From: Escherichia phage vB_EcoM_LNA4
Sequence record: MZ311864.1
Length of the DNA: 64,000 nt
Reading direction: 5' to 3' (one strand)
Below, piece after piece: positions 1 to 64,000 of the stretch (positions are counted from its first letter, which is position 1; the number at the start of each line of letters is the position of its first letter). The notes beneath the pieces were generated by a model. The model was not told where the DNA came from. It did not search any database and saw only the letters and a program-made list of their open reading frames with translations. Made by a program: the position numbers and the translations under genes.

Positions 1-629
1 TTTCCTGCGGATAGCCCCTCCAAGAACTTCTTACCGATTAAATACGCATCGGCGTAGTCAGCCTTTCCTGCTGCAAGAGTAACACCGTCTAACCACCCCG
101 GATAGTCGTAATCAACGGCCTTAACCATCATGGCTTTGTCCATCTTAACTTTGGAGCGTGATGATACCATTTTATTCTTCTTTTTGTCAAGCTTTTCCTT
201 AGTTACCCACTGCTCTTCCTCTGGAAGGAGGCTACGGGCAAAAGACTTAACAGAAGTCGGTGCAACAGTATGGATGTTAAAGTATTCAATAAAGTGATTA
301 CCACAACCATCCAAGCTAAGGGCAATGCAGTAGAACAGACCTGCAAGGTCCCTTGTGGCACTACCAATAGACCCAAGACTCAGTGCTTCCATCACATAAT
401 CATCTGGAGAATACTCAGTACACAGTTCATTTATCCTTTTACAGATATGCTCGATCTGCTCATAAACGGTGTCAAAGTAGTAAACTTCCGGGTTTTGCTT
501 TCCCTTGCTCTTGGTAGAACCAGTCCTGATCATCTCCCGATAAATAGGAGTCCCATCACTCCAGATAACAACGGCACAATGGGACAAAGACTGATCAACA
601 GACATCAAAACATAAGGGAACTCACTCAT
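1..629 (-). CDS. RNase H-fold nuclease, RuvC-like putative Holliday-junction resolvase (3' end beyond window start)
   Basis: Minus-strand ORF starting at ATG 629-627, checked codon by codon and open to position 1 (>208 codons). N-terminus MSEFPYVLMSVDQS. with Asp/Glu spacing reminiscent of RuvC. Absent from the supplied ORF track because it has no stop in the window. Confidence 0.3.
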   Translation of the reverse strand, partial: MSEFPYVLMSVDQSLSHCAVVIWSDGTPIYREMIRTGSTKSKGKQNPEVYYFDTVYEQIEHICKRINELCTEYSPDDYVMEALSLGSIGSATRDLAGLFYCIALSLDGCGNHFIEYFNIHTVAPTSVKSFARSLLPEEEQWVTKEKLDKKKNKMVSSRSKVKMDKAMMVKAVDYDYPGWLDGVTLAAGKADYADAYLIGKKFLEGLSAG

Positions 630-927
630 CTTTCCCGTCCACAGCATTCTCACGGAAAAGAACCAAGGAGCACTCAAGGTCACCGTAGGCAACACTTGTC
701 AACAGTAGCAACTTCTCTCCCTCAACAAGCTCACAGTCATTAAGAAGCAGGACTGTAAAGGCCTTATCTGGGTCAATGAAATCGTCTGTGAAGACAACAT
801 AGTCTCCGTGATCGGTTTCCAGCATTCTCCAAATACCTGTTCCGACCATGAACTTAGGTTTCAGAGAAGAAACAGCGAGGGCCTTAGAGTCCCTCATTAC
901 TGCTTCCATGATCATCCCGTCAATCAT
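622..927 (-). CDS. hypothetical protein
   Basis: Track ORF 622..1020 trimmed to the internal ATG at 927, which overlaps the TGA stop of the exonuclease gene (ATGA). Confidence 0.4.
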   Translation of the reverse strand: MIDGMIMEAVMRDSKALAVSSLKPKFMVGTGIWRMLETDHGDYVVFTDDFIDPDKAFTVLLLNDCELVEGEKLLLLTSVAYGDLECSLVLFRENAVDGKDE

Positions 928-2057
928 AAAACCCCCACACGGCGAAGCTCTGTACTCAAGGTGGTGTGATCGTTGGCAGTACGCTTCATATAGACCATCT
1001 GGAAGATGATTGAAGCCCACTGACCAGCACTCATTTTACGATGAGTCCCGTCCCACGAGGTAAACTCCACCCCGTTAGGGAACCAGGTTTTGTACTGGTC
1101 AACAATCGCAGTCCACATATCCTTTTCAGTCTGAAGGTGACCGATCAGGTTGAATGCAGCAGTATCCCCAAAACGCCCGGAGATATCGAATGACTGATAA
1201 GGTTTGATGTTGTCTGAGCTATCACCGCAGAGCATCTGGTAGCCAAAGAACTTACGTCCCCAGCCCTTGACCTTGTTACCTTCCATCCAAATCTCTCCCA
1301 TAGAATCATCAATGATCATTGGGATAGGGTGTTTCCATGTTTTCTCTTCGCTGTCACGCATAGTGTCAAAAAGAAGACCCGGCGTTCCCTTCTGGTCCTT
1401 ATCGAAGGATGCAACCATGTAGTTGAACTTGCCAGTGGCCTGGTAGAACTCCCACCCGGTGTTCATTAGCACAGACAGGTAATCGTCTGCCTCAACGCCG
1501 TCAATCACCTTGGCCTTGTACTTCTTCTTAACATATTCGCGTGTTTCCTGCAACAGCTTAGGACGCAGGGTGTCTTCACGGTTGCCCTTATAACGCTCAG
1601 GTGCCGGAAGTAACAGACGGAAGTTGTTTTCACCACCAAGAACACCCATCCCGTATTGGTTGTCCATTTCAAGGTGTTCAAAGATCGCATTGATCTTAGT
1701 TTTCAGGATGTGCAGGCAGTTTTCAACAGGCTCTGGAGTCTGAATGTCCTCAATCAGGAAGTCATCTCTTCCCCACGGAGTAAATTCACGTCCTTCTGCC
1801 TTTGCCTTGATTTCCATATTGGCGTTCTGGTCTTTCAACCAACCGCCTACCACCCTTTTGGTGGAACCCCAGAATTCTGTTCTGTTTTTGAAGATCTTTT
1901 CCCTGCCAGAAGCAATGTGCGTTGCCTTAATCGTGCGCTTCTCAGCGCCAGCAGCAGACACAAAGCAAGTTTGGTCAAGGTCTAAAGCGATCACACAGTC
2001 ATTCGTGACTTTATTTTTCCAATCTTTATCATACGGATATCCCACTAGCCCTCTCAA
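924..2057 (-). CDS. 5'-3' exonuclease / flap endonuclease (FEN-like)
   Basis: 377-aa ORF with IALDLDQT and GVEADDY acidic motifs typical of the 5'-3' exonuclease family. Confidence 0.55.
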   Translation of the reverse strand: MRGLVGYPYDKDWKNKVTNDCVIALDLDQTCFVSAAGAEKRTIKATHIASGREKIFKNRTEFWGSTKRVVGGWLKDQNANMEIKAKAEGREFTPWGRDDFLIEDIQTPEPVENCLHILKTKINAIFEHLEMDNQYGMGVLGGENNFRLLLPAPERYKGNREDTLRPKLLQETREYVKKKYKAKVIDGVEADDYLSVLMNTGWEFYQATGKFNYMVASFDKDQKGTPGLLFDTMRDSEEKTWKHPIPMIIDDSMGEIWMEGNKVKGWGRKFFGYQMLCGDSSDNIKPYQSFDISGRFGDTAAFNLIGHLQTEKDMWTAIVDQYKTWFPNGVEFTSWDGTHRKMSAGQWASIIFQMVYMKRTANDHTTLSTELRRVGVL

Positions 2058-2545
2058 TCGTTACTCAAATACTCGTCCAAATACCGGACATCCAGTTCCC
2101 ATTCCTCTCGCTTACTCCGTTCATGATACAAGGCAAATGCCTCGCTAACGTACTTCTCTGCGACCTGTCTGGAGACACCGTTCACCTTCATGAAGTGACG
2201 AAGGGCGATCTCTCCTCTTCCACGAATACCAGCAAGGCCGATATGTTTTACTTCGTGACATGACGGGCAGAGCGCGATAAGACCTTTCAGCGTTATCTTA
2301 CCATTACCAAAGTCCCAGATTTCGTGACACTCAACAGGGTGCTTATTCCCTTTACCACCACAAATCTCACATCTGTAATTGGCTTTGGCATAGCATTTCT
2401 TTCTTACGACATCCCATTGGGATTTAGTGAGGTGAGAGCGTAAGTTAGTAAACCAAGCTGTTTTCGGAACCAGTTCAATCTCTAATTTCAATTCACCTCC
2501 ACGAAGCTGCGATAACGACATCAATTGCTCTTTCCCAGCATTCAC
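2054..2545 (-). CDS. HNH-type endonuclease (Cys/His zinc-finger nuclease)
   Basis: CEICGG...HPVECHEIWDF...CPSCHEVKH arrangement; start may be a later Met because of the overlap with the downstream ORF. Confidence 0.45.
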   Translation of the reverse strand: MNAGKEQLMSLSQLRGGELKLEIELVPKTAWFTNLRSHLTKSQWDVVRKKCYAKANYRCEICGGKGNKHPVECHEIWDFGNGKITLKGLIALCPSCHEVKHIGLAGIRGRGEIALRHFMKVNGVSRQVAEKYVSEAFALYHERSKREEWELDVRYLDEYLSND

Positions 2546-3005
2546 CGAGAAGATTTAATCCTTGCCAGTTGGCAGGATCATCAATGCGTGTATCATATTC
2601 ATTCATTTTAACTCCCCAGATTGCGTCATATGGGGATGCCTCTACAAAGCGACGACCAGCATCTCTGTGGGTCAGTGCTGCCTCAAGGATGGATCGATTC
2701 GCCTTCATTTTCAGAACAAGACCGTTTGTTACAATGTCCATCCGGTTTTCTTCCCAGACACTATTGTCAAAGTCCCTGACTTTACGGCCCAGCGCTTTTG
2801 CCTCATTTGGATTATTAACCGTGGCAATACGTGCAGCAATCTCTTTATCATCAAAGAGCATTGCTTTCTGGAACATCATAAAGTGCTCAACCGTGAAGAA
2901 TTCATAGCCACCACAACGGATAGGGATTACCTGACGGAAGTGGTTGCTGAACATATCACGGTAAGTGAAGAAGAAAACATGCTTATCAGTTATTCTCATC
3001 ACCAA
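2493..3005 (-). CDS. NADAR (YbiA-like) domain protein
   Basis: MFSNHF, EHFMMFQKA, DAIWG and NLLGECWERA motifs resemble the YbiA/NADAR family. Confidence 0.6.
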   Translation of the reverse strand: MVMRITDKHVFFFTYRDMFSNHFRQVIPIRCGGYEFFTVEHFMMFQKAMLFDDKEIAARIATVNNPNEAKALGRKVRDFDNSVWEENRMDIVTNGLVLKMKANRSILEAALTHRDAGRRFVEASPYDAIWGVKMNEYDTRIDDPANWQGLNLLGECWERAIDVVIAASWR

Positions 3006-3010
3006 ACCTC

Positions 3011-3205
3011 TTAGTGGAATGTCTTTTTAGACGGACATGAACCAGCACCTTCTTTCACAACGCTCTCGGTACGATTACCGTCGCTGTAGATGCAGACTTT
3101 GGAGCTTCCATCAGTGTATTCATCCACCAAAGAAAGTGTGTTGACTGTGGCGAATGCCTGGGAAGAGAGCAGCGCTGCTGCTAAAAGAATTGTTGTGCGG
3201 ATCAT
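3011..3205 (-). CDS. small secreted protein
   Basis: 64-aa ORF with N-terminal signal-peptide-like segment MIRTTILLAAALLSSQAFA. Confidence 0.4.
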   Translation of the reverse strand: MIRTTILLAAALLSSQAFATVNTLSLVDEYTDGSSKVCIYSDGNRTESVVKEGAGSCPSKKTFH

Positions 3206-3268
3206 TTTGTATCTCCTTTATTAAGTTGAGACCCGATAATAATCTATCACCGGGCCTTTTGTCAACTC

Positions 3269-4159
3269 TTATTTACCTGCTGGCAGGGTAACGAATGGGG
3301 TCTGAGAGCCGCTGGTCATGTAGACTGGGGTCACACCGTTCCACTTGTTAATTGCTTCCAGTTGCATAATCTCTGGGTTTTTGCGGAGAGAATCACCACG
3401 AAGTTGGATGGATTCTGCTTCACCTTTTGCCAGCGCTACTTTAGCATCGGCTTCACCCTGAGCTTGCAGTCGCTTAGATTCAGCTTCACCGCGAGCGGCT
3501 TCGATCTGTTTCTGAGCTTCAGCTTTGGTCTGCTGGATTTCGTTTTCACGCAGCAGTGCTTTCTGAGTCGCTTCGATCTTCGCGTTGATGGACGCTGTTA
3601 CCTGTGGTGGGTAACGCAGGTCATCAGTGTAAGACAGTTTCACGATCACGATACCAATTGGGTCAAGTTTCGCTTTCAGCGTTTTCGTCACACGATCCAG
3701 AAGCTGAGATTTACCATCACCAGCCAGCGTACCGATATCCATCGTACCCGCTTCTTTGATCAGTGCATCAGAGATGTTCTGACGAATGTTTACATCAGTG
3801 ATTTCCTGAACACCTTTACGGTAAGTCTGGAAGATCTTGGTGACCTTAGAGCGGTCAACGTAGTATTCAACACCAACCTTCGCAGAGACTGTCATGGAGT
3901 CTTTGGTCTGGAAGTTAAACGGCTGGTCGTAGTTGTTCAACTGATTGAACGTTGGGAACTGATAGATCTCTTCGTTCCATGTCAGCCAATATTTACCAAC
4001 ACCGACTTCCTGTTGCTGAACGCCCTTCTCATCGCCGTACAGGTCAACCTTGACACCAACGTAACCTGCCGGGACGGTTGCACGTTCACAACCTGTCAGG
4101 CCAATTGCACCCAGAGCGATCAGGCCAGCGAAAACTACACGTTTGATATTCTTAAGCAT
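3269..4159 (-). CDS. SPFH/band-7 (prohibitin-like) lipoprotein
   Basis: Lipobox LTGC after a signal sequence, then an SPFH-like domain and an Ala/Glu/Gln-rich coiled coil. Confidence 0.5.
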   Translation of the reverse strand: MLKNIKRVVFAGLIALGAIGLTGCERATVPAGYVGVKVDLYGDEKGVQQQEVGVGKYWLTWNEEIYQFPTFNQLNNYDQPFNFQTKDSMTVSAKVGVEYYVDRSKVTKIFQTYRKGVQEITDVNIRQNISDALIKEAGTMDIGTLAGDGKSQLLDRVTKTLKAKLDPIGIVIVKLSYTDDLRYPPQVTASINAKIEATQKALLRENEIQQTKAEAQKQIEAARGEAESKRLQAQGEADAKVALAKGEAESIQLRGDSLRKNPEIMQLEAINKWNGVTPVYMTSGSQTPFVTLPAGK

Positions 4160-4299
4160 TGGTTTGGTTCTCCTCTTTGATTTTGTATTCAGTTTTTACA
4201 GTTTGGTCAACGTGATCGTCAACAATTTTCGCTACCAAGGCAGCGGCAGACTTATTTCTGGACCGGGCCAGATGCTGCAACTTTTCCCAGGTAGATGCT

Positions 4300-4503
4300 T
4301 TAAGATTTAGTAGCATCTAAGCCTCCACGTTTAAAGAACACTTTACGGACCCAATACCACACAACCGCCGGGGCTGAGAACACCAGGGCGAAACCGCCGA
4401 TAACGCCCAGTGTATCTTTAGCAGAAACTAAAGTTGGTACTGCGAACCCGAAGATGAAGCAAAGGAAAACAAATAAGCCAACACCATTCAGGTAATATTT
4501 CAT
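4300..4503 (-). CDS. small membrane protein
   Basis: 67-aa ORF with two hydrophobic helices. Confidence 0.4.
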   Translation of the reverse strand: MKYYLNGVGLFVFLCFIFGFAVPTLVSAKDTLGVIGGFALVFSAPAVVWYWVRKVFFKRGGLDATKS

Positions 4504-4838
4504 TATTGAGCACCTTCCGCAGCGGCTGGTTTGCCACGACCAAACAGAATATCTGCTTCGGTCATCTGCTCAACCTGCTCCTCAAGGTTTTTACGCTTTT
4601 TACCAGCCTGATACTGACGGTCAAACTCTGCTGCTACCAGCGTTTTGATGAATTTAGGATCGTAGTTGTGGCTGTCCTTTTCTACCGCAACGATGTCCTT
4701 GAACTGGCTCGCCGCATCTTTCTGGGCGATCTTCGCATCAACACCTTCCTGAATTACTTTCTTCAGGCGATCACGCTCTACTGGGTCAGAAGGCAGGGTG
4801 TTTTTCAGTTCTACTTTGATTTTAGGCATACGTGGCAT
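4503..4838 (-). CDS. hypothetical protein
   Basis: 111-aa ORF in the co-directional minus-strand gene string. Confidence 0.4.
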   Translation of the reverse strand: MPRMPKIKVELKNTLPSDPVERDRLKKVIQEGVDAKIAQKDAASQFKDIVAVEKDSHNYDPKFIKTLVAAEFDRQYQAGKKRKNLEEQVEQMTEADILFGRGKPAAAEGAQ

Positions 4839-4906
4839 AGTTTTGTTTCTCCTCTGTTTGTTTAGTCTGTTCAGTATAACTACTTAATTCTTTTTGTCAA
4901 ACACTT

Positions 4907-5152
4907 TTAATCAATGCCGACAATCTTTCCACCAGAACGCTCAATCTGAGCAATATACGCATCCAGTGTTCCGAGTGTACACTCATAGGCGTACTTCTTC
5001 TCACCACCCCAACGACGCTTCATTGTGAAGCGAATCACGTATTTTCTACGCGGCAATGGAGACACCGAGCTTTGGTCAATGCTGATTTTAACATTCAAAC
5101 GCTTTGCCAGTTCACGGAGGTCACTAAAGACCTTTTCAACATCTTCGTTCAC
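4907..5152 (-). CDS. hypothetical protein
   Basis: 81-aa ORF in the minus-strand gene string. Confidence 0.35.
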   Translation of the reverse strand: MNEDVEKVFSDLRELAKRLNVKISIDQSSVSPLPRRKYVIRFTMKRRWGGEKKYAYECTLGTLDAYIAQIERSGGKIVGID

Positions 5153-5206
5153 TTATTTCTCCTCTCTGTCTTGATAGGGGTCATTATACAGACCCCTTAT
5201 TCATTG

Positions 5207-5896
5207 TCAAGCAATAATTTTCGGACTTTCGAAAGTGCTTGGCTTCATGATCTTGCCATTGTTGTCGAAGAACACAAGGCGCGGATCTGTCGAGCTAGGG
5301 TCTTTGGCATTATACACCTTATGGCATCTAACACCAGAGTAACGACCATTAGACCTGTCCTCAATTGCTTTGCACTCCAGACGAAGAGCTTCATTATGCT
5401 CTTTATCAGGCCATAGGGCAAGAACATCCTGAAGATACGGATACTTCGTATCGTTAGAGTGTAAAACCTGCTGCATGTTGTAGTCAAGATTAATATCAAG
5501 ACGATAGCACAATGCAGTCACCAGCTTCAGTACATAAACAGGATCTTGCATGTTGCCATACAGGTTGTGTTCAAGATCACCAATGGTAAACGTCAATGTT
5601 GGTGAAGGAGTACAAGCCTCACGAAGATACTCAGGGCTTTTCAACTGACAAGCATATGAGGCCACAACAAAGAGATCACAGGCAGCATCAATAGTTTCAA
5701 TGCGATCTCCAACACGGAGTGCATCAACAAGTTCGTTGAATTCTTCGCGAATAAAGCCCCATTGCAGATCAAATGGTGTTGCTACATTGTTCCGAGCACG
5801 ATATGCAACATGGTTCCATTCAATCACATGCTCCGCGTATGCGTACAGATCTGATGGTTTTGTCATCGCTAAAAGTGTTTCGTAAACCTTACTCAT
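5207..5896 (-). CDS. hypothetical protein (possible all-alpha NTP pyrophosphohydrolase)
   Basis: 229-aa ORF; REEFNELVDAL...IDAACDL segment loosely resembles MazG-type EExxE/D motifs (weak). Confidence 0.3.
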   Translation of the reverse strand: MSKVYETLLAMTKPSDLYAYAEHVIEWNHVAYRARNNVATPFDLQWGFIREEFNELVDALRVGDRIETIDAACDLFVVASYACQLKSPEYLREACTPSPTLTFTIGDLEHNLYGNMQDPVYVLKLVTALCYRLDINLDYNMQQVLHSNDTKYPYLQDVLALWPDKEHNEALRLECKAIEDRSNGRYSGVRCHKVYNAKDPSSTDPRLVFFDNNGKIMKPSTFESPKIIA

Positions 5897-5905
5897 TGAT
5901 TCTCC

Positions 5906-6277
5906 TTAATTAATTACATCTGTTGCGTGATCACCTTCCGGTTGGTCACGAATAATTCTTAATGGCAAAAGAGCGCCGTTCTTAGCTACGAACAGGCATT
6001 TGTCGCCATATGTCCCATTCTTGTACCAAGAATAAGAAGTGTTAACCTTGTAGGCCATGCCGTCGAATTGACAGGTCATGGTGTTCCACAACGGTTTGGT
6101 AAGGGCCAGCGTTACCAGGCCCAACACAACAGCCCAAATCAACAGCATACGTTTCACCTTTCCCTGAATCCAGTCAATGAAATCGTCAAGCTTGTCTTTC
6201 CGGAAACGGTAGGCGATATAAATACCGCCCCCGGTTAACAGTGTTGCTCCAAAGAGCGCCAGCCAATACCAGATCAT
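5906..6277 (-). CDS. membrane protein
   Basis: 123-aa ORF with N-terminal hydrophobic helices. Confidence 0.4.
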   Translation of the reverse strand: MIWYWLALFGATLLTGGGIYIAYRFRKDKLDDFIDWIQGKVKRMLLIWAVVLGLVTLALTKPLWNTMTCQFDGMAYKVNTSYSWYKNGTYGDKCLFVAKNGALLPLRIIRDQPEGDHATDVIN

Positions 6278-6741
6278 TATGCACGTACCTCTGTTACCTT
6301 CACGGTTGCTTCACCGCGAAGCTGGATGTTAGAACCATCATCGAGAGTGAGAATGATATCGTCGCCACTGATTTTGTGACCCTTAACGACATAATCTTTA
6401 CCCCACATCTCTACCTTATCGCCCATCACGACATTTTTCGCCTTGTAATCACCAGGCAGGCGATCTTCATCGCTAACCGCTTCGTAAAGGTCGCTAAAAG
6501 CCTGTGGAGACATTGCTGTGAACTGATCGCCCACCTTTACAATGTAATCGCCTGGAAACGCCTGAACGCCGTTAACGTCCATATTTCGGATATCCCGTGT
6601 ATGGATCTCAGAATCTTTCCATACCCCGGTCTCGATCCACTTGGTCACTTGACCAACCCCGGTGCTAGACCCATTGAATACGTGTGCTTCAACCTCTTGA
6701 GGTTTACGACTATAGAATCCCATTAGTAGACTGGCTCCCAT
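6277..6741 (-). CDS. hypothetical protein
   Basis: 154-aa ORF, stop/start abutting its neighbours. Confidence 0.4.
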   Translation of the reverse strand: MGASLLMGFYSRKPQEVEAHVFNGSSTGVGQVTKWIETGVWKDSEIHTRDIRNMDVNGVQAFPGDYIVKVGDQFTAMSPQAFSDLYEAVSDEDRLPGDYKAKNVVMGDKVEMWGKDYVVKGHKISGDDIILTLDDGSNIQLRGEATVKVTEVRA

Positions 6742-8027
6742 GTTAATGTGTTAAGTTCACGTACACTCTGCCCCACTGGGAACTGAGGTACACCATCATC
6801 AGTACGCGACTGGAATGTAAAGTTGATGAAACCACCAACCAACAGCAACATCTTCGCCTGAGAACGTTCTGCGTGTGTGCCTTTCATTTTACAGTTGAAT
6901 CGTGTTCCGTCCTGTTCTTCGCAAAGCAGAACACCTTCACCATTTTTGTCCTCTACAGAATCAAGGACTTTGGCCTCACCGTCCTGGAACAGCTTCCATT
7001 TCTGGAGATCAGTGGATCGCTGCCCGAACTCATATTTACCTTTGAAGTTTCGGATGATAACACCCTCAAACCCGGCTTCCATGTAATAACCGATAAAGCG
7101 TTTCACAGATGCTTCGTCTTTCACGAACTCGCCATGAACGATAGCAATCTTAGGAACATCAATCTCACATTCTACAGCTTCAGCCACAGCATTAAGATCA
7201 GCCATACGGGTTTGATCATGATCCTGAGAGTGCCAAGGACTGTGTGCATTCACTGGAATATCAAAGATATGATACTCAAGGTCAAGACTCGAATAACCGC
7301 TATAACGATCAACATCCTTCACAGGTTTATACGTTGAAACAGCCCACACGTTACCGTCAAAGTCTTTCCAGAGGTGTTCCCCTGCTGCAACCGCCTTGTT
7401 GTAACGCTTGATATCTGCTTGATAATCTTTTTCGATCTCAGCTTCAATCTGCTCAGGTGTACGCCACTTCTTAGCGAGAGCAACAATCTTCTGTAGACTC
7501 AGGCCATGAATATACAGTTCCCCATCGAACTTGTCAAACCCGGAATGCTCTGCAAGTTCTTTAACCTGTTGCAAAAGAGCACCCTGCACTGGATACGTCT
7601 TATTACCACGGCTATTGAACACTGGAATGCCGTCCTTGTCAAGCGTGACAAGAGCACGAACGCCGTCGAGCTTTGGCTGCACATAGGCAGGATAAACGAT
7701 AGCTGAAAATCGTTTGATCGCATCATGCGCCAGCATAGGAGAGAAGTTCTCTTCCGTCTGCAACTCTTCCTTAGTCTCACGATAACCTAAACGGACTTGC
7801 TTTTCCCATTTGGATCTTGCTTCAAGAACCGCTTGGAATACGGCAGTAGTCTCATTGGAACGGCCAATGTTTTTCATTTCACACTTGGTACGCTTTTGTT
7901 GAATCTTTCCGTTTTCCTTACCGAAAGAAACGACAACCTCATCACCTTCTGTGGTTACATTCCAAACTTGGTACGATCCGTCTTTGTTGAGAGCGTACAG
8001 TGTTGGTGTGTCTAAACTAATTGACAT
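6723..8027 (-). CDS. ATP-dependent DNA ligase
   Basis: KLDGVR adenylation motif I, EGVIIRN motif IV and LQKWK motif V in a 434-aa protein. Confidence 0.7.
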   Translation of the reverse strand: MSISLDTPTLYALNKDGSYQVWNVTTEGDEVVVSFGKENGKIQQKRTKCEMKNIGRSNETTAVFQAVLEARSKWEKQVRLGYRETKEELQTEENFSPMLAHDAIKRFSAIVYPAYVQPKLDGVRALVTLDKDGIPVFNSRGNKTYPVQGALLQQVKELAEHSGFDKFDGELYIHGLSLQKIVALAKKWRTPEQIEAEIEKDYQADIKRYNKAVAAGEHLWKDFDGNVWAVSTYKPVKDVDRYSGYSSLDLEYHIFDIPVNAHSPWHSQDHDQTRMADLNAVAEAVECEIDVPKIAIVHGEFVKDEASVKRFIGYYMEAGFEGVIIRNFKGKYEFGQRSTDLQKWKLFQDGEAKVLDSVEDKNGEGVLLCEEQDGTRFNCKMKGTHAERSQAKMLLLVGGFINFTFQSRTDDGVPQFPVGQSVRELNTLTWEPVY

Positions 8028-8803
8028 TATTTCTCCTTCTTCTGTAAAGGCGTTTTTCCTTCAAGGTGGTCTTCAACCATCTTGATTAAACCGGGATTGC
8101 TGAAAGCATCAACAGCACCTGTACGATAAACGATAACACCCGCATCTTCATACATCAACTGCTCATCATAGCGAACACCGGGGTTAACAACCACCACCTT
8201 TGTTCCTCTCATGACAGCAGGGAAAAGTTCCCAGTTGAAGTTGATCACTGTGTTTGAACATCCAACCACAATCACCATATCCTCAGATGTCAAGCTGTCC
8301 AAGGTTGAGTATAGCTGCCCGTATGCAGGCGCAGTTTCACCAAAAAAGATAACGTTAGGCTTACACCAACCATAATCATCTGGGTCAATCTGCTCATAAC
8401 CAACATCAATGATCTTTTTAGGTGATCCAGCCTCAGTCTCAATCACCAACTCTTTCAGATAACCATGAATATAAAGCGTATCTTCTTTAGGAACACCTGC
8501 ACGTTCCAATAGATCATCAACGTTAGTTGTCAAGTTAATAACCTGGTTCGGATAGTTTTTATACCACTCTGCCACACGCATATGTGCAGCATTAGGATGC
8601 ACAGTTTGCAGTTCTGCACGACGCTTGTTATAAAAGGTGTGCGTCTTATGGTAAAAATTACCACGAAAGGCATGAATGTTGCAGACCTCTTCAAGGTCAT
8701 ACTCATCCCACAAGGCCTTACCGGAGTCGGTGTCAGTACGGAATGTACGAACACCGCTCTCAGCAGAGAAACCAGCACCACTAATTACATATAAACGCCT
8801 CAT
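8027..8803 (-). CDS. Sir2-family (sirtuin-like) NAD-dependent protein
   Basis: GAGFSAESGVRTFR, TTNVDDLLERAG and IHG motifs match Sir2 NAD-binding and catalytic signatures. Confidence 0.6.
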   Translation of the reverse strand: MRRLYVISGAGFSAESGVRTFRTDTDSGKALWDEYDLEEVCNIHAFRGNFYHKTHTFYNKRRAELQTVHPNAAHMRVAEWYKNYPNQVINLTTNVDDLLERAGVPKEDTLYIHGYLKELVIETEAGSPKKIIDVGYEQIDPDDYGWCKPNVIFFGETAPAYGQLYSTLDSLTSEDMVIVVGCSNTVINFNWELFPAVMRGTKVVVVNPGVRYDEQLMYEDAGVIVYRTGAVDAFSNPGLIKMVEDHLEGKTPLQKKEK

Positions 8804-9018
8804 GGATTAACCACCTCGCTAATAGCCCTCATTGCCCCATTATGGCCTTGGCAACGCTCATCAATACCTTTCATGTAGCAAATTTTACTTGCAACACGAT
8901 AGTTAGCGAACTGCCAAGCCTGCCATGCTGCTGTTTTCGCAGCGGGTTCTTCCCACGGGTGGGCGAGAGAGTTCCACCAATTTTCGAACTCAACCCACTG
9001 CATGTTTTCTTTGTTCAT
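8800..9018 (-). CDS. hypothetical protein
   Basis: 72-aa ORF overlapping the Sir2 start by 4 nt. Confidence 0.35.
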   Translation of the reverse strand: MNKENMQWVEFENWWNSLAHPWEEPAAKTAAWQAWQFANYRVASKICYMKGIDERCQGHNGAMRAISEVVNP

Positions 9019-9024
9019 TATTCC

Positions 9025-9909
9025 TCACTGTAATTTCAATGAGTTACGCAGACGACGCTCTTGAGCATCACGGGTTTCCTGCGGAACGCTGTGAATAGAA
9101 TCATTGCCATGACGGTTCTCTACCACCAAGCTAATGACGCGATACCCATTCTCGGCTGCGAGGTCGAGGTATGGTTTCAGTTCTTTTTCACTGGTAGAGG
9201 TGTTAGACACGATGATCCTACGGAAATTCCAACCCATCATGTCCTTAACTTCTGACTGGCACCATGTGTGTGCCGCCTGAATATTCTCAGGTTTCCAGTC
9301 ATAAACACCATCTTCCGTATAGTGGAATTTATCTGCTTCACAGACAGGCCACAAACCCTCTGACAGCATCTTTCCCGTTGTCATATTACGAGCACCAATC
9401 AGATACGCACCAGGTTGTTCGTGAACTATATGCGGGTCAGAATCATCACAAATTTCAAACATTAAAGTCAAACAAGATTGCCCTACATGTGTCCACATGG
9501 ATGGGTGGTTTGCCTTTTCAACACCACTCAAAATATGAGTTTTTGCAATATCTGCAAATTCGGAATCAAGAGTTCCGGTGGTGGATACTAAAACATCGCC
9601 TTTATAAATTGAGGCCGCTGCCATAAAGCCATTAACTTTACGAGGTACACACACCAACTGGTCTCGTGGAACATCGGTATTATTCTCGAAGCGGTTGAAA
9701 ATCTTCGTGAAAGGCCAGATAACAACGTTGTCTTCTGCATCAACAACCATGCCACGGCACTCCAGAAGACGTGCGTCTGTGTGCCACAGGTTATCCCAGA
9801 ACACATTGTTCTTATATTTCAGAACAGACAGACCCGCGAACGGGCCTTCGGTATAAGTCTTTTTGGTTACAAGCTTTTTAGCAACAAGGTCATCTACGTT
9901 AAATTTCAT
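9025..9909 (-). CDS. hypothetical protein (KxNG nucleotidyltransferase-like motif)
   Basis: 294-aa ORF; PRKVNGF resembles ligase motif I, but the other ligase motifs are not convincing. Confidence 0.35.
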   Translation of the reverse strand: MKFNVDDLVAKKLVTKKTYTEGPFAGLSVLKYKNNVFWDNLWHTDARLLECRGMVVDAEDNVVIWPFTKIFNRFENNTDVPRDQLVCVPRKVNGFMAAASIYKGDVLVSTTGTLDSEFADIAKTHILSGVEKANHPSMWTHVGQSCLTLMFEICDDSDPHIVHEQPGAYLIGARNMTTGKMLSEGLWPVCEADKFHYTEDGVYDWKPENIQAAHTWCQSEVKDMMGWNFRRIIVSNTSTSEKELKPYLDLAAENGYRVISLVVENRHGNDSIHSVPQETRDAQERRLRNSLKLQ

Positions 9910-9918
9910 TTGTGTCCC

Positions 9919-10095
9919 CTACTTTTTCTTGAAGAATGACTGGATTATACATGCCTCACGGCGGCTGTCAATACTTTGTTCTGGCATTGATGCCGCTGTT
10001 ACAAGTTTAGCAACATCGCGCTTGTCGATGGAGCCATACGCACCAGAATCCATCATGAAGAAAATCTTATCTTGGGTAATTTTATGAACTTTCAT
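9919..10095 (-). CDS. small hypothetical protein
   Basis: 58-aa minus-strand ORF (MKVHKITQDK...) found by hand, with an AGAGAGGA Shine-Dalgarno upstream; not in the supplied track. Confidence 0.35.
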   Translation of the reverse strand: MKVHKITQDKIFFMMDSGAYGSIDKRDVAKLVTAASMPEQSIDSRREACIIQSFFKKK

Positions 10096-10113
10096 AAGTC
10101 CTCTCTTAGGTAA

Positions 10114-10509
10114 TTAACTACGCTTTTCGTAACCTTCTGCCTGATAGTAGGTAGTATTGTGCGGCGTTTCAATGCTAAAACTGATCTGGCAGAGTTCTTG
10201 GGCTAAGAATGTACCAAGTTCTACAGCCATGTCAAGGATTTCATGCTCAGGTCGCTCAAAGCGAGGATATTGCATGATCCGGACAGTCATACCGTCCTCA
10301 ACACCCCCGGTATACACGTAGGTACACGGGGAGATCTGCACACAAGCGCCCTTCATTACCCACTGGCGGCACAGGTTTTCAGCCTGATTGTAGTTCCCAG
10401 CGATGTGAATTGTTGCATAGAACGACTTAGAAGTCTTCTTTGGTAAAAAGTTACGTTTCTTATTGTGCATATTATTATCCGTGATCAGCAGTGTAAATTG
10501 GTTTAGCAA
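10114..10509 (-). CDS. hypothetical protein
   Basis: 131-aa ORF. Confidence 0.4.
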   Translation of the reverse strand: MLNQFTLLITDNNMHNKKRNFLPKKTSKSFYATIHIAGNYNQAENLCRQWVMKGACVQISPCTYVYTGGVEDGMTVRIMQYPRFERPEHEILDMAVELGTFLAQELCQISFSIETPHNTTYYQAEGYEKRS

Positions 10510-11071
10510 GGCACATCAGAACAGCTTCACGCATCGTCAAAGGACGACCATGCACATCCCAACCCACATCAAGAATACGTCCACCAGGGGCCGTGTAGGA
10601 GCCGTGGCTGTGACCGTGCAGCATTACCGACCCGTGGTGAGCTTTATTCCATGATGCAAACGGATAGTGGGACATACACACCTTCACCTTTTCTTTCCCG
10701 GTGCTGAACTCAATTTCCTTATAGTCCACGACTTCATGACCAAACTCACGGAAGATACGTTTTGTCTGATGGTTGTCATGATTACCACCAACCAGAATGA
10801 TCTTCCCATTGATACGGCTCAGGATATCACGAACTTTTGGCTCAACTTGCTTACCATAGGCAATAACGAAATCACCAAGGTGTGCCACCACATCGTCAGG
10901 CTTGACGTTTTTGTTCCACGTCTTAACCATGTCATCGTTCATTTTGACAACGGAGGCTGAGTCTTCTTTCGGACCATACAGGTTCTTACGGAACTTATCA
11001 CACGATGGGAAACCAAGAATGTTGGTGTGCCACCAGTGAGTGTCTGACGTGACGTGATCAATTTGAATCAT
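10475..11071 (-). CDS. calcineurin-like metallophosphoesterase (Ser/Thr phosphatase-like)
   Basis: DTHW, GDFV, GNHD and GHSHG metal-binding motifs. Confidence 0.6.
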   Translation of the reverse strand: MIQIDHVTSDTHWWHTNILGFPSCDKFRKNLYGPKEDSASVVKMNDDMVKTWNKNVKPDDVVAHLGDFVIAYGKQVEPKVRDILSRINGKIILVGGNHDNHQTKRIFREFGHEVVDYKEIEFSTGKEKVKVCMSHYPFASWNKAHHGSVMLHGHSHGSYTAPGGRILDVGWDVHGRPLTMREAVLMCLAKPIYTADHG

Positions 11072-11352
11072 TTCTTTTTCCTTTTTGTTGTTTTCTTATA
11101 CAAACCTAAAGCCGCATTCTCTTTAGCGCAGGTGAGGACCTTTTCGATCTTGCGACGATCAACCTCCGGCATATTAAGCTCCCACCAACCCATCCAATAG
11201 ATCTGGTCTTTGGTCAGGGGTTCTGCCATAGGATCTTCTTCTTGTGCATTAAGCCTTGCGATGGCCTCTTTTATCACAGACACATCTGTTGTAAAAACAA
11301 ACGCTTCTGTATCGAACTTGTCTTTAACTGGCTTCTTAATATCTTTTTTCAT
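11068..11352 (-). CDS. hypothetical protein
   Basis: 94-aa ORF with 4-nt overlaps to both neighbours. Confidence 0.4.
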   Translation of the reverse strand: MKKDIKKPVKDKFDTEAFVFTTDVSVIKEAIARLNAQEEDPMAEPLTKDQIYWMGWWELNMPEVDRRKIEKVLTCAKENAALGLYKKTTKRKKK

Positions 11353-11639
11353 TTTATCTCCGTAGCCGGGTAAGCATAGAGGATTCCGTCACGAATGTTA
11401 CGGTTGTGCTGCCACACAATTAGCTTCATGCACACCAAATTAACTACATGACGATCACCATGAATGTAGACACTGGAGTCCATCCATGTCTTACCCCAGC
11501 CAACACGACTGTCTAGATACAGCTTAACACCATATCTCTTCTCCGCTGCACTCATAATCTCCAAGAGGGCTTCATAAGCCTCTTTGTAGATTGAGTTATC
11601 GCAGGTAATGCTCTTCATATCCAAATTAACCCTCCACAA
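11349..11639 (-). CDS. hypothetical protein
   Basis: 96-aa ORF. Confidence 0.4.
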   Translation of the reverse strand: MWRVNLDMKSITCDNSIYKEAYEALLEIMSAAEKRYGVKLYLDSRVGWGKTWMDSSVYIHGDRHVVNLVCMKLIVWQHNRNIRDGILYAYPATEIK

Positions 11640-11735
11640 TAGCCCTCAGAGCCTCTGAGCGGCCCTGTATTGAATTAAATGGGTGTAGGGAACCCAAGTG
11701 TACCACCACACCATTAAAACCTCTTAAAACGCCTC

Positions 11736-12080
11736 TCAGAGCGTTATACGAATCTCACTGAGATCCACCACACAATTATTACTCTCGATATGTTCCACTG
11801 TCAAGTCCTTATACCACACAACAGTGACATTTCTTCGTCTTAGACGACTACGTAATGACGTGAGGTAGTCTCCGAACACTTCCTGTTCAGACTTACCATC
11901 TGGTAAAACTACACACACATTTTGTTCTCTCATTGATTCATGAAACACATCACGAATCAACATGAGTCTTGACTTCTCCTCGTCAGTCTGTTCAGCTTTA
12001 CGACGAGGTTTACCACTCACAGTCTTCGACTGACCACACACCATATCACCAATATCTTTTGTTTGTTTACTTGACAACAT
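11736..12080 (-). CDS. hypothetical protein
   Basis: Track ORF 11736..12149 trimmed to ATG 12080, which is preceded by a strong AAGGAG Shine-Dalgarno; first gene of the leftward operon. Confidence 0.45.
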   Translation of the reverse strand: MLSSKQTKDIGDMVCGQSKTVSGKPRRKAEQTDEEKSRLMLIRDVFHESMREQNVCVVLPDGKSEQEVFGDYLTSLRSRLRRRNVTVVWYKDLTVEHIESNNCVVDLSEIRITL

Positions 12081-12304
12081 TACAATCTCCTTTAACAATA
12101 CGAGCATTCTACATGAACAAAATCTGAAGTCAACCCCTTGACAGCACATTCCTGTTCATTCATACTGCGGTTCATCAAGTGAACGACTCTTTGATAGTAG
12201 AACATATAGATCATGCTAAAAGATCTTGTTTTTAGATCTTATGTTTTATTGTTTTTATAAAAGAGTATTGTTTTATTTATTTTATATAGTATTTATTTCT
12301 GTTA

Positions 12305-12344
12305 TCAATTTGAGACTAGGCTTAGTGTCAATTTGAGACTAAGC
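12305..12344 (+). promoter_or_regulatory. direct repeat TCAATTTGAGACTA(G/A)GCT x2, candidate operator upstream of the HTH gene
   Basis: Two near-identical 17-bp copies at 12305-12321 and 12328-12344, 15 nt before the ATG of the HTH ORF, inside the AT-rich divergent region. Confidence 0.4.
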
Positions 12345-12358
12345 TATGGAGGAGAGAC

Positions 12359-12676
12359 ATGGGGTACATCGCGTCAGGTAAGCACATCTACGGTAACTTC
12401 GAACTGAAGTTGCTGTCGGTGACCTGCGCCTCGTCCAACGACAAGATTGTGTACCTCTACATGCGTCATCAGTATCACTACTTCAAGTCTCTCCGGAAAA
12501 CGTACCATGAGTCGCTTGACAGTATTGCTGATGCCACAGGATTATCGAGGGCAACTGTTGCCAGGTGTGTGAGCAACCTTGAAAAGATAAAGTGGTTGAC
12601 AAAGGACACAACACGCACCAATATGGGCCACAACAAAACGATTTACGAAATTCACAATTGGACAGAGGAGAAATAA
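12359..12676 (+). CDS. HTH DNA-binding protein (putative transcriptional regulator)
   Basis: SLDSIADATGLSRATVARCVSNLEK helix-turn-helix-like segment; GGAGGAG Shine-Dalgarno; first gene of the rightward arm. Confidence 0.45.
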   Translation: MGYIASGKHIYGNFELKLLSVTCASSNDKIVYLYMRHQYHYFKSLRKTYHESLDSIADATGLSRATVARCVSNLEKIKWLTKDTTRTNMGHNKTIYEIHNWTEEK

Positions 12677-12677
12677 A

Positions 12678-13490
12678 ATGAGTATTGAATTACGTTTGAA
12701 CAAACTGGTTGTTCCTGTAGACCACTTCACCTTTAAGGGTGGTGAGGAACAGGTCAAAATTGACCTAAAACACGCACCAAAAGGCGGTATTGGTTTCGTA
12801 GATATCACTGCCAAAATCAAAAATTCAACTGATGTCATGGCACTGGCTATGTTGGTGGATGCGTGTTCCCGTTTGGAAGGATTGCATAACCACGCAGAGT
12901 TCACCCTGCACCTTCCATACATCCCGTATGCACGTCAAGACCGTGTAATGAACCCAGGTGAAGCGTTATCTATTAAGGTTTTCGCAAACATTGTCAACTC
13001 GCTTGGTTTCGACACGGTTATCGTTGATGACCCGCACAGCGATGTCTCTGCTGCACTGCTCAATAACGTCCGTATCCGTGGTCAGGATGTTCTTATTTCC
13101 GAGATGAAAGATCTTGGCAACTCCACATTGCATAGCAACTCTTTGGTTGTGGTAGCACCTGATGCGGGTGCTCGCAAGAAAGCCCATAAGGTTGCTGACC
13201 GATTCAGTCTTCCTCTTGTTGAGGCTGGTAAAGTACGTGATTTGCAGACCAACGAAATCACTGGTACTGCGGTGTTCGGAGATGTTGAAGGTAAAGTGTG
13301 TATGATTGTTGATGATATCTGCGACGGTGGTCGTACATTCATCGCCCTTGCACAGGCCCTGAAAGAAAACGGTGCGAAACGTGTTATCCTGTACGTTACT
13401 CACGGTATCTTTTCTTTCGGTAAACAGGTCATCCTCGATGGTGGGGTTGATGAAATCTATGCGTATCATGACTGGACGGAGAATTTTTAA
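12678..13490 (+). CDS. ribose-phosphate pyrophosphokinase-family enzyme (Prs-like; candidate Adps)
   Basis: YARQDR and PRPP-binding loop MIVDDICDGGRT, VVAPDAGA; 270 aa. Confidence 0.7.
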   Translation: MSIELRLNKLVVPVDHFTFKGGEEQVKIDLKHAPKGGIGFVDITAKIKNSTDVMALAMLVDACSRLEGLHNHAEFTLHLPYIPYARQDRVMNPGEALSIKVFANIVNSLGFDTVIVDDPHSDVSAALLNNVRIRGQDVLISEMKDLGNSTLHSNSLVVVAPDAGARKKAHKVADRFSLPLVEAGKVRDLQTNEITGTAVFGDVEGKVCMIVDDICDGGRTFIALAQALKENGAKRVILYVTHGIFSFGKQVILDGGVDEIYAYHDWTENF

Positions 13491-14023
13491 TGACTGAATC
13501 AACAAGTTTTATTTTTGTTGTCGATACAGATTCCTATGCTGGTAATTTTGAGCGTGACATGTGCGCTCATATCACCGGGCAGATTGGTGAATGCGGTGTT
13601 GGTGCAGAGTACCGCCCCGATATTGAAGACCTAAAAGAAGACCATTACGATTTTGATCTCGAAAAAATCTGTGAGTGGTTAGAAAATAATGTTCTCCAGG
13701 TTCCAGATGAACACGCCTGCTATCGCCCATGTGCGATTTACCCAACACCGGGGCGTACAAACAACGGCGGTGGTGTGCATTCTGATGTGACCGCAAATAA
13801 TCCATTCAAGTGGCCTGCATACGAAAGTGTAGCTATCTACATCCGTGAAGAACCACCTGAAGATGTGGTACGTTTCATGGTCATCCGTGCTAACACTTTC
13901 TATATTCGTGCGACCAAGTGGTCACCAGCAAAAGAAATCAAGGTAAAAGGTTGCAGATTGGTTAAAGAAACGACAACTGTGAAAACAGAATCGAAATCTT
14001 TAGACTTTTCACTTGACATCTAA
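13490..14023 (+). CDS. hypothetical protein
   Basis: 177-aa ORF between the Prs-like and NadV-like genes, ATG overlapping the upstream stop. Confidence 0.45.
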   Translation: MTESTSFIFVVDTDSYAGNFERDMCAHITGQIGECGVGAEYRPDIEDLKEDHYDFDLEKICEWLENNVLQVPDEHACYRPCAIYPTPGRTNNGGGVHSDVTANNPFKWPAYESVAIYIREEPPEDVVRFMVIRANTFYIRATKWSPAKEIKVKGCRLVKETTTVKTESKSLDFSLDI

Positions 14024-14076
14024 ACCAAACGGGGTGTAGAATCACCCCATCAAAACACACAAAGGAGAAACAAAAC

Positions 14077-15762
14077 ATGCTTAATCAAGAAAGTCCTATC
14101 CTGTTTGCAGACTTTTACAAACCTTCACACATCTCCATGTATGATAAACGTTCTGAAATTGTTCAGGACAACATGACTCCGCGTAACGCGAAGCATTTCA
14201 TTCACTTTGCTGATAATGACAAGCGTGTCATGTTCGCAGGCATCCAAGGTTTTATTAAGTGGTTCCTGATCGATATGTTCAACAATAACTTCTTCAATCT
14301 TCCGAAAGAAGAGGCTGTTGCTGATTATCGTGAGGTTTGCGATTCAAGTATCGGCATCGGTATGGTTGAAACATGGGGCTTTGAGGCGCTTCATGATCTT
14401 GGCTATCTTCCTCTTGAAATTCGTGCTCTTCCAGAGGGAACACTGTCTCCTGTTCAGGTTCCAATGTTCACAATCCAGAACACGCACCCTGATTTTTACT
14501 GGTTACCGAACTTCTTGGAAAGCGTGATTTCAGCAGAAACCTGGAAAACTATCACAACTGCAACTACCTTCTGGCAGTATCGTAAACTGTCTGAAGCATG
14601 GGCTGCTGAAACCTGTGATAACAATCTGCACGTTCCATTCCAGAACCACTGCTTCGCATATCGCGGTGAATCTGGTACTCACGATGCAGCACAGAGCGAG
14701 TTTGGTCAACTGATCAACTCAATGGGTACAGACACTATTCCTGCGATTCTGTATGCTCGCCGTTATTACAACATGAAAGGTAAGTTTGTTGCCGGGTCTA
14801 TCCCAGCATCAGAACACAGTGTTGCTACAACCAACATCGGCTTCATCGTTGGTCGCCTGAAAACAGAACATCCTGATTTGTCTCTGGATGAACTGCGTTT
14901 CCTGGCTGAAGTTGAATTCCTGAAACGCTACATCACGGAAATTTTCCCGAAAGGTTTTGTTTCCTACGTAGCAGACAGCTATGACTTCTGGGCGATTATT
15001 ACTCGTGCAGCACTGATTCTGAAAGAAGAGATCATGGCGCGTGACGGTCGTGTTGTATTCCGTCCTGATTCAGGCATCCCAGAGCATATTATTGCTGGTT
15101 ATCGTTGTTATGGTGATTTCTTAAATGAAGATAATCTTCTTGAAGAACTGTCTTTAGATAAGGATTCGAAAGCGGAGGTTGTTATTTTAAAAGGGAAATA
15201 TTATTTCCTTGACCGTGATGAGAATAGCCATATCTGTGGCATTGGTAATGAGCTTACTCGCCACGAGGCTGTTGGTGCTGTTCAGTGCCTGTGGGATATC
15301 TTTGGTGGTGAAGTTAACTCCAAAGGCTATAAAGTTCTGGATACGCATGTAGGGTTAATCTATGGTGACTCGATTACCGTTGCCCGTGCAAAAGATATCT
15401 TTGAGCGTCTGAGAGATCGTGGTTTTGCATCCAGCAATATCGTATTTGGTGTTGGCTCTTTCACGACACAGTACACAACCCGTGATTCACTGGGTATGGC
15501 TGTGAAGGCAACTGGTGCGGTTATTGATGGTCAGCAGATCATGGTTGTCAAAGAACCGAAGACTGATCTCGGCAAGAAATCTGCAAAAGGTTTCCTGAAG
15601 GTTGTTCGTGATGATAATGGCGAACTGAGACTGGTTGACAATTGTCAGCTTGAAGATGTACAGTCTGACGATAACGAACTGCGTCGTGTGTTCTACAACG
15701 GCAAACTGATTGTCGATGAAGACCTGACAACGATTCGTGAACGAGCAGCCGCTCAACTGTAA
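14077..15762 (+). CDS. nicotinamide phosphoribosyltransferase-family enzyme (NadV-like; candidate Namat)
   Basis: 561-aa protein with RPDSG and GSIPASEHS Nampt-like motifs; AAGGAG Shine-Dalgarno. Confidence 0.7.
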   Translation: MLNQESPILFADFYKPSHISMYDKRSEIVQDNMTPRNAKHFIHFADNDKRVMFAGIQGFIKWFLIDMFNNNFFNLPKEEAVADYREVCDSSIGIGMVETWGFEALHDLGYLPLEIRALPEGTLSPVQVPMFTIQNTHPDFYWLPNFLESVISAETWKTITTATTFWQYRKLSEAWAAETCDNNLHVPFQNHCFAYRGESGTHDAAQSEFGQLINSMGTDTIPAILYARRYYNMKGKFVAGSIPASEHSVATTNIGFIVGRLKTEHPDLSLDELRFLAEVEFLKRYITEIFPKGFVSYVADSYDFWAIITRAALILKEEIMARDGRVVFRPDSGIPEHIIAGYRCYGDFLNEDNLLEELSLDKDSKAEVVILKGKYYFLDRDENSHICGIGNELTRHEAVGAVQCLWDIFGGEVNSKGYKVLDTHVGLIYGDSITVARAKDIFERLRDRGFASSNIVFGVGSFTTQYTTRDSLGMAVKATGAVIDGQQIMVVKEPKTDLGKKSAKGFLKVVRDDNGELRLVDNCQLEDVQSDDNELRRVFYNGKLIVDEDLTTIRERAAAQL

Positions 15763-15768
15763 TCAATA

Positions 15769-15788
15769 AGCCCCTTCGGGGGCTTTTC
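15769..15788 (+). terminator. rho-independent terminator (UUCG-loop GC hairpin + T-run)
   Basis: AGCCCC-TTCG-GGGGCT followed by TTTT, immediately after the NadV-like stop. Confidence 0.6.
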
Positions 15789-15801
15789 TGATAGGTACAC
15801 T

Positions 15802-16113
15802 ATGGAAAATCCATGCAAATGGCATGAAGTCCCAGTACGAGATTGCCTTACGTGTAATAACACACCAACAAACCCGTATTATATTAAGGAGCCTAAGATG
15901 TTTGGACCAGTAATGATGGAATGTAAAGTCTGCAAAGAAGAATTCGAGGCAGATCTCGAAGCCCACGGGCCAGGTGTTTGCATCATTTCCTTTGGTTGTG
16001 GACATACAATGCACGCAACAAAGACAGAAACCCGCTGGGTAAACACGAAAACGGGGAACGTTGACCTCGTTGAGACAGAAAAACAGATTAAGGGGTCCGA
16101 TTTCAGTGCGTAA
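15802..16113 (+). CDS. small Cys-rich protein
   Basis: 103-aa ORF with CxxC pairs. Confidence 0.35.
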   Translation: MENPCKWHEVPVRDCLTCNNTPTNPYYIKEPKMFGPVMMECKVCKEEFEADLEAHGPGVCIISFGCGHTMHATKTETRWVNTKTGNVDLVETEKQIKGSDFSA

Positions 16114-16315
16114 TTACGTTGCAAAACACGACCATAACCGCGCTTCTGTACACACAGACCAGAAGAAAGCGTGGGAACCAGACGTTCTTGACGGTCTTGA
16201 GGAGCATTTCCTTGAGATAGAGAATCCGAAAGAGGATGAAGAAGAGCTAACGCCAGAGCAAAAGCTGGCTATAGCAGAGTATTCACGGGGTGTCAAGGAC
16301 TCTGGAATTGTTTGA
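16106..16315 (+). CDS. small hypothetical protein
   Basis: Track ORF 16061..16315 trimmed to GTG 16106, which has an AAGGGG Shine-Dalgarno and overlaps the upstream stop. Confidence 0.3.
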   Translation: MRNYVAKHDHNRASVHTDQKKAWEPDVLDGLEEHFLEIENPKEDEEELTPEQKLAIAEYSRGVKDSGIV

Positions 16316-16344
16316 TTGACAAAAATAGTGACCGCTGATAAGAT
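16316..16344 (+). promoter_or_regulatory. sigma70-like promoter TTGACA-N17-TAAGAT
   Basis: Perfect -35 hexamer at 16316-16321, 17-nt spacer, -10 at 16339-16344; upstream of the ORF at 16395. Confidence 0.5.
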
Positions 16345-16394
16345 CTAAGTTATCGAAACAACTCGATTTCTTAATTAACTAACGGTAGGTCATT

Positions 16395-16640
16395 ATGTTT
16401 AAACTTAAACTTGTACACAAATCTGATAATGGAGAGTATCTTGAGCACGAATCACATCACCCAACCCTGGACGAAGCGACTGAAGAAGCTGATGATATCG
16501 CTTTTACTACGACTGGCTACGGCATTGAAACCTGGAAATATGTTGCATCCTTCGGAGAAGAAGGCGGCTTATACTATTTCTACCCCGTTGACGGTGATTC
16601 CACGATCAAGTACGCTCTCCGAATCTTCCGGACAGTCTAA
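16395..16640 (+). CDS. hypothetical protein
   Basis: 81-aa acidic ORF downstream of the promoter. Confidence 0.45.
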   Translation: MFKLKLVHKSDNGEYLEHESHHPTLDEATEEADDIAFTTTGYGIETWKYVASFGEEGGLYYFYPVDGDSTIKYALRIFRTV

Positions 16641-16703
16641 AAACCGCAAACAGCGCCGTGCTGAAGCGGCGATTACACGTTCAAAACGAAAAGGAGCAAA
16701 ACG

Positions 16704-16823
16704 ATGAAAGACGAATTTGACGGCTTTATTGGTTACGGTGAAGGAATTCGCCAAGCTGAAGACGTAGATTTTTTCGTTGGTTTCGGAGAGGGTATTTCCT
16801 CTGAAGAAAACTGGGGCGTTTAA
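16704..16823 (+). CDS. small hypothetical protein
   Basis: 39-aa ORF with AAGGAG Shine-Dalgarno; below the track length cut-off. Confidence 0.35.
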   Translation: MKDEFDGFIGYGEGIRQAEDVDFFVGFGEGISSEENWGV

Positions 16824-16825
16824 AT

Positions 16826-17005
16826 ATGGACCAGTGTATTGCTTTCTCAGAGAGGGATTGGCCCCATGAAAACCTTCGTGGAATGTATCACCACAGGGCT
16901 TGCAAGCAGTGCGGTAAAGAGTACATAGGTCCTAAAAGAGCGACGTTTTGTTTTATTTGCGAAAATAATGAAAAAGACGTTGACAAAGAAACCGACAGTG
17001 CGTAA
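16826..17005 (+). CDS. small Cys-rich hypothetical protein
   Basis: 59-aa ORF with two CxxC pairs; found by hand. Confidence 0.3.
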   Translation: MDQCIAFSERDWPHENLRGMYHHRACKQCGKEYIGPKRATFCFICENNEKDVDKETDSA

Positions 17006-17028
17006 TATTCACCTCACCAAGACGAGAT

Positions 17029-17105
17029 GGTTCTGTAGCTTAGCTGGTTAGAGCGCTTCCCTCATAAGGAAGAGGTCGCAGGTTCAATCCCTGCCAGAAC
17101 TACCA
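17029..17105 (+). tRNA. tRNA-Met/Ile2 (anticodon CAT)
   Basis: 7-bp acceptor stem, anticodon loop CTCATAA, T-loop GGTTCAATCC, encoded CCA. Confidence 0.6.
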
Positions 17106-17119
17106 AACGAGGAGAGACC

Positions 17120-17287
17120 ATGAATAAGATTTATGATTTTTTCGGAATTGGTAAACCCAAGAGCATGTCTTCAAACTGGGACTCCAGAATGGACTCATCT
17201 GTAGGGAATAGTAATTCTGTGTACGACCGTTATGATGTTTCACTCGGTCTTCATAAAGAAACGAAAAAAGATTCAAAAAACGATTGA
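17120..17287 (+). CDS. small hypothetical protein
   Basis: 55-aa ORF with GAGGAGAG Shine-Dalgarno, directly after the first tRNA. Confidence 0.4.
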   Translation: MNKIYDFFGIGKPKSMSSNWDSRMDSSVGNSNSVYDRYDVSLGLHKETKKDSKND

Positions 17288-17312
17288 CAAAGGAAGTACG
17301 AGATATTAGTAT
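17284..17312 (+). promoter_or_regulatory. sigma70-like promoter TTGACA-N17-TAGTAT
   Basis: -35 at 17284-17289, -10 at 17307-17312; upstream of the ORF at 17357. Confidence 0.5.
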
Positions 17313-17356
17313 TACCAACGTCAACAAGACATTAGCAAATAGAGGAGAAATACAAC

Positions 17357-17686
17357 ATGGCTAAGAAAAACGCAACTAAGAAAGTTTCTGCAATCGACGC
17401 AATCAAACAGCCTTTCCAGTTTGAGTCGAAGTCAACGCAGACTCACTCTGCACCACACGATGTTCGTCTGGGCGGTGTAACCAAGACCGTTTCCGTTCGT
17501 AAAAAGCGTCGTGATGAAGACGGCAACGTTGTATTCATCTGGGAATCCGTTTCCCGCGTTGAAGGTGGTCAGGTAATTTCTGCCTCACACCGTGTTCGCA
17601 CTGGCAAGACCAAGCGTGAACGCGCTGGTAAAGCCAAAGACGCTAAGGTTGTTGAAGCCGTAGCGCCGAAAGGTAAGAAGAAGTAA
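17357..17686 (+). CDS. basic Lys/Arg-rich hypothetical protein
   Basis: 109-aa ORF with AGAGGAG Shine-Dalgarno and highly basic termini. Confidence 0.5.
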   Translation: MAKKNATKKVSAIDAIKQPFQFESKSTQTHSAPHDVRLGGVTKTVSVRKKRRDEDGNVVFIWESVSRVEGGQVISASHRVRTGKTKRERAGKAKDAKVVEAVAPKGKKK

Positions 17687-17894
17687 TAAAGCTTTACTGA
17701 ACTGATGGTTTGTGTTGAAATGGCGCTGTCGAAAATTGTCGGCAGGGTCATAGTAAACAGTCGCCCCAGTTCGGTAATTAATTCCTCCGGCATGGGGATA
17801 GACGAAGCTGGCTGCGGCGATGCGTCTTAAAATAAAGGGCTGCGGCAACCGTGACGATTCCGTGCAACGTCTTGAAAAACACGGACCTGATTTC

Positions 17895-17970
17895 GGGGTA
17901 TTAACTCAGCGGTTAGAGTAGCGGCCACTTAAGCCGAAGGTCGAAGGTTCGAATCCTTCATGCCCCACCA
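17895..17970 (+). tRNA. tRNA (anticodon loop CACTTAA; candidate Lys-CTT with A33)
   Basis: Clean acceptor, D and T arms (GGTTCGAATCC) and CCA; position 33 is A rather than U. Confidence 0.45.
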
Positions 17971-18084
17971 TTTTTTGGAATGAGAGAGATACGGGTTCGA
18001 CTCCCGTTCTTGCTGGCCCGGCTCGCGTAATGGCGCAGGGCGATAGCTTAAATGGACGAAAGTGCTCTTGTTTCAAAAAACTTC

Positions 18085-18113
18085 TTGACAATGAAATTTT
18101 TAAAGTGTAGTAT
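18085..18113 (+). promoter_or_regulatory. sigma70-like promoter TTGACA-N17-TAGTAT
   Basis: -35 at 18085-18090, -10 at 18108-18113; upstream of the ORF at 18145. Confidence 0.5.
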
Positions 18114-18144
18114 CACAACTCAATTTTACGCAAAGGAGAACTTA

Positions 18145-18756
18145 ATGTCTGATTCTAAAACTGTAATTTCTGTAACTGAACGCGCTACCAAAGCTGTTGC
18201 AACTGCTGCAACTGGCCTGAGTAAGGTTGTTGCTGAACTGCAATCTCTGGCTGAAGGCTCTGAACGTATCAGTCAAGAAATTCAGTTCAAACAGCAAGAG
18301 CTTGGCAATATCGAAGTCCAGTTCAATGAAAAACTGGCTGAAGAAAAATCTAAGCTGAAGATCAAAGTTCTTGAAAATGAAGACGGTGTACTGAACACCC
18401 TTCTGAAGGCTCGTGGCCTTGTAGCTATCGAACCGGGTGTTGTAGATGGTCTGCGTCACGAACTGGCTGTCGCTCAGTCTGGCAATGAAGATGCGATCAA
18501 TACAGCAGTTGATGCTGCAAAACGTTCTGCTGCTATCGAACTGAACGCTGTTAAGTCCAATCTGGAATCAGCACACAAAGTTGCGATTGCTGAACTGAAC
18601 GCCAATACCAAGGCAGACAAAGATCGTATCGCAATGCTGACCGAACAGCTTGAAGCTGCCCGTGCAGACCTGAAAGCAGAACGCGAAACCCGTCTGGAAA
18701 TCGCTAAAGCTGATGCGAACCGCCAGGGTGTTGTAGTTAACACTGGTAAAAACTAA
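18145..18756 (+). CDS. coiled-coil hypothetical protein
   Basis: Track ORF trimmed to ATG 18145 with AAAGGAG Shine-Dalgarno; Ala/Glu/Lys-rich heptad-like sequence. Confidence 0.5.
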   Translation: MSDSKTVISVTERATKAVATAATGLSKVVAELQSLAEGSERISQEIQFKQQELGNIEVQFNEKLAEEKSKLKIKVLENEDGVLNTLLKARGLVAIEPGVVDGLRHELAVAQSGNEDAINTAVDAAKRSAAIELNAVKSNLESAHKVAIAELNANTKADKDRIAMLTEQLEAARADLKAERETRLEIAKADANRQGVVVNTGKN

Positions 18757-18765
18757 TACCGCCGT

Positions 18766-18783
18766 GCCGACACGGATGTCGGC
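18766..18783 (+). terminator. GC hairpin (terminator-like, no T-run)
   Basis: GCCGACA-CGGA-TGTCGGC immediately after the stop at 18756. Confidence 0.3.
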
Positions 18784-18833
18784 AAACATTTGAAGTACAT
18801 TTAAAATTTAAAGTTCATTGAGAGGAGAATTAT

Positions 18834-19481
18834 ATGTCTACTAAGATTTCTGTAACCCGCGCTCTGGCAACTCTGACCAAGATCGAGGGCAAGATCGAAA
18901 AGCGTATCGACCAGTTGAACACTGTTCAGATCGCAAAAGGGACGGAAGATCACCGTTCGATCCCAGGTTCTCTGGTTAGCATTGCTGACTTCGAGACTTC
19001 TGCTAAGGCAGACTTCCAAGGCCTGAAAGACCTGCTGGCAGTACGTGATGAACTGAAGGCGAAAGTTGTTCAGTCCAACGCAGTAACTCTGGTCACCGTT
19101 GGTGGTAAAGAGATGACAGTTGCTCAGGCAATTGAAGGCAAGCGCACAGTTGCTTACAAAGAACTGCTCCTGTCCAAGCTGAAAGCGCAGTACAACTTCG
19201 CTCAGAAGCGCCTTGATAAAGAAGTCGCTGACTTCGAAACCAAGCTGGAACAGGCCCGTGCTCCGTACATCAGTCGTGACAAAGCGCCTGATCCAGAGCA
19301 GATTAAGACGGTAGAAGGTCCGACCCGTCTGATGAGCACACCGTCTATCGTTGACCCGCTGGGTCTGGCAGACGTAATCCGAAATCTGGAGACAGAGATC
19401 GAAGACTTCAAATCCAACGTTGACTTTGTGTTGTCCGAGTCTAACGCACGGACTGAAGTGGAGATTGAGGGATCAATCTAA
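18834..19481 (+). CDS. hypothetical protein
   Basis: 215-aa ORF with GAGAGGAG Shine-Dalgarno. Confidence 0.5.
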   Translation: MSTKISVTRALATLTKIEGKIEKRIDQLNTVQIAKGTEDHRSIPGSLVSIADFETSAKADFQGLKDLLAVRDELKAKVVQSNAVTLVTVGGKEMTVAQAIEGKRTVAYKELLLSKLKAQYNFAQKRLDKEVADFETKLEQARAPYISRDKAPDPEQIKTVEGPTRLMSTPSIVDPLGLADVIRNLETEIEDFKSNVDFVLSESNARTEVEIEGSI

Positions 19482-19489
19482 AATAACTT

Positions 19490-19521
19490 GAGGAATTATG
19501 AAAAACATCTTGTAATTCCTC
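19490..19521 (+). terminator. hairpin GAGGAATTA/TAATTCCTC (terminator-like)
   Basis: 9-bp inverted repeat with a 14-nt loop, 9 nt after the stop at 19481. Confidence 0.3.
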
Positions 19522-19697
19522 TCGTTAACTGATAAAGTTTCAAAATGCTGTTTTTTGGTTAGCGAAGTTGGAAACATCTTGCCTCTACCGAGGCCGGAGG
19601 TTAAACTGCCTCGAACTTAATCATAAGGATGATACTTAACGTATGTTTCCGCAGACCACAACTCTGCCGAAAATATCGAATCGCGAATTCGAAAGAC

Positions 19698-19739
19698 TTC
19701 AAAGTTCAACATTCAAAGATTAAAGTTCAAAGCTTAATG
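19698..19739 (+). repeat. three tandem 14-bp units, each starting TTCAAAG
   Basis: TTCAAAG at 19698, 19712 and 19726 (14-bp period) within a 340-bp ORF-free region. Confidence 0.4.
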
Positions 19740-19868
19740 TTTAAACTTGAAACTTCTAAACCACAAAGCTAAAATTTCGTTGATTATTAAAATCCTGGGT
19801 CAAAGGTCCTTAGCTCACAAGATATGGCTAACCACACCTCCGGGCAGTTAATCGGAAACAGCATTCTT

Positions 19869-19943
19869 GCTCCTAAAGCATAAGTGGCGATGCAGCGGCC
19901 TTGTAAGCCGAGGAAGTGGGTTCGATTCCTACTGGGAGCACCA
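19869..19943 (+). tRNA. tRNA-Thr (TGT)
   Basis: Acceptor GCTCCTA/TGGGAGC, anticodon loop CTTGTAA, T-loop GGGTTCGATTCC, CCA encoded. Confidence 0.6.
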
Positions 19944-19949
19944 AACAAT

Positions 19950-20023
19950 TCGTTGATAGCCTTAGCGGTAAAGGCCCCCTCTGCGCAAGGGGTTCAGTGG
20001 TTCGAATCCACTTCAGCGAGCCA
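19950..20023 (+). tRNA. tRNA-like element, non-canonical (anticodon-position GCG, C37, 3-nt variable loop); possible pseudo-tRNA
   Basis: Good acceptor stem, T-arm AGTGGTTCGAATCCACT and CCA, but the anticodon loop CTGCGCA and D/variable regions are atypical. Confidence 0.3.
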
Positions 20024-20025
20024 AT

Positions 20026-20134
20026 GCAGGGTAGGCGGTTTGTCAACCGCGAGGTCCATCCAGACCTGAAAATAGCTCTCGGCTTGGAGTGGAGAGTGAA
20101 TACATAGGTGGTTAGATTCCACCACCCTGCTCCA
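20026..20134 (+). tRNA. tRNA-like element with a 38-nt insertion between anticodon arm and T-arm
   Basis: 7-bp acceptor GCAGGGT/ACCCTGC, D-stem GCGG/CCGC, anticodon arm AGGTC-CATCCAG-GACCT, T-arm GGTGG-TTAGATT-CCACC and CCA; far too long for a standard tRNA. Confidence 0.25.
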
Positions 20135-20325
20135 AAACATATTTTAAAGTGCATTAGCTCAGATTATTTGATTCACGGACTGATCATCTGTGAGGAGAAT
20201 GAGCCTAACTGAATGGAGTTTCAACGACAAAGGCCACGTTGTTGTAACAGAAGTTCTAAGGTCGTAGAGCGCTGTTCGCGGAGAACAGAGGTCGGTGGAG
20301 TCACCATGCAGCTTAAAATATGTTT

Positions 20326-20403
20326 GCGCTCTTGGTCCAATCTGGTAGAGGCATGGGTGTTAAGCTCCCAGGGTTCCCGGTTCGAGTCCGGGAGGGCGCA
20401 CCA
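20326..20403 (+). tRNA. tRNA with anticodon TAA (Leu-type) in a short-variable-arm scaffold
   Basis: Acceptor GCGCTCT/AGGGCGC, T-arm CCCGG-TTCGAGT-CCGGG, CCA; anticodon stem has a closing mismatch, loop GTTAAGC. Confidence 0.4.
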
Positions 20404-20406
20404 GAA

Positions 20407-20481
20407 CGGGGTATAGTCTAGAGGATAGGCAGGAGTCTTCTAAACTCCTTTACGTAGGTTCGAATCCTACTACCTCGACCA
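20407..20481 (+). tRNA. tRNA-Arg (TCT)
   Basis: Canonical cloverleaf; anticodon loop CTTCTAA; T-loop GGTTCGAATCC; CCA. Confidence 0.65.
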
Positions 20482-20486
20482 CTTAT

Positions 20487-20560
20487 GCGCGGTTGCTGGA
20501 GTGGCAACAGCTTCGGCTGCAAACCGAATGTCAGGTGTTCGATTCACCTACCGTGCTCCA
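20487..20560 (+). tRNA. tRNA-Cys (GCA)
   Basis: Anticodon arm TTCGG-CTGCAAA-CCGAA; T-arm AGGTG-TTCGATT-CACCT; CCA. Confidence 0.6.
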
Positions 20561-20599
20561 AGTTGTTGATATTTTTTGCTATAAATGATAAAATAACCC

Positions 20600-20628
20600 T
20601 TGACAGAGATATTGAACTCTGATAACAT
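20600..20628 (+). promoter_or_regulatory. sigma70-like promoter TTGACA-N17-TAACAT
   Basis: -35 at 20600-20605, -10 at 20623-20628; upstream of the ORF at 20647. Confidence 0.45.
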
Positions 20629-20646
20629 GAATAAGTGGGGTTAATT

Positions 20647-21012
20647 ATGGCAACAAAACAAGCACTTACCAAGCGTCGTAGAGGTAAGGGTCGTCCTTTA
20701 AAAGAGGAGTCTAACGCAATTCAGCTTGAGAAGAACATTCTTGATCTGAAAACAAAGATGATTGCTATGATCCCTGATGCACATATGGTCCTTCGTGATC
20801 TTATGATGAACAAGGATACTAAAGACAACATCCGTGAGAATATTGCTCGTTTCGTTATTGAGGAAGGTAAGCAAATGCTTTCTGATTACTTCGATGAAGA
20901 GAACGAAAATGAAGAAGAAACAAAGAACGTCGATGATGGTTCCGGAAAGGGCGCTGATAAACCAGTAGCAAAACCTTTCTCAACTGACATCGTACAGTTC
21001 AAACAAGGTTAA
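20647..21012 (+). CDS. hypothetical protein with basic N-terminus
   Basis: Track ORF trimmed to ATG 20647; TKRRRGKGRP basic segment, acidic C-terminal half. Confidence 0.45.
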   Translation: MATKQALTKRRRGKGRPLKEESNAIQLEKNILDLKTKMIAMIPDAHMVLRDLMMNKDTKDNIRENIARFVIEEGKQMLSDYFDEENENEEETKNVDDGSGKGADKPVAKPFSTDIVQFKQG

Positions 21013-21014
21013 TT

Positions 21015-21102
21015 GGGGCGGTTCCCGGAGCGGCAAACGGGCGGGATTGTAAATCCCTTGGCATCGCGTCCTTCGTAGGTTCGAGTCCTACTCGCCCCAC
21101 CA
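21015..21102 (+). tRNA. tRNA-Tyr (GTA), long variable arm
   Basis: Acceptor GGGGCGG/TCGCCCC, anticodon loop TTGTAAA, 17-nt variable arm, T-arm GTAGG-TTCGAGT-CCTAC, CCA. Confidence 0.55.
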
Positions 21103-21108
21103 ATTAAC

Positions 21109-21183
21109 GGGAGTATAGCTCAGTGGTAGAGCAAACGGTCGATAACCGTTAGGTCGCTGGTTCAAGCCCAGCTACTCCCACCA
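21109..21183 (+). tRNA. tRNA-Ile (GAT) with C33
   Basis: Canonical arms (GCTCAGTGGTAGAGC D-arm); anticodon loop TCGATAA has C at position 33. Confidence 0.5.
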
Positions 21184-21189
21184 ATTTAA

Positions 21190-21263
21190 GCGGTTAAGCA
21201 CAAGGTGTGTCGCAGGCCTTCCAAGCCTCGCAGAGTAGGGTTCGATTCCCTCTAACCGCTCCA
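21190..21263 (+). tRNA. tRNA-Gly (TCC)
   Basis: Acceptor GCGGTTA/TAACCGC; anticodon loop CTTCCAA; short D-arm; CCA. Confidence 0.55.
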
Positions 21264-21270
21264 AATAAAT

Positions 21271-21346
21271 GCTCCTATCGGCTAAACGGTCAGGCCGCCA
21301 GACTTTCAATCTGGAAATCCGAGTTCGATTCTCGGTGGGAGTGCCA
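21271..21346 (+). tRNA. tRNA-Glu (TTC)
   Basis: Anticodon arm CCAGA-CTTTCAA-TCTGG; T-arm CCGAG-TTCGATT-CTCGG; CCA. Confidence 0.6.
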
Positions 21347-21353
21347 AATTTGT

Positions 21354-21430
21354 AGGGACTTAGCACAATTGGCTAGTGCAGCGGATTCCAAATCCGCAGG
21401 TTCTGGGTTCGAATCCCAGGGTCCCTGCCA
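21354..21430 (+). tRNA. tRNA-Trp (CCA)
   Basis: Anticodon arm GCGGA-TTCCAAA-TCCGC; T-arm CTGGG-TTCGAAT-CCCAG; CCA. Confidence 0.6.
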
Positions 21431-21435
21431 GTTTT

Positions 21436-21511
21436 AGGAGGATGGTGTAATTGGTTAGCACACGGGGCTTTGATCTCCGGAGTTAGGGTTCGAGTCCTTA
21501 TCTTCCTGCCA
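21436..21511 (+). tRNA. tRNA-Gln (TTG)
   Basis: Anticodon loop CTTTGAT; T-arm TAGGG-TTCGAGT-CCTTA; CCA. Confidence 0.55.
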
Positions 21512-21625
21512 AGTTTGAGTGTTTTTATTTGAAAGCACTCATGCGTGGCCTAAGCATTTATCAGATGATGTTCAACCTGTGACGTTGAGGAAGTGGGAGC
21601 GATACCCACAGGTCACCCCAATTTT

Positions 21626-21718
21626 GGTGGAATGGTCGAGCGGTTTAAGACAGCACCTTGGAAAGGTGTCGGCCCCTTCAAACGGGGTCCGTAGGTTCGA
21701 ATCCTACTTCCACCGCCA
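21626..21718 (+). tRNA. tRNA-Ser (GGA), long variable arm
   Basis: Acceptor GGTGGAA/TTCCACC, anticodon loop TTGGAAA, ~21-nt variable arm, T-loop GGTTCGAATCC, CCA. Confidence 0.6.
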
Positions 21719-21732
21719 CTTTAGGAGATATT

Positions 21733-21888
21733 ATGCAGAAACTTTTGCGTTGTAAAAAGGTATTTGGACGCTGTAAGATTCACGGTAGTAACTGTGGTGT
21801 TGCAGATGAAATTCAATCAATCCCTATTACTCGTGCGAAAGAAAAAGCAGATCTTCGTAAAGAAATTAAAGAACAATTGGAAGATTAA
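21733..21888 (+). CDS. small Cys-rich hypothetical protein
   Basis: 51-aa ORF (track ORF trimmed to ATG 21733, AGGAG Shine-Dalgarno); its last codons overlap the 5' end of the next tRNA. Confidence 0.35.
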   Translation: MQKLLRCKKVFGRCKIHGSNCGVADEIQSIPITRAKEKADLRKEIKEQLED

Positions 21889-21969
21889 CCCTAACGGTAA
21901 GGGATCTCTTTGCTAAAGAGACAGTAGCCCCTGAAAAGGGGTGTGTCAGTTCAAGTCTGACATCTTCCT
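21879..21969 (+). tRNA. tRNA-Ser (GCT), long variable arm, CCA not fully encoded
   Basis: Acceptor GGAAGAT/ATCTTCC, anticodon arm TCTCT-TTGCTAA-AGAGA, variable arm with CCCC/GGGG stem, T-arm GTCAG-TTCAAGT-CTGAC. Confidence 0.5.
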
Positions 21970-21971
21970 CC

Positions 21972-22060
21972 GGAGAGCAGGCTGCATGGTGCAGACTCCG
22001 GTTTGAACCCGGTCCCATCGTAGCGATACGGTGACAGTTCGATTCTGTTGCTCTCCTCCA
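21972..22060 (+). tRNA. tRNA-Ser (TGA), long variable arm
   Basis: Acceptor GGAGAGC/GCTCTCC, anticodon loop TTTGAAC, long variable arm, T-loop AGTTCGATTCT, CCA. Confidence 0.5.
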
Positions 22061-22065
22061 AATAT

Positions 22066-22152
22066 GGGTTGGTAGCCAAGCGGCGACGTATGTCTAAGGC
22101 ACTCGACTTTTAATCGAGGGATCGTTGGGTTCGAATCCCACCCGACCCACCA
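22066..22152 (+). tRNA. tRNA-Lys (TTT) with expanded D region
   Basis: Acceptor GGGTTGG/CCGACCC, canonical anticodon arm CTCGA-CTTTTAA-TCGAG, T-loop GGGTTCGAATCCC, CCA; about 10 extra nt in the D region. Confidence 0.45.
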
Positions 22153-22157
22153 TACAA

Positions 22158-22260
22158 CGGGACGATAGTTTAATGAGGCTGGAAATGCGACGGCAACCAG
22201 CGGAGCAGAATGACGGGCATCCAGGACCGTAGGTGAGGTGCAAACCCTCAGATCCCGCCA
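22158..22260 (+). ncRNA. structured tRNA-like element (unclassified)
   Basis: 5' CGGGA pairs with 3' TCCCG followed by CCA; internal hairpins including TGAGG-TGCAAAC-CCTCA; not foldable into a standard cloverleaf by hand. Confidence 0.2.
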
Positions 22261-22321
22261 AATTGAAATAAGTTAAAATAATCCTTGCAAAAGATTGTTT
22301 TCACTGATAAAGTAATTACAT

Positions 22322-22410
22322 GGTTCTTTGACCGAGAGGCCGATGGTAGCAGGCTGTTAACCTGCCTGGAGTAATCCACGACGAAGGTTCGAATCCTTCA
22401 GGAACCGCCA
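22322..22410 (+). tRNA. type-II (Tyr-like scaffold) tRNA with anticodon GTT and discriminator G73 (candidate Asn decoder)
   Basis: Acceptor GGTTCTT/AGGAACC, Tyr-like D region CCGAGAGGCCGATGGTA, anticodon arm GCAGG-CTGTTAA-CCTGC, 17-nt variable arm, T-loop GGTTCGAATCC, G73-CCA. Confidence 0.45.
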
Positions 22411-22453
22411 AATTAGGTGATACGCTACCTTAAGTGCGAACTTGAAAATTAAT

Positions 22454-22530
22454 GGGGCCGTGGCTGACAAGGTAATGGTGCCGCACTGTCTATGCGGAAA
22501 ATGAGGGTTCGATCCCCTTCGGTCTCGCCA
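22454..22530 (+). tRNA. tRNA-Asp (GTC)
   Basis: Acceptor GGGGCCG/CGGTCTC (with G-U pairs), anticodon arm CCGCA-CTGTCTA-TGCGG, T-loop GGGTTCGATCCCC, CCA. Confidence 0.5.
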
Positions 22531-22713
22531 ATTTGATATGTTGATGTAAATTGCCGGAAGGCACTCAAAATGAGTTCGACATATCAAACCAAATACGCTC
22601 TTGCAGGAAAGGTTAGCCTCCCTGCAATGTCACACTAGGTGATCAGAGCGGATCAAATTAGCTAGCCAGCGATACCAGTTGCAGTGTCTGGGACAATTAA
22701 AATTCTGCACCTT

Positions 22714-22791
22714 CGGAGCGTAGCGCAGTCTGGTCAGCGTGGGAGCCTTGGATGCTCTGGGTCGCAGGTTCGAATCCTGCCGCTCCGACCA
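22714..22791 (+). tRNA. tRNA-Pro (TGG)
   Basis: Acceptor CGGAGCG/CGCTCCG, anticodon loop CTTGGAT, T-loop GGTTCGAATCC, CCA. Confidence 0.6.
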
Positions 22792-22796
22792 ATTTA

Positions 22797-22872
22797 GCAG
22801 GTATAGTTCAACTGGACAGAGCATCAGTTTACGAAGCTGAGAATCGGGGTTCGAATCCCTGTATCTGCACCA
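22797..22872 (+). tRNA. tRNA-Arg (ACG)
   Basis: Acceptor GCAGGTA/TATCTGC, anticodon arm TCAGT-TTACGAA-GCTGA, T-loop GGGGTTCGAATCCCT, CCA. Confidence 0.6.
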
Positions 22873-22907
22873 AATTAAGGCTTGGATTTCTTCGGACCCA
22901 AGCGCAC

Positions 22908-22984
22908 GGGCGATTGATGGAATTGGTATACGTGTCGGATTTAGATTCCGAATTTTGGGGGTTCGAGTCCCCTGTCGCCCACCA
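22908..22984 (+). tRNA. tRNA with anticodon TAG (Leu-type) in a short-variable-arm scaffold
   Basis: Acceptor GGGCGAT/GTCGCCC, anticodon arm TCGGA-TTTAGAT-TCCGA, 5-nt variable loop, T-loop GGGGGTTCGAGTCCCCT, A73-CCA. Confidence 0.5.
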
Positions 22985-22991
22985 ATCCTTC

Positions 22992-23067
22992 GGGACTGTA
23001 GCTCAGTTGGTAGAGCACCTGATTGAAGATCAGGGTGTCGGTGGTTCGAATCCACTCGGTCCCGCCA
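22992..23067 (+). tRNA. tRNA-Phe (GAA)
   Basis: Textbook cloverleaf: D-arm GCTCAGTTGGTAGAGC, anticodon arm CCTGA-TTGAAGA-TCAGG, T-loop GGTTCGAATCC, CCA. Confidence 0.7.
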
Positions 23068-23073
23068 AATAAT

Positions 23074-23146
23074 TGCGAGCTAGAATTCTGGTGAATTCAC
23101 GAGTCTCATAAGCTTGTTCAGAGGGGTTCGATTCCGCTGCTCGCAA
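23074..23146 (+). tRNA. tRNA-Met/Ile2 (CAT), CCA not encoded
   Basis: Acceptor TGCGAGC/GCTCGCA, D-arm GAAT/ATTC, anticodon loop CTCATAA, T-loop GGGGTTCGATTCC. Confidence 0.5.
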
Positions 23147-23163
23147 CTAACAGAGGACTTAAT

Positions 23164-23628
23164 GTGAAGATTTGTGGCAAGTGCAAAATAGAAAAAGACT
23201 TTGACCAGTTCCATAAGAAAGGAAAAGGTTATAATCATATTTGCAAAGTTTGCCGCAAAGAGTACATTAAGGATCACTACGAGAAGAACAAAGACGCTTA
23301 CAAGTCAAGATCTAAATCGTGGAAAGAAAACAATCCTCATCGTGTTATAGCTACACGATATGGTGTTGACGAAGATGTTGTTAAAGAAATAATGTCTGTC
23401 GGTAAATGCCAAATTTGCTCATCAACTGAAAACCTCGTGTTCGACCATGTTCACAAAACAAGCGAGCCTAGAGGTTGTTTGTGTCACTCATGCAATACAA
23501 TGCTTGGTCGTCTTGGTGATACTGAAGAACAAATCTTTAAGCGTATGGAAGCTATAAAATCTTATCTTACGCATCCAAAACAATGGGGTATCCAGGAACA
23601 GTCCTGCACCGTAAGTGTCCCTCAGTAG
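23164..23628 (+). CDS. HNH endonuclease (endonuclease VII-type motif), possible homing endonuclease
   Basis: GTG start; CGKCK...CKVC zinc-finger-like N-terminus and VFDHVHKTSEPRGCLCHSCNTMLG core. Confidence 0.5.
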   Translation: MKICGKCKIEKDFDQFHKKGKGYNHICKVCRKEYIKDHYEKNKDAYKSRSKSWKENNPHRVIATRYGVDEDVVKEIMSVGKCQICSSTENLVFDHVHKTSEPRGCLCHSCNTMLGRLGDTEEQIFKRMEAIKSYLTHPKQWGIQEQSCTVSVPQ

Positions 23629-23767
23629 GGAACACCCCACCAATTCAAAGTGGACACTAAGGAAGGTTTCGGCTGTGGAAACGGTTAGACACCCTCGACG
23701 AGTAAAATCCCTTCGCCACTTTTCATATTCTAATAATAATAAATATTCAATCTCCTCTCCTTTGCCT

Positions 23768-23797
23768 CGCCCCGCTCTTGCGGGGCTTTTCTTTTTC
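23768..23797 (+). terminator. rho-independent terminator
   Basis: CCCCGC-TCTT-GCGGGG hairpin followed by CTTTTCTTTTTC. Confidence 0.6.
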
Positions 23798-23837
23798 TGG
23801 TACACTCCAATGGTTAACTAAACCAAAGGAGAAAACC

Positions 23838-25262
23838 ATGCTTCATATCTACCCAAAAGAAGACTTCCAACGTGAATTCAACATCCTCAAAAGCCTGATC
23901 CCGAAAGGTGTGTATGAGATCCTTAAGCGCCTCGATGCTCGTGTTGCAGGTGGTACGCTGACATCACTTTTCTCTAACCGGGAAGTGAATGACCTTGATC
24001 TCTATTTCCCATCCTGGGAGAATCTTGAGGTTTTTCTGGCATACATGACTGATCGTGGACTCTTGGTTGGGGACAGCGATCTTACCCCAACTTCAAACAA
24101 CTGGGGCAACTCGAAGCGTTCATTCGTATACTTCCTTGAACTTGACAAGCCGGGTAGCCATAAAGACTACGTGAATGCCTTGGTATGCGAAAGAAAAGAA
24201 CGACCACCTACAGAGCTTTCAGCTAGCCAGCTTTCAAAGCTTTATTCTTTGCTTGAATCTCGTAATGGCAATGTTTTCAAGGCCATTCAAAAGGCCTCGG
24301 AAGATAACAACCCCGACACCATCTACAATCTGGGGATGACTGATAAGAGCGTCATGTTCACCAATCAATCCTCTCCCGTTATGCAGGTGATCGCATTTGA
24401 TGTTTTTGCTGATGCAGAGGCGATCTTTAACAAGTTCGATTTCACGATCAATATGGGCTGTTTTAGCTTTGCAAGCGAGAAATGGGAGTTTGATAGTCGC
24501 TTCCTGAAACACTTGGCTCAGAAAGTTCTGGTGATTAACCCAGGCACTGATTACCCCATTATCAGTATGCTACGCTCTGATAAGTATCGCGCCCGTGGCT
24601 ACACGATCTCTCGTCGAGAAACAATGAAGCTTGGTATTGCAGCGTCAGGACTTAAAATCGAGTCGTGGGAAGATGCCAAGGCACATTTGAGCGGGATGTA
24701 TGGTACAAACGTTGAAGACTTATTCAATGAAACAAGACCATTTTCATTTGATCTGTTATTTGATAAACTAGATTCAGCGGGGGATTATCTGATCGCCTCT
24801 ATCGCAACTGAATCCGAAAAAGGACAGTTCAGCAGATATCGTGGTCTGAAACCAGAGAACATCTTTACTATGTATCAACGGTTACGTATCAACACCGGGC
24901 GTCCACATTTCTCTAAGCTGTGGGGTGTCTGTCCGGCAGAGAACTTCTATTTGATGCAGGCCAACAATCCGCAACAGGCCGTTGGTCTTCTTGAGACAAA
25001 ACCTGCTGATAAACTCCTCAAGTACATGAACGTTTATATTGATGAGAAAGAGGCGTATGACGTTTACAAATCGTGGGGAGAGAAAGGAAAGACAGGGAGA
25101 TGGGGCGACAGATTATCAAAACCGGGGGCTGTGCTTCTGGAGGTCACTGTCCTTGACCCAACGAAAATCGCCTATGACGATGCACAGATTGACATTTTAG
25201 ATGATGAAGAAACGCTTCTGAAAATAGAGCGGCTTATTGAATCTAACGGGGATATTTCATGA
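23838..25262 (+). CDS. Pol-beta-superfamily nucleotidyltransferase (function unknown; candidate tRNA nucleotidyltransferase-like)
   Basis: Track ORF trimmed to ATG 23838 (AAGGAG Shine-Dalgarno); AGG-x12-DLDLY matches the hG[GS]...DhD nucleotidyltransferase signature; stop overlaps the i-spanin ATG. Confidence 0.35.
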   Translation: MLHIYPKEDFQREFNILKSLIPKGVYEILKRLDARVAGGTLTSLFSNREVNDLDLYFPSWENLEVFLAYMTDRGLLVGDSDLTPTSNNWGNSKRSFVYFLELDKPGSHKDYVNALVCERKERPPTELSASQLSKLYSLLESRNGNVFKAIQKASEDNNPDTIYNLGMTDKSVMFTNQSSPVMQVIAFDVFADAEAIFNKFDFTINMGCFSFASEKWEFDSRFLKHLAQKVLVINPGTDYPIISMLRSDKYRARGYTISRRETMKLGIAASGLKIESWEDAKAHLSGMYGTNVEDLFNETRPFSFDLLFDKLDSAGDYLIASIATESEKGQFSRYRGLKPENIFTMYQRLRINTGRPHFSKLWGVCPAENFYLMQANNPQQAVGLLETKPADKLLKYMNVYIDEKEAYDVYKSWGEKGKTGRWGDRLSKPGAVLLEVTVLDPTKIAYDDAQIDILDDEETLLKIERLIESNGDIS

Positions 25263-25663
25263 CAGACATATTGAACATGGTGATTTCCTTTATCAGGAAT
25301 AATACCAAACTGGTAGTTGCAGCATTCTTAGCCATTGCCCTGTTGTCCGGGGCAGTTTACACTAAACACTGGTACAACGACCAGATTACAGCATCTTATA
25401 ATCGTGGTGTGAAGGATACCGATGATAAGTGGGTCGCTAAACAACAAGAGAACAAGAATGCTAACCATGACTACAAAGACAATCAGCAGAAAGCTTCTGA
25501 TGAGTTGAGTAAACAACTTGAAGAAGAGAGGGCGAAGAATGCGAAGTTGCAGTCAGAGCTTGACAAGAAACAGGTCGCCTATCAGAACTCCGATAATGGG
25601 AAGAAGAAGGGTCTGGACAATGACTTTGTGGACATCTACAACGAGAGCCTGGGGTTGAAATGA
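25259..25663 (+). CDS. i-spanin (Rz-like)
   Basis: N-terminal transmembrane helix then a charged coiled-coil periplasmic domain; ATGA overlap with the next gene. Confidence 0.5.
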   Translation: MTDILNMVISFIRNNTKLVVAAFLAIALLSGAVYTKHWYNDQITASYNRGVKDTDDKWVAKQQENKNANHDYKDNQQKASDELSKQLEEERAKNAKLQSELDKKQVAYQNSDNGKKKGLDNDFVDIYNESLGLK

Positions 25664-25950
25664 GAAAGACAATCATAGCCGTATTGGTCGCTACAGCGCT
25701 TGTTAGCGGGTGCAGAAATCCTCCTGAAGTCGTACCTGTTGTGCAAAAGTTTAACCCGGCAGAGGTGCTAGCGAAGCCCCCTGCTGGGGCAATGGTTGAC
25801 CCTGTTGAACCAACACCACTCCCTTATGGTGCAGACAACTCGGTAAACAGTGCGATCATGAAGAAGAATAACATTGACGGAGCCAATGACCGTAGCAAAC
25901 TACGCATACTCCAGCAATATATCCGAAACATATTTGATCCTAAAAAGTAA
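25660..25950 (+). CDS. o-spanin lipoprotein (Rz1-like)
   Basis: Signal peptide with lipobox LVSGC and a proline-rich mature region; 96 aa. Confidence 0.5.
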   Translation: MRKTIIAVLVATALVSGCRNPPEVVPVVQKFNPAEVLAKPPAGAMVDPVEPTPLPYGADNSVNSAIMKKNNIDGANDRSKLRILQQYIRNIFDPKK

Positions 25951-25958
25951 TTGACAAG

Positions 25959-25990
25959 GCCCTTATTTTATGATAAGGGCTTTATTTTTA
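25959..25990 (+). terminator. rho-independent terminator
   Basis: GCCCTTAT/ATAAGGGC 8-bp stem then TTTATTTTTA, right after the o-spanin stop. Confidence 0.5.
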
Positions 25991-26049
25991 TCAGGTTTCA
26001 TGGTAAACTACCTCCTATAGGCCAATTTAAGGCACAAAATGGAGGTCTT

Positions 26050-27549
26050 TTGAGTAAAACATTCGGACCTGCCAGCCCCAAGCAGAAAATGATCCTGGAA
26101 AACAACGCACAAATCCTGATCATTGGGGGTGCGGCGGGGTCAGGTAAATCTTACCTGCTTCAATTGATGCCTCTCAACATTATCGACGACCCAAGAACGA
26201 ACTGCATTATGTTCCGTAGAAACACCCCTCAGTTGAAGGGTGGTGGTGGTCTGTATGATACTGCACGAGGCATCTACACACAGCTTGCTCCTGAATGGAA
26301 GCCACGCTTCAGGGAGAAAGACCTTGAGGCAATTTTCCCTTCCGGTGCGAAAGTTAAGTGGTCCCACATGGAATATGAGAAAGATAAGTATTCTCACCAG
26401 GGTCTGCAATATACCTTTGTAGGGTTTGACGAAGGAACACAGTTTGAATGGTCTCAGATCGAATACCTTATGTCTCGTCTTCGTTCTGAATCCAAATACC
26501 CAAGCCGCATGGTTATCTCCTGTAACCCCGACCCAGACCACAAGATCAAAGAGTTGATCGAATGGTATCTTGATGATGATGGGTTCCCGATCCCTGAGCG
26601 TGACGGTGTTATCCGTTGGTTCATTCGCCGTGATGGTGAATTCATTTGGGGGGAAACTGCGGAGGAGTTGATCGAGAAATATTGGGACGGTGTGGATGTT
26701 CGTAAGAAGCCAAAGCCCCTGTCCTTCTCATTCATCAGTGCGACTATCTTTGATAACCCACCGATGCTTGACAATAACCCGGATTACCTTGCCTTCCTTG
26801 AAGGTCTCCCAGAGATCGAAAAGGCACAGCTACTCCACGGTAACTGGAAGGTTCGCCCTGAAGGTGCAAACTATTTCCAGCGATCCTATTTGAAAGAAGT
26901 TCCTTGCCTTCCTTTGGGTGTGACATCAGTCCGTCCTTATGACAAGGCAGGCACAGAGAGAACCTCTGGCAACAGATATCCCGACTTTACCGCATCTGTT
27001 AAGGTGAGTAAAGATAGTGACGGGTTCTACTACCTGTCTGGTGACTATTGCCCTGAATTCGTTGATGACGGAATGTATTCAACGCAAACACAAGGTCGTT
27101 TCTGTAAAAAAGCTGGTGAACGAGATGTTATCATTAAGAAGCAAGCCCACTTTGATGGTGATGACGTTGTTATCATTTTCAACGTTGACCCAGGTCAGGC
27201 TGGCATTAGTGAGTTCACAACAAGTTCCCGTGAGCTTCTTGCTGAAGGATTTATCGTAGAACGAGATCCTACACCGGGTAACAAATCAAAACTTACACGC
27301 TTCACTCCATTTGCAAAACTGGCCCAGTCTGGCATGGTGCGTATCGTAAGAGATAGCTTTGATGCTAAAACTTACGAAGCCCTTATGACCGAACTTGAGA
27401 AGTTTAATGGAGAGCGAAGTACAACAACCCGTAAGGATGACTGGGCTGACTGCGTGGCTTCAGGTATTAACTACCTTGAGAAGAACGAAGTCATCAGACC
27501 TGTTGTAATCCCGAAAATTGTTGCTCCGACCTTGTATAAAAGACTTTAA
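26050..27549 (+). CDS. terminase large subunit
   Basis: Walker A GGAAGSGKS and Walker B FVGFDEGTQF; start set at in-frame TTG 26050 after GGAGG (ATG 26089 is the alternative); the track start 25951 lies inside the terminator. Confidence 0.7.
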   Translation: MSKTFGPASPKQKMILENNAQILIIGGAAGSGKSYLLQLMPLNIIDDPRTNCIMFRRNTPQLKGGGGLYDTARGIYTQLAPEWKPRFREKDLEAIFPSGAKVKWSHMEYEKDKYSHQGLQYTFVGFDEGTQFEWSQIEYLMSRLRSESKYPSRMVISCNPDPDHKIKELIEWYLDDDGFPIPERDGVIRWFIRRDGEFIWGETAEELIEKYWDGVDVRKKPKPLSFSFISATIFDNPPMLDNNPDYLAFLEGLPEIEKAQLLHGNWKVRPEGANYFQRSYLKEVPCLPLGVTSVRPYDKAGTERTSGNRYPDFTASVKVSKDSDGFYYLSGDYCPEFVDDGMYSTQTQGRFCKKAGERDVIIKKQAHFDGDDVVIIFNVDPGQAGISEFTTSSRELLAEGFIVERDPTPGNKSKLTRFTPFAKLAQSGMVRIVRDSFDAKTYEALMTELEKFNGERSTTTRKDDWADCVASGINYLEKNEVIRPVVIPKIVAPTLYKRL

Positions 27550-27564
27550 CAGAGGGGATAACTC

Positions 27565-29115
27565 GTGTCAACAAGATTTGCACAACCAGGGGCGGTTGTA
27601 AAGGCAGGGAATGAAAACCTTGCTGTTAGCCGCCTCCGTACCGGGGAATTAGGCTCTGGTGCTCTCTCCCAGCTTCGTGCAGAGTCCGAAGTGATGAAGG
27701 TAGAAGAGCTACGCTGGCCTTGCTTCCTAGCTACCGTAGAGGCGATGAAACAGGATCATACTGTCTCCACGGCGCTTGATACGAAATACGTATTCGTAAC
27801 CAAAGCATTCAACGATTTTAAAATCCTGTTTAATCGTGATAGTAAAGCTTCCAAAGATGCCGCAGAGTTTGTAGAGTACGCCCTGAAGAACCTTGCTAAC
27901 CAGCAAACTCTTCGTGACGTTGCTCGTAGTGCAGCAACTTTCAACGAATATGGTTTCTCCATCTTTGAGAAAGTATACCGTACTGAATCTGCTCCGTCAA
28001 AGTATGCAGGCTACATCACAATTGATAAGATTGCTTTCCGTCCTCAGTCAAGTCTTTCACGTTACAAACCTTGGGTTTTTGACGATGATGGTCGCACACT
28101 GAAAGGAATCTACCAAAGCAAACTGGCTTTTGCTAATTTCCAGAACGGACTGACTCAAGTATCATCTGCCATGACCTTGGTGACAAACTTAACATCCAAT
28201 GCTGATGAAGTGTTTATCCCAATCAACAAATTGATGGTTATGAGCCTTGGTGGTACAGAATCTAACCCGGCGGGTGTTTCTCCTCTGGTTGGGTGTTATC
28301 GTGCTTTCCGTGAGAAGATTCTGATTGAGAACCTTGAGACCATTGGTGCTTCTAAAGACCTCGGTGGTATCATCGAACTTAAAATCCCTTCTCAGATCCT
28401 GAACAAAGCGGCAATGGACCCTAAATCCCCAGAAGCTGATATGGTTCAAGGATTAATGGCTGACGCTGCAAACGCACACGCAGGTGAGCAGGCTTACTTC
28501 ATCCTCCCTTCAGATATGAACGCTCAGGGTGGGGAACAGTACAAGATGGCCCTCAAAGGCATTGACGGTGCTGGTAAGCAGTATAGCACACAAGAATTGG
28601 TGAACTCACGTAAGAAGGCGATCCTTGACCGCTTTGGTGCTGGCTTCATTAACCTTGGTAACGATGGTCAGGGTTCCTACAACCTGTCAGAATCCAAGCA
28701 ATCTATCCACGGTCACTTCGTTCAACGCGATATCGACATCATTGTTGAAGCGTTCAACAAGAACCTGATCCCACAGCTTCTGGCACTGAATGACATTCGT
28801 CTTTCTGATGAAGACATGCCAAAACTGAAGCCAGGTCTGATTCAAGAAGTGGATATGGAAGGCTTCTCTAAATTTGTTCAGCGTATCGGTGCTGTTGGAT
28901 ATCTTCCTAAGACTCCTACAGTTATCAACAAGATCCTTGAGGTCGGTGGCTTCGATGAAGAAATCCCGGAGGACATGTCCACTGAAGAACTTATGAAGCT
29001 GCTCGGAGAGGATACTAGCCGCTCCGGTGATGGTATGGGTGCAGGCACATCCGGAAATGGAACAGCGAAAATCTCTTCGAAAAGAGACAATTCTACTTCC
29101 AATATGGATAATTAA
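27565..29115 (+). CDS. portal protein
   Basis: 516-aa ORF immediately downstream of the large terminase; GTG start with AGAGGGG Shine-Dalgarno; assigned by position and size. Confidence 0.5.
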   Translation: MSTRFAQPGAVVKAGNENLAVSRLRTGELGSGALSQLRAESEVMKVEELRWPCFLATVEAMKQDHTVSTALDTKYVFVTKAFNDFKILFNRDSKASKDAAEFVEYALKNLANQQTLRDVARSAATFNEYGFSIFEKVYRTESAPSKYAGYITIDKIAFRPQSSLSRYKPWVFDDDGRTLKGIYQSKLAFANFQNGLTQVSSAMTLVTNLTSNADEVFIPINKLMVMSLGGTESNPAGVSPLVGCYRAFREKILIENLETIGASKDLGGIIELKIPSQILNKAAMDPKSPEADMVQGLMADAANAHAGEQAYFILPSDMNAQGGEQYKMALKGIDGAGKQYSTQELVNSRKKAILDRFGAGFINLGNDGQGSYNLSESKQSIHGHFVQRDIDIIVEAFNKNLIPQLLALNDIRLSDEDMPKLKPGLIQEVDMEGFSKFVQRIGAVGYLPKTPTVINKILEVGGFDEEIPEDMSTEELMKLLGEDTSRSGDGMGAGTSGNGTAKISSKRDNSTSNMDN

Positions 29116-29181
29116 TTTCAACTTACTGAAATAGCTTGCAAAAGAAAATGAACGGTGTTAAAATAACTATCAACGGGGAAA

Positions 29182-29811
29182 ATGATGAAATACACAAGTA
29201 TTGCTGACCTTCCTGCATCGGTATCTGATCTGTCTCTCGTTCAGAAGAGCAAGGTACTGAATATTGCAAATGGCCTGATTGCTTCAGGCCAATCTCCTGA
29301 AGCCGCTATCGAGAAGGCTTCCAAAGACGTTCTAAACGTGAACGTTAAAACTGAAATCAACAAGTCAACCTCTGTTGTAAGCGTTCAGAAAGACGCTGGA
29401 GAGCAGATGATTTCCTACGAAGTCATTTACGAACCAGACGCCAAAGACGCTCACGGCGAATGGATGTCTGCTGAGACAATCGCTAAAGCAAAGCAGTCTT
29501 TTGATAAGGCACACGAAGCTGGCATTGTTAAAGAGAACCTCTTCCACATGGTTGAGACTGACTCTTTCACAATCGAGAAGACTTGGATTCAGGAAGAATT
29601 TGATGTGGTGGTTATCGGGACCGAGCAGGTAATTAAGGCTGGCACCTGGGTAGCTAAAGTTAAATATAACGACCCTGTTCTCTGGGACCTGAAAAAGTCT
29701 AACGTTGTTGGTGGTCTAAGCATTCAGTGCTCCGGCTCTATCGACAAAGAAACAGGTGAGATCACCAATGTTGATTTCGGTGTCGAATATGTTGAGGAAG
29801 ATGGCGAATGA
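29182..29811 (+). CDS. head morphogenesis protein (possible prohead protease)
   Basis: Position between portal and scaffold genes; no diagnostic motif seen. Confidence 0.3.
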   Translation: MMKYTSIADLPASVSDLSLVQKSKVLNIANGLIASGQSPEAAIEKASKDVLNVNVKTEINKSTSVVSVQKDAGEQMISYEVIYEPDAKDAHGEWMSAETIAKAKQSFDKAHEAGIVKENLFHMVETDSFTIEKTWIQEEFDVVVIGTEQVIKAGTWVAKVKYNDPVLWDLKKSNVVGGLSIQCSGSIDKETGEITNVDFGVEYVEEDGE

Positions 29812-30809
29812 CAATTGCTAAAGCCAAAGCCATTAAAGAGAAAGGTATCGCACTCTGCCACGAGAGTCAAGGATTTTCTGCAAACCTGAGACCAGTGTCA
29901 CTTCTGATGAAGTCTGACCTGAAGCCAGAACAGATTACCGAAGACGTTATCAAGGCATTGCAGCAAGTTACTGTCTCTATGAGCTTTGAAGAGTTCCTGC
30001 GTAGATTCTTCTATATGTGGAGTGATGACGCTGAACTGCTTACCAAGCTGTTAGGCTTTGAAACTGAACTTGAAAATGAAGCTGCTGAAAATCCTGACGA
30101 TGAGTGGGTCCAAGCTTGGAATGCACAACATCAGGAATGGCTTGAAGAACGTATGGAGTCAATCTCCATTGCGAAAGCTGCAAACAGCGGTGAGAAAATC
30201 GACCTTGTTAAACAGTACGAACTGCTGAAGCTTCAGCAACTGTTTGAGAAAGGCGTAAGCGAATTAGGCCTGACCTTCACAGAAGGTGAGTCCAAAGATC
30301 TCCAGGTAACTGGGGTCGTCAAAGAAGCAGGTACTGACCCTGTAATTGATACATCCAAAGAAAATAAGGAGACCTCAGTGTCCGATAATGTTACTGATGT
30401 AACCAAGTCTCAAGAATACCTTGACCTGGTTAAGCAACTGGAAGATGCCAAAGCGAAAGCTGCTGCTGCTGATGAAATTATCAAGGCTGCGGAGCAAGTA
30501 GAAAAGAATGCTGCTCTGGCTAAAGCGAAAGGTTTCACCTTTGCTGCTGAAGCTGACCACGCATCACTGGCCGATTTCATCATCGAAAAAGCTAATGCCC
30601 CGGTAGTAGCTCTTCTGGAAAAAGCTCAGGCTCGTATTAGCGAACTGGAAACAGAAGTTGAAACCGTGAAGAAAGAATTCAGCACTGCTGAACACGGATC
30701 TGGTGCTGAAGCGCCTGTTGATGACATCAACAAGTCTGCTGAAGACATTCTGAAAGCAAACATCGAGAAAGCGAAAGCTCGCGCTCGTGAAGCTGCACAA
30801 AACGCCTAA
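29808..30809 (+). CDS. scaffolding protein
   Basis: Acidic, Ala/Glu/Lys-rich coiled-coil protein immediately upstream of the decoration and capsid genes. Confidence 0.4.
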   Translation: MTIAKAKAIKEKGIALCHESQGFSANLRPVSLLMKSDLKPEQITEDVIKALQQVTVSMSFEEFLRRFFYMWSDDAELLTKLLGFETELENEAAENPDDEWVQAWNAQHQEWLEERMESISIAKAANSGEKIDLVKQYELLKLQQLFEKGVSELGLTFTEGESKDLQVTGVVKEAGTDPVIDTSKENKETSVSDNVTDVTKSQEYLDLVKQLEDAKAKAAAADEIIKAAEQVEKNAALAKAKGFTFAAEADHASLADFIIEKANAPVVALLEKAQARISELETEVETVKKEFSTAEHGSGAEAPVDDINKSAEDILKANIEKAKARAREAAQNA

Positions 30810-30829
30810 TATCGAGGAGATTTAAATAA

Positions 30830-31249
30830 ATGGCTAATCCAATCCAAGGGTACTACTCTGACATCGTTCTGGGTAAAGTGGACTCTTCTGACCAGGGCTA
30901 CAGCTTCCTGGAAATGGAAATCACCTACAGCGCTGGCCTGAAGGCTGGTATGATCGTTAAGGCAGACGGTACTCTGGCTGCAACTGGCGATGCTGCAAGT
31001 GCATTTGGTGTGATCACCGACCGTGACCTTGTTCCTGCGTATGACGCTCCGCGTCCTTTCGTAGTGGGACAGAAGTACAACTTCGTCGTGGCTGTTCGTG
31101 GTCTGACCCTGAACAAATTCAAACTGTTTTTCGCTGACGGTACTACTGCAATCAACGCTGCCGCTATCGCTGCTCTTGAGGCCAAAGGTCTGAAGATCAC
31201 TGATAAATATTACGACGGTTCCGTTGAGATCCCAGTAACGTCTATCTAA
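30830..31249 (+). CDS. head decoration protein
   Basis: 139-aa Gly/Ala-rich ORF directly upstream of the major capsid gene (lambda D-like position). Confidence 0.4.
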   Translation: MANPIQGYYSDIVLGKVDSSDQGYSFLEMEITYSAGLKAGMIVKADGTLAATGDAASAFGVITDRDLVPAYDAPRPFVVGQKYNFVVAVRGLTLNKFKLFFADGTTAINAAAIAALEAKGLKITDKYYDGSVEIPVTSI

Positions 31250-31270
31250 TCTACACCAAGGAGAATAACA

Positions 31271-32284
31271 ATGGCAGTAGTACGCACTAATGACTTCCAG
31301 ATCGTCGATCTCGGCGCTACTCTGGAAATCGTACCACGTCAGTACCGTCTGATCACCAACATGGACCTGTTCACAGCGTACCACGGTGTAACGACTGTCG
31401 CTCAGGTCGAACGTGTTGATGAAGTTGTAACTGACTTCCCGGCTCGTCGTCGTCAGGGTGAACGTAACTACGTTGGTACTGAAAAGGCCCAACTGAAAAA
31501 CTTCAACATTCCGTTCTTCCCACTGGATCGCCAGATCACAGCGGCAGACGTGCAGAACTTCCGTAAGTATTTTACTGCTGACGCTCCGAAGTCTGTAGAG
31601 GATGTTGTTGCTCGTGTGGTTAAACGCATCCGTATCTCTCATGAACAACTGAAAGAAAAAGCAATGCTTCAGGCGATCATGGGTAAATCCTGGGCACCAC
31701 AGGACCCAACTGCTCAGTACAACTACTTCACCGAGTGGGGTGTTACTCAGCACACAGCCAACATCGACTTCACCGATGTAGCAACCGATCCAACCGACAT
31801 CATCGAAGCTGACGCTCGTGCGTACATCATCGACAATGCTGGTGACAACGGTAACAACTACGGCATCGTAGTTCTGGCTTCTCGTAAGTGGTTCTCAGCG
31901 CTGATCGCTCACCCGCTGGTAATGAACGCTTACCAATACTACGCTTCTACCCAAGAGCCGCTTCGTCGTCGTCTTGGCCAGGGCCAAGAAAACGCCAACA
32001 ACCGTATGTTTGTTCACAAGAACGTAACTTACATCGAGGATATCTCCAACTACATCCCTGATGGTGAAGCTTACATTCTGCCGCAAGGAATCGACGACAT
32101 GTTCCAGATTCACTATGCACCAGCAGATGACGTTCGTGAAGCGAACACTCCTGCACAGGAACTGTACCTGTGGTACAAATCTTCTGCATACCTGCGTGAA
32201 GAAAAGGTTGAGTCCGAAACTTCCTTCCTGACTGTTAACACCCGTCCGGAACTGGTTGTTCGCTCTACTGGTACTTTCGCATAA
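31271..32284 (+). CDS. major capsid protein (lambda E-like)
   Basis: 337-aa ORF with strong Shine-Dalgarno, followed by a very strong terminator; resembles the lambda gpE family by eye. Confidence 0.7.
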   Translation: MAVVRTNDFQIVDLGATLEIVPRQYRLITNMDLFTAYHGVTTVAQVERVDEVVTDFPARRRQGERNYVGTEKAQLKNFNIPFFPLDRQITAADVQNFRKYFTADAPKSVEDVVARVVKRIRISHEQLKEKAMLQAIMGKSWAPQDPTAQYNYFTEWGVTQHTANIDFTDVATDPTDIIEADARAYIIDNAGDNGNNYGIVVLASRKWFSALIAHPLVMNAYQYYASTQEPLRRRLGQGQENANNRMFVHKNVTYIEDISNYIPDGEAYILPQGIDDMFQIHYAPADDVREANTPAQELYLWYKSSAYLREEKVESETSFLTVNTRPELVVRSTGTFA

Positions 32285-32309
32285 GATAGCGTAACTGCTA
32301 CCTCTAAGA

Positions 32310-32346
32310 GGGGGAGGTGATTATTCACCTCTCCCTTTTTCTTTTT
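32310..32346 (+). terminator. strong rho-independent terminator
   Basis: 10-bp stem GGGGGAGGTG/CACCTCTCCC, loop ATTATT, then TTTTTCTTTTT. Confidence 0.7.
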
Positions 32347-32417
32347 CGTCACCTTAATAATAGCCACTTCATCAATGGTGTCAAGTGGTTTTTACTAAGG
32401 TAACCAATGGAGATTTT

Positions 32418-32942
32418 ATGGCTAATCAAAACTATCGTATTTTCCCGAACAAAGTAGAACTGTTCAAATTCTTCGGCACTTATGCTCCGGAACTGAATGT
32501 TGGTGTTTCCTCACGTCTTCCTCTGAATGGATTTTGTGTTGGAAAAGAGCATAAGGCTTTCCGCAACTCTGTTGAGTTCTTCAAGGCACTAGCAGAGATC
32601 TCTGGCCTAGATGTAGATGCTGAACATTCAACGCTGCGTATGGGTACATACATCGTATTTTTCAACAGTGCTCTTCCAAACCCTAACCGTCGCGGTAAGG
32701 CAGTTGAGGCGACTGTGGCTCCGAAGGTTGATGCTCCGGTGGTTGAGGTTAAGTCTGCGAGTTATGAAGCAATCCTAACAGAAGCAGAAGCCCTCAATGA
32801 TGAATCTGACAAAAAAGGAAGCAAGGATAAACTTGCTGACCTGGCAGCAACCAAAGGCATCACCCTTGCGAAAAACAAATCTTTCGAAAACATGATGGCT
32901 GACTTCAAGGCTGCTCTTGAAGAACTAGAGCCTGCAAAATAA
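32418..32942 (+). CDS. hypothetical structural protein
   Basis: Track ORF trimmed to ATG 32418 with GGAG Shine-Dalgarno. Confidence 0.4.
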   Translation: MANQNYRIFPNKVELFKFFGTYAPELNVGVSSRLPLNGFCVGKEHKAFRNSVEFFKALAEISGLDVDAEHSTLRMGTYIVFFNSALPNPNRRGKAVEATVAPKVDAPVVEVKSASYEAILTEAEALNDESDKKGSKDKLADLAATKGITLAKNKSFENMMADFKAALEELEPAK

Positions 32943-32951
32943 GGGGTAAAA

Positions 32952-35573
32952 ATGGCAGATTACAATGATAAGGTCGTTAACGCCGAACTGATCCTCCCAG
33001 AGGGCGGTGCGGGGGAGACCTTTGTTGATGATGGTCAATTCCACACGGAAGACACGACCACCGTCACACTTCTCGGTAATGGTACATCCACTACCCCACT
33101 GAAGGCAACTGTTATTGTAGATCCTGCTTCCGGAAACGCACTTGTAGCTGGCTCTGACGGTCTTTCCGTTGGTGTCAGTACAATCAGTGACAACCTGCTT
33201 GTATTGGCGGGTGGAAAGCTGTATGTTGCTCCTCCTCAGATCGTCATCCCAATTTCTACTAAGACTGGAAACACTCTAGTAGAAGTCACCGACCCAGGTG
33301 AAGAGGGGCTATATGTCCCGCCGGGTGAAAAGGGTGATAAAGGGGATCAGGGGCCGCAAGGTGAACCGGGTGTCGGTATTTACATCCAAGGTATTGTTGG
33401 AGATCCATCCCAACTACCGCCTGCATCAACAATGCAGGAAGGCGATACATACGTTATTGGAACACACTACTGGACTGTTGTAAACCAGCAATGGGTTGAC
33501 CTTGGTGACTTCGCTGGTCCACAGGGACAGGACGGTATCGGCTTGGTAATCAAAGGATCTTTCACCGACACTGCATTCCTTCCGCAAGATGGGAACACCG
33601 AAGGTGATACCTACATCATCCAGGAACAGATGTGGGTTTGGACAGGAAATGAAGACGGCTGGCAACCAGTTGGGCAAGTTGGACCAACAGGCCCACAGGG
33701 TGCTACTGGTGCTACAGGCCCACAGGGTCCTCAAGGTTTAAAAGGCGACAAGGGTGACAAGGGTGACCAAGGCCCTCAAGGTATTCAAGGCCTCACCGGA
33801 GAACAGGGTCCTCAAGGACCTAAAGGTGATAAAGGTGAAGATGCTGCCATTGTTAAACTGAAAGGTACTAAAGCCACTGAAGCTGATCTTCCGGCTTTCG
33901 GTAATGCTGTCGCTGATGCTTGGGTTGTACAGGAAAACAACCACGTATGGGTTTGGACATCAGATGGTGCCTGGGAAGATATTGGCCCTGTACAGGGTCC
34001 GAAGGGTGATCAAGGTGATGTTGGCCCTCAAGGACCACAGGGACAGAAAGGCGACCAAGGTCCAATCGGCCCTGATGGTGCCCCTGGCCCAGCAGGTGCT
34101 GAAGGCCCTCAAGGTATTCAGGGTCCAATCGGCCCTAAAGGTGACAAAGGCGATACAGGTCTAACTGGTCCAGTAGGCCCACAAGGTCCAGTTGGACCAA
34201 AGGGTGACCGTGGCGAAACAGGTTATGGTGCTCGCGTTCTTGGTACTAAAGGCTCAACCGTCGATCTTCCAGCTACAGGAACACCTGGTGACGCATGGAT
34301 CATTGTGCCTAACCTTTACGTCTGGAGTCAGTCTGATGCTCAATGGATCAACGTAGGTCCTTATGTAGGACCGAAGGGTGATAAAGGCGATACTGGGGAT
34401 GTTGGTGCAACAGGCCCTAAAGGTGATACTGGCGCTGATGGGCCGCAGGGTCCACAGGGTGATGTTGGCCCCCAAGGACCAGCAGGTGCTGATGGAGCAC
34501 AAGGACCAGAGGGACCTATGGGTGTTGCTCTTGTTCCGAAAGGTACTGTAGCTAGCCAAGCTGCATTGCCGACAGGTGCATCGCACGGGGATTATTACAC
34601 AACTGATGACACCGGGGAAGGCTTTGCTTTTGATGGTTCCGGTTGGATTAATCTTGGTGTTATGAGAGGTCCTCAAGGGGATCAAGGTCCACAAGGGCTA
34701 CAGGGCGACACGGGGCCACAAGGTCCGAAGGGCGACACAGGACTTACAGGACCAACAGGACCGCAAGGCCCTCAAGGTGAAATGGGTCCTGGTGTAGAGA
34801 TCATCGGCAAACTGGACAACAGTTCTGAACTACCTTCAACAGGTACATTAGGCCAGGGATACCTGATCAATGGTGACTTCTGGGGGTGGACAGGAACAAC
34901 CTACGAAAACCTTGGACCTATTCAAGGACCTCAAGGTGATGTTGGTCCAGCAGGACCAACTGGTCCACAGGGTAGCCAAGGGATTCAGGGTGTTAAGGGA
35001 GACCAAGGTACACTTTGGTTAAACTTTGCACGTAACCCAGGCCCTGCTGATGGTCGTGTTGGGGATTACTTCATTAACAAATCTACACTTGAATATTTCC
35101 AGAAAACCTCTGCTACGGTATGGGCTTCTCTCGGATATATGGGTGGTGGTAACGTTTATGATACCTCCTCTACCACACCACAAGCTCGTACAAGTTCAGG
35201 TTGGGTGGATGTTCCAGTTCTTGAAGCACCTACTGATAGCGGTTATTATGTTCGTGTAAACAGCGCATGGAAGAAGCTTGATCGTTACGATCTTCTTGTT
35301 ACCTCCACGACTGGTGCAATGGACGTTAACGTATCACAAGTGTTCAAAGTCGATGGTACTGCAAACAAGACCATGAGCTTTACAAACCTCCCTGCTGACC
35401 GAGCGATGACAATCGTGATCGTGTTTACTGGTTCCGGTGCGTCACTGACGTGGCCTGGAAACCTTGCATGGTCAAACGGTACGTCAGTAACTCTTGGAAC
35501 AACCCGTACAGTGGTGACTATCCTTTGGGATGGCACAAACCTGACAGGTACTACATCCTTAACGGTTAACTGA
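32952..35573 (+). CDS. collagen-like repeat fibre protein
   Basis: 873-aa protein with many Gly-X-Y tracts (GDKGDQGPQG, GPQGPQGLKGDKGDKGDQGPQG, etc.) interrupted by non-collagen segments. Confidence 0.6.
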   Translation: MADYNDKVVNAELILPEGGAGETFVDDGQFHTEDTTTVTLLGNGTSTTPLKATVIVDPASGNALVAGSDGLSVGVSTISDNLLVLAGGKLYVAPPQIVIPISTKTGNTLVEVTDPGEEGLYVPPGEKGDKGDQGPQGEPGVGIYIQGIVGDPSQLPPASTMQEGDTYVIGTHYWTVVNQQWVDLGDFAGPQGQDGIGLVIKGSFTDTAFLPQDGNTEGDTYIIQEQMWVWTGNEDGWQPVGQVGPTGPQGATGATGPQGPQGLKGDKGDKGDQGPQGIQGLTGEQGPQGPKGDKGEDAAIVKLKGTKATEADLPAFGNAVADAWVVQENNHVWVWTSDGAWEDIGPVQGPKGDQGDVGPQGPQGQKGDQGPIGPDGAPGPAGAEGPQGIQGPIGPKGDKGDTGLTGPVGPQGPVGPKGDRGETGYGARVLGTKGSTVDLPATGTPGDAWIIVPNLYVWSQSDAQWINVGPYVGPKGDKGDTGDVGATGPKGDTGADGPQGPQGDVGPQGPAGADGAQGPEGPMGVALVPKGTVASQAALPTGASHGDYYTTDDTGEGFAFDGSGWINLGVMRGPQGDQGPQGLQGDTGPQGPKGDTGLTGPTGPQGPQGEMGPGVEIIGKLDNSSELPSTGTLGQGYLINGDFWGWTGTTYENLGPIQGPQGDVGPAGPTGPQGSQGIQGVKGDQGTLWLNFARNPGPADGRVGDYFINKSTLEYFQKTSATVWASLGYMGGGNVYDTSSTTPQARTSSGWVDVPVLEAPTDSGYYVRVNSAWKKLDRYDLLVTSTTGAMDVNVSQVFKVDGTANKTMSFTNLPADRAMTIVIVFTGSGASLTWPGNLAWSNGTSVTLGTTRTVVTILWDGTNLTGTTSLTVN

Positions 35574-35578
35574 CAAAA

Positions 35579-35592
35579 GGGGCTTCGGCCCC
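35579..35592 (+). terminator. GGGGC-TTCG-GCCCC hairpin (weak T-run)
   Basis: Member of the repeated UUCG-loop hairpin family, after the collagen-like gene. Confidence 0.35.
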
Positions 35593-35608
35593 TTCTAAAG
35601 GAGAACAA

Positions 35609-36253
35609 ATGGTAGTATATTCCTACACACCGATGATCAGGTCTTCTGACGGTAAATACCCAGTATATCTTACTGATTTCAGGGCAGACAACCCTAACGT
35701 CAGCATTGGTACTTGGGTTTACTCAGAGAACATTGCAGAGTTCGGATATTTTCCGGTGATCCCTGTGACACCGCCAACTGGTGATGTTGTCATGGAAGGA
35801 CCTCCTGAATTTAACGACCAAACCCAGCAATGGGAACAGACATGGACATCTCGTGATTTCTTACCTGAAGAAATTGCTGCGAATCTCGAATCTGCAAAGC
35901 AGAGTAAGAAAGCAGAGGCACAGAACGTCCTCTCCCGCGATGTTGATTTAGGTATTCCATACCCGGTTGGTAACGTTGAGTATAAAGTCAGAGTGAAAAG
36001 CTTCGACCTCGCAACCCTTCTTACAATCAAATCGGTGCTGGATTCAGATGGTGACCAAAGCTCTGAAGTATATCCGTTCAGATTCCTTGATGGATATAAA
36101 TCAGACTTTACACACGCTGAAATGAAAGACCTTGTGATTCAGGTTTCTCGTGCTCAGTATGGTTTAATGAAGTCTTACTGGGCGTATCTTGATCAGGTCG
36201 AGCAGGCAACTACTCTACAAAATATCCCTGCACTCCCAGATTCATTCCTGTAA
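35609..36253 (+). CDS. hypothetical protein (fibre-associated)
   Basis: 214-aa ORF with GGAG Shine-Dalgarno. Confidence 0.4.
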   Translation: MVVYSYTPMIRSSDGKYPVYLTDFRADNPNVSIGTWVYSENIAEFGYFPVIPVTPPTGDVVMEGPPEFNDQTQQWEQTWTSRDFLPEEIAANLESAKQSKKAEAQNVLSRDVDLGIPYPVGNVEYKVRVKSFDLATLLTIKSVLDSDGDQSSEVYPFRFLDGYKSDFTHAEMKDLVIQVSRAQYGLMKSYWAYLDQVEQATTLQNIPALPDSFL

Positions 36254-36262
36254 GGAGTTGTC

Positions 36263-36814
36263 ATGGTAGCTGCAACAACGGGTGTTGGTGGTATAGTTTA
36301 TGGTAGGACTCTTGTTAGCCAAAAAACTGGCAAGAAAATAGATTTTGATGATATTGGTGTGATGACCAGCAGGGTTAAGTCAGAATGTTATTTCACTGGT
36401 CTTAACCTTGTTATTCAAACAACCCCTGTAAATCTGATAAGTCTTATAAAATCTTTACCGCATACAGGTTCGTTATCCCCATTCTTTAATACAACAACCA
36501 ATAAGTTGAATGTTTTTAATGAGGATGCGACCTGCGACTTCAAATTGAACGTTGCCGGATCTTGGGGAGGCTCTACAGGCAATAGAAGCATGACCGTAGA
36601 TTTCCCACAGACAAACGGCAACTCACTGACAAAGACAAGAGATGCTCAAGTAACCTCTGACATCCTTTCTTTCCCTACCTTCTTCAGTGTTGACAAAGGT
36701 GGTAACATTGCGACTAACGGTACAGACATAACAATAGTCTCTAACGGGTCCAATTTTACGATCACATCGCTGTTGATTATAGCTGAACAAATCATACCGA
36801 CCACAATGGTCTAA
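36263..36814 (+). CDS. hypothetical protein
   Basis: 183-aa Thr/Asn/Gly-rich ORF. Confidence 0.4.
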   Translation: MVAATTGVGGIVYGRTLVSQKTGKKIDFDDIGVMTSRVKSECYFTGLNLVIQTTPVNLISLIKSLPHTGSLSPFFNTTTNKLNVFNEDATCDFKLNVAGSWGGSTGNRSMTVDFPQTNGNSLTKTRDAQVTSDILSFPTFFSVDKGGNIATNGTDITIVSNGSNFTITSLLIIAEQIIPTTMV

Positions 36815-36834
36815 CCTCTAAAGGAGAAATAAAT

Positions 36835-37134
36835 ATGGCAACTTCTGGTGTAGCTGGTCTGCTTTACGCAACTAAACTCATCGACCTCGGTACTGGACAA
36901 TCCATCAGCGTTGCTGATATTATCTCAGGATCTGGTGGCGGTGGTTCAGTAGCTTGGGCCGACATCACAGGTAAACCAACCACTTTCGCACCTGTGGCAG
37001 CAACCACAAGCGTAGTTGGTGGTGTTAAGATGGCAGCAACCCAGGCAAACAGCACAGCAACTGATGCCGCTGGTCTGGTTACTGACTTCAACGCCTTGCT
37101 TGCAAAACTTAAAGCCGCTGGTATTATGGCGTAA
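36835..37134 (+). CDS. small Gly/Ala-rich fibre-like protein
   Basis: 99-aa ORF with a GSGGGGS linker. Confidence 0.4.
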   Translation: MATSGVAGLLYATKLIDLGTGQSISVADIISGSGGGGSVAWADITGKPTTFAPVAATTSVVGGVKMAATQANSTATDAAGLVTDFNALLAKLKAAGIMA

Positions 37135-37139
37135 TCAAG

Positions 37140-37160
37140 AGGCCCTTCGGGGCCTTTTAT
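37140..37160. terminator. bidirectional terminator hairpin AGGCCC-TTCG-GGGCCT
   Basis: Hairpin flanked by an A-run on one side and a T-run on the other, between convergent genes. Confidence 0.5.
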
Positions 37161-37561
37161 TTTAGGAGTGGCCTAACACCCGCTTCCATGTTCACGTTTA
37201 CCATTGGCTCTTTACCATCTTTGTAATATGTGCAGATGTATGCCCCCTTAAAACCTTGGGTCCCATACAGGATTGCAACATCATTCAAATATTGATACCC
37301 CTCTGTTTGTTCCGTGATTTCATTCATCTCTCCGGTCTGCACTACAGATACACCGGGTTTAAATGCCTTACGAAATGCTTGATCGCAAGAGAGCCGCACA
37401 AGACGATGAATGCTCGCTGTCTTTTCTTCTTTTGATAACCAGCTTGTCTCGATAGATCTTAGGTTGTCTTGGTCTGGGTGCTTCATGATATAGGTGGTAG
37501 TGACCAAAGCTGCAACAACAGCACCAACAACCAATGCAACAATTCCCTTAGTATTCTTCAT
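37157..37561 (-). CDS. membrane-anchored protein on the opposite strand (moron-like)
   Basis: Only minus-strand gene inside the plus-strand structural module; N-terminal transmembrane helix; its own upstream AT-rich region. Confidence 0.45.
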   Translation of the reverse strand: MKNTKGIVALVVGAVVAALVTTTYIMKHPDQDNLRSIETSWLSKEEKTASIHRLVRLSCDQAFRKAFKPGVSVVQTGEMNEITEQTEGYQYLNDVAILYGTQGFKGAYICTYYKDGKEPMVNVNMEAGVRPLLK

Positions 37562-37630
37562 AAAATGTTCTCCTGTATTCGTTAATTACCATTACGATAA
37601 CACGTTAGATCAGTCTGTCAAGCGTTTTTA

Positions 37631-37659
37631 ATGACAAATAGAATCTTTTATGATAAGAT
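37631..37659 (+). promoter_or_regulatory. promoter-like ATGACA-N17-TAAGAT
   Basis: -35-like at 37631-37636 and -10 at 37654-37659, upstream of the ORF at 37696; overlaps a TATGATAA motif. Confidence 0.4.
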
Positions 37660-37695
37660 ATTGATTAATAGAAGAGCAATCCAACAGGAGCGAAA

Positions 37696-38214
37696 ATGAC
37701 AGACCAAGAAATTATTGATTACATTCGACTGCTCCTTGGGTCAATTCCTCCAGAGGTCTTGCCTGATGAAACCATTTTGGCATTCCTTGCAATCGAAAAG
37801 GTAAAGGCTAATTGGCCTAACCCTGATGCAACCCCTTGCGACATGTGGCGTGTTATTTATAACACAATGGTCGATGTCGTTCGTTGGTTAATTCTGCAAG
37901 AAGTTAACTCTGGTGAAGCATCTATCACAGAACGTCTGGAAAAGATCGGTGACGAAACAATCCAGGTTAAGGGTGGTTCCACATACCAGAACTGGAAAGA
38001 CTTCCTGGACTGGCTGCAAGCTAACCCTGATTATGTGAATGATTGCCTCAGCGCGGTATCAAGTTTAGTCATTGTTGGCGGTGTCCGTCAAGATGAATAT
38101 CTTCGCGTTAAAAGGAATCCAAACTCAAGAGGTCCTTTCGATGTTGCAGGCATTGTACCCCAGACTGGTGTACCGGGAATCCCTCGTAGATACCCTCACC
38201 GCTGGCCTCGTTAA
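37696..38214 (+). CDS. hypothetical protein (head-tail region)
   Basis: 172-aa ORF with AGGAG Shine-Dalgarno. Confidence 0.4.
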   Translation: MTDQEIIDYIRLLLGSIPPEVLPDETILAFLAIEKVKANWPNPDATPCDMWRVIYNTMVDVVRWLILQEVNSGEASITERLEKIGDETIQVKGGSTYQNWKDFLDWLQANPDYVNDCLSAVSSLVIVGGVRQDEYLRVKRNPNSRGPFDVAGIVPQTGVPGIPRRYPHRWPR

Positions 38215-38232
38215 TTATCCTTCGCTTGATCG

Positions 38233-38261
38233 TTGATTTTGCTAAGATAATGTGGTAAAAT
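38233..38261 (+). promoter_or_regulatory. promoter-like TTGATT-N17-TAAAAT
   Basis: -35-like at 38233-38238, -10 at 38256-38261, 12 nt upstream of the GTG start at 38274. Confidence 0.4.
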
Positions 38262-38273
38262 ACCTAAACGGAT

Positions 38274-38756
38274 GTGGCTATGAGACCAAAATTCACAAGT
38301 AAGCAAGATCTGAGCCAGTTAGAGAACTTCTTCAAAGCTACCAAAGTGCTTGATTATCGTCAAGTATCATATGGTTACTACGACGACCCTCACTACTCAG
38401 GTCTTAATACTGCGACTCTCGCAGCGATTCACCAAGAGGGCTGGAACGGGCTACCTGCTCGCACATTTATGACCAGCGCCGCAGTTGCTTTCAATAAGGA
38501 ACTGAACAAACTACAACAAGATCTGTTTGCATATCTCGCAATGGGCGGTCAGAACCTGACCCCGATTCTCAACAGGATCGGTAAAGCCGGGGCGAGAAAA
38601 ATCCAATTCGTGATCGATACCGGACTATTCCCTCACAACACAGTATCTGATGCCTGGGCTGATGTCAAGGGATTCAAAGAGGCTATGTTCCACTATGGAG
38701 ACCTCAAAGAGTCCACAACATTCAGAATTTCAAAAGGTAAGGATTCGGGGGTATAA
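38274..38756 (+). CDS. hypothetical protein
   Basis: 160-aa ORF with GTG start. Confidence 0.4.
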   Translation: MAMRPKFTSKQDLSQLENFFKATKVLDYRQVSYGYYDDPHYSGLNTATLAAIHQEGWNGLPARTFMTSAAVAFNKELNKLQQDLFAYLAMGGQNLTPILNRIGKAGARKIQFVIDTGLFPHNTVSDAWADVKGFKEAMFHYGDLKESTTFRISKGKDSGV

Positions 38757-39190
38757 TGGCAGGTTACAAACTTATTGGTAAGAACAAACTGATCCCACGC
38801 CCAACATTTGTTGGACGACACAGAGAATACGCCAAAGTGGATATGGACAACCCGTTTGAAAACCAAGGCATCCAAATCAACTATGAAGAGTTCGATGTCC
38901 TTGAATGCGTTGTTCAGCCGCTTACTGGTAAGGCCGCACGAGACTATACTTCTCAACTGATGCAGGAAGGTGGGAGACAATATGACTCCTTCACCGTGTA
39001 TTCCTCAGTGATGTTACGTGGCCCGGTAGAGGGTTCTAATGAACTTGCTGACCAAATTAAGCTGATGAATTCCCGTGGGGAAATGGTGTGGTTCACCGTG
39101 ATAAAGTCTGATCCCTATCAGACCACAGGTGTTGCACGTTTCCGCGCTTACGTGGTGTCTGTTCCTGAAGGGACAAACGGAGGAATTTAA
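38756..39190 (+). CDS. hypothetical protein
   Basis: 144-aa ORF, start overlapping the upstream stop. Confidence 0.4.
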   Translation: MAGYKLIGKNKLIPRPTFVGRHREYAKVDMDNPFENQGIQINYEEFDVLECVVQPLTGKAARDYTSQLMQEGGRQYDSFTVYSSVMLRGPVEGSNELADQIKLMNSRGEMVWFTVIKSDPYQTTGVARFRAYVVSVPEGTNGGI

Positions 39191-39720
39191 TGGCAGGATT
39201 CACCAATTCCGATGAGATCTTTGATGCCCTGACAAAAACTGTAGGTTCTTTCTGCAAAGAAACAACAGGCCGAAAAGTTGTACTGGCAGGTGAAGATGAG
39301 ATCCCAAAAATTGATGGTGAATTCATTCTTGTAGACCTTACAGCAGTTGACCAGATTGACTGGCAGGCTGATGAAGGTTTGGATGCTAACGGCAATGCAA
39401 CGACGATTCACAACTATGAGGTTGTGTATACGCTCACAGCATATCGTGGAAAAGCTCCAAGCGCTCTTAGTAGGGTTTTACAGGCGATGAACTTACCATT
39501 CATTTACGATAAATATTTTCCGACCAATTCTCCTTTTGCATACTCATCCTCTTCGACGATTTCTCGTCTGAGAGTGCCTCTGAATGTGCAGAAGTTCGAA
39601 AACCGTGCTGTGGTGCTGATTACGTTCAACGTATGCTTCATCGAAACAGACACCGGAGCTTTCGAGGACCTGGAGAAGATCAACGCTCAACTCGTTTATC
39701 ACTTTCCGGATCAAGACTAA
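39190..39720 (+). CDS. hypothetical protein
   Basis: 176-aa ORF, start overlapping the upstream stop. Confidence 0.4.
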   Translation: MAGFTNSDEIFDALTKTVGSFCKETTGRKVVLAGEDEIPKIDGEFILVDLTAVDQIDWQADEGLDANGNATTIHNYEVVYTLTAYRGKAPSALSRVLQAMNLPFIYDKYFPTNSPFAYSSSSTISRLRVPLNVQKFENRAVVLITFNVCFIETDTGAFEDLEKINAQLVYHFPDQD

Positions 39721-39770
39721 AGAAAACCACTCGGTTATTGATAAGCATTCGCTTATTAGTGATCGTATAA

Positions 39771-39786
39771 GAGGGCTTCGGCCCTC
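39771..39786 (+). terminator. GAGGGC-TTCG-GCCCTC hairpin
   Basis: UUCG-loop hairpin family member between 39720 and the sheath gene. Confidence 0.3.
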
Positions 39787-39850
39787 ATAATACAGCACAA
39801 AGAGGTGCTGGTCAATAACTGTATGTACAGAAATAAAGAAGAGGAAACCG

Positions 39851-41263
39851 ATGGCTTATAATGATAAGGTGGTTGACGTTACGGTCACGCTTGGTACTCA
39901 ACCAATCGACACCAAAGGGTTTGAAACCCCGCTGTTCCTGGCTATCCACAACGTCTTCCCTGAACGTTTTCGCGCCTATACCGAACTCGATCAGCTAGTA
40001 GATGATGGATTCGCTCCAGGTTCCCCAGCTTATGTCTTCGCAACAAAAGCATTCGCTGGTACATTCCGTCCTCAGTACCTGATGGTTGGTCGTCAAGGCT
40101 TCACTAATACCATCGTGGACTTCACTGGACAGGTAAATACCGACCCTGAAGCGCCTGTAGCCCTGAACGTAGTTTCCGGTGCTTATCAGACCAGCGTTAT
40201 CGTGGCGGTAACTGGTGCATCCACCCCAACCAGTATTGCTACCGCTCTGGCAGCATCTCTGAATGGTGATGCAACACTGACCACTGTTTTAACTGCAACC
40301 GCCAGCGCAGGTGTGGTAACAATCGCTCCTAAGAATGGTGGTGCATTCAGCGTCGGTCGCGATAGCGGAAACATGACTATCAGCAACACCTCTGGTGAAA
40401 CTGTGTCCTCTGTTCTTCCTCAGATCCTGACTGCAACTGAGAACTGGTACTTCCTGAGCACCGAGTCTCACACCAACGCATCCATCCTGGCTGCTGCTGC
40501 ATTTGCTTCTGCTAACTACAAGCTGCATGTGTATGCAACCGCCGATGAACTGGTTAAAACTGCTGGTAGCAACTCCATTGCTAACCAACTGAAAGCCCTC
40601 CAGTACGATACTTCTATCGGTATGTATGATCCGCTTGCGGATAGCGCATTCTCTGAAGGTGGTATCATCGGTGCAATGGCTTCCAACGATCCTTCTTACG
40701 GTGACTCTATTCACCTGAAGACAATGGAAGGTGTGATTGCTCCTACCCTGAGCGCTACCGACCGTATGACCATTTGGGGACAAAACTTGAACTTCTACCG
40801 TATGATTAACGGTGTTGGTTCCTTCTACGAAGGTAAGTGTGCTTCTGGCAACTACGTAGACGTTGTTCGTTTCGGTCACTGGCTGAAGTTCCGCACAGAA
40901 GAGAGCGTGTTTGGTTACATGTCTCGTCGTTCTAACATGGGTCTCTCCATGAAGATGAGTGATGACGATCTGCCAAACCTGAAGTCCGTGATGATGAACA
41001 ACCCAATCAACGTTGGCATCACCAACGGCTCTATCCTGACGGGATATGATGACGTAAACAAAGTGTTCTACGATCCGGTGATCACAATCCCGCTTCGTGC
41101 AAACATCCCGACTAACGATCTGGCTGCTCGTACTCTGAACAATGTGAAAGTGGAACTTGTGTACAACACACCACTGCACTTCGTTAAGATCCGCATGACC
41201 GTTCTGTTAGATAAAACAGGGTCTAGTTCCGGAAACGGTCAGACTGTAACAGCAGGAGTGTAA
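39851..41263 (+). CDS. tail sheath protein
   Basis: 470-aa ORF directly upstream of tube, chaperone and tape-measure genes (P2-like order); assigned by position and size. Confidence 0.5.
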   Translation: MAYNDKVVDVTVTLGTQPIDTKGFETPLFLAIHNVFPERFRAYTELDQLVDDGFAPGSPAYVFATKAFAGTFRPQYLMVGRQGFTNTIVDFTGQVNTDPEAPVALNVVSGAYQTSVIVAVTGASTPTSIATALAASLNGDATLTTVLTATASAGVVTIAPKNGGAFSVGRDSGNMTISNTSGETVSSVLPQILTATENWYFLSTESHTNASILAAAAFASANYKLHVYATADELVKTAGSNSIANQLKALQYDTSIGMYDPLADSAFSEGGIIGAMASNDPSYGDSIHLKTMEGVIAPTLSATDRMTIWGQNLNFYRMINGVGSFYEGKCASGNYVDVVRFGHWLKFRTEESVFGYMSRRSNMGLSMKMSDDDLPNLKSVMMNNPINVGITNGSILTGYDDVNKVFYDPVITIPLRANIPTNDLAARTLNNVKVELVYNTPLHFVKIRMTVLLDKTGSSSGNGQTVTAGV

Positions 41264-41266
41264 TAA

Positions 41267-41740
41267 ATGAATACAGCTATCCTAACACCGTATGCTTACG
41301 ACCCTAAAAAAGTCAAGCTATACCTGATGACTCAGCGTGTTACTGGATTTGCCGCAGATACCAAGATCGTCGTTGCTCGTAACGAAGATAACATCATCCC
41401 CCACATGGGGGTTGATGGTGAGCTATCCGCTGCACTGTCCCGTAACCAATCTGGTGTTATGACAGTTTCCCTCCAGAACACCGCTTCTTGGAACGGAAAC
41501 TTCGCAAACTGGCAGAAACAAGCCTCCATCACCGGGCTGATCTTCTTCCCTGTCCTTCTTGAAGGTTCTCAGGGTATGGGTCTCAGCACTATCGGTTGGA
41601 TTCAGAAACAACCAGACCTGACCTACGGTACAGAAGTGGGCCAGATGGACTGGGAAATCGGTATCCTCGACGCTTGGTTAAGCCCAGATACTCTGTCTTC
41701 CGCAGGCTTCGGTCTTGCTGGTCTTGCAGGTATCGTATAA
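41267..41740 (+). CDS. tail tube protein
   Basis: 157-aa ORF between the sheath and chaperone genes. Confidence 0.5.
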   Translation: MNTAILTPYAYDPKKVKLYLMTQRVTGFAADTKIVVARNEDNIIPHMGVDGELSAALSRNQSGVMTVSLQNTASWNGNFANWQKQASITGLIFFPVLLEGSQGMGLSTIGWIQKQPDLTYGTEVGQMDWEIGILDAWLSPDTLSSAGFGLAGLAGIV

Positions 41741-41815
41741 GTGTTTCGTGTGCCACATGGACGTGGCCTTTCACACACGTAAGGATCTCTCAATCTCAAA
41801 GACGCAGGAGCGTAC

Positions 41816-42289
41816 ATGAATATCAGACCAACAACTGAAATCGACCTCGCAGGTCACAACTTTGTTATCACGCACTGGTCTCCTTCCAAGGTTATGAAAA
41901 ACCTTCCGAAGATCGGTCGTTATGTAGCAGTCCCTATGGCAACCATCTCTGGTTCCATGATGACTGGAGGCCAGAACCTATCTGACGCCCTCCCAACTGC
42001 TATTCTATACCTCTTTGAACAGATGGAGCAAGATGATATCGAAAAACTTTTCGCATTGATTCTTGAGGATGTATCCGTTGATGGTATGGCGGGTAAAGTA
42101 GATATTGACGCTCTGTTCCAAGATAAAATGTTAGACCTCATTAAGCTTGTTGCTAAAGTTCTGGAGATTAACTACGGCTGTTTTTTCACGAAAGACGGTT
42201 TCGCAGACCTTCAGGGACTTCTGGGACGCCTGGGACAGACCCATCAAGTGAATACGGTGGATCAGGCGACGGAAGTGGCAGCGGAGTAA
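41816..42289 (+). CDS. tail assembly chaperone (G/E-like)
   Basis: 157-aa acidic ORF upstream of the tape measure gene; contains a slippery heptamer near its 3' end. Confidence 0.5.
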   Translation: MNIRPTTEIDLAGHNFVITHWSPSKVMKNLPKIGRYVAVPMATISGSMMTGGQNLSDALPTAILYLFEQMEQDDIEKLFALILEDVSVDGMAGKVDIDALFQDKMLDLIKLVAKVLEINYGCFFTKDGFADLQGLLGRLGQTHQVNTVDQATEVAAE

Positions 42290-42567
42290 CACCGTCCAAA
42301 ATTTCGAAAGTCGTCCTGAGAGCTATGGAGTATGCAAAGAAAAATAGCTCACTGACTTGGTTCGATTACTTGTGGTGTCGTGCTCTGAAAAATTTCAAAG
42401 GGGAATCTTATATGTCCCTTGAACATGCGGATATGGCCTATCTGCTCAGGCTGAATGAATTTCTTGATGTGGAAGAGTTTGTCAACGATGTCCACGAGAG
42501 AGAGGAAGATAGTAAAGCAAAAGCTGCTCAAGCCGCTAACAAGCCGCGCCGTGGTAGAAGAGGTTAA
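41816..42567 (+). CDS. tail assembly chaperone frameshift product (GT/E'-like) via -1 frameshift
   Basis: The -1 frame is open from 42172 to 42567 and overlaps the chaperone ORF by 118 nt; the shift is predicted at T_TTT_TTC. Confidence 0.4.
42181..42187 (+). other. -1 programmed ribosomal frameshift slippery heptamer T_TTT_TTC
   Basis: In the zero frame the codons are tgt-TTT-TTC (C-F-F); X_XXY_YYZ pattern. Confidence 0.45.
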
Positions 42568-42620
42568 TCTCAAGCCGGGTTCCTTTTCGGGAACCTGGCT
42601 TTTTTATTGAGAGGAAATCA

Positions 42621-45014
42621 ATGGCGAACATTATTGTTACCCAGACAGTCAACAAGGTTGTTTGGGATGTTGATAAGACATCCTACGGACGCGCTCTGAA
42701 AGCCGTCAAGTCTTTGAAGACAGAATGGGAAAAAGCTGGTAAGGCGTTCTCTGCCAGCAAGTCCGACCCCGCAGCAGCACTAAAGCGTTCAGCAATGCAA
42801 GCTCGCCTTGTCAACAAAAGACTGCAACAGACTGAACGTGCTGAACAAGCAAAGACCACAGCCCACAATATCGCGATGGCGAAGAAAGAGGCTCGTGCTC
42901 GTGAAGCAATTGATAAGATCCAAAGAGCACGTAGGAAACAAGCTGTAGCCCAGCTTACAGCAAAACGCTCACCAGAGTCTCAGGCTGATTATAATGGACT
43001 AAAAGCTCGTCTGCGTCAAATGGAAAAAACAGGGGGTGGTTACGGTACTAATCCTGCAATTTCCGCTGCACGTCAAGCTGCACTGCAAGAAGAACTGGCT
43101 CGCCGTTCTAAATCAGGAAACGCTTCAGGTATGGTTGGTAGTGGTACTGCCTCTGATCCGGCACTGATTGCTCGTCAAAACCGTGCAATGCAACAGCAGG
43201 TCCAGCGTCAACAGCAGAAAGCATCCAGAGAGCAACTTCGTGCTCGTGAACAAGCTCGTAAGAAACAAGAGGCAGAAGACCTTCGTTACTCTCGTTATCT
43301 TGCAGGTAAAGAATCTACCGTAGCCAACGCTGCTGTACGTCTTCGTGCAAAATATGGTGATAACTACGCAACGAAACTCAAGGGTTTCGACTCCTTGAAA
43401 GAAAGATTCCTTGACAGCAACACAATGAAGTCTTCTAACTTCCGTGCTGAACTTGCTGCTATGGAGACCGGGCTTCGTAAAGCAAATCAGAACACCCTCT
43501 CCCTGACAGATGGGCTGAAGAACCTGCGTAGCACACTAGTCAGTGTCACTGCTGCTTACGGAGCATTCAACGCTGCTGCAAGTGTTGTAAGAACAGGTCA
43601 GTTCTTCCAGGGTATGGAGGCCACTATGTTGATGGTTTCTGATAACTCAGAGGAGGCTGGTAAGCGCATGAAGTTTGTCCGTGACCAGTCCTACCGTTTA
43701 GGTCTTGATCTTAAGGTAGCGGCACAGGGTTACACGCAGATGGCTATCGCTGCTGACGGTGTTCTGAGTAAATCACAGAACGATGAGTTGTTCAAGTCTT
43801 TCTCTGAGTATGCAACAGCCCTACAGGTTGACCCGGTTAAATACCAACGTGGTATTACCGCGATTCAACAGATGATGGGTAAGGGTCAGATCATGGCTGA
43901 AGAACTTAAGCAACAACTTGCGGAAGGTATTCCGGGTTCTTTACAGGTGTTCATTAAGGCTTCTCAAGAAGCATTCAATGACTCCACCATCGACGTAACC
44001 AAGATGCTCGACATGATGCAGAAGGGTGAGTTGAAGGCTGCTAAAGTTCTACCGTTCGTTGCCAAGTATTACTCTCAAGCTGCAAATAAGGGTGGCGCTC
44101 TACAGACCGCTCTGAAAGGTAACCGTGTTGCAATGCAGCGCCTGACGCTGACATGGATGGACTTCCAGAACAAGGTGTTTGCAAGTGGTTTTGGTGACTC
44201 ATTAACTGAAGCTTTCAACGAACTCTCAAAAATTCTTGACTCCAACGGGCCTTTGGCTCAGAATCTGGGTCAATTCTTCAAGGGGTTCACTGATGGGTTC
44301 ATGTTTATGGTCTACACTGTCTACAACACCTTTGTCCTCATCCAGGGGATCATGGAGCGCTACATCCCGATCTTCCGTAAAAACGGTGAAGAACTTTCCT
44401 CTGCATGGAAATGGGTTGGATGGGGTCTTGGTGCTCTGTTCTTTGCTTCTGCACTTTTCCGTGTGTTCAACATTCTATCCAAAATTGCTGGCCTTTCCGG
44501 AGCACTCGGCTTCCTGAAGACCATCTTTGGTGGCCCTGATGATGAGGAAGGCGGTGGCGGCGATGGTAAGAACAAGAATCGTAAAGGCCCTCGTTTCGGT
44601 AAGTTTGGTAAGGCTGCTCGCTGGTTTGGTCTTTACGGACTAATTGCCGGGGAGAGTATGCTTGCTGGTGATTGGGTGTTCGACCAAGCCCAGGACTACA
44701 GCGACAAGACCTACGGAACTGAGACCACCGCAGGTGGTAACCTTAAGAAAAACTCTTGGATGGGTCAGACGTGGGACTTCATCACAGGACAGAGATCAAT
44801 GACTGACCAGCGCAGACTTGATTATCTGAACCAGAATGGTATGGTTCCTGGACCAGCAGGGGCAGCAACACCTCCGATGGTCATTCCGACAGAACCTGTT
44901 AACGGTGAGATTACGATCAAAATCGACGCAGGCGAAATGAAGAACATGATTGACCAGCAGATTGAAGCTGCGAACATGGGTAACATCAACCTAATCCTTG
45001 GTGTTCCTCAATAA
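42621..45014 (+). CDS. tape measure protein
   Basis: 797-aa, Ala/Gln/Arg-rich coiled-coil N-terminal half, hydrophobic segments (WVGWGLGALFFASALF) and a Gly-rich region near the C-terminus; follows the frameshifted chaperone. Confidence 0.7.
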   Translation: MANIIVTQTVNKVVWDVDKTSYGRALKAVKSLKTEWEKAGKAFSASKSDPAAALKRSAMQARLVNKRLQQTERAEQAKTTAHNIAMAKKEARAREAIDKIQRARRKQAVAQLTAKRSPESQADYNGLKARLRQMEKTGGGYGTNPAISAARQAALQEELARRSKSGNASGMVGSGTASDPALIARQNRAMQQQVQRQQQKASREQLRAREQARKKQEAEDLRYSRYLAGKESTVANAAVRLRAKYGDNYATKLKGFDSLKERFLDSNTMKSSNFRAELAAMETGLRKANQNTLSLTDGLKNLRSTLVSVTAAYGAFNAAASVVRTGQFFQGMEATMLMVSDNSEEAGKRMKFVRDQSYRLGLDLKVAAQGYTQMAIAADGVLSKSQNDELFKSFSEYATALQVDPVKYQRGITAIQQMMGKGQIMAEELKQQLAEGIPGSLQVFIKASQEAFNDSTIDVTKMLDMMQKGELKAAKVLPFVAKYYSQAANKGGALQTALKGNRVAMQRLTLTWMDFQNKVFASGFGDSLTEAFNELSKILDSNGPLAQNLGQFFKGFTDGFMFMVYTVYNTFVLIQGIMERYIPIFRKNGEELSSAWKWVGWGLGALFFASALFRVFNILSKIAGLSGALGFLKTIFGGPDDEEGGGGDGKNKNRKGPRFGKFGKAARWFGLYGLIAGESMLAGDWVFDQAQDYSDKTYGTETTAGGNLKKNSWMGQTWDFITGQRSMTDQRRLDYLNQNGMVPGPAGAATPPMVIPTEPVNGEITIKIDAGEMKNMIDQQIEAANMGNINLILGVPQ

Positions 45015-45019
45015 TTTAA

Positions 45020-45041
45020 AGGGGCTTCGGCCCCTTTTTTA
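45020..45041 (+). terminator. rho-independent terminator AGGGGC-TTCG-GCCCCT + T6
   Basis: Immediately after the tape measure stop. Confidence 0.65.
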
Positions 45042-45095
45042 TTGTTTTATCTCAAGATTTATGATAAAATCGTAACATGTATAATGGGAGGACTT

Positions 45096-45968
45096 ATGGC
45101 ATTTGTATCCAACAACCAGTCCAAACCGCAACAGGGCAAGGCCACGGCTAACGTCGAGAAAAAGGTCAGTACAGCCCAGGAAGCCAGCGGTGAGGTGCAA
45201 TATACGCTCTTCGCCAGTGGTCTTAACTACGGCGGTAGAAACGTAGAGCTAAAGGACAAAAACTACACCAACGACCTCGCGATCATTTTCGACGTTGTTG
45301 AACAACACTCTTACACACGCACAGTTGATAAGACATCGTATGCTGTTGAAGAAAAGGTAAAATTCAGTGACCACGGTGTTATTGAGGATGGTAAATTCTC
45401 TTTCAGTGCCAGAGTTAACTCATCTCCTGTTTACCTGATCGAAAACAACTACCTTGACAAAGATACTGACGATCAAAACCCGGTTGCATCTCGTCGTCCA
45501 GAGAAGGCTCTGGAGATCCTTGAGAGACTGATTACTGACCGTCAGATTGTTACCCTTGTCACTGAAGACAAAATCATTGAGAACTATATCCTTACCTCGA
45601 TGGAGGCCGCTCGCAGCAACTCTGATGGTGCTGCTCTGGTATTCCAGCTTGAATTTACAGAGTTCCGTACATTCACCCTCGGTAAGACAGCCCTCGCAAC
45701 GGTGTACTCAGACCCTAAAAAGTCTGGTGGTAAGACCAAGCAGAAGGGTTCTCAACAATCTTCAGCAACAGACAACGAGGTTGAAGTAACAGCCCGACGC
45801 ACTAACTTTGCAGGCCCAAACAAAGATGGCTGGCAGAAGATTGCAGAGGGAATGGACTCAGGCAACTTCACCAAACAAGACCAGGTTATCGGCACACTTA
45901 CCCCGGATGGTAAAATCCGTGGTGCTGACGGGTCTATCATGGACTACAACAAAGCAGTGGGGAACTAA
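45096..45968 (+). CDS. tail protein
   Basis: Track ORF trimmed to ATG 45096 (GGGAGG Shine-Dalgarno); TATAAT at 45080-45085 upstream. Confidence 0.4.
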   Translation: MAFVSNNQSKPQQGKATANVEKKVSTAQEASGEVQYTLFASGLNYGGRNVELKDKNYTNDLAIIFDVVEQHSYTRTVDKTSYAVEEKVKFSDHGVIEDGKFSFSARVNSSPVYLIENNYLDKDTDDQNPVASRRPEKALEILERLITDRQIVTLVTEDKIIENYILTSMEAARSNSDGAALVFQLEFTEFRTFTLGKTALATVYSDPKKSGGKTKQKGSQQSSATDNEVEVTARRTNFAGPNKDGWQKIAEGMDSGNFTKQDQVIGTLTPDGKIRGADGSIMDYNKAVGN

Positions 45969-46318
45969 TGTCAGCTATTACTTTCTCATGGGACATTGAC
46001 GGGTTCGCTGACCAGACCATGCGTGTGGTTCTGGACAGTCAGACCTATGAAATGCGCTTCCAATGGAACGAGCGAGATGAGTCTTGGCTCGTTTCCTTTG
46101 GTGATGTTGGTCAAACGCCAACAATCTCTTTTAAACTCACAACAATTTTCGACATCTTTGCCCCTTTTAAATATCTGGAGAACATCCCCTCCGGGCAACT
46201 GCGTGTCTTTTCTTTTACACAGTCAACCAAACGCGTTGGTAGATACAATATCGGATTCCTGTCTGACTTGCAACTCCTTTATTCATCTCCTGACGAAGAG
46301 TTAACTGGCGAGGAGTAA
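45968..46318 (+). CDS. hypothetical tail protein
   Basis: 116-aa ORF, ATGA overlap with the upstream gene. Confidence 0.4.
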   Translation: MSAITFSWDIDGFADQTMRVVLDSQTYEMRFQWNERDESWLVSFGDVGQTPTISFKLTTIFDIFAPFKYLENIPSGQLRVFSFTQSTKRVGRYNIGFLSDLQLLYSSPDEELTGEE

Positions 46319-46320
46319 TC

Positions 46321-47310
46321 ATGCCTTCTTACAGAACACGAACATTCAAACTCACAATCGGCAAGCCCGTGTACATCGGGCAAAAGCCGACTAACATCTC
46401 TGACTACACCAACCAAAACACGAAAGATGCGTATGTCGTTAGTAATGAAACTGGCGCTGCAAACATCGAGTTTGAGGTGAAGAAAGATAACTCAAAAGAC
46501 CCTAACAAGGGGTATGTTACCCTTTACAACCTGTCTGATGAAACAGTAAGTTATCTCGATGCTAACCAGCGTGAGTCAATTGCCATTGTTCTGGAGGCAG
46601 GTTTTGATGGGGAAAACCAGACAATCTTTTCCGGGACAGTTGAATTTGTTCAGGATAAGTGGGATGGTCATACTCGCCAGACGAAGATGATCCTTGGTGA
46701 TGCAACGACCAACATTATGACGGCTAAGACTGCGAGATCTTACAAGAAGGGTACACCTATGGACACGGTGCTTAATGACCTTATTTCCGACTTGAAACTC
46801 CCTATTGGTAAGGTGGTTAAGTTCGGTAATCAAACTCTCCAGCAGTCAATGGCTTTTACCGGGAACGCTGCAAACAACCTTGAACGCTTGGCAAAGAACA
46901 CAGGTTCTACTTTCAGCGTTCAGGACGGTGCTGTGTATTGGACCACACAGGGGAAGCGTTTCCGTAATGCTGTTTTTGAAATCAGCGCGGAATCTGGGAT
47001 GCACGACTCACCAACCCCACAAAACCCGGAACCAGCAAAGCGCCGTCTTGAGAAAAAGAAGAAGTCTAAGAGCAAGCCAAAGACTAATAAGGGTCCTAGC
47101 CGTGCTGAGATCAAGGAAGACGCAGGTCTTGTTGTGGTAACAGAACTGAACGGTGCGATCATTCCTGAAAGCACGATCTATTTAAAAAGCCAGAAGTACA
47201 CAGGCTTCTACAAGGTAGTTTATCTTACCCATAAAGGCCAACTTGAAGGTGGTGATTGGGTGTCTGAAATCGGCCTTGCTGAAACCCGTGGCGGCATTGT
47301 GGAGGAATAA
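46321..47310 (+). CDS. tail/baseplate protein
   Basis: 329-aa ORF with a basic KRRLEKKKKSKSKPK segment. Confidence 0.4.
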   Translation: MPSYRTRTFKLTIGKPVYIGQKPTNISDYTNQNTKDAYVVSNETGAANIEFEVKKDNSKDPNKGYVTLYNLSDETVSYLDANQRESIAIVLEAGFDGENQTIFSGTVEFVQDKWDGHTRQTKMILGDATTNIMTAKTARSYKKGTPMDTVLNDLISDLKLPIGKVVKFGNQTLQQSMAFTGNAANNLERLAKNTGSTFSVQDGAVYWTTQGKRFRNAVFEISAESGMHDSPTPQNPEPAKRRLEKKKKSKSKPKTNKGPSRAEIKEDAGLVVVTELNGAIIPESTIYLKSQKYTGFYKVVYLTHKGQLEGGDWVSEIGLAETRGGIVEE

Positions 47311-48011
47311 TGGCATCAATTCAACGTATGGATGCTGCACTAAACCAATGGTTTGCTCGTCAGGCTCGTGATATCCACACAGGCCTGAGAGCCAGGGTTG
47401 TGGATGTGGATTATAATGTACCATCAGCAACCGTACAACCACTGGCTTCAACTAACTTCGATGATGGCACCGTAGACGCTTATCCTGCTGTTTTTGACGT
47501 CCCCCTGTCCATGCCTTCGGCTAACGGGGGAAAGGCTCGCCTGACGCTTCCTGTGAAGCCTGGTGATGTTGTAGGACTATCATTCTCTGAACGTAATGAG
47601 GGTGATGCAAATGACACGACAACCCACGGACTTTTTCCTGGTTGGTCAATCATTGGTGTACACAGTGATGGAAACGCGATGACCATTCACCCGGACAACG
47701 TGGAGTTATGGAACGACACTGTTCATTTCTCAATGACTCCGGAGGGGGACTTTACTTTAACAGGTCCACAAGGGACTTTCAAGGTAGATAAATCTGGTCA
47801 AATGCAATTCACAAACGGTGCTGCAACCTTGACAGCAAAGAGTGATGGGAATATCGAAATGAATGGTGCAAAGATCACCCCTGACGGGAACTTAATCACC
47901 GCCCGTGGTGTTAACATGAACGATTTCTATGATTACTTCATGCGACACACCCACCACTACACCTGGACGGACGGCTCTGGTCAGAGCGATACTGCCCGAC
48001 CTAACGCATAA
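47310..48011 (+). CDS. baseplate central spike protein (gpV-like)
   Basis: 233 aa; C-terminal His cluster HTHHY compatible with metal-binding spike tips; position upstream of baseplate genes. Confidence 0.4.
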   Translation: MASIQRMDAALNQWFARQARDIHTGLRARVVDVDYNVPSATVQPLASTNFDDGTVDAYPAVFDVPLSMPSANGGKARLTLPVKPGDVVGLSFSERNEGDANDTTTHGLFPGWSIIGVHSDGNAMTIHPDNVELWNDTVHFSMTPEGDFTLTGPQGTFKVDKSGQMQFTNGAATLTAKSDGNIEMNGAKITPDGNLITARGVNMNDFYDYFMRHTHHYTWTDGSGQSDTARPNA

Positions 48012-48020
48012 GGGGAATAA

Positions 48021-48638
48021 ATGGCAACTCTTTATTCTGACCTTCTAATGGACCCGGTTACTGGAGACCTTGATGTCTCCACGGGTCTTCAGATCATTGA
48101 GTCCAACCAGACAAGCCTCCGTCAAAGACTATGGCTTCGCTTCAACATCTGGGCTGGAAACTGGTATTTCGATGAGACTTTTGGTTTCCCATACCGAACA
48201 TATCTGAGCAAGAAGGTAATGAAAACTGTCCTTGACAACAAGATCAAGGAAGTGACCCGTCTTGAGCCTGACGTGCTTGAGATCACCTCATTCCACTCTT
48301 CAATGGATCGTACAACACGTAGTTACCAGGCCTTCTTCGAAGTAACAACTAAAGAGCAAGAGGTTGTAAGACTTGCTTTCGTAGGGCAGGATGAGTATTA
48401 TTACCCAATCCCTGATGAAGGTGCAACGGTTCTTTGTGACGACGATGGTTGGATTACGTGGGCTAACAAGCTTTACTACCTGATCAACTTCCGTCTGCCT
48501 CGCACTGGCGATGCTACATGGTGGAACACTTGGGCTGGTACGGATATTGATAACCCAATTCCGGTCGGTAGCCTGATGGATGACAAGAACAACGTCATCA
48601 CCACTGAAGATGGCAAGTCCATTAACCGTAACCACTAA
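48021..48638 (+). CDS. baseplate protein
   Basis: 205-aa ORF in the baseplate module. Confidence 0.35.
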   Translation: MATLYSDLLMDPVTGDLDVSTGLQIIESNQTSLRQRLWLRFNIWAGNWYFDETFGFPYRTYLSKKVMKTVLDNKIKEVTRLEPDVLEITSFHSSMDRTTRSYQAFFEVTTKEQEVVRLAFVGQDEYYYPIPDEGATVLCDDDGWITWANKLYYLINFRLPRTGDATWWNTWAGTDIDNPIPVGSLMDDKNNVITTEDGKSINRNH

Positions 48639-48648
48639 GGGGTAAATA

Positions 48649-49323
48649 ATGGCAGATGTTGCATTTCCAACAGTGAAGGTCTCTGACCTTCCTACTGCCG
48701 TCACCGTTTCCGGTGGCGATTTTGTTGTTACCGATCAGTCAGACACAACCAGAAAAGCTTCGCTGGACACAATTGTTTCCAAAATGAGCTTGACAAGAGT
48801 TGTGTTTTTTGCTGAGGGGGGTTATCTTGAGTCCAAAAAAGACCTCGCCTTCTTCGCAACTGATGGAAAATATTACACATGGAATGGGACTTACCCGAAG
48901 ACAATTCCAATGTCTTCATCCCCTGCGACAACCGGGGGAATTAGTTCTAATGCTTGGCAAGAGTTTGGTGCAAGTGGTGGAGGTAGCTCTACAGGTAAGG
49001 TTGTTAATTTAGGGAGCGTCCAGGGGACTGCAACCTGTAACCTTTCTCTTGGAGATACTTTCGTTGCTAATCTTACCTCCGGGCAGTGTGTGGTTGGTAT
49101 CACCAACCCATCTACCGCCCAAGGTATTTCCCAGACTTTCCAGTTATCTTTGACCCAAGGGACAGGTGCAAATCTCGTTTCATGGCCTAGTAACATTAAG
49201 TGGAACTATGGGCGAGAGCCAGTTCTTTCATACAAAACCGGAGTACGAGACATCTTCCAGTTCGTCACCTATGACGGGGGGAATACGTGGTTCGGCTCCC
49301 TCATTATGGCAGGAGTTGAGTAA
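48649..49323 (+). CDS. tail protein with conserved N-terminal anchor domain (short paralogue)
   Basis: N-terminal ~110 aa closely parallel those of the ORF at 52122 (PTVKVSDLPTA, GDFVVTDQSD.TRK, YTWNGTYPK). Confidence 0.4.
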   Translation: MADVAFPTVKVSDLPTAVTVSGGDFVVTDQSDTTRKASLDTIVSKMSLTRVVFFAEGGYLESKKDLAFFATDGKYYTWNGTYPKTIPMSSSPATTGGISSNAWQEFGASGGGSSTGKVVNLGSVQGTATCNLSLGDTFVANLTSGQCVVGITNPSTAQGISQTFQLSLTQGTGANLVSWPSNIKWNYGREPVLSYKTGVRDIFQFVTYDGGNTWFGSLIMAGVE

Positions 49324-52112
49324 TGGCAAAGTTAAGCCACAACATTGATAATGTGTTTCAGTTGATCGACGGACACATTCAGTTTCTTCAGAGAAACACC
49401 GGAGAGACAATCGATCCTACGGTTCAGCACTATATCCTGAACTTACAAAATGTTCTGGCTAACAACCGCCACTTCATCAACTGGACGGCGCAGGAAGCCC
49501 AACCAAATGGTGACGCAACAACCGAGGGTCAGTCAGTGCTGATCCTCGGCTGTGCTTATGCGTATCTCGCGTCTAATGACCCGAAATACCTTGAACTCGC
49601 AGAGGCCTATTGGCAGGCATATATCGACTGGTTCTTTGCGGGTCAGCCAATTCCTGATCCCCCTGCGGTATATCGCCCTAACTGGATCATTAATGGAAAA
49701 GAACCCCGCCTTGCTCACTACCCTCTTACCGATGATGGGTATCCAACCCACGGTGGTTTTAAGGGAAGTGTAATGTCATGGACAAACGGAAGAACCCTGA
49801 TCCCGCATGGCGCTCCTAATTGGGGTGAGTACCTTGACAAAGCTTGGTTTGCTTTTGACGGCAACCTTGGGTGGAACTCTGTCAACGCCACGGTGTATAA
49901 AGAAAACCCAGATGGAAGCACCAACTGGAATGAGTACGGTTCACAGTGGGATGTAGACTGGATCATTGATCGTCTGGGACGCAAGGTTGACTGGGATGGT
50001 AACATTCTCGAAGAGGGTCTTCCTGAATCCCAGTGGGGAACTGTTCAACTGAAGGATACCACAATCACGGGCAATTACAAGTTCAACTATGCGACATGTA
50101 ACCCTGTTGAGCATGGTGGATATCTGATGGGTAGAAATACCATGTGGCACAACCGCCCGGTTAACGTACCTATTGAAATGGGCTTCCAGGATAATGCCTC
50201 TGACGCAGAAACTTGGTGGTGCGATGCAAACTACGTGATGTATCAGATCACCGGGGAAAGAAAATACTGGCTTTGCTGGCAGTCTTCACTAATCGTCTGT
50301 GATAACTATTCAGATATCGACCGTTTTGACAAGTTCTTCCGTAAGTCAACATTCGCGACAATCCCATTCACCGACGGGATCAGTTATGACTACTCATATC
50401 CGTCAACGGCAATTCCTCAGTATTCTCGTGATTCTGATGGGTATATCGGTATTCGCCAAACTGTAGCAGCGCAAACTACCCTTGAGCAACAGGCAATCTG
50501 GTTCCGTGTTGACGGCACTTCAAAGCTCCGTGTTCAGTTCTCAGGGAAAGATGATGCTGGCAATGGGCTGCTATTCAGGCCAGAGCTTGATCTTAATAAA
50601 ACAAAATCTGAAACCGGAAGAGTAACCTATCGTTGTGGTCTTCCACGCGGTACAGACTCTATCGTTTCTATGGATATCCCCCTCTCAAACTTCGTGAGAC
50701 TAACCCCTCCGGGGGGCGGCAGTTACATTGTAGCAGACCCGCGTATTGTTGTTGATTGGGGATCTAACACGGTTATTGACTTCCAGTACCAGACAGGTAT
50801 CCTTGGAAGAATCAATGACCAAGCTTGTACGCTTGTGACCGATGCAGATGGTGGATGCACTATTGGTTTCTGGTTAACAGATACCGAGACCGCCGATCTT
50901 TCAGCGTTCACATACCGTTCTTATGCAGACAATTTTAACATTACCATCACCGACGACAACCTGTGGAGATGGTGGGCTATGGTTCCTGCGACCAACGGGG
51001 ATTGGACAACGCTCCAGTTGTCTCCGTCAAACTTTGTACTCAGCAGTTACCAACCCGACCACCCGGAAACAGATCCTAAACCAAACCAGATCAGTCTTCA
51101 CAATCTGAAGCAGATCAACTTGGCACCGGACACAGATCCGGTTGATGGTGTTAGCGCGAAGATCGACTGGTACTGTATCAACGCAGTTCCTGAGTTATAC
51201 ACCTCCACAGGTGGTGATGACTACACGATGTATTTCCGTATCACCGTGTCCGGGGACAACGCGTACAATGCTAAACTGGGCGACTGCACGATCATCGACT
51301 ACAAGACTAACAGCCTGTATTACACCCCAGGGTTGATTCCATTCTCTAACATTAGTGACCCTAACACGGCACTTTATGATGGGTGGCGAGGTCTTCCATA
51401 CCCAGGATATCAGTACCCAACCCTGTACTGCTTCAAAGGCCAGAATATCGACTGGACAAGGTTGAATAGTACGATTGATTTCCTGTACGACTCACAGATG
51501 TGGTTTTATAACACATTCCACCCTGTTATGCCGGGGCCTATGGCACAGGCATTTGTATGGGATCGATGGGATGCCCGTAAATATGGTCAACCAAACACCT
51601 TCACCATGAAACACTGGAACGAGAAGGCTTGGGACGGCTATGAGGCTCGTGCTTTCTTCTGTGTGTGTCGTTGCATCTATGAACTCTCTCAGCGTGGTGA
51701 GTCCATTCCTAGCAAGCTATTTACTGTTGCGAAGAACTGGGTTGATTATCTGAAGTGGTTCCAAGACAACAACGAGGGCCGTACCCCAACAATCTTTAAC
51801 CCTGACGGTACTGTTCTGGCACCAGAGGATGACTTTACAAGCCACATGTCAGCGTTGTTCATGGGTGGTTGCTCCATCCTCGGAATGGCGGGGATGCGTA
51901 ACCGTATTCCTAATATTGACATTGTGGCGGAGCGTTGTTTCAGTCTGATCCAAGAGAACTACATCATTCTTACTGCCAATCACCCTATGAATGGTAGCTG
52001 GTCTGTTGCCCCTCGTGCAGATACTGACAATGGGATGTTCTTTGGCTTCCATGCTGGGGAACTGTTACGAGGATTTGGACTGTATGCTATGTACAGAAAC
52101 CTTACAAGATAA
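49323..52112 (+). CDS. large tail protein (929 aa), function unknown
   Basis: Trp/aromatic-rich ORF between two anchor-domain genes. Confidence 0.4.
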   Translation: MAKLSHNIDNVFQLIDGHIQFLQRNTGETIDPTVQHYILNLQNVLANNRHFINWTAQEAQPNGDATTEGQSVLILGCAYAYLASNDPKYLELAEAYWQAYIDWFFAGQPIPDPPAVYRPNWIINGKEPRLAHYPLTDDGYPTHGGFKGSVMSWTNGRTLIPHGAPNWGEYLDKAWFAFDGNLGWNSVNATVYKENPDGSTNWNEYGSQWDVDWIIDRLGRKVDWDGNILEEGLPESQWGTVQLKDTTITGNYKFNYATCNPVEHGGYLMGRNTMWHNRPVNVPIEMGFQDNASDAETWWCDANYVMYQITGERKYWLCWQSSLIVCDNYSDIDRFDKFFRKSTFATIPFTDGISYDYSYPSTAIPQYSRDSDGYIGIRQTVAAQTTLEQQAIWFRVDGTSKLRVQFSGKDDAGNGLLFRPELDLNKTKSETGRVTYRCGLPRGTDSIVSMDIPLSNFVRLTPPGGGSYIVADPRIVVDWGSNTVIDFQYQTGILGRINDQACTLVTDADGGCTIGFWLTDTETADLSAFTYRSYADNFNITITDDNLWRWWAMVPATNGDWTTLQLSPSNFVLSSYQPDHPETDPKPNQISLHNLKQINLAPDTDPVDGVSAKIDWYCINAVPELYTSTGGDDYTMYFRITVSGDNAYNAKLGDCTIIDYKTNSLYYTPGLIPFSNISDPNTALYDGWRGLPYPGYQYPTLYCFKGQNIDWTRLNSTIDFLYDSQMWFYNTFHPVMPGPMAQAFVWDRWDARKYGQPNTFTMKHWNEKAWDGYEARAFFCVCRCIYELSQRGESIPSKLFTVAKNWVDYLKWFQDNNEGRTPTIFNPDGTVLAPEDDFTSHMSALFMGGCSILGMAGMRNRIPNIDIVAERCFSLIQENYIILTANHPMNGSWSVAPRADTDNGMFFGFHAGELLRGFGLYAMYRNLTR

Positions 52113-52121
52113 GAGGAATTA

Positions 52122-54260
52122 ATGGCAGAACTATTACCTACCGTCAAGATTTCGGACCTGCCGACTGCGACGGATTCTTTCGAGGGAGATTTTCTGGTTG
52201 TTGACCAATCGGATGCTACACGTAAATCCACATGGTCAAGCCTGTTTTCCCGCTTCGGTGTTATGCGTATGTTCTCATTCCAGGATGGTGGTACGCTGAC
52301 CTCCGCTAAGGACCAGGTAATTGACCGAACAACCAACAAGGTATACCAGTGGACGGGGACTTACCCTAAGCTGGTCCCTGCTAACTCAACCCCGGAAAGC
52401 ACCGGGGGTGTTGGCACCGGAGGGTGGTCAGTTAACGATCCTTCTCTCCGTGGAGACCTTGCCGGGATCAACGGATCAACCTACGTTGGTGGCCCTGCGG
52501 GTACGGTGGCACAATCCCTTGATGGGTTTGTAACACCCTCTCAGTTTGTTGGGAAATACCCATCAACAAGTGAAGCAGTAACTGCAATGGTTGCTTATGC
52601 GAAAACCAACAAGAAAGCTATTCTGGCTTGGGGCTGGGAACTGACACTAGAGACAAGTGTTTACATCGACGGTGTAGAGTGGTATGGTGGTGCATTCAAC
52701 CAGTCCGGCGGTAACCGCTATATGTACTTGTCAAACAGTACATTCCGTTGGACTACCTTTACTGGGGTTTGTACCCGCCACTACGGTGGGCGACTGATCA
52801 TCACTGATTCTGCTTGGTTAAACAACACAAACACAGCAGCAATGCTGATTCAGGCACTCCCTGTTGATGGTACAATTGACATTCTTGACAGTGATTTCCG
52901 TGGGTGTAAATACGGTATCCTGCAACAAGGTACTGGCGCTCTGATCACCCGTGCTCGTTTTGCTCGACTGAACTTCAATGATTTGACAGGCGATGCGATT
53001 GAGTGTAACGTTGTTAACCGTCACTACAAAGCGGGTGGTTTGACAATCGAAGATATCAACATTGACAATATCAACAACACAGACAACTCTCCTAACTGGG
53101 GTATCGGTATCGGTGTTGCTGGTCAGGGTCCATACGGTGCCAACGCTTCCGATGACCAGTACGTCAGTGGGATCATCATTCGTAACGTCAAGATGCGCCG
53201 TGTACGTCAGTGTATCCACTTCGAACTTTGCCGAGATTTCAAGGTAGAGAACGTAGAGGTTTACCCGGACGCTTCCGTTTCTAACGGTACACTTCTGGCA
53301 TCGGGCGGTGTTGTTTGCTACGGCTCTAAAGACTTCATCATTGATGGTGTTCGTGGAGAGATGGTTAATGGTGCAACACGCTTCATTTACTTTGGTTGGG
53401 GTGTTAACGCCGGAACATATGCTGCTCCGTGTCGTGACTTTACGTTGAGAAACGTTAGAACCCACACTGGGCTGGTAGACATCCCTGTGAGTGCCAGAGA
53501 TGACTGGACTAACACTGTGACGGTTGAGGATGTCGAGTGCGACACCTTCAAATACCGTGGTCTTGTTTCACGTCTTCGTCTTGCAGACATCCGTTGCAAT
53601 CTCTTTGATGGTATCGGTGACTACGAGGCAGGCCAAGGTGAGGCAGGTGGGGCTATGAAACGCTGGGCTTGGTGTTCTGCCGAGATCCTGAATATCAACA
53701 GCCTTGATGCTAACGGTGTTGCGAACGGTAGTTTTGGACAGGTTGGCTTCGACCATGTTACGACATACGGTTGTAACTTTGACGTAGTTCAACACTCCAA
53801 GACAAATGGTAACCGTGGTGTTACACTGTTGAACGCTGGGAACATTTACATCGCTGATAACGACCTTTTCCCACAAGGTAAAGAGTTCGTGAAAGGTGAC
53901 ATCATTCTTAAAAAGACTGGTGGTTTATTCGTTGTTGAAACTGGAGGTTCCTACATTGAAGCAAATGACTTTATCCGTGCTACAACAGTCGGATCTAAGA
54001 CCATTCAATGTGCTGCCGATTCCGGAGTAAGTCAGCCTTGGGCGACTCGTGCGTTTAAATCCGCAGGTCTCCAGTTGACCATCCCAGGAGCAGGCGCTGG
54101 AGGTACAGACCTGAAGACAACCGTCATTCGCGCTCCATATCAAAACGGGGCCTGGACAACACCGTTCTATCTGGATATTGCTGATCCTATTCAGACAGCC
54201 ACTCCTGATAATACGGCTCTTGTTTCAACAAACCCGGTAGTATACAGCGAAAGGACTTAA
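52122..54260 (+). CDS. tailspike-like protein (N-terminal anchor + beta-helix-like body)
   Basis: 712 aa; N-terminus paralogous to the ORF at 48649; the body has many Gly/Asn/Val-rich repeats typical of beta-helix tailspikes. Confidence 0.45.
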   Translation: MAELLPTVKISDLPTATDSFEGDFLVVDQSDATRKSTWSSLFSRFGVMRMFSFQDGGTLTSAKDQVIDRTTNKVYQWTGTYPKLVPANSTPESTGGVGTGGWSVNDPSLRGDLAGINGSTYVGGPAGTVAQSLDGFVTPSQFVGKYPSTSEAVTAMVAYAKTNKKAILAWGWELTLETSVYIDGVEWYGGAFNQSGGNRYMYLSNSTFRWTTFTGVCTRHYGGRLIITDSAWLNNTNTAAMLIQALPVDGTIDILDSDFRGCKYGILQQGTGALITRARFARLNFNDLTGDAIECNVVNRHYKAGGLTIEDINIDNINNTDNSPNWGIGIGVAGQGPYGANASDDQYVSGIIIRNVKMRRVRQCIHFELCRDFKVENVEVYPDASVSNGTLLASGGVVCYGSKDFIIDGVRGEMVNGATRFIYFGWGVNAGTYAAPCRDFTLRNVRTHTGLVDIPVSARDDWTNTVTVEDVECDTFKYRGLVSRLRLADIRCNLFDGIGDYEAGQGEAGGAMKRWAWCSAEILNINSLDANGVANGSFGQVGFDHVTTYGCNFDVVQHSKTNGNRGVTLLNAGNIYIADNDLFPQGKEFVKGDIILKKTGGLFVVETGGSYIEANDFIRATTVGSKTIQCAADSGVSQPWATRAFKSAGLQLTIPGAGAGGTDLKTTVIRAPYQNGAWTTPFYLDIADPIQTATPDNTALVSTNPVVYSERT

Positions 54261-54267
54261 ATAACAA

Positions 54268-54288
54268 GGGGCTTCGGCCCCTTTTCTC
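54268..54288 (+). terminator. rho-independent terminator GGGGC-TTCG-GCCCC + T-run
   Basis: Immediately after the tailspike stop. Confidence 0.6.
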
Positions 54289-54368
54289 ATTATAAGCCTT
54301 TATAATTAAATCACAATATGATAAAATAGCAACATCTTAGAGCAAAAATCTAGCAAGAGGAGGCGTTC

Positions 54369-55862
54369 GTGGCTGCTCAATATGGATTAAACGACTACGG
54401 CTTTGCGATCCCATCCCTTGATGATCTAATCGCAGATACAAAGCAGTCACTAATCCGAACTTTCGGTGAGAACTTCAACACACAGTCAAACACTATTGTT
54501 GATAAGCTTACCACAATTTTGAATGAAAGGGAGTACCAGTTAATCCTTCTGGCTGCGGCTGTGTATTCTGCACAGACCCTTGCAGGTGCTGAAGGTATTT
54601 ACCTGGATGAACTGCTTGGTCGTCGTGGTATTTATCGTCGTGGGAAAACAAGAGGCTCCGGTACGGTACAGATGGTTGTAAACAACACTGTGCCATACAA
54701 CATGATCTACAGTGCTGCAACATATAGCATCGACAGTGGCAACTTCGTACTTAACCAAGACACCCCGGTAGCTGGTAATATCCTTGCACAGCAAATCCTG
54801 AACCCGGACTGGGTGCTTGGTAACTACACCTTCCAGATGATGAACCAGAATGATGGTACAACTAAGACAATGGCCCTGACCCTGAGCAACAAAACGCCTA
54901 ACAGCGCTCAGATGAATGCCTTTATGTCTTCCATCAAAGACTTTATCATCCAGAACACCACGCAGTTAAACGAAGACAGAATCTTCATTGATTCTGCCAA
55001 CGGTGCTCTGTATATTGGTTATGATGCCAACAAAAAAATGATCGGTCTTAACAGCCGTGTTGATTTTCGTTCCTCCCCAGTTATCGGGCAGAGAACGATC
55101 ACGATGGATGTTATTGCCGCTGAAGCTGGTGAGATCTCTCGTGAAGCAAACACCGTAACAAACATCAGCCCAACCCCAAGTGGCTTTATCAGTATGACGA
55201 ACATGGCTGCATTTAACGATGGGTCAGACGTTGAAACCGATACAGACTACAAGGTCCGTGCTGCTAACAGTACAGCCGCTGGCGCTGCTGCTACCCGTCC
55301 TGCTGTCATCTCTGCTGTTCTTAACGTAGAGGGTGTCAGCAAGGTCCGTGTGTTCTCTAACAACACCGGATCAACGGATCAGTATGGTGTGCCTGCATAT
55401 AAGTTCGAAACTGTTGTGTATGGTGGTTCAACTGAGGATATCAGTCAAGCGCTTTATAACACAATTGCATTATCCAACGCAACCTATGGTAATGTCTTCT
55501 ATGATATCACCACAGAGGATGATCAGACAGAACGAATTTTCCACAGTAAGGCTCAGGCCCGTGAACTCGCACTTCGCGTTCGTTACAAAGGGAAACTTCT
55601 CTCAGTCACAGAGCAAAACACAATCAAAGATGCTTTGAAGGCAGTTGTTGATCCTTTAAACATCGCAGACACCCTGTACAACATTCAGTTGGTATCTGCG
55701 GTAGGTTCTTCAATCTCTCCTGGTCGATTCACTCAACTGTTTGTTGATGTAAAGAATGTTGGTCAACCAGACAGTTCCTACACAAACAGCGATGTGGTGG
55801 CCGGGATGACACAAGTCTTCGCACTGGATACAGACGACATCACCTTCCAGCAAATCATCTAA
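54369..55862 (+). CDS. baseplate protein (J-like)
   Basis: 497-aa ORF with GTG start after AGGAGG; position upstream of the fibre genes. Confidence 0.35.
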   Translation: MAAQYGLNDYGFAIPSLDDLIADTKQSLIRTFGENFNTQSNTIVDKLTTILNEREYQLILLAAAVYSAQTLAGAEGIYLDELLGRRGIYRRGKTRGSGTVQMVVNNTVPYNMIYSAATYSIDSGNFVLNQDTPVAGNILAQQILNPDWVLGNYTFQMMNQNDGTTKTMALTLSNKTPNSAQMNAFMSSIKDFIIQNTTQLNEDRIFIDSANGALYIGYDANKKMIGLNSRVDFRSSPVIGQRTITMDVIAAEAGEISREANTVTNISPTPSGFISMTNMAAFNDGSDVETDTDYKVRAANSTAAGAAATRPAVISAVLNVEGVSKVRVFSNNTGSTDQYGVPAYKFETVVYGGSTEDISQALYNTIALSNATYGNVFYDITTEDDQTERIFHSKAQARELALRVRYKGKLLSVTEQNTIKDALKAVVDPLNIADTLYNIQLVSAVGSSISPGRFTQLFVDVKNVGQPDSSYTNSDVVAGMTQVFALDTDDITFQQII

Positions 55863-55872
55863 CGAGGTAAGC

Positions 55873-56505
55873 ATGGCAGATTATCTAAAGGATGTCAACC
55901 ACATCCATACTCTGCCAGATTTCGTACAGGGTGGTATTGATTACCTCCCTGGCGATTTTCTGAAAGAGAAAGAAAACCTTGTCAAGTTCATGACGGTATA
56001 TCTCGAAAGACTTAAAGCAATTGACGAAATGTGGGTCAATCTGTCTGAAGGTAGATTACTGAAGAATGCAACTGGTGTCAACCTCGATGAGATTGGCAAG
56101 CAGGTGGGGATTGAGCGTAACGGTCTTAGCGATATGAACTATCGTGCGATCATCATCATCCTCCTTGCGAGTGCTGCGAAGCACGGTACAAGACCAGAGG
56201 TTATTGACACACTTGACCAACTGTTCGGGACAGGAAATTTCACCACGTATAAGGGTGACAACTACCGTTTCGACATTAACATTTCAAAGACGTGTTTTGA
56301 ATTGGAGACAGCCCTCCAGGAAATCCAAGACATGTTGCCTATGCCTACCCACCTGAGACTCACAGAGTCCAGCGGTACGGCTTTTGGTTTCTCAGGCGAT
56401 AAGTATGCACTTGGGTTTGGTTCAGTCCACTCAGGTGGTCGTACAGGTGAAGGTGGCCTTGCACACCTGACATATACGTCTGATGAAGAGAATACCTTGA
56501 TTTAA
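55873..56505 (+). CDS. baseplate/tail protein
   Basis: 210-aa ORF between the J-like and fibre genes. Confidence 0.35.
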   Translation: MADYLKDVNHIHTLPDFVQGGIDYLPGDFLKEKENLVKFMTVYLERLKAIDEMWVNLSEGRLLKNATGVNLDEIGKQVGIERNGLSDMNYRAIIIILLASAAKHGTRPEVIDTLDQLFGTGNFTTYKGDNYRFDINISKTCFELETALQEIQDMLPMPTHLRLTESSGTAFGFSGDKYALGFGSVHSGGRTGEGGLAHLTYTSDEENTLI

Positions 56506-56516
56506 GGGAGATAGCA

Positions 56517-57629
56517 ATGGCAGCGCCAACAGTACCTATTGAAATTTGGGCCTATGGGAACATTGTCCTCCCTAATACCCACGAGTTAAACAAATCCCGT
56601 CCTATTGATGACCTTTGGAACAAAGGTTGGGACATGGGTGAAAAACCTTCTTGCGAAGAGTTCAACTATGTGCTAAACATGGTTACGGCATGGGCCAAGT
56701 ACATCACTGGTGAACAGATCCCCGCTCTTGATAGCCGATTCCTACGTGTTACTCAGAACTTGGCTGATGTACCCAACAAGGCCACTGCTCGTACAAACCT
56801 CGATGTGTGGAGCAAGGGAGAGTCCGACACGCGTTATGTGAATGTGTCTGGTGACACCATGACCGGGAACCTTTCTGTTCCTCGTTTAGATTTGCAGGCA
56901 TCTTCTTCTGACTTTGCCTACATCACCACAACTAACCCAGCATCTGACTGGACATACTTTGATTTTGTTCTTGGTGATAATCCAGGGACGGCAGGGTCTT
57001 CCGGTGTTGATACAATGCGTTTCCGCTTCACACCTTCTGGTGGCAGCATCTTTAACATGATGGAGCTGAACGCTATCAGCGCCACTGCTGCCCTGTGTCG
57101 TGTAACAGGTAACATCATCGCGAGCGGAAGTATTCAGGGTTCTTCAATGACAGCAACCTCTGCAACTTTCACGAACGGTACAGTAAGCAACACCTGGACG
57201 GTAAACACCCTCCAGTCAACAACAACCCGTGCGACCAACGTTGTGGCTACAAACAACGTATCCACCGGGACACTGAACGTAAGCTCAACAACCACAACTG
57301 CTAACCTTGTTGTCCAGAACAACAGTGCAACGGTTGGTGGTCGTCACGTTGTCCGTGCTGTGAACGGTAACACTGCTGATGGTAACGGTAACGTAACAAT
57401 CTCCCTGCCTCCGCAAGGTGTTCAGGATGTTCGTCTGGGTTCAGAGATCTCTACGAACCGTTATTCTCTTGGTGGTGAATCCTTTGTGTATCGTGCGCCT
57501 GGGGGATGTGTTGTGACAGGTTTCAACATCTGGTCAAAATCTGGTAACAACGATGAATTCCGCGATATGTATTCTCGCCCAATCCAGAAGTATATCAACG
57601 GCGGTTGGTACACAATCGGACAGCTCTAA
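56517..57629 (+). CDS. tail fibre protein
   Basis: 370-aa Thr/Asn/Val/Gly-rich protein followed by a chaperone-sized ORF. Confidence 0.45.
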   Translation: MAAPTVPIEIWAYGNIVLPNTHELNKSRPIDDLWNKGWDMGEKPSCEEFNYVLNMVTAWAKYITGEQIPALDSRFLRVTQNLADVPNKATARTNLDVWSKGESDTRYVNVSGDTMTGNLSVPRLDLQASSSDFAYITTTNPASDWTYFDFVLGDNPGTAGSSGVDTMRFRFTPSGGSIFNMMELNAISATAALCRVTGNIIASGSIQGSSMTATSATFTNGTVSNTWTVNTLQSTTTRATNVVATNNVSTGTLNVSSTTTTANLVVQNNSATVGGRHVVRAVNGNTADGNGNVTISLPPQGVQDVRLGSEISTNRYSLGGESFVYRAPGGCVVTGFNIWSKSGNNDEFRDMYSRPIQKYINGGWYTIGQL

Positions 57630-57640
57630 CAGGAGGCTAA

Positions 57641-58156
57641 ATGGTACACCTTAAGAATGTGGAGATCTATACTCCTGAGAAAGTACCTGAAGAACTCGCA
57701 ACCTACGGGGTGATGTTCTTTAGATCTGAGGATGGTCAGGATTTCTACGAGGCCATCAAAGACATGAAAGAAGACACAATGAAGGTCTTATACGCAGATG
57801 GTATTGTAACAGGGTTTTCCCTTGATGCAAGCTCTCTGTATCCACCGGGTGCCTCTCTCGTTGAGGTCCCTCTGGATAAAGTCCCTGCGGATCTTGAACT
57901 TGGTCGGAAATATCTCTTTGATGCAAAGACTCTCAAATTCAAAGTCAACCCTGACTTCTTGACAAGAGATCTTGACATCCAGAAGCAAAACCTACTGGCG
58001 CTGGCGAACGATAAGATCGCCCAGTATCAGGATAAGGTGGATCTGGAGACCGCTACCAAGGGAGAGGTAACCGCCCTTAAGAACTGGAAAGCCTATAGAA
58101 TCAAAGTTCGTGAAGCGACTGACGTGGGTTCTCTACCAAAACAACCACGCGTGTAA
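57641..58156 (+). CDS. tail fibre assembly protein (chaperone)
   Basis: 171-aa ORF directly downstream of a fibre gene. Confidence 0.35.
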   Translation: MVHLKNVEIYTPEKVPEELATYGVMFFRSEDGQDFYEAIKDMKEDTMKVLYADGIVTGFSLDASSLYPPGASLVEVPLDKVPADLELGRKYLFDAKTLKFKVNPDFLTRDLDIQKQNLLALANDKIAQYQDKVDLETATKGEVTALKNWKAYRIKVREATDVGSLPKQPRV

Positions 58157-58165
58157 GGAGCTACC

Positions 58166-58480
58166 ATGTCCATTGATCTATTTGCTATCCTGAAAGCTGT
58201 CTGGGGCGTTGTCACGTTTGTCCTGATTGGTGTCCTTAGAATCACATACTCCGATTACAAAAAAACGCAAGAACGCCTTGATGAACTTGATAAAGATATC
58301 ATAAGGATTAAGGCAGAGATGGTCACAAAAGAGAAACTGGATGAGATTCTGGATAAGAAACTCAAGACTGTTCGTGATGACGTTTCAGAATTGCGTAAGG
58401 ACATCAAAGAAGACGTGGGTGATCTGAGAGCAGACCTGAGCAATCAGTTTAAAATGCTCATGGAGCGTCAACTTAGATGA
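58166..58480 (+). CDS. membrane protein (one transmembrane helix + coiled coil)
   Basis: Hydrophobic segment LFAILKAVWGVVTFVLIGVL then a charged coiled coil. Confidence 0.4.
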   Translation: MSIDLFAILKAVWGVVTFVLIGVLRITYSDYKKTQERLDELDKDIIRIKAEMVTKEKLDEILDKKLKTVRDDVSELRKDIKEDVGDLRADLSNQFKMLMERQLR

Positions 58481-58950
58481 TAAGTTCAGCACTGTATTTT
58501 ATTTGCTTTGCAGTGCTGCTGCTTAACGCTGACAAGGGAATACGGATCATGTCGATTTTTGGTATGATCCATATTCTTTTAGAGAATGCACTGTACTGGT
58601 GGTTCTCTGCTCACGGCGTTTATTTTGATTTGTCGTTGTATATGACCCTGTGTTGGTTGCTCGACATCGCCCTTTTATTCGGTACAGCGTGTGTATTGTC
58701 GGGATGGAAGAAGAAGTTGACACTTTCAGTGTCAGTTCCGATACTCTTCTGCCAGATAATAGTCATGCAATTTCCATTCCTCTTACCCTTTGCATTGAAC
58801 TTTGTCATCAACTCGTCATATCAGTCCTTAATGGAAGTGCTGATCCTTTGCGCCTCTTTCAAGGATAACACAATCAAAGAGTGGATAAAAACTGCAACAG
58901 TGGTAAGCCTCGTGGTTCTTGCAAGGTTCCTACCCATGTTAGTTCATTGA
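58477..58950 (+). CDS. polytopic membrane protein
   Basis: 157 aa with at least four hydrophobic helices. Confidence 0.4.
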   Translation: MISSALYFICFAVLLLNADKGIRIMSIFGMIHILLENALYWWFSAHGVYFDLSLYMTLCWLLDIALLFGTACVLSGWKKKLTLSVSVPILFCQIIVMQFPFLLPFALNFVINSSYQSLMEVLILCASFKDNTIKEWIKTATVVSLVVLARFLPMLVH

Positions 58951-58965
58951 GAATCTTGAGGAAAT

Positions 58966-59235
58966 ATGTTAAAATCAATAATGAAATTTTTGAAGGATCT
59001 CGTTAGGTCACCAGTTGATCCGGCGAAGGCCTCACACACAAAGTTCTGGAGCAATATCGGCCTGGCATCTATGACCGCAGTATTCCTCTATTGGGGATTC
59101 AAAGGCACGTTGACAGAGTGGTACATGTGGGTTTATGCACCCACTGTTGCTGCACCGCAACTTATCAGCAAACTCATCTCTCTCCGCTGGGGCGTAACAG
59201 AAGCCCAGCGCGAAGATCAAAAGTCAGACCAATAA
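58966..59235 (+). CDS. small membrane protein
   Basis: 89 aa with one central hydrophobic helix. Confidence 0.4.
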   Translation: MLKSIMKFLKDLVRSPVDPAKASHTKFWSNIGLASMTAVFLYWGFKGTLTEWYMWVYAPTVAAPQLISKLISLRWGVTEAQREDQKSDQ

Positions 59236-59245
59236 GGAGACTCTT

Positions 59246-61054
59246 GTGGCAGATATGACTCAATTTGAACAGGCTGTTGATCAGGTCATCGAAGACTCTG
59301 AACGCCTGCACAAAGTTGTCAACGGAACGGCTTCTGAAACTGTTGTTACTGAAGATGGTAGCACCATCCCAACAGTTCGTAAAGCACTTCTCGACAACTT
59401 ATTTTTCAAGACACCGCCTATTCCTTGGGTAGCCGGGTCTCAGGCAACGGTCTTTAACCAGCTTTACGCATTCAACGGTACAAATGGTATCCAGTGGTGG
59501 TATGCACCTGGTGCAACAGCAACCACCCCTGTAACCCTGCCTGCAAACCCATCTACCAGTGTAAGCTGGAGACTGTATAATGATGCGGCTGCGATGGCTT
59601 CCATCTATGCCCCTATCAACAGCCCGATCCTGACTGGTAACCCGCAGGCACCTACCCCTGCTGCTAACAGCAACAGCACCACGATTGCAACAACAGCCTT
59701 TGTGACAACAGCAATTGCAAGCGCACTGTCCAGCATCTCTGGTGGTAGCGTTACTTTTGCAAACGTAACTGTCTCTGGGGCAACAACACTGAATACCCTT
59801 ACCGTCAACGGCACAACTACGTTAAACGGTCCGGTGAACGCAGACAACTCTACGGGTCGTTTCCAGAACCTGATCTTGACTAAGCAGGCCTCCAGCCTGA
59901 CATTTGTCTACACAGATGCTGCTAACCCGACATTCTTCAAGACACGTCTTGATCCTTACGCGATCCAGACCCATAACCTGCAAACAGACATTATTGTCAA
60001 CGGTACAGTTTCCGCTGATGACACCACAATGTCAATGACGGGTGTTGGTAACAACGTCTTCGATTATGTTTATATTCGCGGTAATAACGCGAAAGATATC
60101 TCTGCTCCACGACTGAAAGTTTCAGGGATGACTGAGGTAGAGAACCTTCACATCACAGGCTCTGTAACTGGTTTAAGCTTCAGTGTAAATGGCTTAGATA
60201 TCAGCCCTAACTCTGTAACAACCACAGCAGGTATCACCGTAGGTTCCGATCTGCAAGTGAACGGGTCTGCAACGCTGGGGAACACCACGGTTTCAAGTCT
60301 TGAAGTGATCAATACCCTGAAGGTAGATGGTTCTACAACGCTTGTTGACTTCACAGCTTCAAGTGGTACAATCACAGGGCCTTTCACTGTCGGGGGACTA
60401 AGCAACCTGAATGGTGGTTTCACTACAGGATCAGCCAACGGTACAATCGGCGGCAACCTTTCTGTAACCGGATCAACAGAGCTTCTTTCTGGTCTGAATG
60501 TAACTGGCGATGTTGCGATCACTGGTAACCTATCAGCGACTGGCGATGTCAACCTGAATAACGGTTCCGGAACAACAACTGTCAACAACCTTGTGATCCA
60601 AGGTACTGTGACAGGGCTTACTGTTGACCTGACCGGACAATCCATCAGTGTGGCATCCTTGACCGCAACAGGATCTGTGACGACAGCAACACTGACTGTT
60701 CAGGATAGTGCAGACCTTCCTAATGCCCGTGTTGGATTCTTGACGCTGGTTGCGGAAGATGTTGAGAGTTCCACTGCGAACTGGACCCCAAGCGGGACAT
60801 CCAACATCTATACGGTTCTGGTTGACGCAGACCTGACAATCGGTGCATGGCCTTCTCCACCTAACGCATTCTCTGCAATGATTTACCTGACGCAGGATGC
60901 AACCGGAGGACACACGGTAACACTCGACCCTAACTATCTGGTGCTTAACAGCGAAACAATTAACCAGACAGCAGGGTCTGTGACTATTCTTCAACTTACC
61001 TACAACGGGGTTGAAGATGGGGTTATCGACACAGTGATTGTTCGTCGTCCATAA
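59246..61054 (+). CDS. tail fibre protein
   Basis: 602-aa Thr/Asn/Gly/Val-rich repetitive protein; GTG start after AAGGAG. Confidence 0.5.
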   Translation: MADMTQFEQAVDQVIEDSERLHKVVNGTASETVVTEDGSTIPTVRKALLDNLFFKTPPIPWVAGSQATVFNQLYAFNGTNGIQWWYAPGATATTPVTLPANPSTSVSWRLYNDAAAMASIYAPINSPILTGNPQAPTPAANSNSTTIATTAFVTTAIASALSSISGGSVTFANVTVSGATTLNTLTVNGTTTLNGPVNADNSTGRFQNLILTKQASSLTFVYTDAANPTFFKTRLDPYAIQTHNLQTDIIVNGTVSADDTTMSMTGVGNNVFDYVYIRGNNAKDISAPRLKVSGMTEVENLHITGSVTGLSFSVNGLDISPNSVTTTAGITVGSDLQVNGSATLGNTTVSSLEVINTLKVDGSTTLVDFTASSGTITGPFTVGGLSNLNGGFTTGSANGTIGGNLSVTGSTELLSGLNVTGDVAITGNLSATGDVNLNNGSGTTTVNNLVIQGTVTGLTVDLTGQSISVASLTATGSVTTATLTVQDSADLPNARVGFLTLVAEDVESSTANWTPSGTSNIYTVLVDADLTIGAWPSPPNAFSAMIYLTQDATGGHTVTLDPNYLVLNSETINQTAGSVTILQLTYNGVEDGVIDTVIVRRP

Positions 61055-61061
61055 TATCAGG

Positions 61062-61086
61062 GGCTGTCTTCGGACAGCCTTTTCTT
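61062..61086 (+). terminator. rho-independent terminator GGCTGTC-TTCG-GACAGCC + T-run
   Basis: Immediately after the fibre stop. Confidence 0.6.
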
Positions 61087-61098
61087 TAGGAGGTTTTA

Positions 61099-62802
61099 AT
61101 GTTTCCTATTCCAAGCCTGTTCCTGCTAATGGCGGGTGGTGGTACAACACCCCTACCTCCTGGCGGGGTGAAAAAGATCGCTTTCTCCAGAGAACAAACA
61201 ACTGGTGTAAAAAGGTCTATGGCTATTCTTCTAACAGACGGAAGACTATACACCCAAGGTGATAACGCGTGGGGTGAATGTGCAGACGGAACAACAAGCC
61301 CGTTCTACGACCACTGGAAACTCGCTGCAAGTAATGTAGCAGATGTTTTCGGTGTTGGGAAGGCTTTTGTAGTAAAATATAATAATGGTGGCTGGCAGTA
61401 TGCGGGGGACCAAGGACAATTTACAGGTGTCACCTCTAACATGATGGCGTGGACAAGTTTCCCATCCTCAATCACAGGGACTGTGAACCTTGCAAACCTC
61501 TCCAGTGTTATTGGTGGGGGTGGTAACACGTTGTGGTTGATGAACAATGGAACGCTGTATGGTAGCGGGTCCAATGCGAATGGGTGCCTTGGGTCAGGAA
61601 ACAGTAACTCAATCTCTATCCCAAGAACCATCAGCACCTCTTGTGTCAGGGCATACGGTCTACAGGCCTGTACTACATACCTCAACAACGTCGGTGTTCC
61701 TCGTGTCTGCGGTTCTCCATACGGGATCAATGGCTCGTTTGTTGCTATTATGAGTTATGCAAACGTAACGTTCCCAGGTGCCACAGGAACAATCTACGCA
61801 AAAGAGTGGATGTGTAACGAATCAAACACCATCGCCATTGCCTCCACCGGGGCATCAGACACAGATCACTATCTGTATACTCGTGGTATCACAACCAGTA
61901 ATGGTGCATACGAGAAAGTTGCCGGGTTTGGGCCTTTCACAACCTTCCGTGTGATCGAGGGCGGTCAGTCAAGATTCTTTATCGCTGATGATGTTTTATA
62001 TGCTCTTGGTGATTCACAGCGTACCCTTGGGCTTGGAGACACCACAACAGCGGTAACTGTGCCGACTGTTATCCCTGTGCCTACCGGGGCAGATTGGGAC
62101 CTTAGCAAGCTGACTTACGTGGCTGACATGAAAGGCGATAACCTGTCACAAGGTGGGACTATCGGGCACTGGATAGTTTATGATGGGAACCTATTCTACA
62201 CTGGGAGCGCAAAAGGATTCTTCGGGACCACAACCTCTGTCGGTAAGTTCACCAACGTTCCAGAGAACTCTTTCGAGGGTATCCGTGCCGACTCTATCAC
62301 AACAGGATCAATTGGCGTGGCGATTGTTGGTACTACGAAACAGCTTACGTGGTCTATTGATCCACCGGGGGCTGAAATCTATGACCTACAGTTTAGCTCA
62401 AGTCATCCAGAGTTTGCAACAATTGATGCGAATGGGCTTATGACCTTCGTTGCTGAGGGGGGTTTTGACATCACCATGACGGCGAAGACAGGGACAAGCG
62501 CAACAACCTTGACAGATACTTCAGGGGGTTATGCTTCAACACTTGGAATGGCTACTGATAGCCTTTCTGCGATGACTGTCGGTGAGACAAAACAGCTTGT
62601 TTATACGGTAACACCAGCGGGTGTTGAGAACCTTGACGGGTACTCTATCTCCTTCTCCAGTGAAGACCCAACGGTTGCGACAGTAAGCTCTACCGGGCTG
62701 ATCACAGCAGTTGCTGATGGTGGGACTCGTATCCATGCGACGGCAGCGGTCCAGACCGTAACAGCAGACGATAGCTCTTATCTGTCAGTGAACGCACCAT
62801 AA
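61099..62802 (+). CDS. receptor-binding/tail fibre protein with two C-terminal Big_2-like Ig domains
   Basis: 567 aa; C-terminal segments TKQLTWSIDPPGAEIYDLQFSSSHPEFATIDANGLMTFVAEGG and GETKQLVYTVTPAGV...TVATVSSTGLITAVADGG look like bacterial Ig-like group 2 domains. Confidence 0.5.
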   Translation: MFPIPSLFLLMAGGGTTPLPPGGVKKIAFSREQTTGVKRSMAILLTDGRLYTQGDNAWGECADGTTSPFYDHWKLAASNVADVFGVGKAFVVKYNNGGWQYAGDQGQFTGVTSNMMAWTSFPSSITGTVNLANLSSVIGGGGNTLWLMNNGTLYGSGSNANGCLGSGNSNSISIPRTISTSCVRAYGLQACTTYLNNVGVPRVCGSPYGINGSFVAIMSYANVTFPGATGTIYAKEWMCNESNTIAIASTGASDTDHYLYTRGITTSNGAYEKVAGFGPFTTFRVIEGGQSRFFIADDVLYALGDSQRTLGLGDTTTAVTVPTVIPVPTGADWDLSKLTYVADMKGDNLSQGGTIGHWIVYDGNLFYTGSAKGFFGTTTSVGKFTNVPENSFEGIRADSITTGSIGVAIVGTTKQLTWSIDPPGAEIYDLQFSSSHPEFATIDANGLMTFVAEGGFDITMTAKTGTSATTLTDTSGGYASTLGMATDSLSAMTVGETKQLVYTVTPAGVENLDGYSISFSSEDPTVATVSSTGLITAVADGGTRIHATAAVQTVTADDSSYLSVNAP

Positions 62803-62808
62803 CAAAAA

Positions 62809-62835
62809 GGCTCCCAATCGGGAGCCTTTCTTTTT
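62809..62835. terminator. bidirectional terminator GGCTCCC-AATC-GGGAGCC
   Basis: Hairpin flanked by an A-run and a T-run, between the convergent receptor-binding and HNH genes. Confidence 0.6.
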
Positions 62836-63265
62836 ATACAGCGTTCTTTGCTTCGCCGTGTTGCCTGTGCCACTCTTCATGATGAATAGGGCATAGCCAC
62901 ATAACCTCTAAAGGTTTATCATAATCACAATGATGAGCCTGTACATCTTCACTTCCGCAAACCCCACAGGGCTGTTTTAATAGCTTGCCGTCACGGATTG
63001 CGTTACCTGTTTTTATATGCACAGATCTCTTCTTCGGATTCTTCTCAATATACTTCCGTTTTGCACGAGTCGCAGCCTCTTTCCCGATACCTTTAACGTA
63101 TCGCTCTTTCATTGCTTTACGCTCAGGATTTTGGTCCCTTACCCGATCACGCTCTCTGAGACAAACCCTACACGAAGCGGTTAAGCCATCTCTCGATGCT
63201 GCCCTTTTTCCAAACTCTTGCGGGGATTTAAGCTCCCCGCAATTGCTACAATGCTTATAAGTCAT
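62834..63265 (-). CDS. HNH endonuclease, possible homing endonuclease
   Basis: CSNCG...SCRVC zinc-finger-like N-terminus and CGVCGSEDVQAHHCDYDKPLEVMWLCPIHH core. Confidence 0.5.
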   Translation of the reverse strand: MTYKHCSNCGELKSPQEFGKRAASRDGLTASCRVCLRERDRVRDQNPERKAMKERYVKGIGKEAATRAKRKYIEKNPKKRSVHIKTGNAIRDGKLLKQPCGVCGSEDVQAHHCDYDKPLEVMWLCPIHHEEWHRQHGEAKNAV

Positions 63266-63270
63266 TGATT

Positions 63271-64000
63271 CTAAAAGGGAATATCGTCATCGAAGTCCAT
63301 TGGGGGAGTGTCGTCGAAGTCAACAGGCGGTGCCTGAACTGTACCGCTCAGAGGCTCCTGTACGGGCTGTGACGGCTTCTGACCTTCTTCCTGTGCAGTT
63401 GCACTAGCATAGGCATAGAACGTCGCTGCAAGGGCATACGCTTCGCGTGTTGCCTTCTCAAGTTCATCTGCGTCGATAGTCTTGCCTTTAACAGCAATTG
63501 TCGTTACAGCAAACTTAACCGCATTGCCAACTGTCTGGCCTACATCCTTACCTTCAACCTCTGACAGTTCTTTAATCAGCTTGGTTGTGACATCATGTAC
63601 CACCTTACCAGCAGCCTCTACATCACCTTTAAAGCCGGAAAGCTTCAGGTTAACGAGGGCATTCATGGCATGACCAGCAGACACACCGACAGGATCATAA
63701 GGTGTACGCTTACCTTTTCCCCCTGCTCCACCACCCTGACCAGCAGGGCCATAGGCCTTGAAGCTGTTGATGATGTTACCAGTTCCCAGATCAACGAATG
63801 CCGCCAGACGACCACCTACAGATACCTCTGCCAGTTGCTCATCAGAGAGAACTACACGACCCTCACCTTGTTTCTCATCGTTCACAACTGCAACGTTGCC
63901 TTCGATAGACAGGATTTCGCCGTAGATCTTAGCACCCTTTCCACCACCAACCTGTGCAGGAGCACTTGACTGCGGAGGTGCGGCATCTGCCGGGGCATCA
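63271..64000 (-). CDS. SSB-like protein with acidic DFDDDIPF C-terminal tip (5' end beyond window)
   Basis: C-terminus ...VDFDDTPPMDFDDDIPF resembles the bacterial SSB tail; Gly-rich linker GQGGGAGGKGK; the reading frame stays open upstream of the track's GTG to the window end. Confidence 0.4.
   Translation of the reverse strand, partial: DAPADAAPPQSSAPAQVGGGKGAKIYGEILSIEGNVAVVNDEKQGEGRVVLSDEQLAEVSVGGRLAAFVDLGTGNIINSFKAYGPAGQGGGAGGKGKRTPYDPVGVSAGHAMNALVNLKLSGFKGDVEAAGKVVHDVTTKLIKELSEVEGKDVGQTVGNAVKFAVTTIAVKGKTIDADELEKATREAYALAATFYAYASATAQEEGQKPSQPVQEPLSGTVQAPPVDFDDTPPMDFDDDIPF

Follow-up and report, generated by a model that had tools for sequence, protein, structure and literature searches.

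NAD- and ADP-ribose-related genes of a Seunavirus: a putative AdfN-type NADAR and a zinc-less phage sirtuin

Background

What do a NADAR-domain protein and a Sir2-family protein do in a lytic phage, and do they act together with the phage's Prs/NadV pair? These genes are found in a stretch of 64,000 nucleotides of Escherichia phage vB_EcoM_LNA4 (MZ311864.1), here called the window. A preliminary description of the sequence placed NADAR and Sir2 on a leftward operon and combined them with Prs and NadV into one counter-defence or host-takeover toolkit of four NAD-linked functions.

The source phage is a lytic Seunavirus myophage (rV5/PVP-SE1-like, Vequintavirinae) with ~92% identity to Enterobacter phage EC152. 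The NADAR and sirtuin genes are real, but they have already been annotated and discussed in related phages. The EC152 record holds both, the Sir2 protein being named sirtuin and the NADAR 'GTP cyclohydrolase II', while RefSeq relatives label the latter gene 'NADAR family protein'.

Results

The NADAR gene lies in an open reading frame present at 2493-3005 (minus strand). Translation almost certainly begins at the ATG at 2999, downstream of a GAGG ribosome-binding site, which gives a stand-alone protein of YbiA fold (2493..2999, minus strand) with 168 aa, the same length as GAP31_157. The NADAR fold was confirmed by a match to Pfam PF08719 far beyond chance (E=2.6e-34, 119 bits, cutoff 35), together with matches to phrog_1017 (E=2e-51) and to PDB 8BAU, the Phytophthora nicotianae enzyme PnNADAR (E=4e-15, phmmer). 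A search of PDB sequences gave no match to G. lovleyi NADAR (8BAT) at E<0.01. Residues E43, K50, E125, D130 and W133 of PnNADAR have roles in contacting ADP-ribose (PMC11543638), and the phmmer alignment places an identical residue of the window protein at all five. E38, K45, E120 and D125 of the window protein are invariant among 35 diverse homologues; the catalytic Glu, Lys, Glu and Asp are retained. VEcB gp135, aligned over full length (39% identity, E=2e-37), is 98.4-98.9% identical to the NADARs of the BASEL phi92-like phages EmilieFrey (Bas61), PaulScherrer and JohannJBalmer, and was used in our comparisons as a stand-in for AdfN^Bas60, the anti-DarT factor NADAR of the phi92-like phages Bas60-62 (PMC11825919).

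Directly 3' of NADAR lies an HNH endonuclease gene (2054..2491, minus strand; phrog_5200, 4.5e-75; GAP31_155) with a probable TTG start, and the NADAR stop falls between its ribosome-binding site and its start. The same operon contains a gene for a 5'-3' exonuclease or flap-endonuclease-like protein (924..2057, minus strand; phrog_107, 5.5e-67), whose counterparts in GAP31 and EC152 carry the annotation exonuclease. Upstream of the run of a 64-aa ORF, NADAR, HNH and exonuclease sits a sigma-70-like promoter match (11/12; 3236..3265, minus strand), a product of a consensus scan only and not evidence of function. NADAR would share a transcript with these nucleases of replication and repair, and the promoter driving it is probably early and of sigma-70 type. 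No ADP-ribosyltransferase gene was found next to NADAR in ORF, Pfam, PHROG and GAP31 comparisons.

The Sir2-family protein (258 aa; 8027..8803) is encoded in the same leftward, minus-strand gene block, as had been described. Its fold is likewise supported far beyond chance by Pfam PF02146 (E=9.9e-22, 78 bits, cutoff 24), and it matches phrog_2162 'Sir2 (NAD-dependent deacetylase)' (9e-110) and CobB 1S5P (E=4.6e-19). According to Foldseek, the structures closest to its AF2 model (pLDDT 89.7) are CobB (TM 0.76/0.83-0.86), followed by Sir2Af1 and SIRT5. A check of the active-site residues gave a divided answer: the catalytic His (H113) is intact and the Zn-binding cysteines are absent.

The Sir2 protein is a member of a large phage-specific, class-III-like, Zn-less sirtuin clade, with 55-98% identity to proteins of rV5-like and T5-like phages. 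GAGxS, FR, FY(N)xRR, TNVD, HG and VxFFxE are invariant in the clade. Where the motif could be located (116 members), all but two proteins have 0-1 Cys at the Zn-ribbon (114/116). TTN replaces TQN in 120/120 members, a change that co-varies with Zn loss among wider relatives. The NAD+ pocket is complete, the anion-binding Tyr/Arg pair is kept and the proteins of the clade are acidic, with a median pI of 5.1. A phage Sir2 had been called unexpected, since Sir2 is usually a host defence effector. The data do not support this surprise: 997 of 50,697 phage records, T5-like phages included, contain a homologue, and these proteins have both a named PHROG and a place in a 2022 survey (Iyer, Burroughs, Anantharaman and Aravind; PMC9503650). 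Nor is this Sir2 of the defence-effector type: no defence-system model of PADLOC matches the protein, and its nearest structures are deacylases. We predict from sequence and model that Sir2 consumes NAD+ as a transferase or deacylase and is no NADase of the defence type, because the NAD+ pocket, catalytic His and Tyr/Arg pair are kept and the Zn cysteines and Gln are lost.

The Sir2 stop overlaps the ATG of an ATP-dependent DNA ligase gene (6723..8027, minus strand; PF01068 and PF14743) in TAATG, and its own ATG overlaps, in ATGA, the stop of a 72-aa ORF with no assigned function (8800..9018, minus strand), which is absent at the same place in EC152 and present in JGI contig L015. Also on the minus strand are genes for a MazG-like nucleotide pyrophosphohydrolase (5207..5896; PF01503, E=2e-4, 22.1 bits, cutoff 21.3; phrog_671), a family listed in the conserved Sir2 neighbourhood (PMC9503650), and, in the end-healing neighbourhood, a calcineurin-like metallophosphoesterase (10475..11071; PF00149, E=3.6e-8; phrog_547). 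Pfam, PHROG and comparison with relatives reveal at 9025..9909 (minus strand) an RNA-ligase N-terminal part fused in frame to a kinase (AAA_33) C-terminal part. The fusion arose when ~1 kb was deleted, with loss of the C-terminal part of the ligase, a 78-aa ORF, cREC and the P-loop of the kinase.

The Prs/NadV pair is encoded on the plus strand. The Prs-like protein (12678..13490; Pfam and NCBIfam Prs domains) is 43% identical to Bas63 gp79 and is a probable NARP1 Adps (ADPR-pyrophosphate synthetase); the NadV/Nampt-like protein (14077..15762; PF04095; NF006629, 481 bits) is 41% identical to Bas63 gp80 and is a probable Namat. A 177-aa protein with no assigned function (13490..14023), which is not Macro/Adpp, is encoded between them. 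The pair exists, and its reading as counter-defence is supported: its resemblance to the characterised Bas63 enzymes indicates that it is probably NARP1 (Adps/Namat), which rebuilds NAD+ from ADP-ribose and nicotinamide.

Discussion

For the Sir2 protein, gene linkage suggests nucleic-acid end healing as the most likely role, a tentative assignment in which we place well below even confidence. An RNA-repair, Tpt1-like role of phage sirtuins was predicted computationally in the 2022 survey (PMC9503650, section 3.7.3), and the linkage to RNA-end-processing genes on which it draws is reproduced here. Vequintavirus AlexBoehm has RNA ligase, cREC and Sir2 with PNK and phosphoesterase nearby; EC152 and L015 have RNA ligase, cREC, kinase, Sir2 and DNA ligase; in T5-like SP15, Sir2 is followed by one small ORF and HAD_SAK_2; and in a jumbo Erwinia phage Sir2 adjoins a Nudix-cREC fusion. 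In the proposed reaction a phosphate oxygen, for example of an RNA 2'-phosphate, would attack C1'' of NAD+ with release of nicotinamide, and the adduct would then be resolved by the His-activated ribose 2''-OH, as in Tpt1/KptA. Against an RNA 2'-phosphotransferase stand the acidity of the clade, unusual in an RNA-binding enzyme, and the retention of all class III deacylase features (VxFGE, Y/R) except the Zn ligands and Gln. No recognisable RNA-repair domain was found beside Sir2 in Justusliebigvirus alia or Vibrio phage D481. The genes are also separable: GAP31 has RNA ligase and kinase without Sir2, and the window retains Sir2 despite its wrecked RNA ligase, cREC and kinase.

This separability, and an acidic pI that suits protein substrates, fit a protein lysine deacylase, a CobB/SIRT5-like desuccinylase or deacetylase that would change how host or phage proteins are acylated during infection, with the end-healing genes as merely co-located early neighbours. 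This explanation, which we regard as possible though doubtful, is favoured by the top sequence and structure matches and by invariance of H113, N94/D96, the acyl-lysine tunnel motif PNV(I/V)FFGE and the class III pair Y58/R61; moreover, every biochemically characterised class III sirtuin is a deacylase (PMC8603916). However, the Zn module, which has a part in substrate binding in CobB (PMC8603916), has no ligands left, the whole clade has Thr in place of Gln at the NAD ribose site, none of the CobB equivalog models comes near its cutoff, and the recurrent linkage to cREC, HAD_SAK_2 or RNA ligase in four lineages is left unexplained.

By homology, and with moderate confidence, we assign the NADAR to the AdfN kind: its most likely function is that of an orphan DNA ADP-ribosylglycohydrolase directed against DarTG1. 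It would hydrolyse the N-glycosidic bond that joins ADP-ribose to guanine in phage ssDNA modified by host DarT1, and removal of ADP-ribose during infection would restore replication. We infer this action because of the experimentally tested homologue AdfN^Bas60, which neutralised DarT1 toxin and rescued three phages (PMC11825919; Johannesman et al. 2025); the suggested reversal of DarT-type ADP-ribosylation of guanine by the NADAR thus has experimental support from a phage protein of 39% identity, a level at which the two substrates could still differ. NADARs active in vitro may give no protection in vivo (PMC11125620).

Action on another ADP-ribosylated base or RNA, on the product of another ART toxin, or on riboflavin intermediates, like E. 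coli YbiA, is rather unlikely. The protein does pass the cutoff of TIGR02464 'riboflavin biosynthesis intermediates N-glycosidase' (121.7 bits against 73.7), and its last-strand residue is Glu (YbiA type), versus Asp in DarT1-linked NADARs. In vivo specificity varies among NADAR subfamilies (PMC11125620), and a 2026 paper (PMC12945103) describes reversal of cytidine ADP-ribosylation by NADARs. Yet AdfN^Bas60 is likewise of Glu type and neutralises DarT1, PnNADAR, the closest solved structure, is also of Glu type and hydrolyses guanine-ADPr, and the examined parts of the window showed no gene of riboflavin metabolism.

All four genes of the proposed toolkit exist, but their grouping is loose. 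NADAR, Sir2 and NARP1 stand in three transcription contexts, on opposite strands and with unrelated genes between them; they do not form one operon and were gained and lost separately in relatives. GAP31, a close relative, keeps NADAR and NARP1 and lacks Sir2, Bas63 has NARP1 but no annotated Sir2 in the surrounding 26 kb, and no gene annotated as NARP1 lies within ~8 kb of Sir2 in AlexBoehm. A counter-defence action of Sir2 through NAD metabolism is not supported, and the NARP1 literature examined does not describe a sirtuin as a pathway component. One cooperative toolkit, in which Sir2 would for instance consume NAD+ and NARP1 would recycle its products (nicotinamide and ADP-ribose derivatives), is improbable, even though all the genes lie within 13 kb, other lineages also have Sir2 close to NAD-salvage genes, as in the jumbo Erwinia phage with its co-directional cluster of NMNAT and NAMPT followed by Sir2 with Nudix-cREC, and a CobB-Prs complex, of which the phage encodes homologues of both partners, is known in E. 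coli (bioRxiv 10.1101/2020.12.09.417477). Three independent modules, namely an AdfN-type NADAR, an end-healing Sir2 and NARP1, are the best overall explanation, to which we would give about an even chance. Also improbable is that Sir2 serves as an NADase or macromolecular ADP-ribosyltransferase for host shut-off or superinfection exclusion: sirtuin domains may have such activities (PMC9503650), and the Gln-to-Thr change and Zn loss could signal altered chemistry, but the protein resembles no PADLOC defence NADase model, neither a Macro-domain partner nor a HerA gene is present near it, and an NADase would work against the NARP1 of the same phage.

Comparison with known systems

The NADAR resembles AdfN^Bas60 in being a stand-alone phage protein of similar length, with the N-terminus MRITDK-VFFF, a Glu-type last strand (FVEASPYD), the catalytic E/K/E/D and no adjoining toxin gene. 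The two differ in origin (Seunavirus versus Justusliebigvirus), in gene neighbourhood and in the DxxWG Trp, which is Tyr in AdfN^Bas60. Fold and ADP-ribose-contacting residues are shared with PnNADAR and DarG1-type NADARs (PMC11543638; Schuller et al. 2023), but the latter have an N-terminal extension and DarT1 encoded alongside, both lacking here, in addition to the last-strand Asp.

With E. coli CobB and human SIRT5, class III deacylases, Sir2 has in common GAGxS, FR, N/D, the catalytic His, VxFGE and the Tyr/Arg pair (CobB Y92/R95). Unlike them, it has no Zn cysteines, carries Thr for the Gln of TQNID, is acidic and is encoded by lytic phages near nucleic-acid end-healing genes. Defence SIR2 NADases (ThsA, DSR1/2, SIR2-HerA, SIR2-APAZ) share its superfamily and NAD+ substrate, but it has no sensor or partner domain. 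[quoted passage not shown] NAD+-dependent 2'-phosphate removal with nicotinamide release would, if the proposal holds, make Tpt1/KptA and Sir2 alike, as does the link to such repair; since Tpt1 has an ART-like fold and Sir2 is a Rossmann-type sirtuin, the likeness would be a functional analogy only.

The window pair has the gene order of NARP1 (Osterman et al. 2024), differing in the additional gene between its members and in the lack of the Macro-domain Adpp of NARP1-AP. Sir2 itself belongs to the phage sirtuin clade (PMC9503650), whose rV5-type neighbourhood of tRNA ligase, cREC, kinase, MazG and calcineurin phosphoesterase is found in relatives of the window, whereas in the window the ~1-kb deletion has destroyed RNA ligase, cREC and kinase.

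Annotation of related phages

The 7.1-kb stretch that carries both genes (2000-9100 of the window) matches Seunavirus (Vequintavirinae) myophages. The best matches are to Enterobacter phage EC152, with 91.5% identity across 95% of the query, and to Cronobacter phage GAP31, with 93.7% across 85%; Escherichia phage 4MG and Salmonella phage PVP-SE1 come next. The NADAR and Sir2 proteins of EC152 are 99.4% and 98.1% identical to those of the window. Both genes are already named in public records of related phages. The first is labelled "NADAR family protein" in the RefSeq copies of GAP31 and 4MG and "GTP cyclohydrolase II" in EC152; the second is called "Sir2 (NAD-dependent deacetylase)" or "NAD-dependent protein deacetylase of SIR2 family" in EC152, 4MG and PVP-SE1. 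Both open reading frames (ORFs) of the preliminary description are present, and profile searches in Pfam and PHROGs support both folds.

The NADAR protein

The NADAR gene lies on the minus strand (2493-2999). As first listed, its ORF starts with TTG at 3005. Translation is likely to begin at the ATG of 2999, which stands seven bases past a GAGG, and this start gives 168 amino acids as in GAP31_157. The protein matches the Pfam NADAR family PF08719 (119.3 bits, cutoff 35.1, E=2.6e-34) and phrog_1017 (2e-51). It also passes the cutoff of the NCBIfam model TIGR02464, "riboflavin biosynthesis intermediates N-glycosidase" (121.7 bits, cutoff 73.7), a domain-level equivalog that does not separate ADPr-hydrolase NADARs from others. 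Riboflavin (rib) genes are absent from the NADAR neighbourhood and from the annotation of its relatives, and there is no fusion or linkage of the YbiA riboflavin type.

The closest solved structure is the ADP-ribose-bound NADAR of Phytophthora nicotianae (PnNADAR, 8BAU, E=4e-15), with E. coli YbiA a distant second (E=8.6e-4). Residues that contact ADP-ribose or are catalytic in PnNADAR are E43, K50, E125, D130 and W133, and mutagenesis has shown that residues equivalent to E43, K50 and E125 are important (Schuller et al. 2023, PMC11543638). The window protein has the identical residue at each of these five positions of the phmmer alignment (E38, K45, E120, D125 and W128, counting from the ATG), and the first four do not vary in 35 diverse homologues, the protein type of VEcB gp135 included.

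Phages carry orphan NADARs, called AdfN, that strip ADP-ribose from DarT1-modified DNA (Johannesman et al. 2025, PMC11825919). One of them, AdfN^Bas60, a divergent NADAR of the phi92-like BASEL phages Bas60-62, neutralises DarT1 in E. coli; in its presence three DarTG1-sensitive phages plate again, whereas T5 on DarTG2 does not (PMC11825919). Proteins of this type were identified via BASEL genome records (EmilieFrey, which is Bas61, PaulScherrer and JohannJBalmer); they are 98.4-98.9% identical to gp135 of phage VEcB, which stood in for AdfN^Bas60 in our comparisons. The window NADAR aligns with VEcB gp135 over its full length at 39% identity (E=2e-37), a match at the level of family and not of orthologues.

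No ADP-ribosyltransferase (DarT-like) gene lies beside the window NADAR, which is therefore an orphan. Its gene is located 3' of the genes for a 64-aa signal-peptide protein (secreted or membrane) and an SPFH lipoprotein, and is packed tightly with those of an HNH endonuclease and a 5'-3' exonuclease; a sigma-70-like promoter match (11/12) lies ahead of this unit. The SPFH/Band-7 lipoprotein (3269-4159, minus strand; PF01145, E=1.9e-21; phrog_200), just upstream of the NADAR unit, is itself preceded by small membrane proteins.

Because of the conserved catalytic residues, the 39% match to a tested homologue and the lack of an adjacent ADP-ribosyltransferase, the window NADAR is most likely an AdfN-type anti-DarTG1 enzyme. 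The preliminary description had proposed reversal of DarT-type ADP-ribosylation for this protein, and the match to the AdfN^Bas60 type leads to the same prediction. It is tempered by the family-level identity, by the riboflavin N-glycosidase cutoff that the protein also passes, and by the report that NADARs active in vitro can fail at protection in vivo (PMC11125620).

The window NADAR matches, in addition, the PADLOC candidate defence component PDC-M42C (E=8.7e-28) and, far under the cutoff, the NCBIfam model DS32_2, "NADAR family anti-phage protein"; NADARs are thus found on both sides of the phage-host conflict.

The Sir2 protein and its clade

The Sir2 gene (8027-8803, minus strand) codes for 258 amino acids. 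Its product matches the Pfam family PF02146 (SIR2; 78.2 bits, cutoff 24, E=9.9e-22) and phrog_2162, "Sir2" (9e-110), which places it in the phage sirtuin clade, and it is 54-63% identical to proteins of rV5-like and T5-like phages. Among PDB sequences the top match is E. coli CobB (E=4.6e-19), then Sir2Af1, Sir2Af2 and SIRT5. An AlphaFold2 model built from 75 homologues (pLDDT 89.7, pTM 0.88) retrieved with Foldseek CobB (E=2e-19, TM 0.76/0.83-0.86) as well as Sir2Af1 and SIRT5, all of them class III deacylases. All seven NCBIfam models of CobB equivalogs stay below their cutoffs for this protein (best 112 bits against 243).

In alignments of 20 and 75 sequences, G9-A10-G11-x-S13, F21-R22, F57-Y58-N59-x-R61-R62, T93-N94-V95-D96, H113-G114, V151-x-F153-F154-x-E156, G181-x-S183 and N207 are invariant or nearly so; in the 75 sequences G9-A10-G11-x-S13, F21-R22, N94, D96 and H113 are fully invariant. 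By this conservation, nothing is missing from the NAD+ pocket, the catalytic histidine or the acyl-lysine tunnel motif. Y58 and R61 occupy the positions of CobB Y92 and R95, which in class III sirtuins bind acidic acyl groups as a pair (CobB numbering checked against engineered variants named in PDB titles).

A defence-type NADase of the ThsA, DSR, SIR2-HerA or SIR2-APAZ kind is rejected, as PADLOC defence models give no match at E<=0.01 and the structural neighbours are deacylases. The protein consists of a single domain, and no HerA, SLOG or pAgo gene adjoins it. It is a common phage gene of a deacylase-like branch, not a stolen defence effector.

Two questions had been raised at the outset about residues of the Sir2 protein, and they receive opposite answers: the catalytic histidine is in place (H113), the zinc-binding cysteines are not. 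Among the 116 close homologues in which the motif could be located, the segment between HG and PxV holds no cysteine in 71 and a single one in 43. In many more distant relatives, taken from a representative set at 50% identity, the (I/V)GY motif found also in the clade is still flanked by CxxC...CxxC. The zinc ribbon of the clade is accordingly read as degenerate and zinc-less from its sequences; its small three-stranded sheet is still visible in the AlphaFold2 model. In all 120 clade members, moreover, the glutamine of the canonical TQN(I/V)D is replaced by threonine. Among wider relatives this exchange covaries with zinc loss: threonine without zinc ligands occurs in 31 and glutamine with them in 55, against 5 with threonine and zinc and 9 with glutamine and no zinc. 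Judged by these alignments, loss of the zinc ligands and TTN are the two derived characters that define the phage sirtuin clade.

By tblastn, 997 phage records contain homologues, and in 863 the match extends over 80% or more of the query. Among the carriers are T5-like Demerecviridae, Vequintavirus, Justusliebigvirus, Vibrio phages and jumbo phages. A Sir2 protein on the phage side, initially called unexpected, is therefore nothing of the kind. In the collection of papers searched, a query for experiments on phage-encoded sirtuins returned a single item, a computational survey from 2022 (PMC9503650); "phage Sir2" in the NARP3 paper turned out to be part of the phrase "anti-phage Sir2-HerA" and does not refer to a phage sirtuin.

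The deletion and natural variants at the Sir2 locus

Near Sir2 lies an ORF of 294 amino acids (9025-9909, minus strand) that joins, in frame, the N-terminus of an RNA ligase to the C-terminus of an AAA_33 kinase. Residues 1 to ~182 are RNA ligase, 78% identical to that of EC152 and with the KxNG motif kept; the remainder corresponds to the kinase from residue ~21 onward. The approximate junction is a short "ML-E" stretch common to both parent proteins. Four things have been lost and do not recur elsewhere in the window: the ligase C-terminus, with the segments HHEGFVVRD and LLKIKSPHY (nucleotidyltransferase motifs IV and V by our own reading), a membrane ORF of 78 amino acids, cREC, and the P-loop of the kinase, GVSGAGKST.

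We rejected the fusion as a natural architecture. Its ligase and kinase halves are separate pieces ~1.7 kb apart in every one of the 621 phage records with matches, and the metagenomic JGI contig L015, with 95.9% identity over 4.7 kb and an identical Sir2 protein, keeps an intact ligase 3' end, the 78-aa ORF, cREC and a P-loop kinase. The fusion is therefore attributed to a ~1-kb deletion that only this genome or assembly has. The Sir2 gene remains intact and is translationally coupled on both sides, through ATGA with an upstream 72-aa ORF and through TAATG with the DNA ligase.

Upstream of the run of fusion ORF, 72-aa ORF, Sir2 and DNA ligase lies a sigma-70 consensus with a perfect 12/12 match (TTGACA-16-TATAAT; 9971-9944, minus strand). 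A second one, equally perfect, lies at 5183-5210 on the same strand, and promoter-like matches in the region number 41, against 26.7 +/- 5.2 in shuffles.

The slot between DNA ligase and kinase is variable (window 8040-9021; GAP31, record L001, 26040-26244; EC152, record L003, 15797-15805). It contains a 75-aa ORF in GAP31, Sir2 alone in EC152, and Sir2 with the 72-aa ORF (8800-9018 in the window) in the window and L015. GAP31 thus has RNA ligase, kinase and DNA ligase with the 75-aa ORF in place of Sir2, and the window is its reverse, with Sir2 kept and RNA ligase, cREC and kinase lost.

Possible function of the phage sirtuin

Viral sirtuins fall for the most part into a clade of their own (Iyer et al. 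2022, PMC9503650). In "Escherichia phage V5" the neighbourhood of the sirtuin gene comprises a T4-like tRNA ligase, cREC, a nucleotide kinase, MazG and a calcineurin-like phosphoesterase, from which KptA/Tpt1-like removal of RNA 2'-phosphates has been predicted, by computation only (PMC9503650). The linkage to RNA-end-processing genes was reproduced independently here. Vequintavirus AlexBoehm has RNA ligase, cREC (PF20274) and Sir2 in succession, adjoined by PNK and phosphoesterase; EC152 has RNA ligase, a 78-aa ORF, cREC, AAA_33 kinase, Sir2 and DNA ligase; the T5-like SP15 has Sir2, a small ORF and HAD_SAK_2 (PF18143); and in a jumbo Erwinia phage an NMNAT-NAMPT pair is closely followed by an Acb1/2H-like protein, Sir2 and a Nudix-cREC fusion. 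The neighbourhood of RNA ligase, cREC, kinase, MazG and phosphoesterase is present in EC152, L015 and AlexBoehm; around the window Sir2, MazG, phosphoesterase and DNA ligase are kept, and the genes for RNA ligase, cREC and kinase have undergone deletion or fusion.

In the Erwinia phage, pEa_SNUABM_50 (record L009), positions 312-6171 form one co-directional cluster of NMNAT, a 173-aa unknown protein, NAMPT, a membrane protein, the Acb1/2H-like protein (PF23474), a phage Zn-binding protein, Sir2 and the fusion of a Nudt16-like Nudix domain to cREC; the sirtuin there adjoins both NAD-salvage and cyclic-phosphate-processing genes. A linkage to NARP3 through PnuC beside Sir2 in the T5-like phage PSa2 was considered and dropped, the PnuC in question being a 65-aa fragment with no clear linkage.

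Gene linkage thus favours a part in RNA end healing. Four points oppose it: the protein is acidic (median pI 5.1 in the clade); every deacylase feature is kept except the zinc ligands and the glutamine; no recognisable RNA-repair domain flanks Sir2 in Justusliebigvirus alia or Vibrio phage D481; and Sir2 and RNA-repair genes are separable, as GAP31 and the window illustrate. Set against each other, these leave RNA end healing a tentative first choice, only narrowly so. A CobB-like protein deacylase, doubtful as well, comes close behind.

For RNA end healing there is a reasonable mechanistic parallel, in which a phosphate oxygen, instead of the acyl oxygen, would attack C1'' of NAD+, the histidine-activated 2''-OH would resolve the adduct, and the Tyr/Arg pair would hold the anion. 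On the boldest reading, which is unlikely, the zinc-less TTN sirtuins of ~1000 phage genomes, T5-like and rV5-like ones included, would perform a new sirtuin chemistry, NAD+-dependent removal of phosphate (for example RNA 2'-phosphate) in place of Tpt1, with the class III Tyr/Arg pair binding phosphate and not carboxylate. Nicotinamide and ADP-ribose cyclic phosphate would result, the latter to be reopened by cREC-type enzymes, and both could be returned to NAD+ by the NARP pathways often encoded nearby.

The Prs/NadV pair

The Prs-like protein (12678-13490, plus strand) is 43% identical to Bas63 gp79 (E=2e-53) and the NadV-like protein (14077-15762, plus strand) 41% identical to Bas63 gp80 (E=2e-137). 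These two Bas63 proteins are Adps and Namat, the NARP1 enzymes that make NAD+ anew from ADP-ribose and nicotinamide and overcome defences acting by NAD depletion (bioRxiv 10.1101/2024.02.11.579819). By this similarity the pair is identified as a predicted NARP1.

In the published NARP1-AP operon, a Macro-domain (Poa1p-like) ADPR-1''-phosphate phosphatase, Adpp, is encoded between Adps and Namat, whereas the window has a gene for 177 amino acids there (13490-14023, plus strand). Its product has no match in Pfam, NCBIfam or PADLOC. As its very confident model (pLDDT 95.1) finds nothing in the PDB with Foldseek (best E=0.12), a Macro domain included, and two of its distant homologues do not adjoin NARP1 genes, it was rejected as Adpp.

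Directly upstream of the Adps-like gene lies a 105-aa winged-helix protein (12359-12676, plus strand), a candidate regulator connected with the NARP1 genes. Along with matches to other HTH families, it has a weak one, below threshold, to Pfam PF24409, "wHTH-PRTase associated" (E=1.3e-4).

Discussion

The preliminary description had united NADAR, Sir2, Prs and NadV in a toolkit of four NAD-linked functions. The observation is confirmed, in that the NAD and ADP-ribose genes are there; the interpretation is supported in part, and a single toolkit is not. The segment holds three NAD/ADP-ribose modules, DNA de-ADP-ribosylation, a sirtuin and NAD+ reconstitution, which follow different logics, are encoded on different strands in separate units, and come and go independently of one another. 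An interaction between CobB and Prs has been reported in E. coli. A functional connection, by recycling of Sir2 products through NARP pathways or by a CobB-Prs-like interaction, is possible but unsupported.

For the window, the main effect is a corrected reading, with NADAR very probably of the known anti-DarTG1 kind and Prs/NadV as NARP1. The sirtuin clade occurs in ~1000 sequenced phages, among them model phages related to T5 and rV5, and its biochemical activity is the point of interest. What our analysis contributes is the zinc-less TTN signature, the finding that the anion pocket is kept, and natural cases in which Sir2 is separated from RNA-repair genes. The question of deacylase or Tpt1-like activity can be approached through the loss of zinc ligands, the exchange of glutamine for threonine at the NAD ribose site, the Tyr/Arg anion pocket and the acidic surface, and also through the natural variants in which Sir2 and RNA-repair genes are separated.

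Among known NADARs, the DarT1-linked antitoxins (DarG1, BC4488-type) have aspartate at the subfamily-defining position of the last strand and T4 gp30.3 has histidine; the window protein, which has no DarT neighbour, has glutamate there (FVEAS), as is typical of YbiA and PnNADAR. T4-like phages are absent among its tblastn matches, as far as organism counts indicate. With VEcB gp135 it has in common the N-terminus MRITDK-VFFF and the strand FVEASPYD, although its genomic context differs from that of the AdfN^Bas60 type. VEcB gp135 (record L002, 6007-6558) has tyrosine (DSIYG) where the window NADAR (DAIWG) and PnNADAR (W133) have tryptophan, and since the active AdfN^Bas60-type protein has tyrosine at this position, the tryptophan is not essential to anti-DarT1 activity. 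Within these systems both proteins are typical, the window NADAR of a counter-defence family that was characterised recently and the window Sir2 of a phage clade that is widespread and already described computationally.

Follow-up and report, generated by a model that had tools for sequence, protein, structure and literature searches.

The conserved unit at the locus studied here is a pair of genes, in which a gene for a two-helix hairpin protein of ~50-75 aa lies directly upstream of a gene for an SPFH (Band 7) protein. We consider the chances about even (a probability of roughly 0.5) that this cassette encodes an SPFH cage complex that sits on the cytoplasmic membrane, faces the periplasm and is made early, with the hairpin protein as its partner. 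The cassette family has already been catalogued (phrog_200 'lipoprotein', phrog_1130 'membrane protein') and is common to hundreds of phages. The literature searched on phage SPFH function yielded genome-annotation mentions only, with no function assigned, and a 2026 paper called the reason for a phage carrying the gene unclear.

Gene order and transcription of the locus

The DNA analyzed (the window) is a 64,000-nt stretch of the Seunavirus-like Escherichia phage vB_EcoM_LNA4 (MZ311864.1). The first-pass annotation had described three consecutive early genes here, encoding a secreted peptide of 64 aa, an SPFH lipoprotein of 296 aa and a membrane protein of 67 aa. All three ORFs are present on the minus strand, but they are not consecutive, as a fourth ORF of 54 aa separates the 67-aa gene from the SPFH gene. 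The corrected map of the window holds four genes in two transcription units, listed here in the direction of transcription together with the 111-aa gene that precedes them, the promoters and a hairpin:

4873..4900, minus strand: putative sigma-70-type promoter (TTGACA, 16-nt spacer, TATACT; 11/12 matches to consensus)
4503..4838, minus strand: 111-aa protein, first gene of the run (phrog_639 'transcriptional regulator')
4300..4503, minus strand: 67-aa two-TM hairpin membrane protein (phrog_1130)
4152..4316, minus strand: 54-aa ORF (phrog_13358)
3269..4159, minus strand: 296-aa SPFH/Band 7 lipoprotein (Pfam Band_7, phrog_200)
3223..3268, minus strand: strong hairpin (-21.7 kcal/mol, z = -5.3), directly after the SPFH stop codon
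3236..3265, minus strand: putative sigma-70-type promoter (TTGACA, 18-nt spacer, TATTAT; 11/12 matches), preceding the 64-aa ORF
3011..3205, minus strand: 64-aa predicted exported peptide (phrog_4641)

The promoter at 4873..4900 precedes, and would drive, a run of four genes, namely the 111-aa gene (tr111), the 67-aa gene (mem67), the 54-aa ORF and the SPFH gene; a promoter is annotated at the equivalent place in phage PVP-SE1, as one of the promoter features of its record. Expression of the locus is predicted to be early, judging from the near-consensus promoters and from the promoter features of PVP-SE1. The 111-aa gene shares an ATGA overlap with the 67-aa ORF that follows it, and its product has weak similarity to UPF0335 (E=0.16). 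A 'transcriptional regulator' gene occupies the same slot in phage PBES 02, in which the stretch examined holds no SPFH gene; the 111-aa gene belongs to the Vequintavirinae backbone and lies outside the cassette. Downstream of the SPFH gene, the hairpin lacks a U-tract and encompasses the next promoter's -35 and -10 hexamers; it could act as a transcript end, a stabilizer or a processing site. The 64-, 67-, 54- and 296-aa ORFs are all under purifying selection (dN/dS 0.02-0.23 vs related phages).

The 64-aa gene is separated from the SPFH gene by this strong hairpin and by its own promoter. Its product begins with a signal-peptide-like segment (residues 1-19, ending AFA/T), followed by a mature part of 45 aa. 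Among homologs the mature part is conserved, with two invariant Cys, and the N-terminus is variable; the depositors of PBES 02 annotated a signal peptide on their homolog, and dN/dS for the ORF is 0.13-0.23. The peptide is found in the Certrevirus PBES 02 and the rV5-like phage W70 with no SPFH gene adjacent to it. Given this and the separate promoter, we rejected the idea that the trio forms one functional unit. The gene for the 64-aa peptide belongs independently to the backbone of the phage subfamily and is a neighbor of the cassette rather than a member of it, and for the window the claim is narrowed to the pair.

The 54-aa ORF runs into its two neighbors, overlapping an end of the 67-aa gene and an end of the SPFH gene; it matches phrog_13358 (E=1.9e-38), is annotated in phages GAP31 and PVP-SE1, and has a dN/dS of 0.18. 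It occurs only in the Seunavirus lineage, with neither the Avunavirus copy nor any of the other 16 lineages containing it, and appears to be a lineage-specific insertion between the partner and the SPFH gene. A ribbon-helix-helix fold for its product is unsupported beyond a sub-threshold Pfam match (RHH_4: E=0.006, 17 bits, below the cut-off of 25). The single-sequence model has an extended N-terminus and two helices, and the protein is predicted to be soluble; searches returned no significant Foldseek fold match and no PDB sequence match.

The SPFH protein and its membrane

The SPFH domain that the first-pass annotation had assigned to the 296-aa protein was confirmed by profile and by structural model. 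The protein matches Pfam PF01145 (Band_7/SPFH) over profile positions 2-176 of 176 (E=1.9e-21; 77.3 bits, cut-off 23.6) and phrog_200 (E=2.3e-91), with no profile match other than SPFH in Pfam, PHROG, NCBIfam or PADLOC. Its AlphaFold2 monomer model (pLDDT 81.6) is matched by Foldseek with a probability of 1.00 to HflC/HflK, prohibitin, stomatin, erlin, QmcA and flotillin. The model comprises strands (residues 25-101), helices (103-165), a single helix (185-260) and a low-confidence tail (279-296), and the overall architecture is that of a signal peptide, an SPFH domain, a coiled-coil helix of ~75 residues and a conserved C-terminal tail. W273, G275, P278 and P288 are invariant among close homologs (alignment A1), and orthologs at 96-99% amino acid identity are annotated in GAP31, 4MG and PVP-SE1. 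The gene, with a dN/dS of 0.02-0.07, is far more constrained than its neighbors (86% amino acid identity vs 50-55% in the related locus L011). Database labels for it are inconsistent ('lipoprotein', 'serine protease', 'transposase', 'hypothetical'). We reject the 'serine protease' label, which is found in Stx2, Klebsiella and Erwinia phage records, because no protease domain is detectable; it probably goes back to an earlier name, 'membrane protease subunit, stomatin/prohibitin homologue'.

Escherichia coli HflK and HflC are among the top sequence and structure matches of the phage protein, and they resemble it in their SPFH fold, long coiled coil and C-terminal tail, as well as in an N-terminal anchor with the bulk of the protein predicted to be periplasmic. 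HflK/C faces the periplasm (PMC2636767, PMC13086221). The predicted periplasmic orientation and these top matches would suit a phage protein that imitates HflK/C, caging or displacing host FtsH on the periplasmic side and so altering the turnover of membrane proteins or phage regulators, a role that we nevertheless find quite improbable. The control of lambda CII by HflK/C and FtsH provides a precedent, and lambdoid phages carry the cassette in their early-left region, which in lambda is the site of cIII, an FtsH inhibitor. However, the phage protein scores far below the equivalog cut-offs (43.8 vs 159.4 bits for HflK, TIGR01933; 26.2 vs 134.4 bits for HflC, TIGR01932), and its family is about equally distant from prohibitin and QmcA, on which grounds orthology with HflK/HflC was rejected. 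There is one SPFH gene instead of a heteromeric HflK/HflC pair, and a predicted lipid anchor in place of the TM helix of HflK/HflC. Homologs are also found in haloarchaeal viruses, whose hosts, to our knowledge, lack FtsH.

The lipobox LTGC noted in the first-pass annotation is canonical by pattern rule. At the N-terminus of the 296-aa protein, basic residues (K3, K6, R7) and a hydrophobic stretch of 13 residues (V8-G20) are followed by L21-T22-G23-C24, in agreement with the lipoprotein pattern used here (a basic n-region, an h-region and [LVI][ASTVI][GAS]C ~15-35 residues from the N-terminus). The lipobox Cys is kept in most close homologs (alignment A1); about half of the wider family has no canonical lipobox and carries an N-terminal hydrophobic anchor only. 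By such sequence rules, together with the profile and fold tools, the envelope targeting claimed for all three proteins holds as a prediction, with export following from pattern rules.

The residue at +2, after Cys24, is Glu. According to the '+2 rule' of E. coli, Asp at this position keeps a lipoprotein in the inner membrane; Glu would predict sorting to the outer membrane, which would part the protein from a partner in the inner membrane. Of the 35 unique sequences with the lipobox pattern, 19 have Glu at +2 and eight have Asp, counts that are approximate, as the lipobox regex gave a few false matches (e.g., Val, Leu or Met at +2). A distinctly unlikely alternative builds on this residue: the Lol pathway would deliver the SPFH protein to the inner leaflet of the outer membrane, and there, independently of the 2-TM protein, it would alter outer-membrane organization, vesiculation or receptor exposure. 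An HflK/C-like SPFH protein from a Pasteurella multocida prophage, PM0222, which has been found in outer-membrane vesicles and is an agonist of TLR1/2, the receptor for triacylated lipoproteins (PMC9872710), adds to this case. PM0222 is, like the phage protein, a phage-encoded envelope SPFH protein, although it is likened here by description and not by sequence, and it was studied as a virulence factor and not for the phage life cycle. With that limit, PM0222 and the Glu at +2 are both observations against an inner-membrane complex. An outer-membrane location is in turn opposed by the relatives without a canonical lipobox, the hydrophobic anchor of which cannot reach the outer membrane, by the eight sequences with Asp, and by homologs in phages of Gram-positive and archaeal hosts, where an outer membrane is absent. 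In addition, the strict and translationally coupled pairing with a cytoplasmic-membrane hairpin is hard to explain if the two proteins are in different membranes. Because Glu, Asp and other residues all occur at +2 within the family, alongside lipobox-free anchors, the +2 rule gives no consistent location, and we rejected it as a guide for this family; the family features of the SPFH protein appear to point to the inner membrane.

The hairpin partner and the distribution of the cassette

The description of the 67-aa product as a small membrane protein agrees with its two hydrophobic segments, although the unit to which it belongs is the pair with the SPFH gene and not the trio. The loop motif is P23-T-L-V-S-A, and the C-terminal tail is basic. 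Across the partner alignment (A2), Pro23 is invariant, the loop follows the consensus P-x-L-[VIL]-S-[AS], and the C-tail is basic. The protein matches phrog_1130 (E=7.4e-26), to which 11 of 19 partner representatives belong, and its gene has a dN/dS of 0.12-0.14. The first hydrophobic segment ends V-S-A/K and could thus be cleaved off as a signal peptide rather than span the membrane as a helix; the topology would then change.

The coupling of an SPFH gene to a gene for a small membrane protein is also seen in the SPFH-NfeD operons of E. coli (QmcA-YbbJ, PDB 8z5g; YqiK-YqiJ). This likeness is one of organization and not of homology. A Pfam search with the 67-aa protein and 18 partner homologs found nothing above threshold, and no NfeD domain (PF01957), so we rejected an NfeD identity for the partner, which at only 67 aa has no room for the C-terminal OB-fold domain of NfeD. 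Moreover, QmcA faces the cytoplasm (PMC2636767), whereas the phage SPFH protein is predicted to be exported. Published surveys report no NfeD partner for the SPFH3, SPFH4 and SPFH6-12 subfamilies (PMC2636767).

A small 2-TM protein is encoded immediately upstream of the SPFH gene in all 78 viral loci from IMG/VR, which fall into 17 lineages (clusters at 85% identity). The two genes share a 4-nt start/stop overlap in 35 of the 78, and overlapping by 1-41 nt is a common arrangement. When every ORF lying within 3 kb at these loci was clustered, no other neighbor conserved across lineages emerged, and a third conserved cassette gene was therefore rejected. The pair is likewise present in most of 72 bacterial loci, down to 30% SPFH identity, and occurs in Dyella and Chitinophaga chromosomes, in Stx2 phages (where the partner ORF is unannotated), in phiE125 and in a Klebsiella prophage. 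Every locus inspected in detail has a single SPFH gene with a 2-TM mini-protein as its neighbor. Observations against strict pairing come from the distant phages AR9, Twillingate and DL54, where the SPFH neighbor has one TM, and from the FelixO1-like phage vEam_PM_6, where the SPFH gene has no membrane neighbor at all.

The cassette is also found in phage N4, whose lipoprotein gp20 is 47% identical to the SPFH protein over 285 residues (E=9e-91) and whose membrane protein gp19 is homologous to the 67-aa partner (E=3e-7), with the same gene order and overlapping start/stop. N4 differs from the window in having no 54-aa ORF between gp19 and gp20 and no downstream homolog of the 64-aa peptide; the literature searched contained no described function for gp19-gp20. 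The N4 cassette lies just after the RNAPII genes, and that of temperate phages between cI and int; with the promoters of the window, these positions are consistent with placement of the cassette in early regions.

Gene neighborhood bears as well on a role in lysis timing, in which the cage would restrain holin or other cytoplasmic-membrane lesions until late. In the crAss-like phage cr126_1, genes for another 2-TM protein and a peptidoglycan hydrolase come after the cassette, and N4 shows a very delayed lysis. Yet a conserved lysis-gene neighbor is absent from the window, N4, the temperate phages and the 17 viral lineages, and the promoters look early and not late, making this role very improbable.

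Proposed role of the cassette

All solved SPFH assemblies are membrane-confining cages, that of QmcA being a 26-mer (PMC12478178). By analogy with the assemblies of HflK/C, QmcA, prohibitin, stomatin, flotillin and erlin, the fold and architecture of the phage SPFH protein suggest that it may form a ring or cage fencing a patch of membrane, with oligomerization through its coiled coil and C-terminal tail. We propose that host RNA polymerase would transcribe both cassette genes early, from the consensus-like promoter at ~4900. The lipoprotein signal peptide would then export the SPFH protein, Cys24 of the lipobox would be acylated, and the protein would be oriented toward the periplasm, as is HflK/C. 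The hairpin protein would have both ends in the cytoplasm, with its short P-x-L-[VIL]-S-[AS] loop alone at the periplasmic face; made in coupled amounts, it could be a membrane-embedded partner that holds the cage on the cytoplasmic membrane or is enclosed by it. Contact between the two proteins is proposed from the adjacency and translational coupling of their genes, and a partnership would parallel that of the NfeD protein YbbJ with QmcA. The outcome would most likely be a general one, namely to compartmentalize or stabilize the cytoplasmic membrane, or to gate access to membrane proteins, during infection.

The distribution of the family fits such a general role. SPFH homologs are found in 531 phage records covering Gram-negative, Gram-positive and archaeal hosts (including haloarchaeal viruses), and 21-25 of 31 loci in the Dyella group have the cassette at a conserved chromosomal site, beside BlaI/BlaR1-like genes and nrdAB. 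Together, the Dyella site and the phages of Gram-positive and archaeal hosts argue for a general cytoplasmic-membrane function and not for an exclusion device specific to a host receptor.

The first-pass annotation had suggested envelope remodeling or superinfection exclusion as roles, and neither gained support from the profile search or the literature described below. Superinfection exclusion would have the cassette stop a second phage at the cytoplasmic membrane, either as its genome enters or at a step in the periplasm, and is in our judgment unlikely. T4 Imm and Sp, P22 SieA and HK97 gp15 are precedents for exclusion at this membrane, and predicted early expression, an envelope location and the presence of the cassette in virulent and temperate phages alike would all suit such a role. 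In N4 the gene adjoining the cassette, gp18, is annotated 'superinfection exclusion, similar to P22 gp17', and the category given to phrog_1130 is 'moron, auxiliary metabolic gene and host takeover'. The phage exclusion lipoproteins T5 Llp, phi80/N15 Cor and TP-J34 Ltp are likewise phage-encoded envelope lipoproteins, Llp being early; unlike the 296-aa protein, however, they are small, receptor- or injection-specific and without an SPFH fold, and we know of no exclusion protein that has one. A PADLOC-DB profile search with the five proteins of the locus gave zero matches at E<=0.01, and the publications retrieved, with the one that holds both terms judged by its title, contained no link between SPFH proteins and exclusion. 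The early-left cI-int region, where temperate phages have the cassette, is normally repressed in lysogens, so that the cassette would not be expected to protect a lysogen. The conserved chromosomal locus in Dyella also counts against exclusion.

The preferred reading, a periplasm-facing cage with a hairpin partner, can be extended to a broader proposal that we put forward as speculative, though possible: the P-x-L-x-S hairpin and the exported SPFH protein may constitute a distinct SPFH-partner module spanning many phyla, captured repeatedly from cells by unrelated phages and serving, early on, as a cage that covers the cytoplasmic membrane of the host and shields the infected cell. Such a module would be the periplasm-facing counterpart of the cytoplasm-facing SPFH-NfeD systems; its captors would include N4-like, rV5-related, lambdoid and crAss-like phages, and protection might be directed, for example, against competing genomes as they enter or against abortive-infection effectors that target membranes. 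We found no description of a P-x-L-x-S hairpin and SPFH module in the literature searched.

A cage role would explain why the SPFH gene is better conserved than its neighbors (86% vs ~50% identity between related phages). What the membrane-enclosing cages of SPFH proteins do is still debated, and the viral version is a minimal one, with one SPFH gene and one 67-aa partner. The cassette is carried by N4, a genetically tractable phage, and by hundreds of others, and would thus offer a simple system for asking what such cages are for.

Gene layout and predicted transcription units of the putative early region

By sequence, this phage is placed in the Vequintavirinae, near Seunavirus. Over window positions 2500-5000, identity is 94.5% with Cronobacter phage GAP31 and 82-91% with phage 4MG, PVP-SE1 and Klebsiella relatives. 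The minus strand carries every gene of the first 12 kb; these belong to a replication and nucleotide-metabolism module (exonuclease, HNH endonuclease, NADAR, pyrophosphohydrolase, ligase, Sir2). The GC skew, negative before about 12 kb and mostly positive after, may mark a change of coding strand between modules, given that all long frames among the ORFs listed for 1-9000 are minus. Also nearby on the minus strand are a gene for a NADAR-domain protein (2493-3005; Pfam, E=2.6e-34), an ORF in the slot where PVP-SE1 has a gene annotated as Sir2-like (8027-8803), and a gene for another protein, of 123 aa, that has one or more strongly hydrophobic segments (5906-6277).

Features of the region (window coordinates)
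3011-3205, minus: 64-aa ORF
3223-3268, minus: strong hairpin after the SPFH stop codon and before the 64-aa ORF (-21.7 kcal/mol, z = -5.3)
3265-3236, minus: near-consensus sigma-70-type promoter ahead of the 64-aa ORF, predicted from sequence
3269-4159, minus: 296-aa ORF (SPFH)
4152-4316, minus: 54-aa ORF
4300-4503, minus: 67-aa ORF
4503-4838, minus: 111-aa ORF, upstream of the other four
4900-4873, minus: near-consensus sigma-70-type promoter ahead of the 111-67-54-296 gene run, predicted from sequence
5176-5197: second predicted sigma-70-type promoter in a GC-rich hairpin, whose AGGGGTC/GACCCCT stem holds the -10 TATAAT in its loop (z = -2.6)

The ends of the 111-, 67-, 54- and 296-aa genes overlap in turn by 1, 17 and 8 nt, and a Shine-Dalgarno-like sequence can be read upstream of each of the 64-, 296-, 54- and 67-aa ORFs. 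Promoter-like sites are enriched in 1-13000 (34 observed vs 20.1 +/- 4.9 in shuffles), the best-scoring being on the minus strand. Since the gene run has its own promoter and the 64-aa ORF is preceded by both a promoter and a strong hairpin, the region is predicted to form two transcription units. Both the -35 and -10 hexamers of the 3265-3236 promoter fall inside the 3223-3268 stem-loop; this element and that at 5176-5197 may combine a transcript end with a promoter. No hairpin was found at the promoter at 4900.

The first-pass annotation, largely right about the individual proteins, was wrong about gene count and grouping. It described three consecutive genes in 3011-4503, where there are four ORFs, the 54-aa ORF being the addition, and it grouped as one trio a 64-aa gene that has its own promoter and that in Certrevirus and rV5-like phages occurs with no adjacent SPFH gene. 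Its description of the 64-aa product as secreted agrees with a signal-peptide-like N-terminus ending AFA|T and with the signal peptide annotated in the PBES 02 homologue. Homologues of the 64-aa protein share a conserved mature part of 45 aa that includes two invariant cysteines, and differ freely in the N-terminal segment. They were found in 101 phage records, nearly all of them Vequintavirinae-like in genome size and hosts. We regard the protein as a predicted exported mini-protein of the subfamily backbone, outside the SPFH cassette.

The 54-aa ORF is wedged between the 67-aa and SPFH genes, overlapping both. It is confined to the Seunavirus lineage, being absent from the Avunavirus copy and the other 16 lineages compared. 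Its sequence gives a weak RHH-like signal, which was not borne out by fold search. The 111-aa protein at the head of the run, annotated 'transcriptional regulator' (phrog_639), shows only weak similarity to UPF0335 proteins with solved structures (PDB 6cfx, E=0.16).

Synonymous changes far exceed non-synonymous ones in all ORFs in comparisons with GAP31, PVP-SE1, Ro1-like and BIS47-like phages, a more distant IMG/VR relative and an Avunavirus. The dN/dS is 0.02-0.07 for the SPFH protein, 0.12-0.14 for the 67-aa, 0.18 for the 54-aa and 0.13-0.23 for the 64-aa protein. Conservation of the SPFH protein is strikingly above that of its neighbours (86% vs 50-55% amino acid identity in one compared locus, L011).

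Fold and anchor of the SPFH protein

The SPFH domain proposed for the 296-aa protein is borne out by a match to the whole Pfam Band_7/SPFH profile (E=1.9e-21) and by Foldseek, which paired its AlphaFold2 model (36 input sequences, pLDDT 81.6) with HflC/HflK, prohibitin, stomatin, erlin, QmcA and flotillin at probability 1.00. In the model, an N-terminal helix and the SPFH domain are followed by a single helix spanning residues 185-260 (about 75 residues) and by a tail modelled at low confidence. In every solved assembly, these SPFH proteins form a cage of 22-44 subunits that confines membrane (PMC12478178). Compared with most homologues, this copy and a minority of others have 11 extra residues in the coiled-coil helix (residues ~236-246; columns 257-267 of the homologue alignment); an insertion of that length keeps the helical register and would alter the height of a cage. 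The protein also matches phrog_200 'lipoprotein' (E=2.3e-91).

Modulation of the protease FtsH is one function such a protein might have. In the PDB sequence search, QmcA, HflC, HflK and prohibitin were about equally distant (E ~1e-4 to 1e-5), and scores against the NCBIfam HflK and HflC models fell far under both cut-offs. These sub-threshold scores, together with homologues in archaeal viruses, argue against a dedicated FtsH mimic, leaving this reading less well supported.

The N-terminal sequence MLKNIKR-VVFAGLIALGAIG-LTGC has the pattern of a lipoprotein signal peptide, its lipobox cysteine being Cys24; this is consistent with the lipobox first noted there. Roughly half of the SPFH relatives have a canonical lipobox followed at +2 by Glu or Asp, and the others have a hydrophobic N-terminal anchor instead; a predicted export or anchor signal is thus universal among the relatives examined, the anchor type being variable. 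The Glu at +2 in the vB_EcoM_LNA4 copy would favour action at the outer membrane, but relatives with only a hydrophobic anchor, and partners predicted in the cytoplasmic membrane, argue against that site, and we consider it less well supported.

A conserved pair with a putative hairpin protein

N4 gp19 is a homologue of the 67-aa protein (phrog_1130). The gp19 gene overlaps the start of gp20, the N4 homologue of the SPFH lipoprotein (47% identity). We compared 78 IMG/VR loci from 17 lineages, with SPFH relatives 49-100% identical; in 78/78, a two-TM ORF of ~55-75 aa ends at or just inside the SPFH start, with a 4-nt overlap in 35 of them. A gap of 140-158 nt occurs only in the Seunavirus lineage, where the 54-aa ORF occupies it. 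No other neighbour gene is conserved across lineages in these viral loci. The pair is also found in most of 72 loci from bacterial genomes, down to 30% SPFH identity, including Xenorhabdus, Sutterella, Yersinia, Kluyvera, Dyella, Saprospirales, Chitinophaga and others. The distant phages cr126_1, AR9, Twillingate, CcrSwift, DL54 and HF1 have a small membrane-protein neighbour without detectable homology to the partner, and a FelixO1-like phage has no such neighbour.

The partners, for which there is no Pfam family, share an invariant proline, a P-x-L-[VIL]-S-[AS] motif where the first hydrophobic segment ends, and a basic C-tail. These features suggest a hairpin with both termini cytoplasmic and a tiny periplasmic loop; alternatively, V-S-A|K of the 67-aa protein could be a signal-peptidase site, yielding a single-pass peptide.

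In Stx2-converting phages and phiP27 the partner is present but unannotated, as in Stx2a phage Stx2_499 (LC567824; locus L084, ~3800-4000), where it lies directly upstream of the SPFH gene. The latter carries the label 'serine protease' in Stx2_499, in phiP27 and in further Stx2 phage records, and some records of Ruegeria, Pseudomonas and Erwinia phages call it a 'transposase'. The window's SPFH protein has no detectable domain of either kind. In the crAss-like phage cr126_1 (locus L089, 2268-3100), the pair is followed by another two-TM protein and a peptidoglycan hydrolase, the only case among the loci examined with a possible lysis-gene link.

Distribution and proposed function

SPFH homologues occur in 531 phage records, spanning N4-like, lambdoid/Stx, Burkholderia, Pseudomonas, Caulobacter, crAss-like, Bacillus, Staphylococcus and haloarchaeal viruses. 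The place of the cassette in temperate phages is the early-left region, with cI on one side and int on the other; in N4 it comes after the RNAPII genes. In Dyella and relatives it occupies a conserved chromosomal site in 21-25 of 31 loci, and so is also a cellular gene pair. This site (L117-L155, Dyella and related Rhodanobacteraceae; syntenic across ~30 species) is flanked by divergent genes for a BlaI-like repressor and a BlaR1-like M56 peptidase on one side and by ribonucleotide reductase (nrdAB) on the other. This arrangement is suggestive of a role in the cell, perhaps one connected with envelope-stress sensing.

The literature we found assigns no function to a phage SPFH gene. A 2026 study of an N4-like phage calls it unclear why the genome has this gene (PMC13239085), T4-like genome papers list the domain and nothing further, and a Pasteurella prophage HflK/C-like protein has been studied as a virulence factor on outer-membrane vesicles (PMC9872710). 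A PADLOC search gave no match. The variety of hosts and the presence of chromosomal copies in Dyella speak against a host-receptor-specific mechanism. Superinfection exclusion and a role in lysis timing are less well supported than the following proposal. The SPFH protein, if exported, would form a cage at the periplasmic face of the cytoplasmic membrane, arranged together with the hairpin partner or around it; this complex would be made early in infection and may serve in general membrane compartmentalising or protection. The gene family is already catalogued in phages and uncharacterised; the new and useful point is its strict pairing with a putative hairpin protein.
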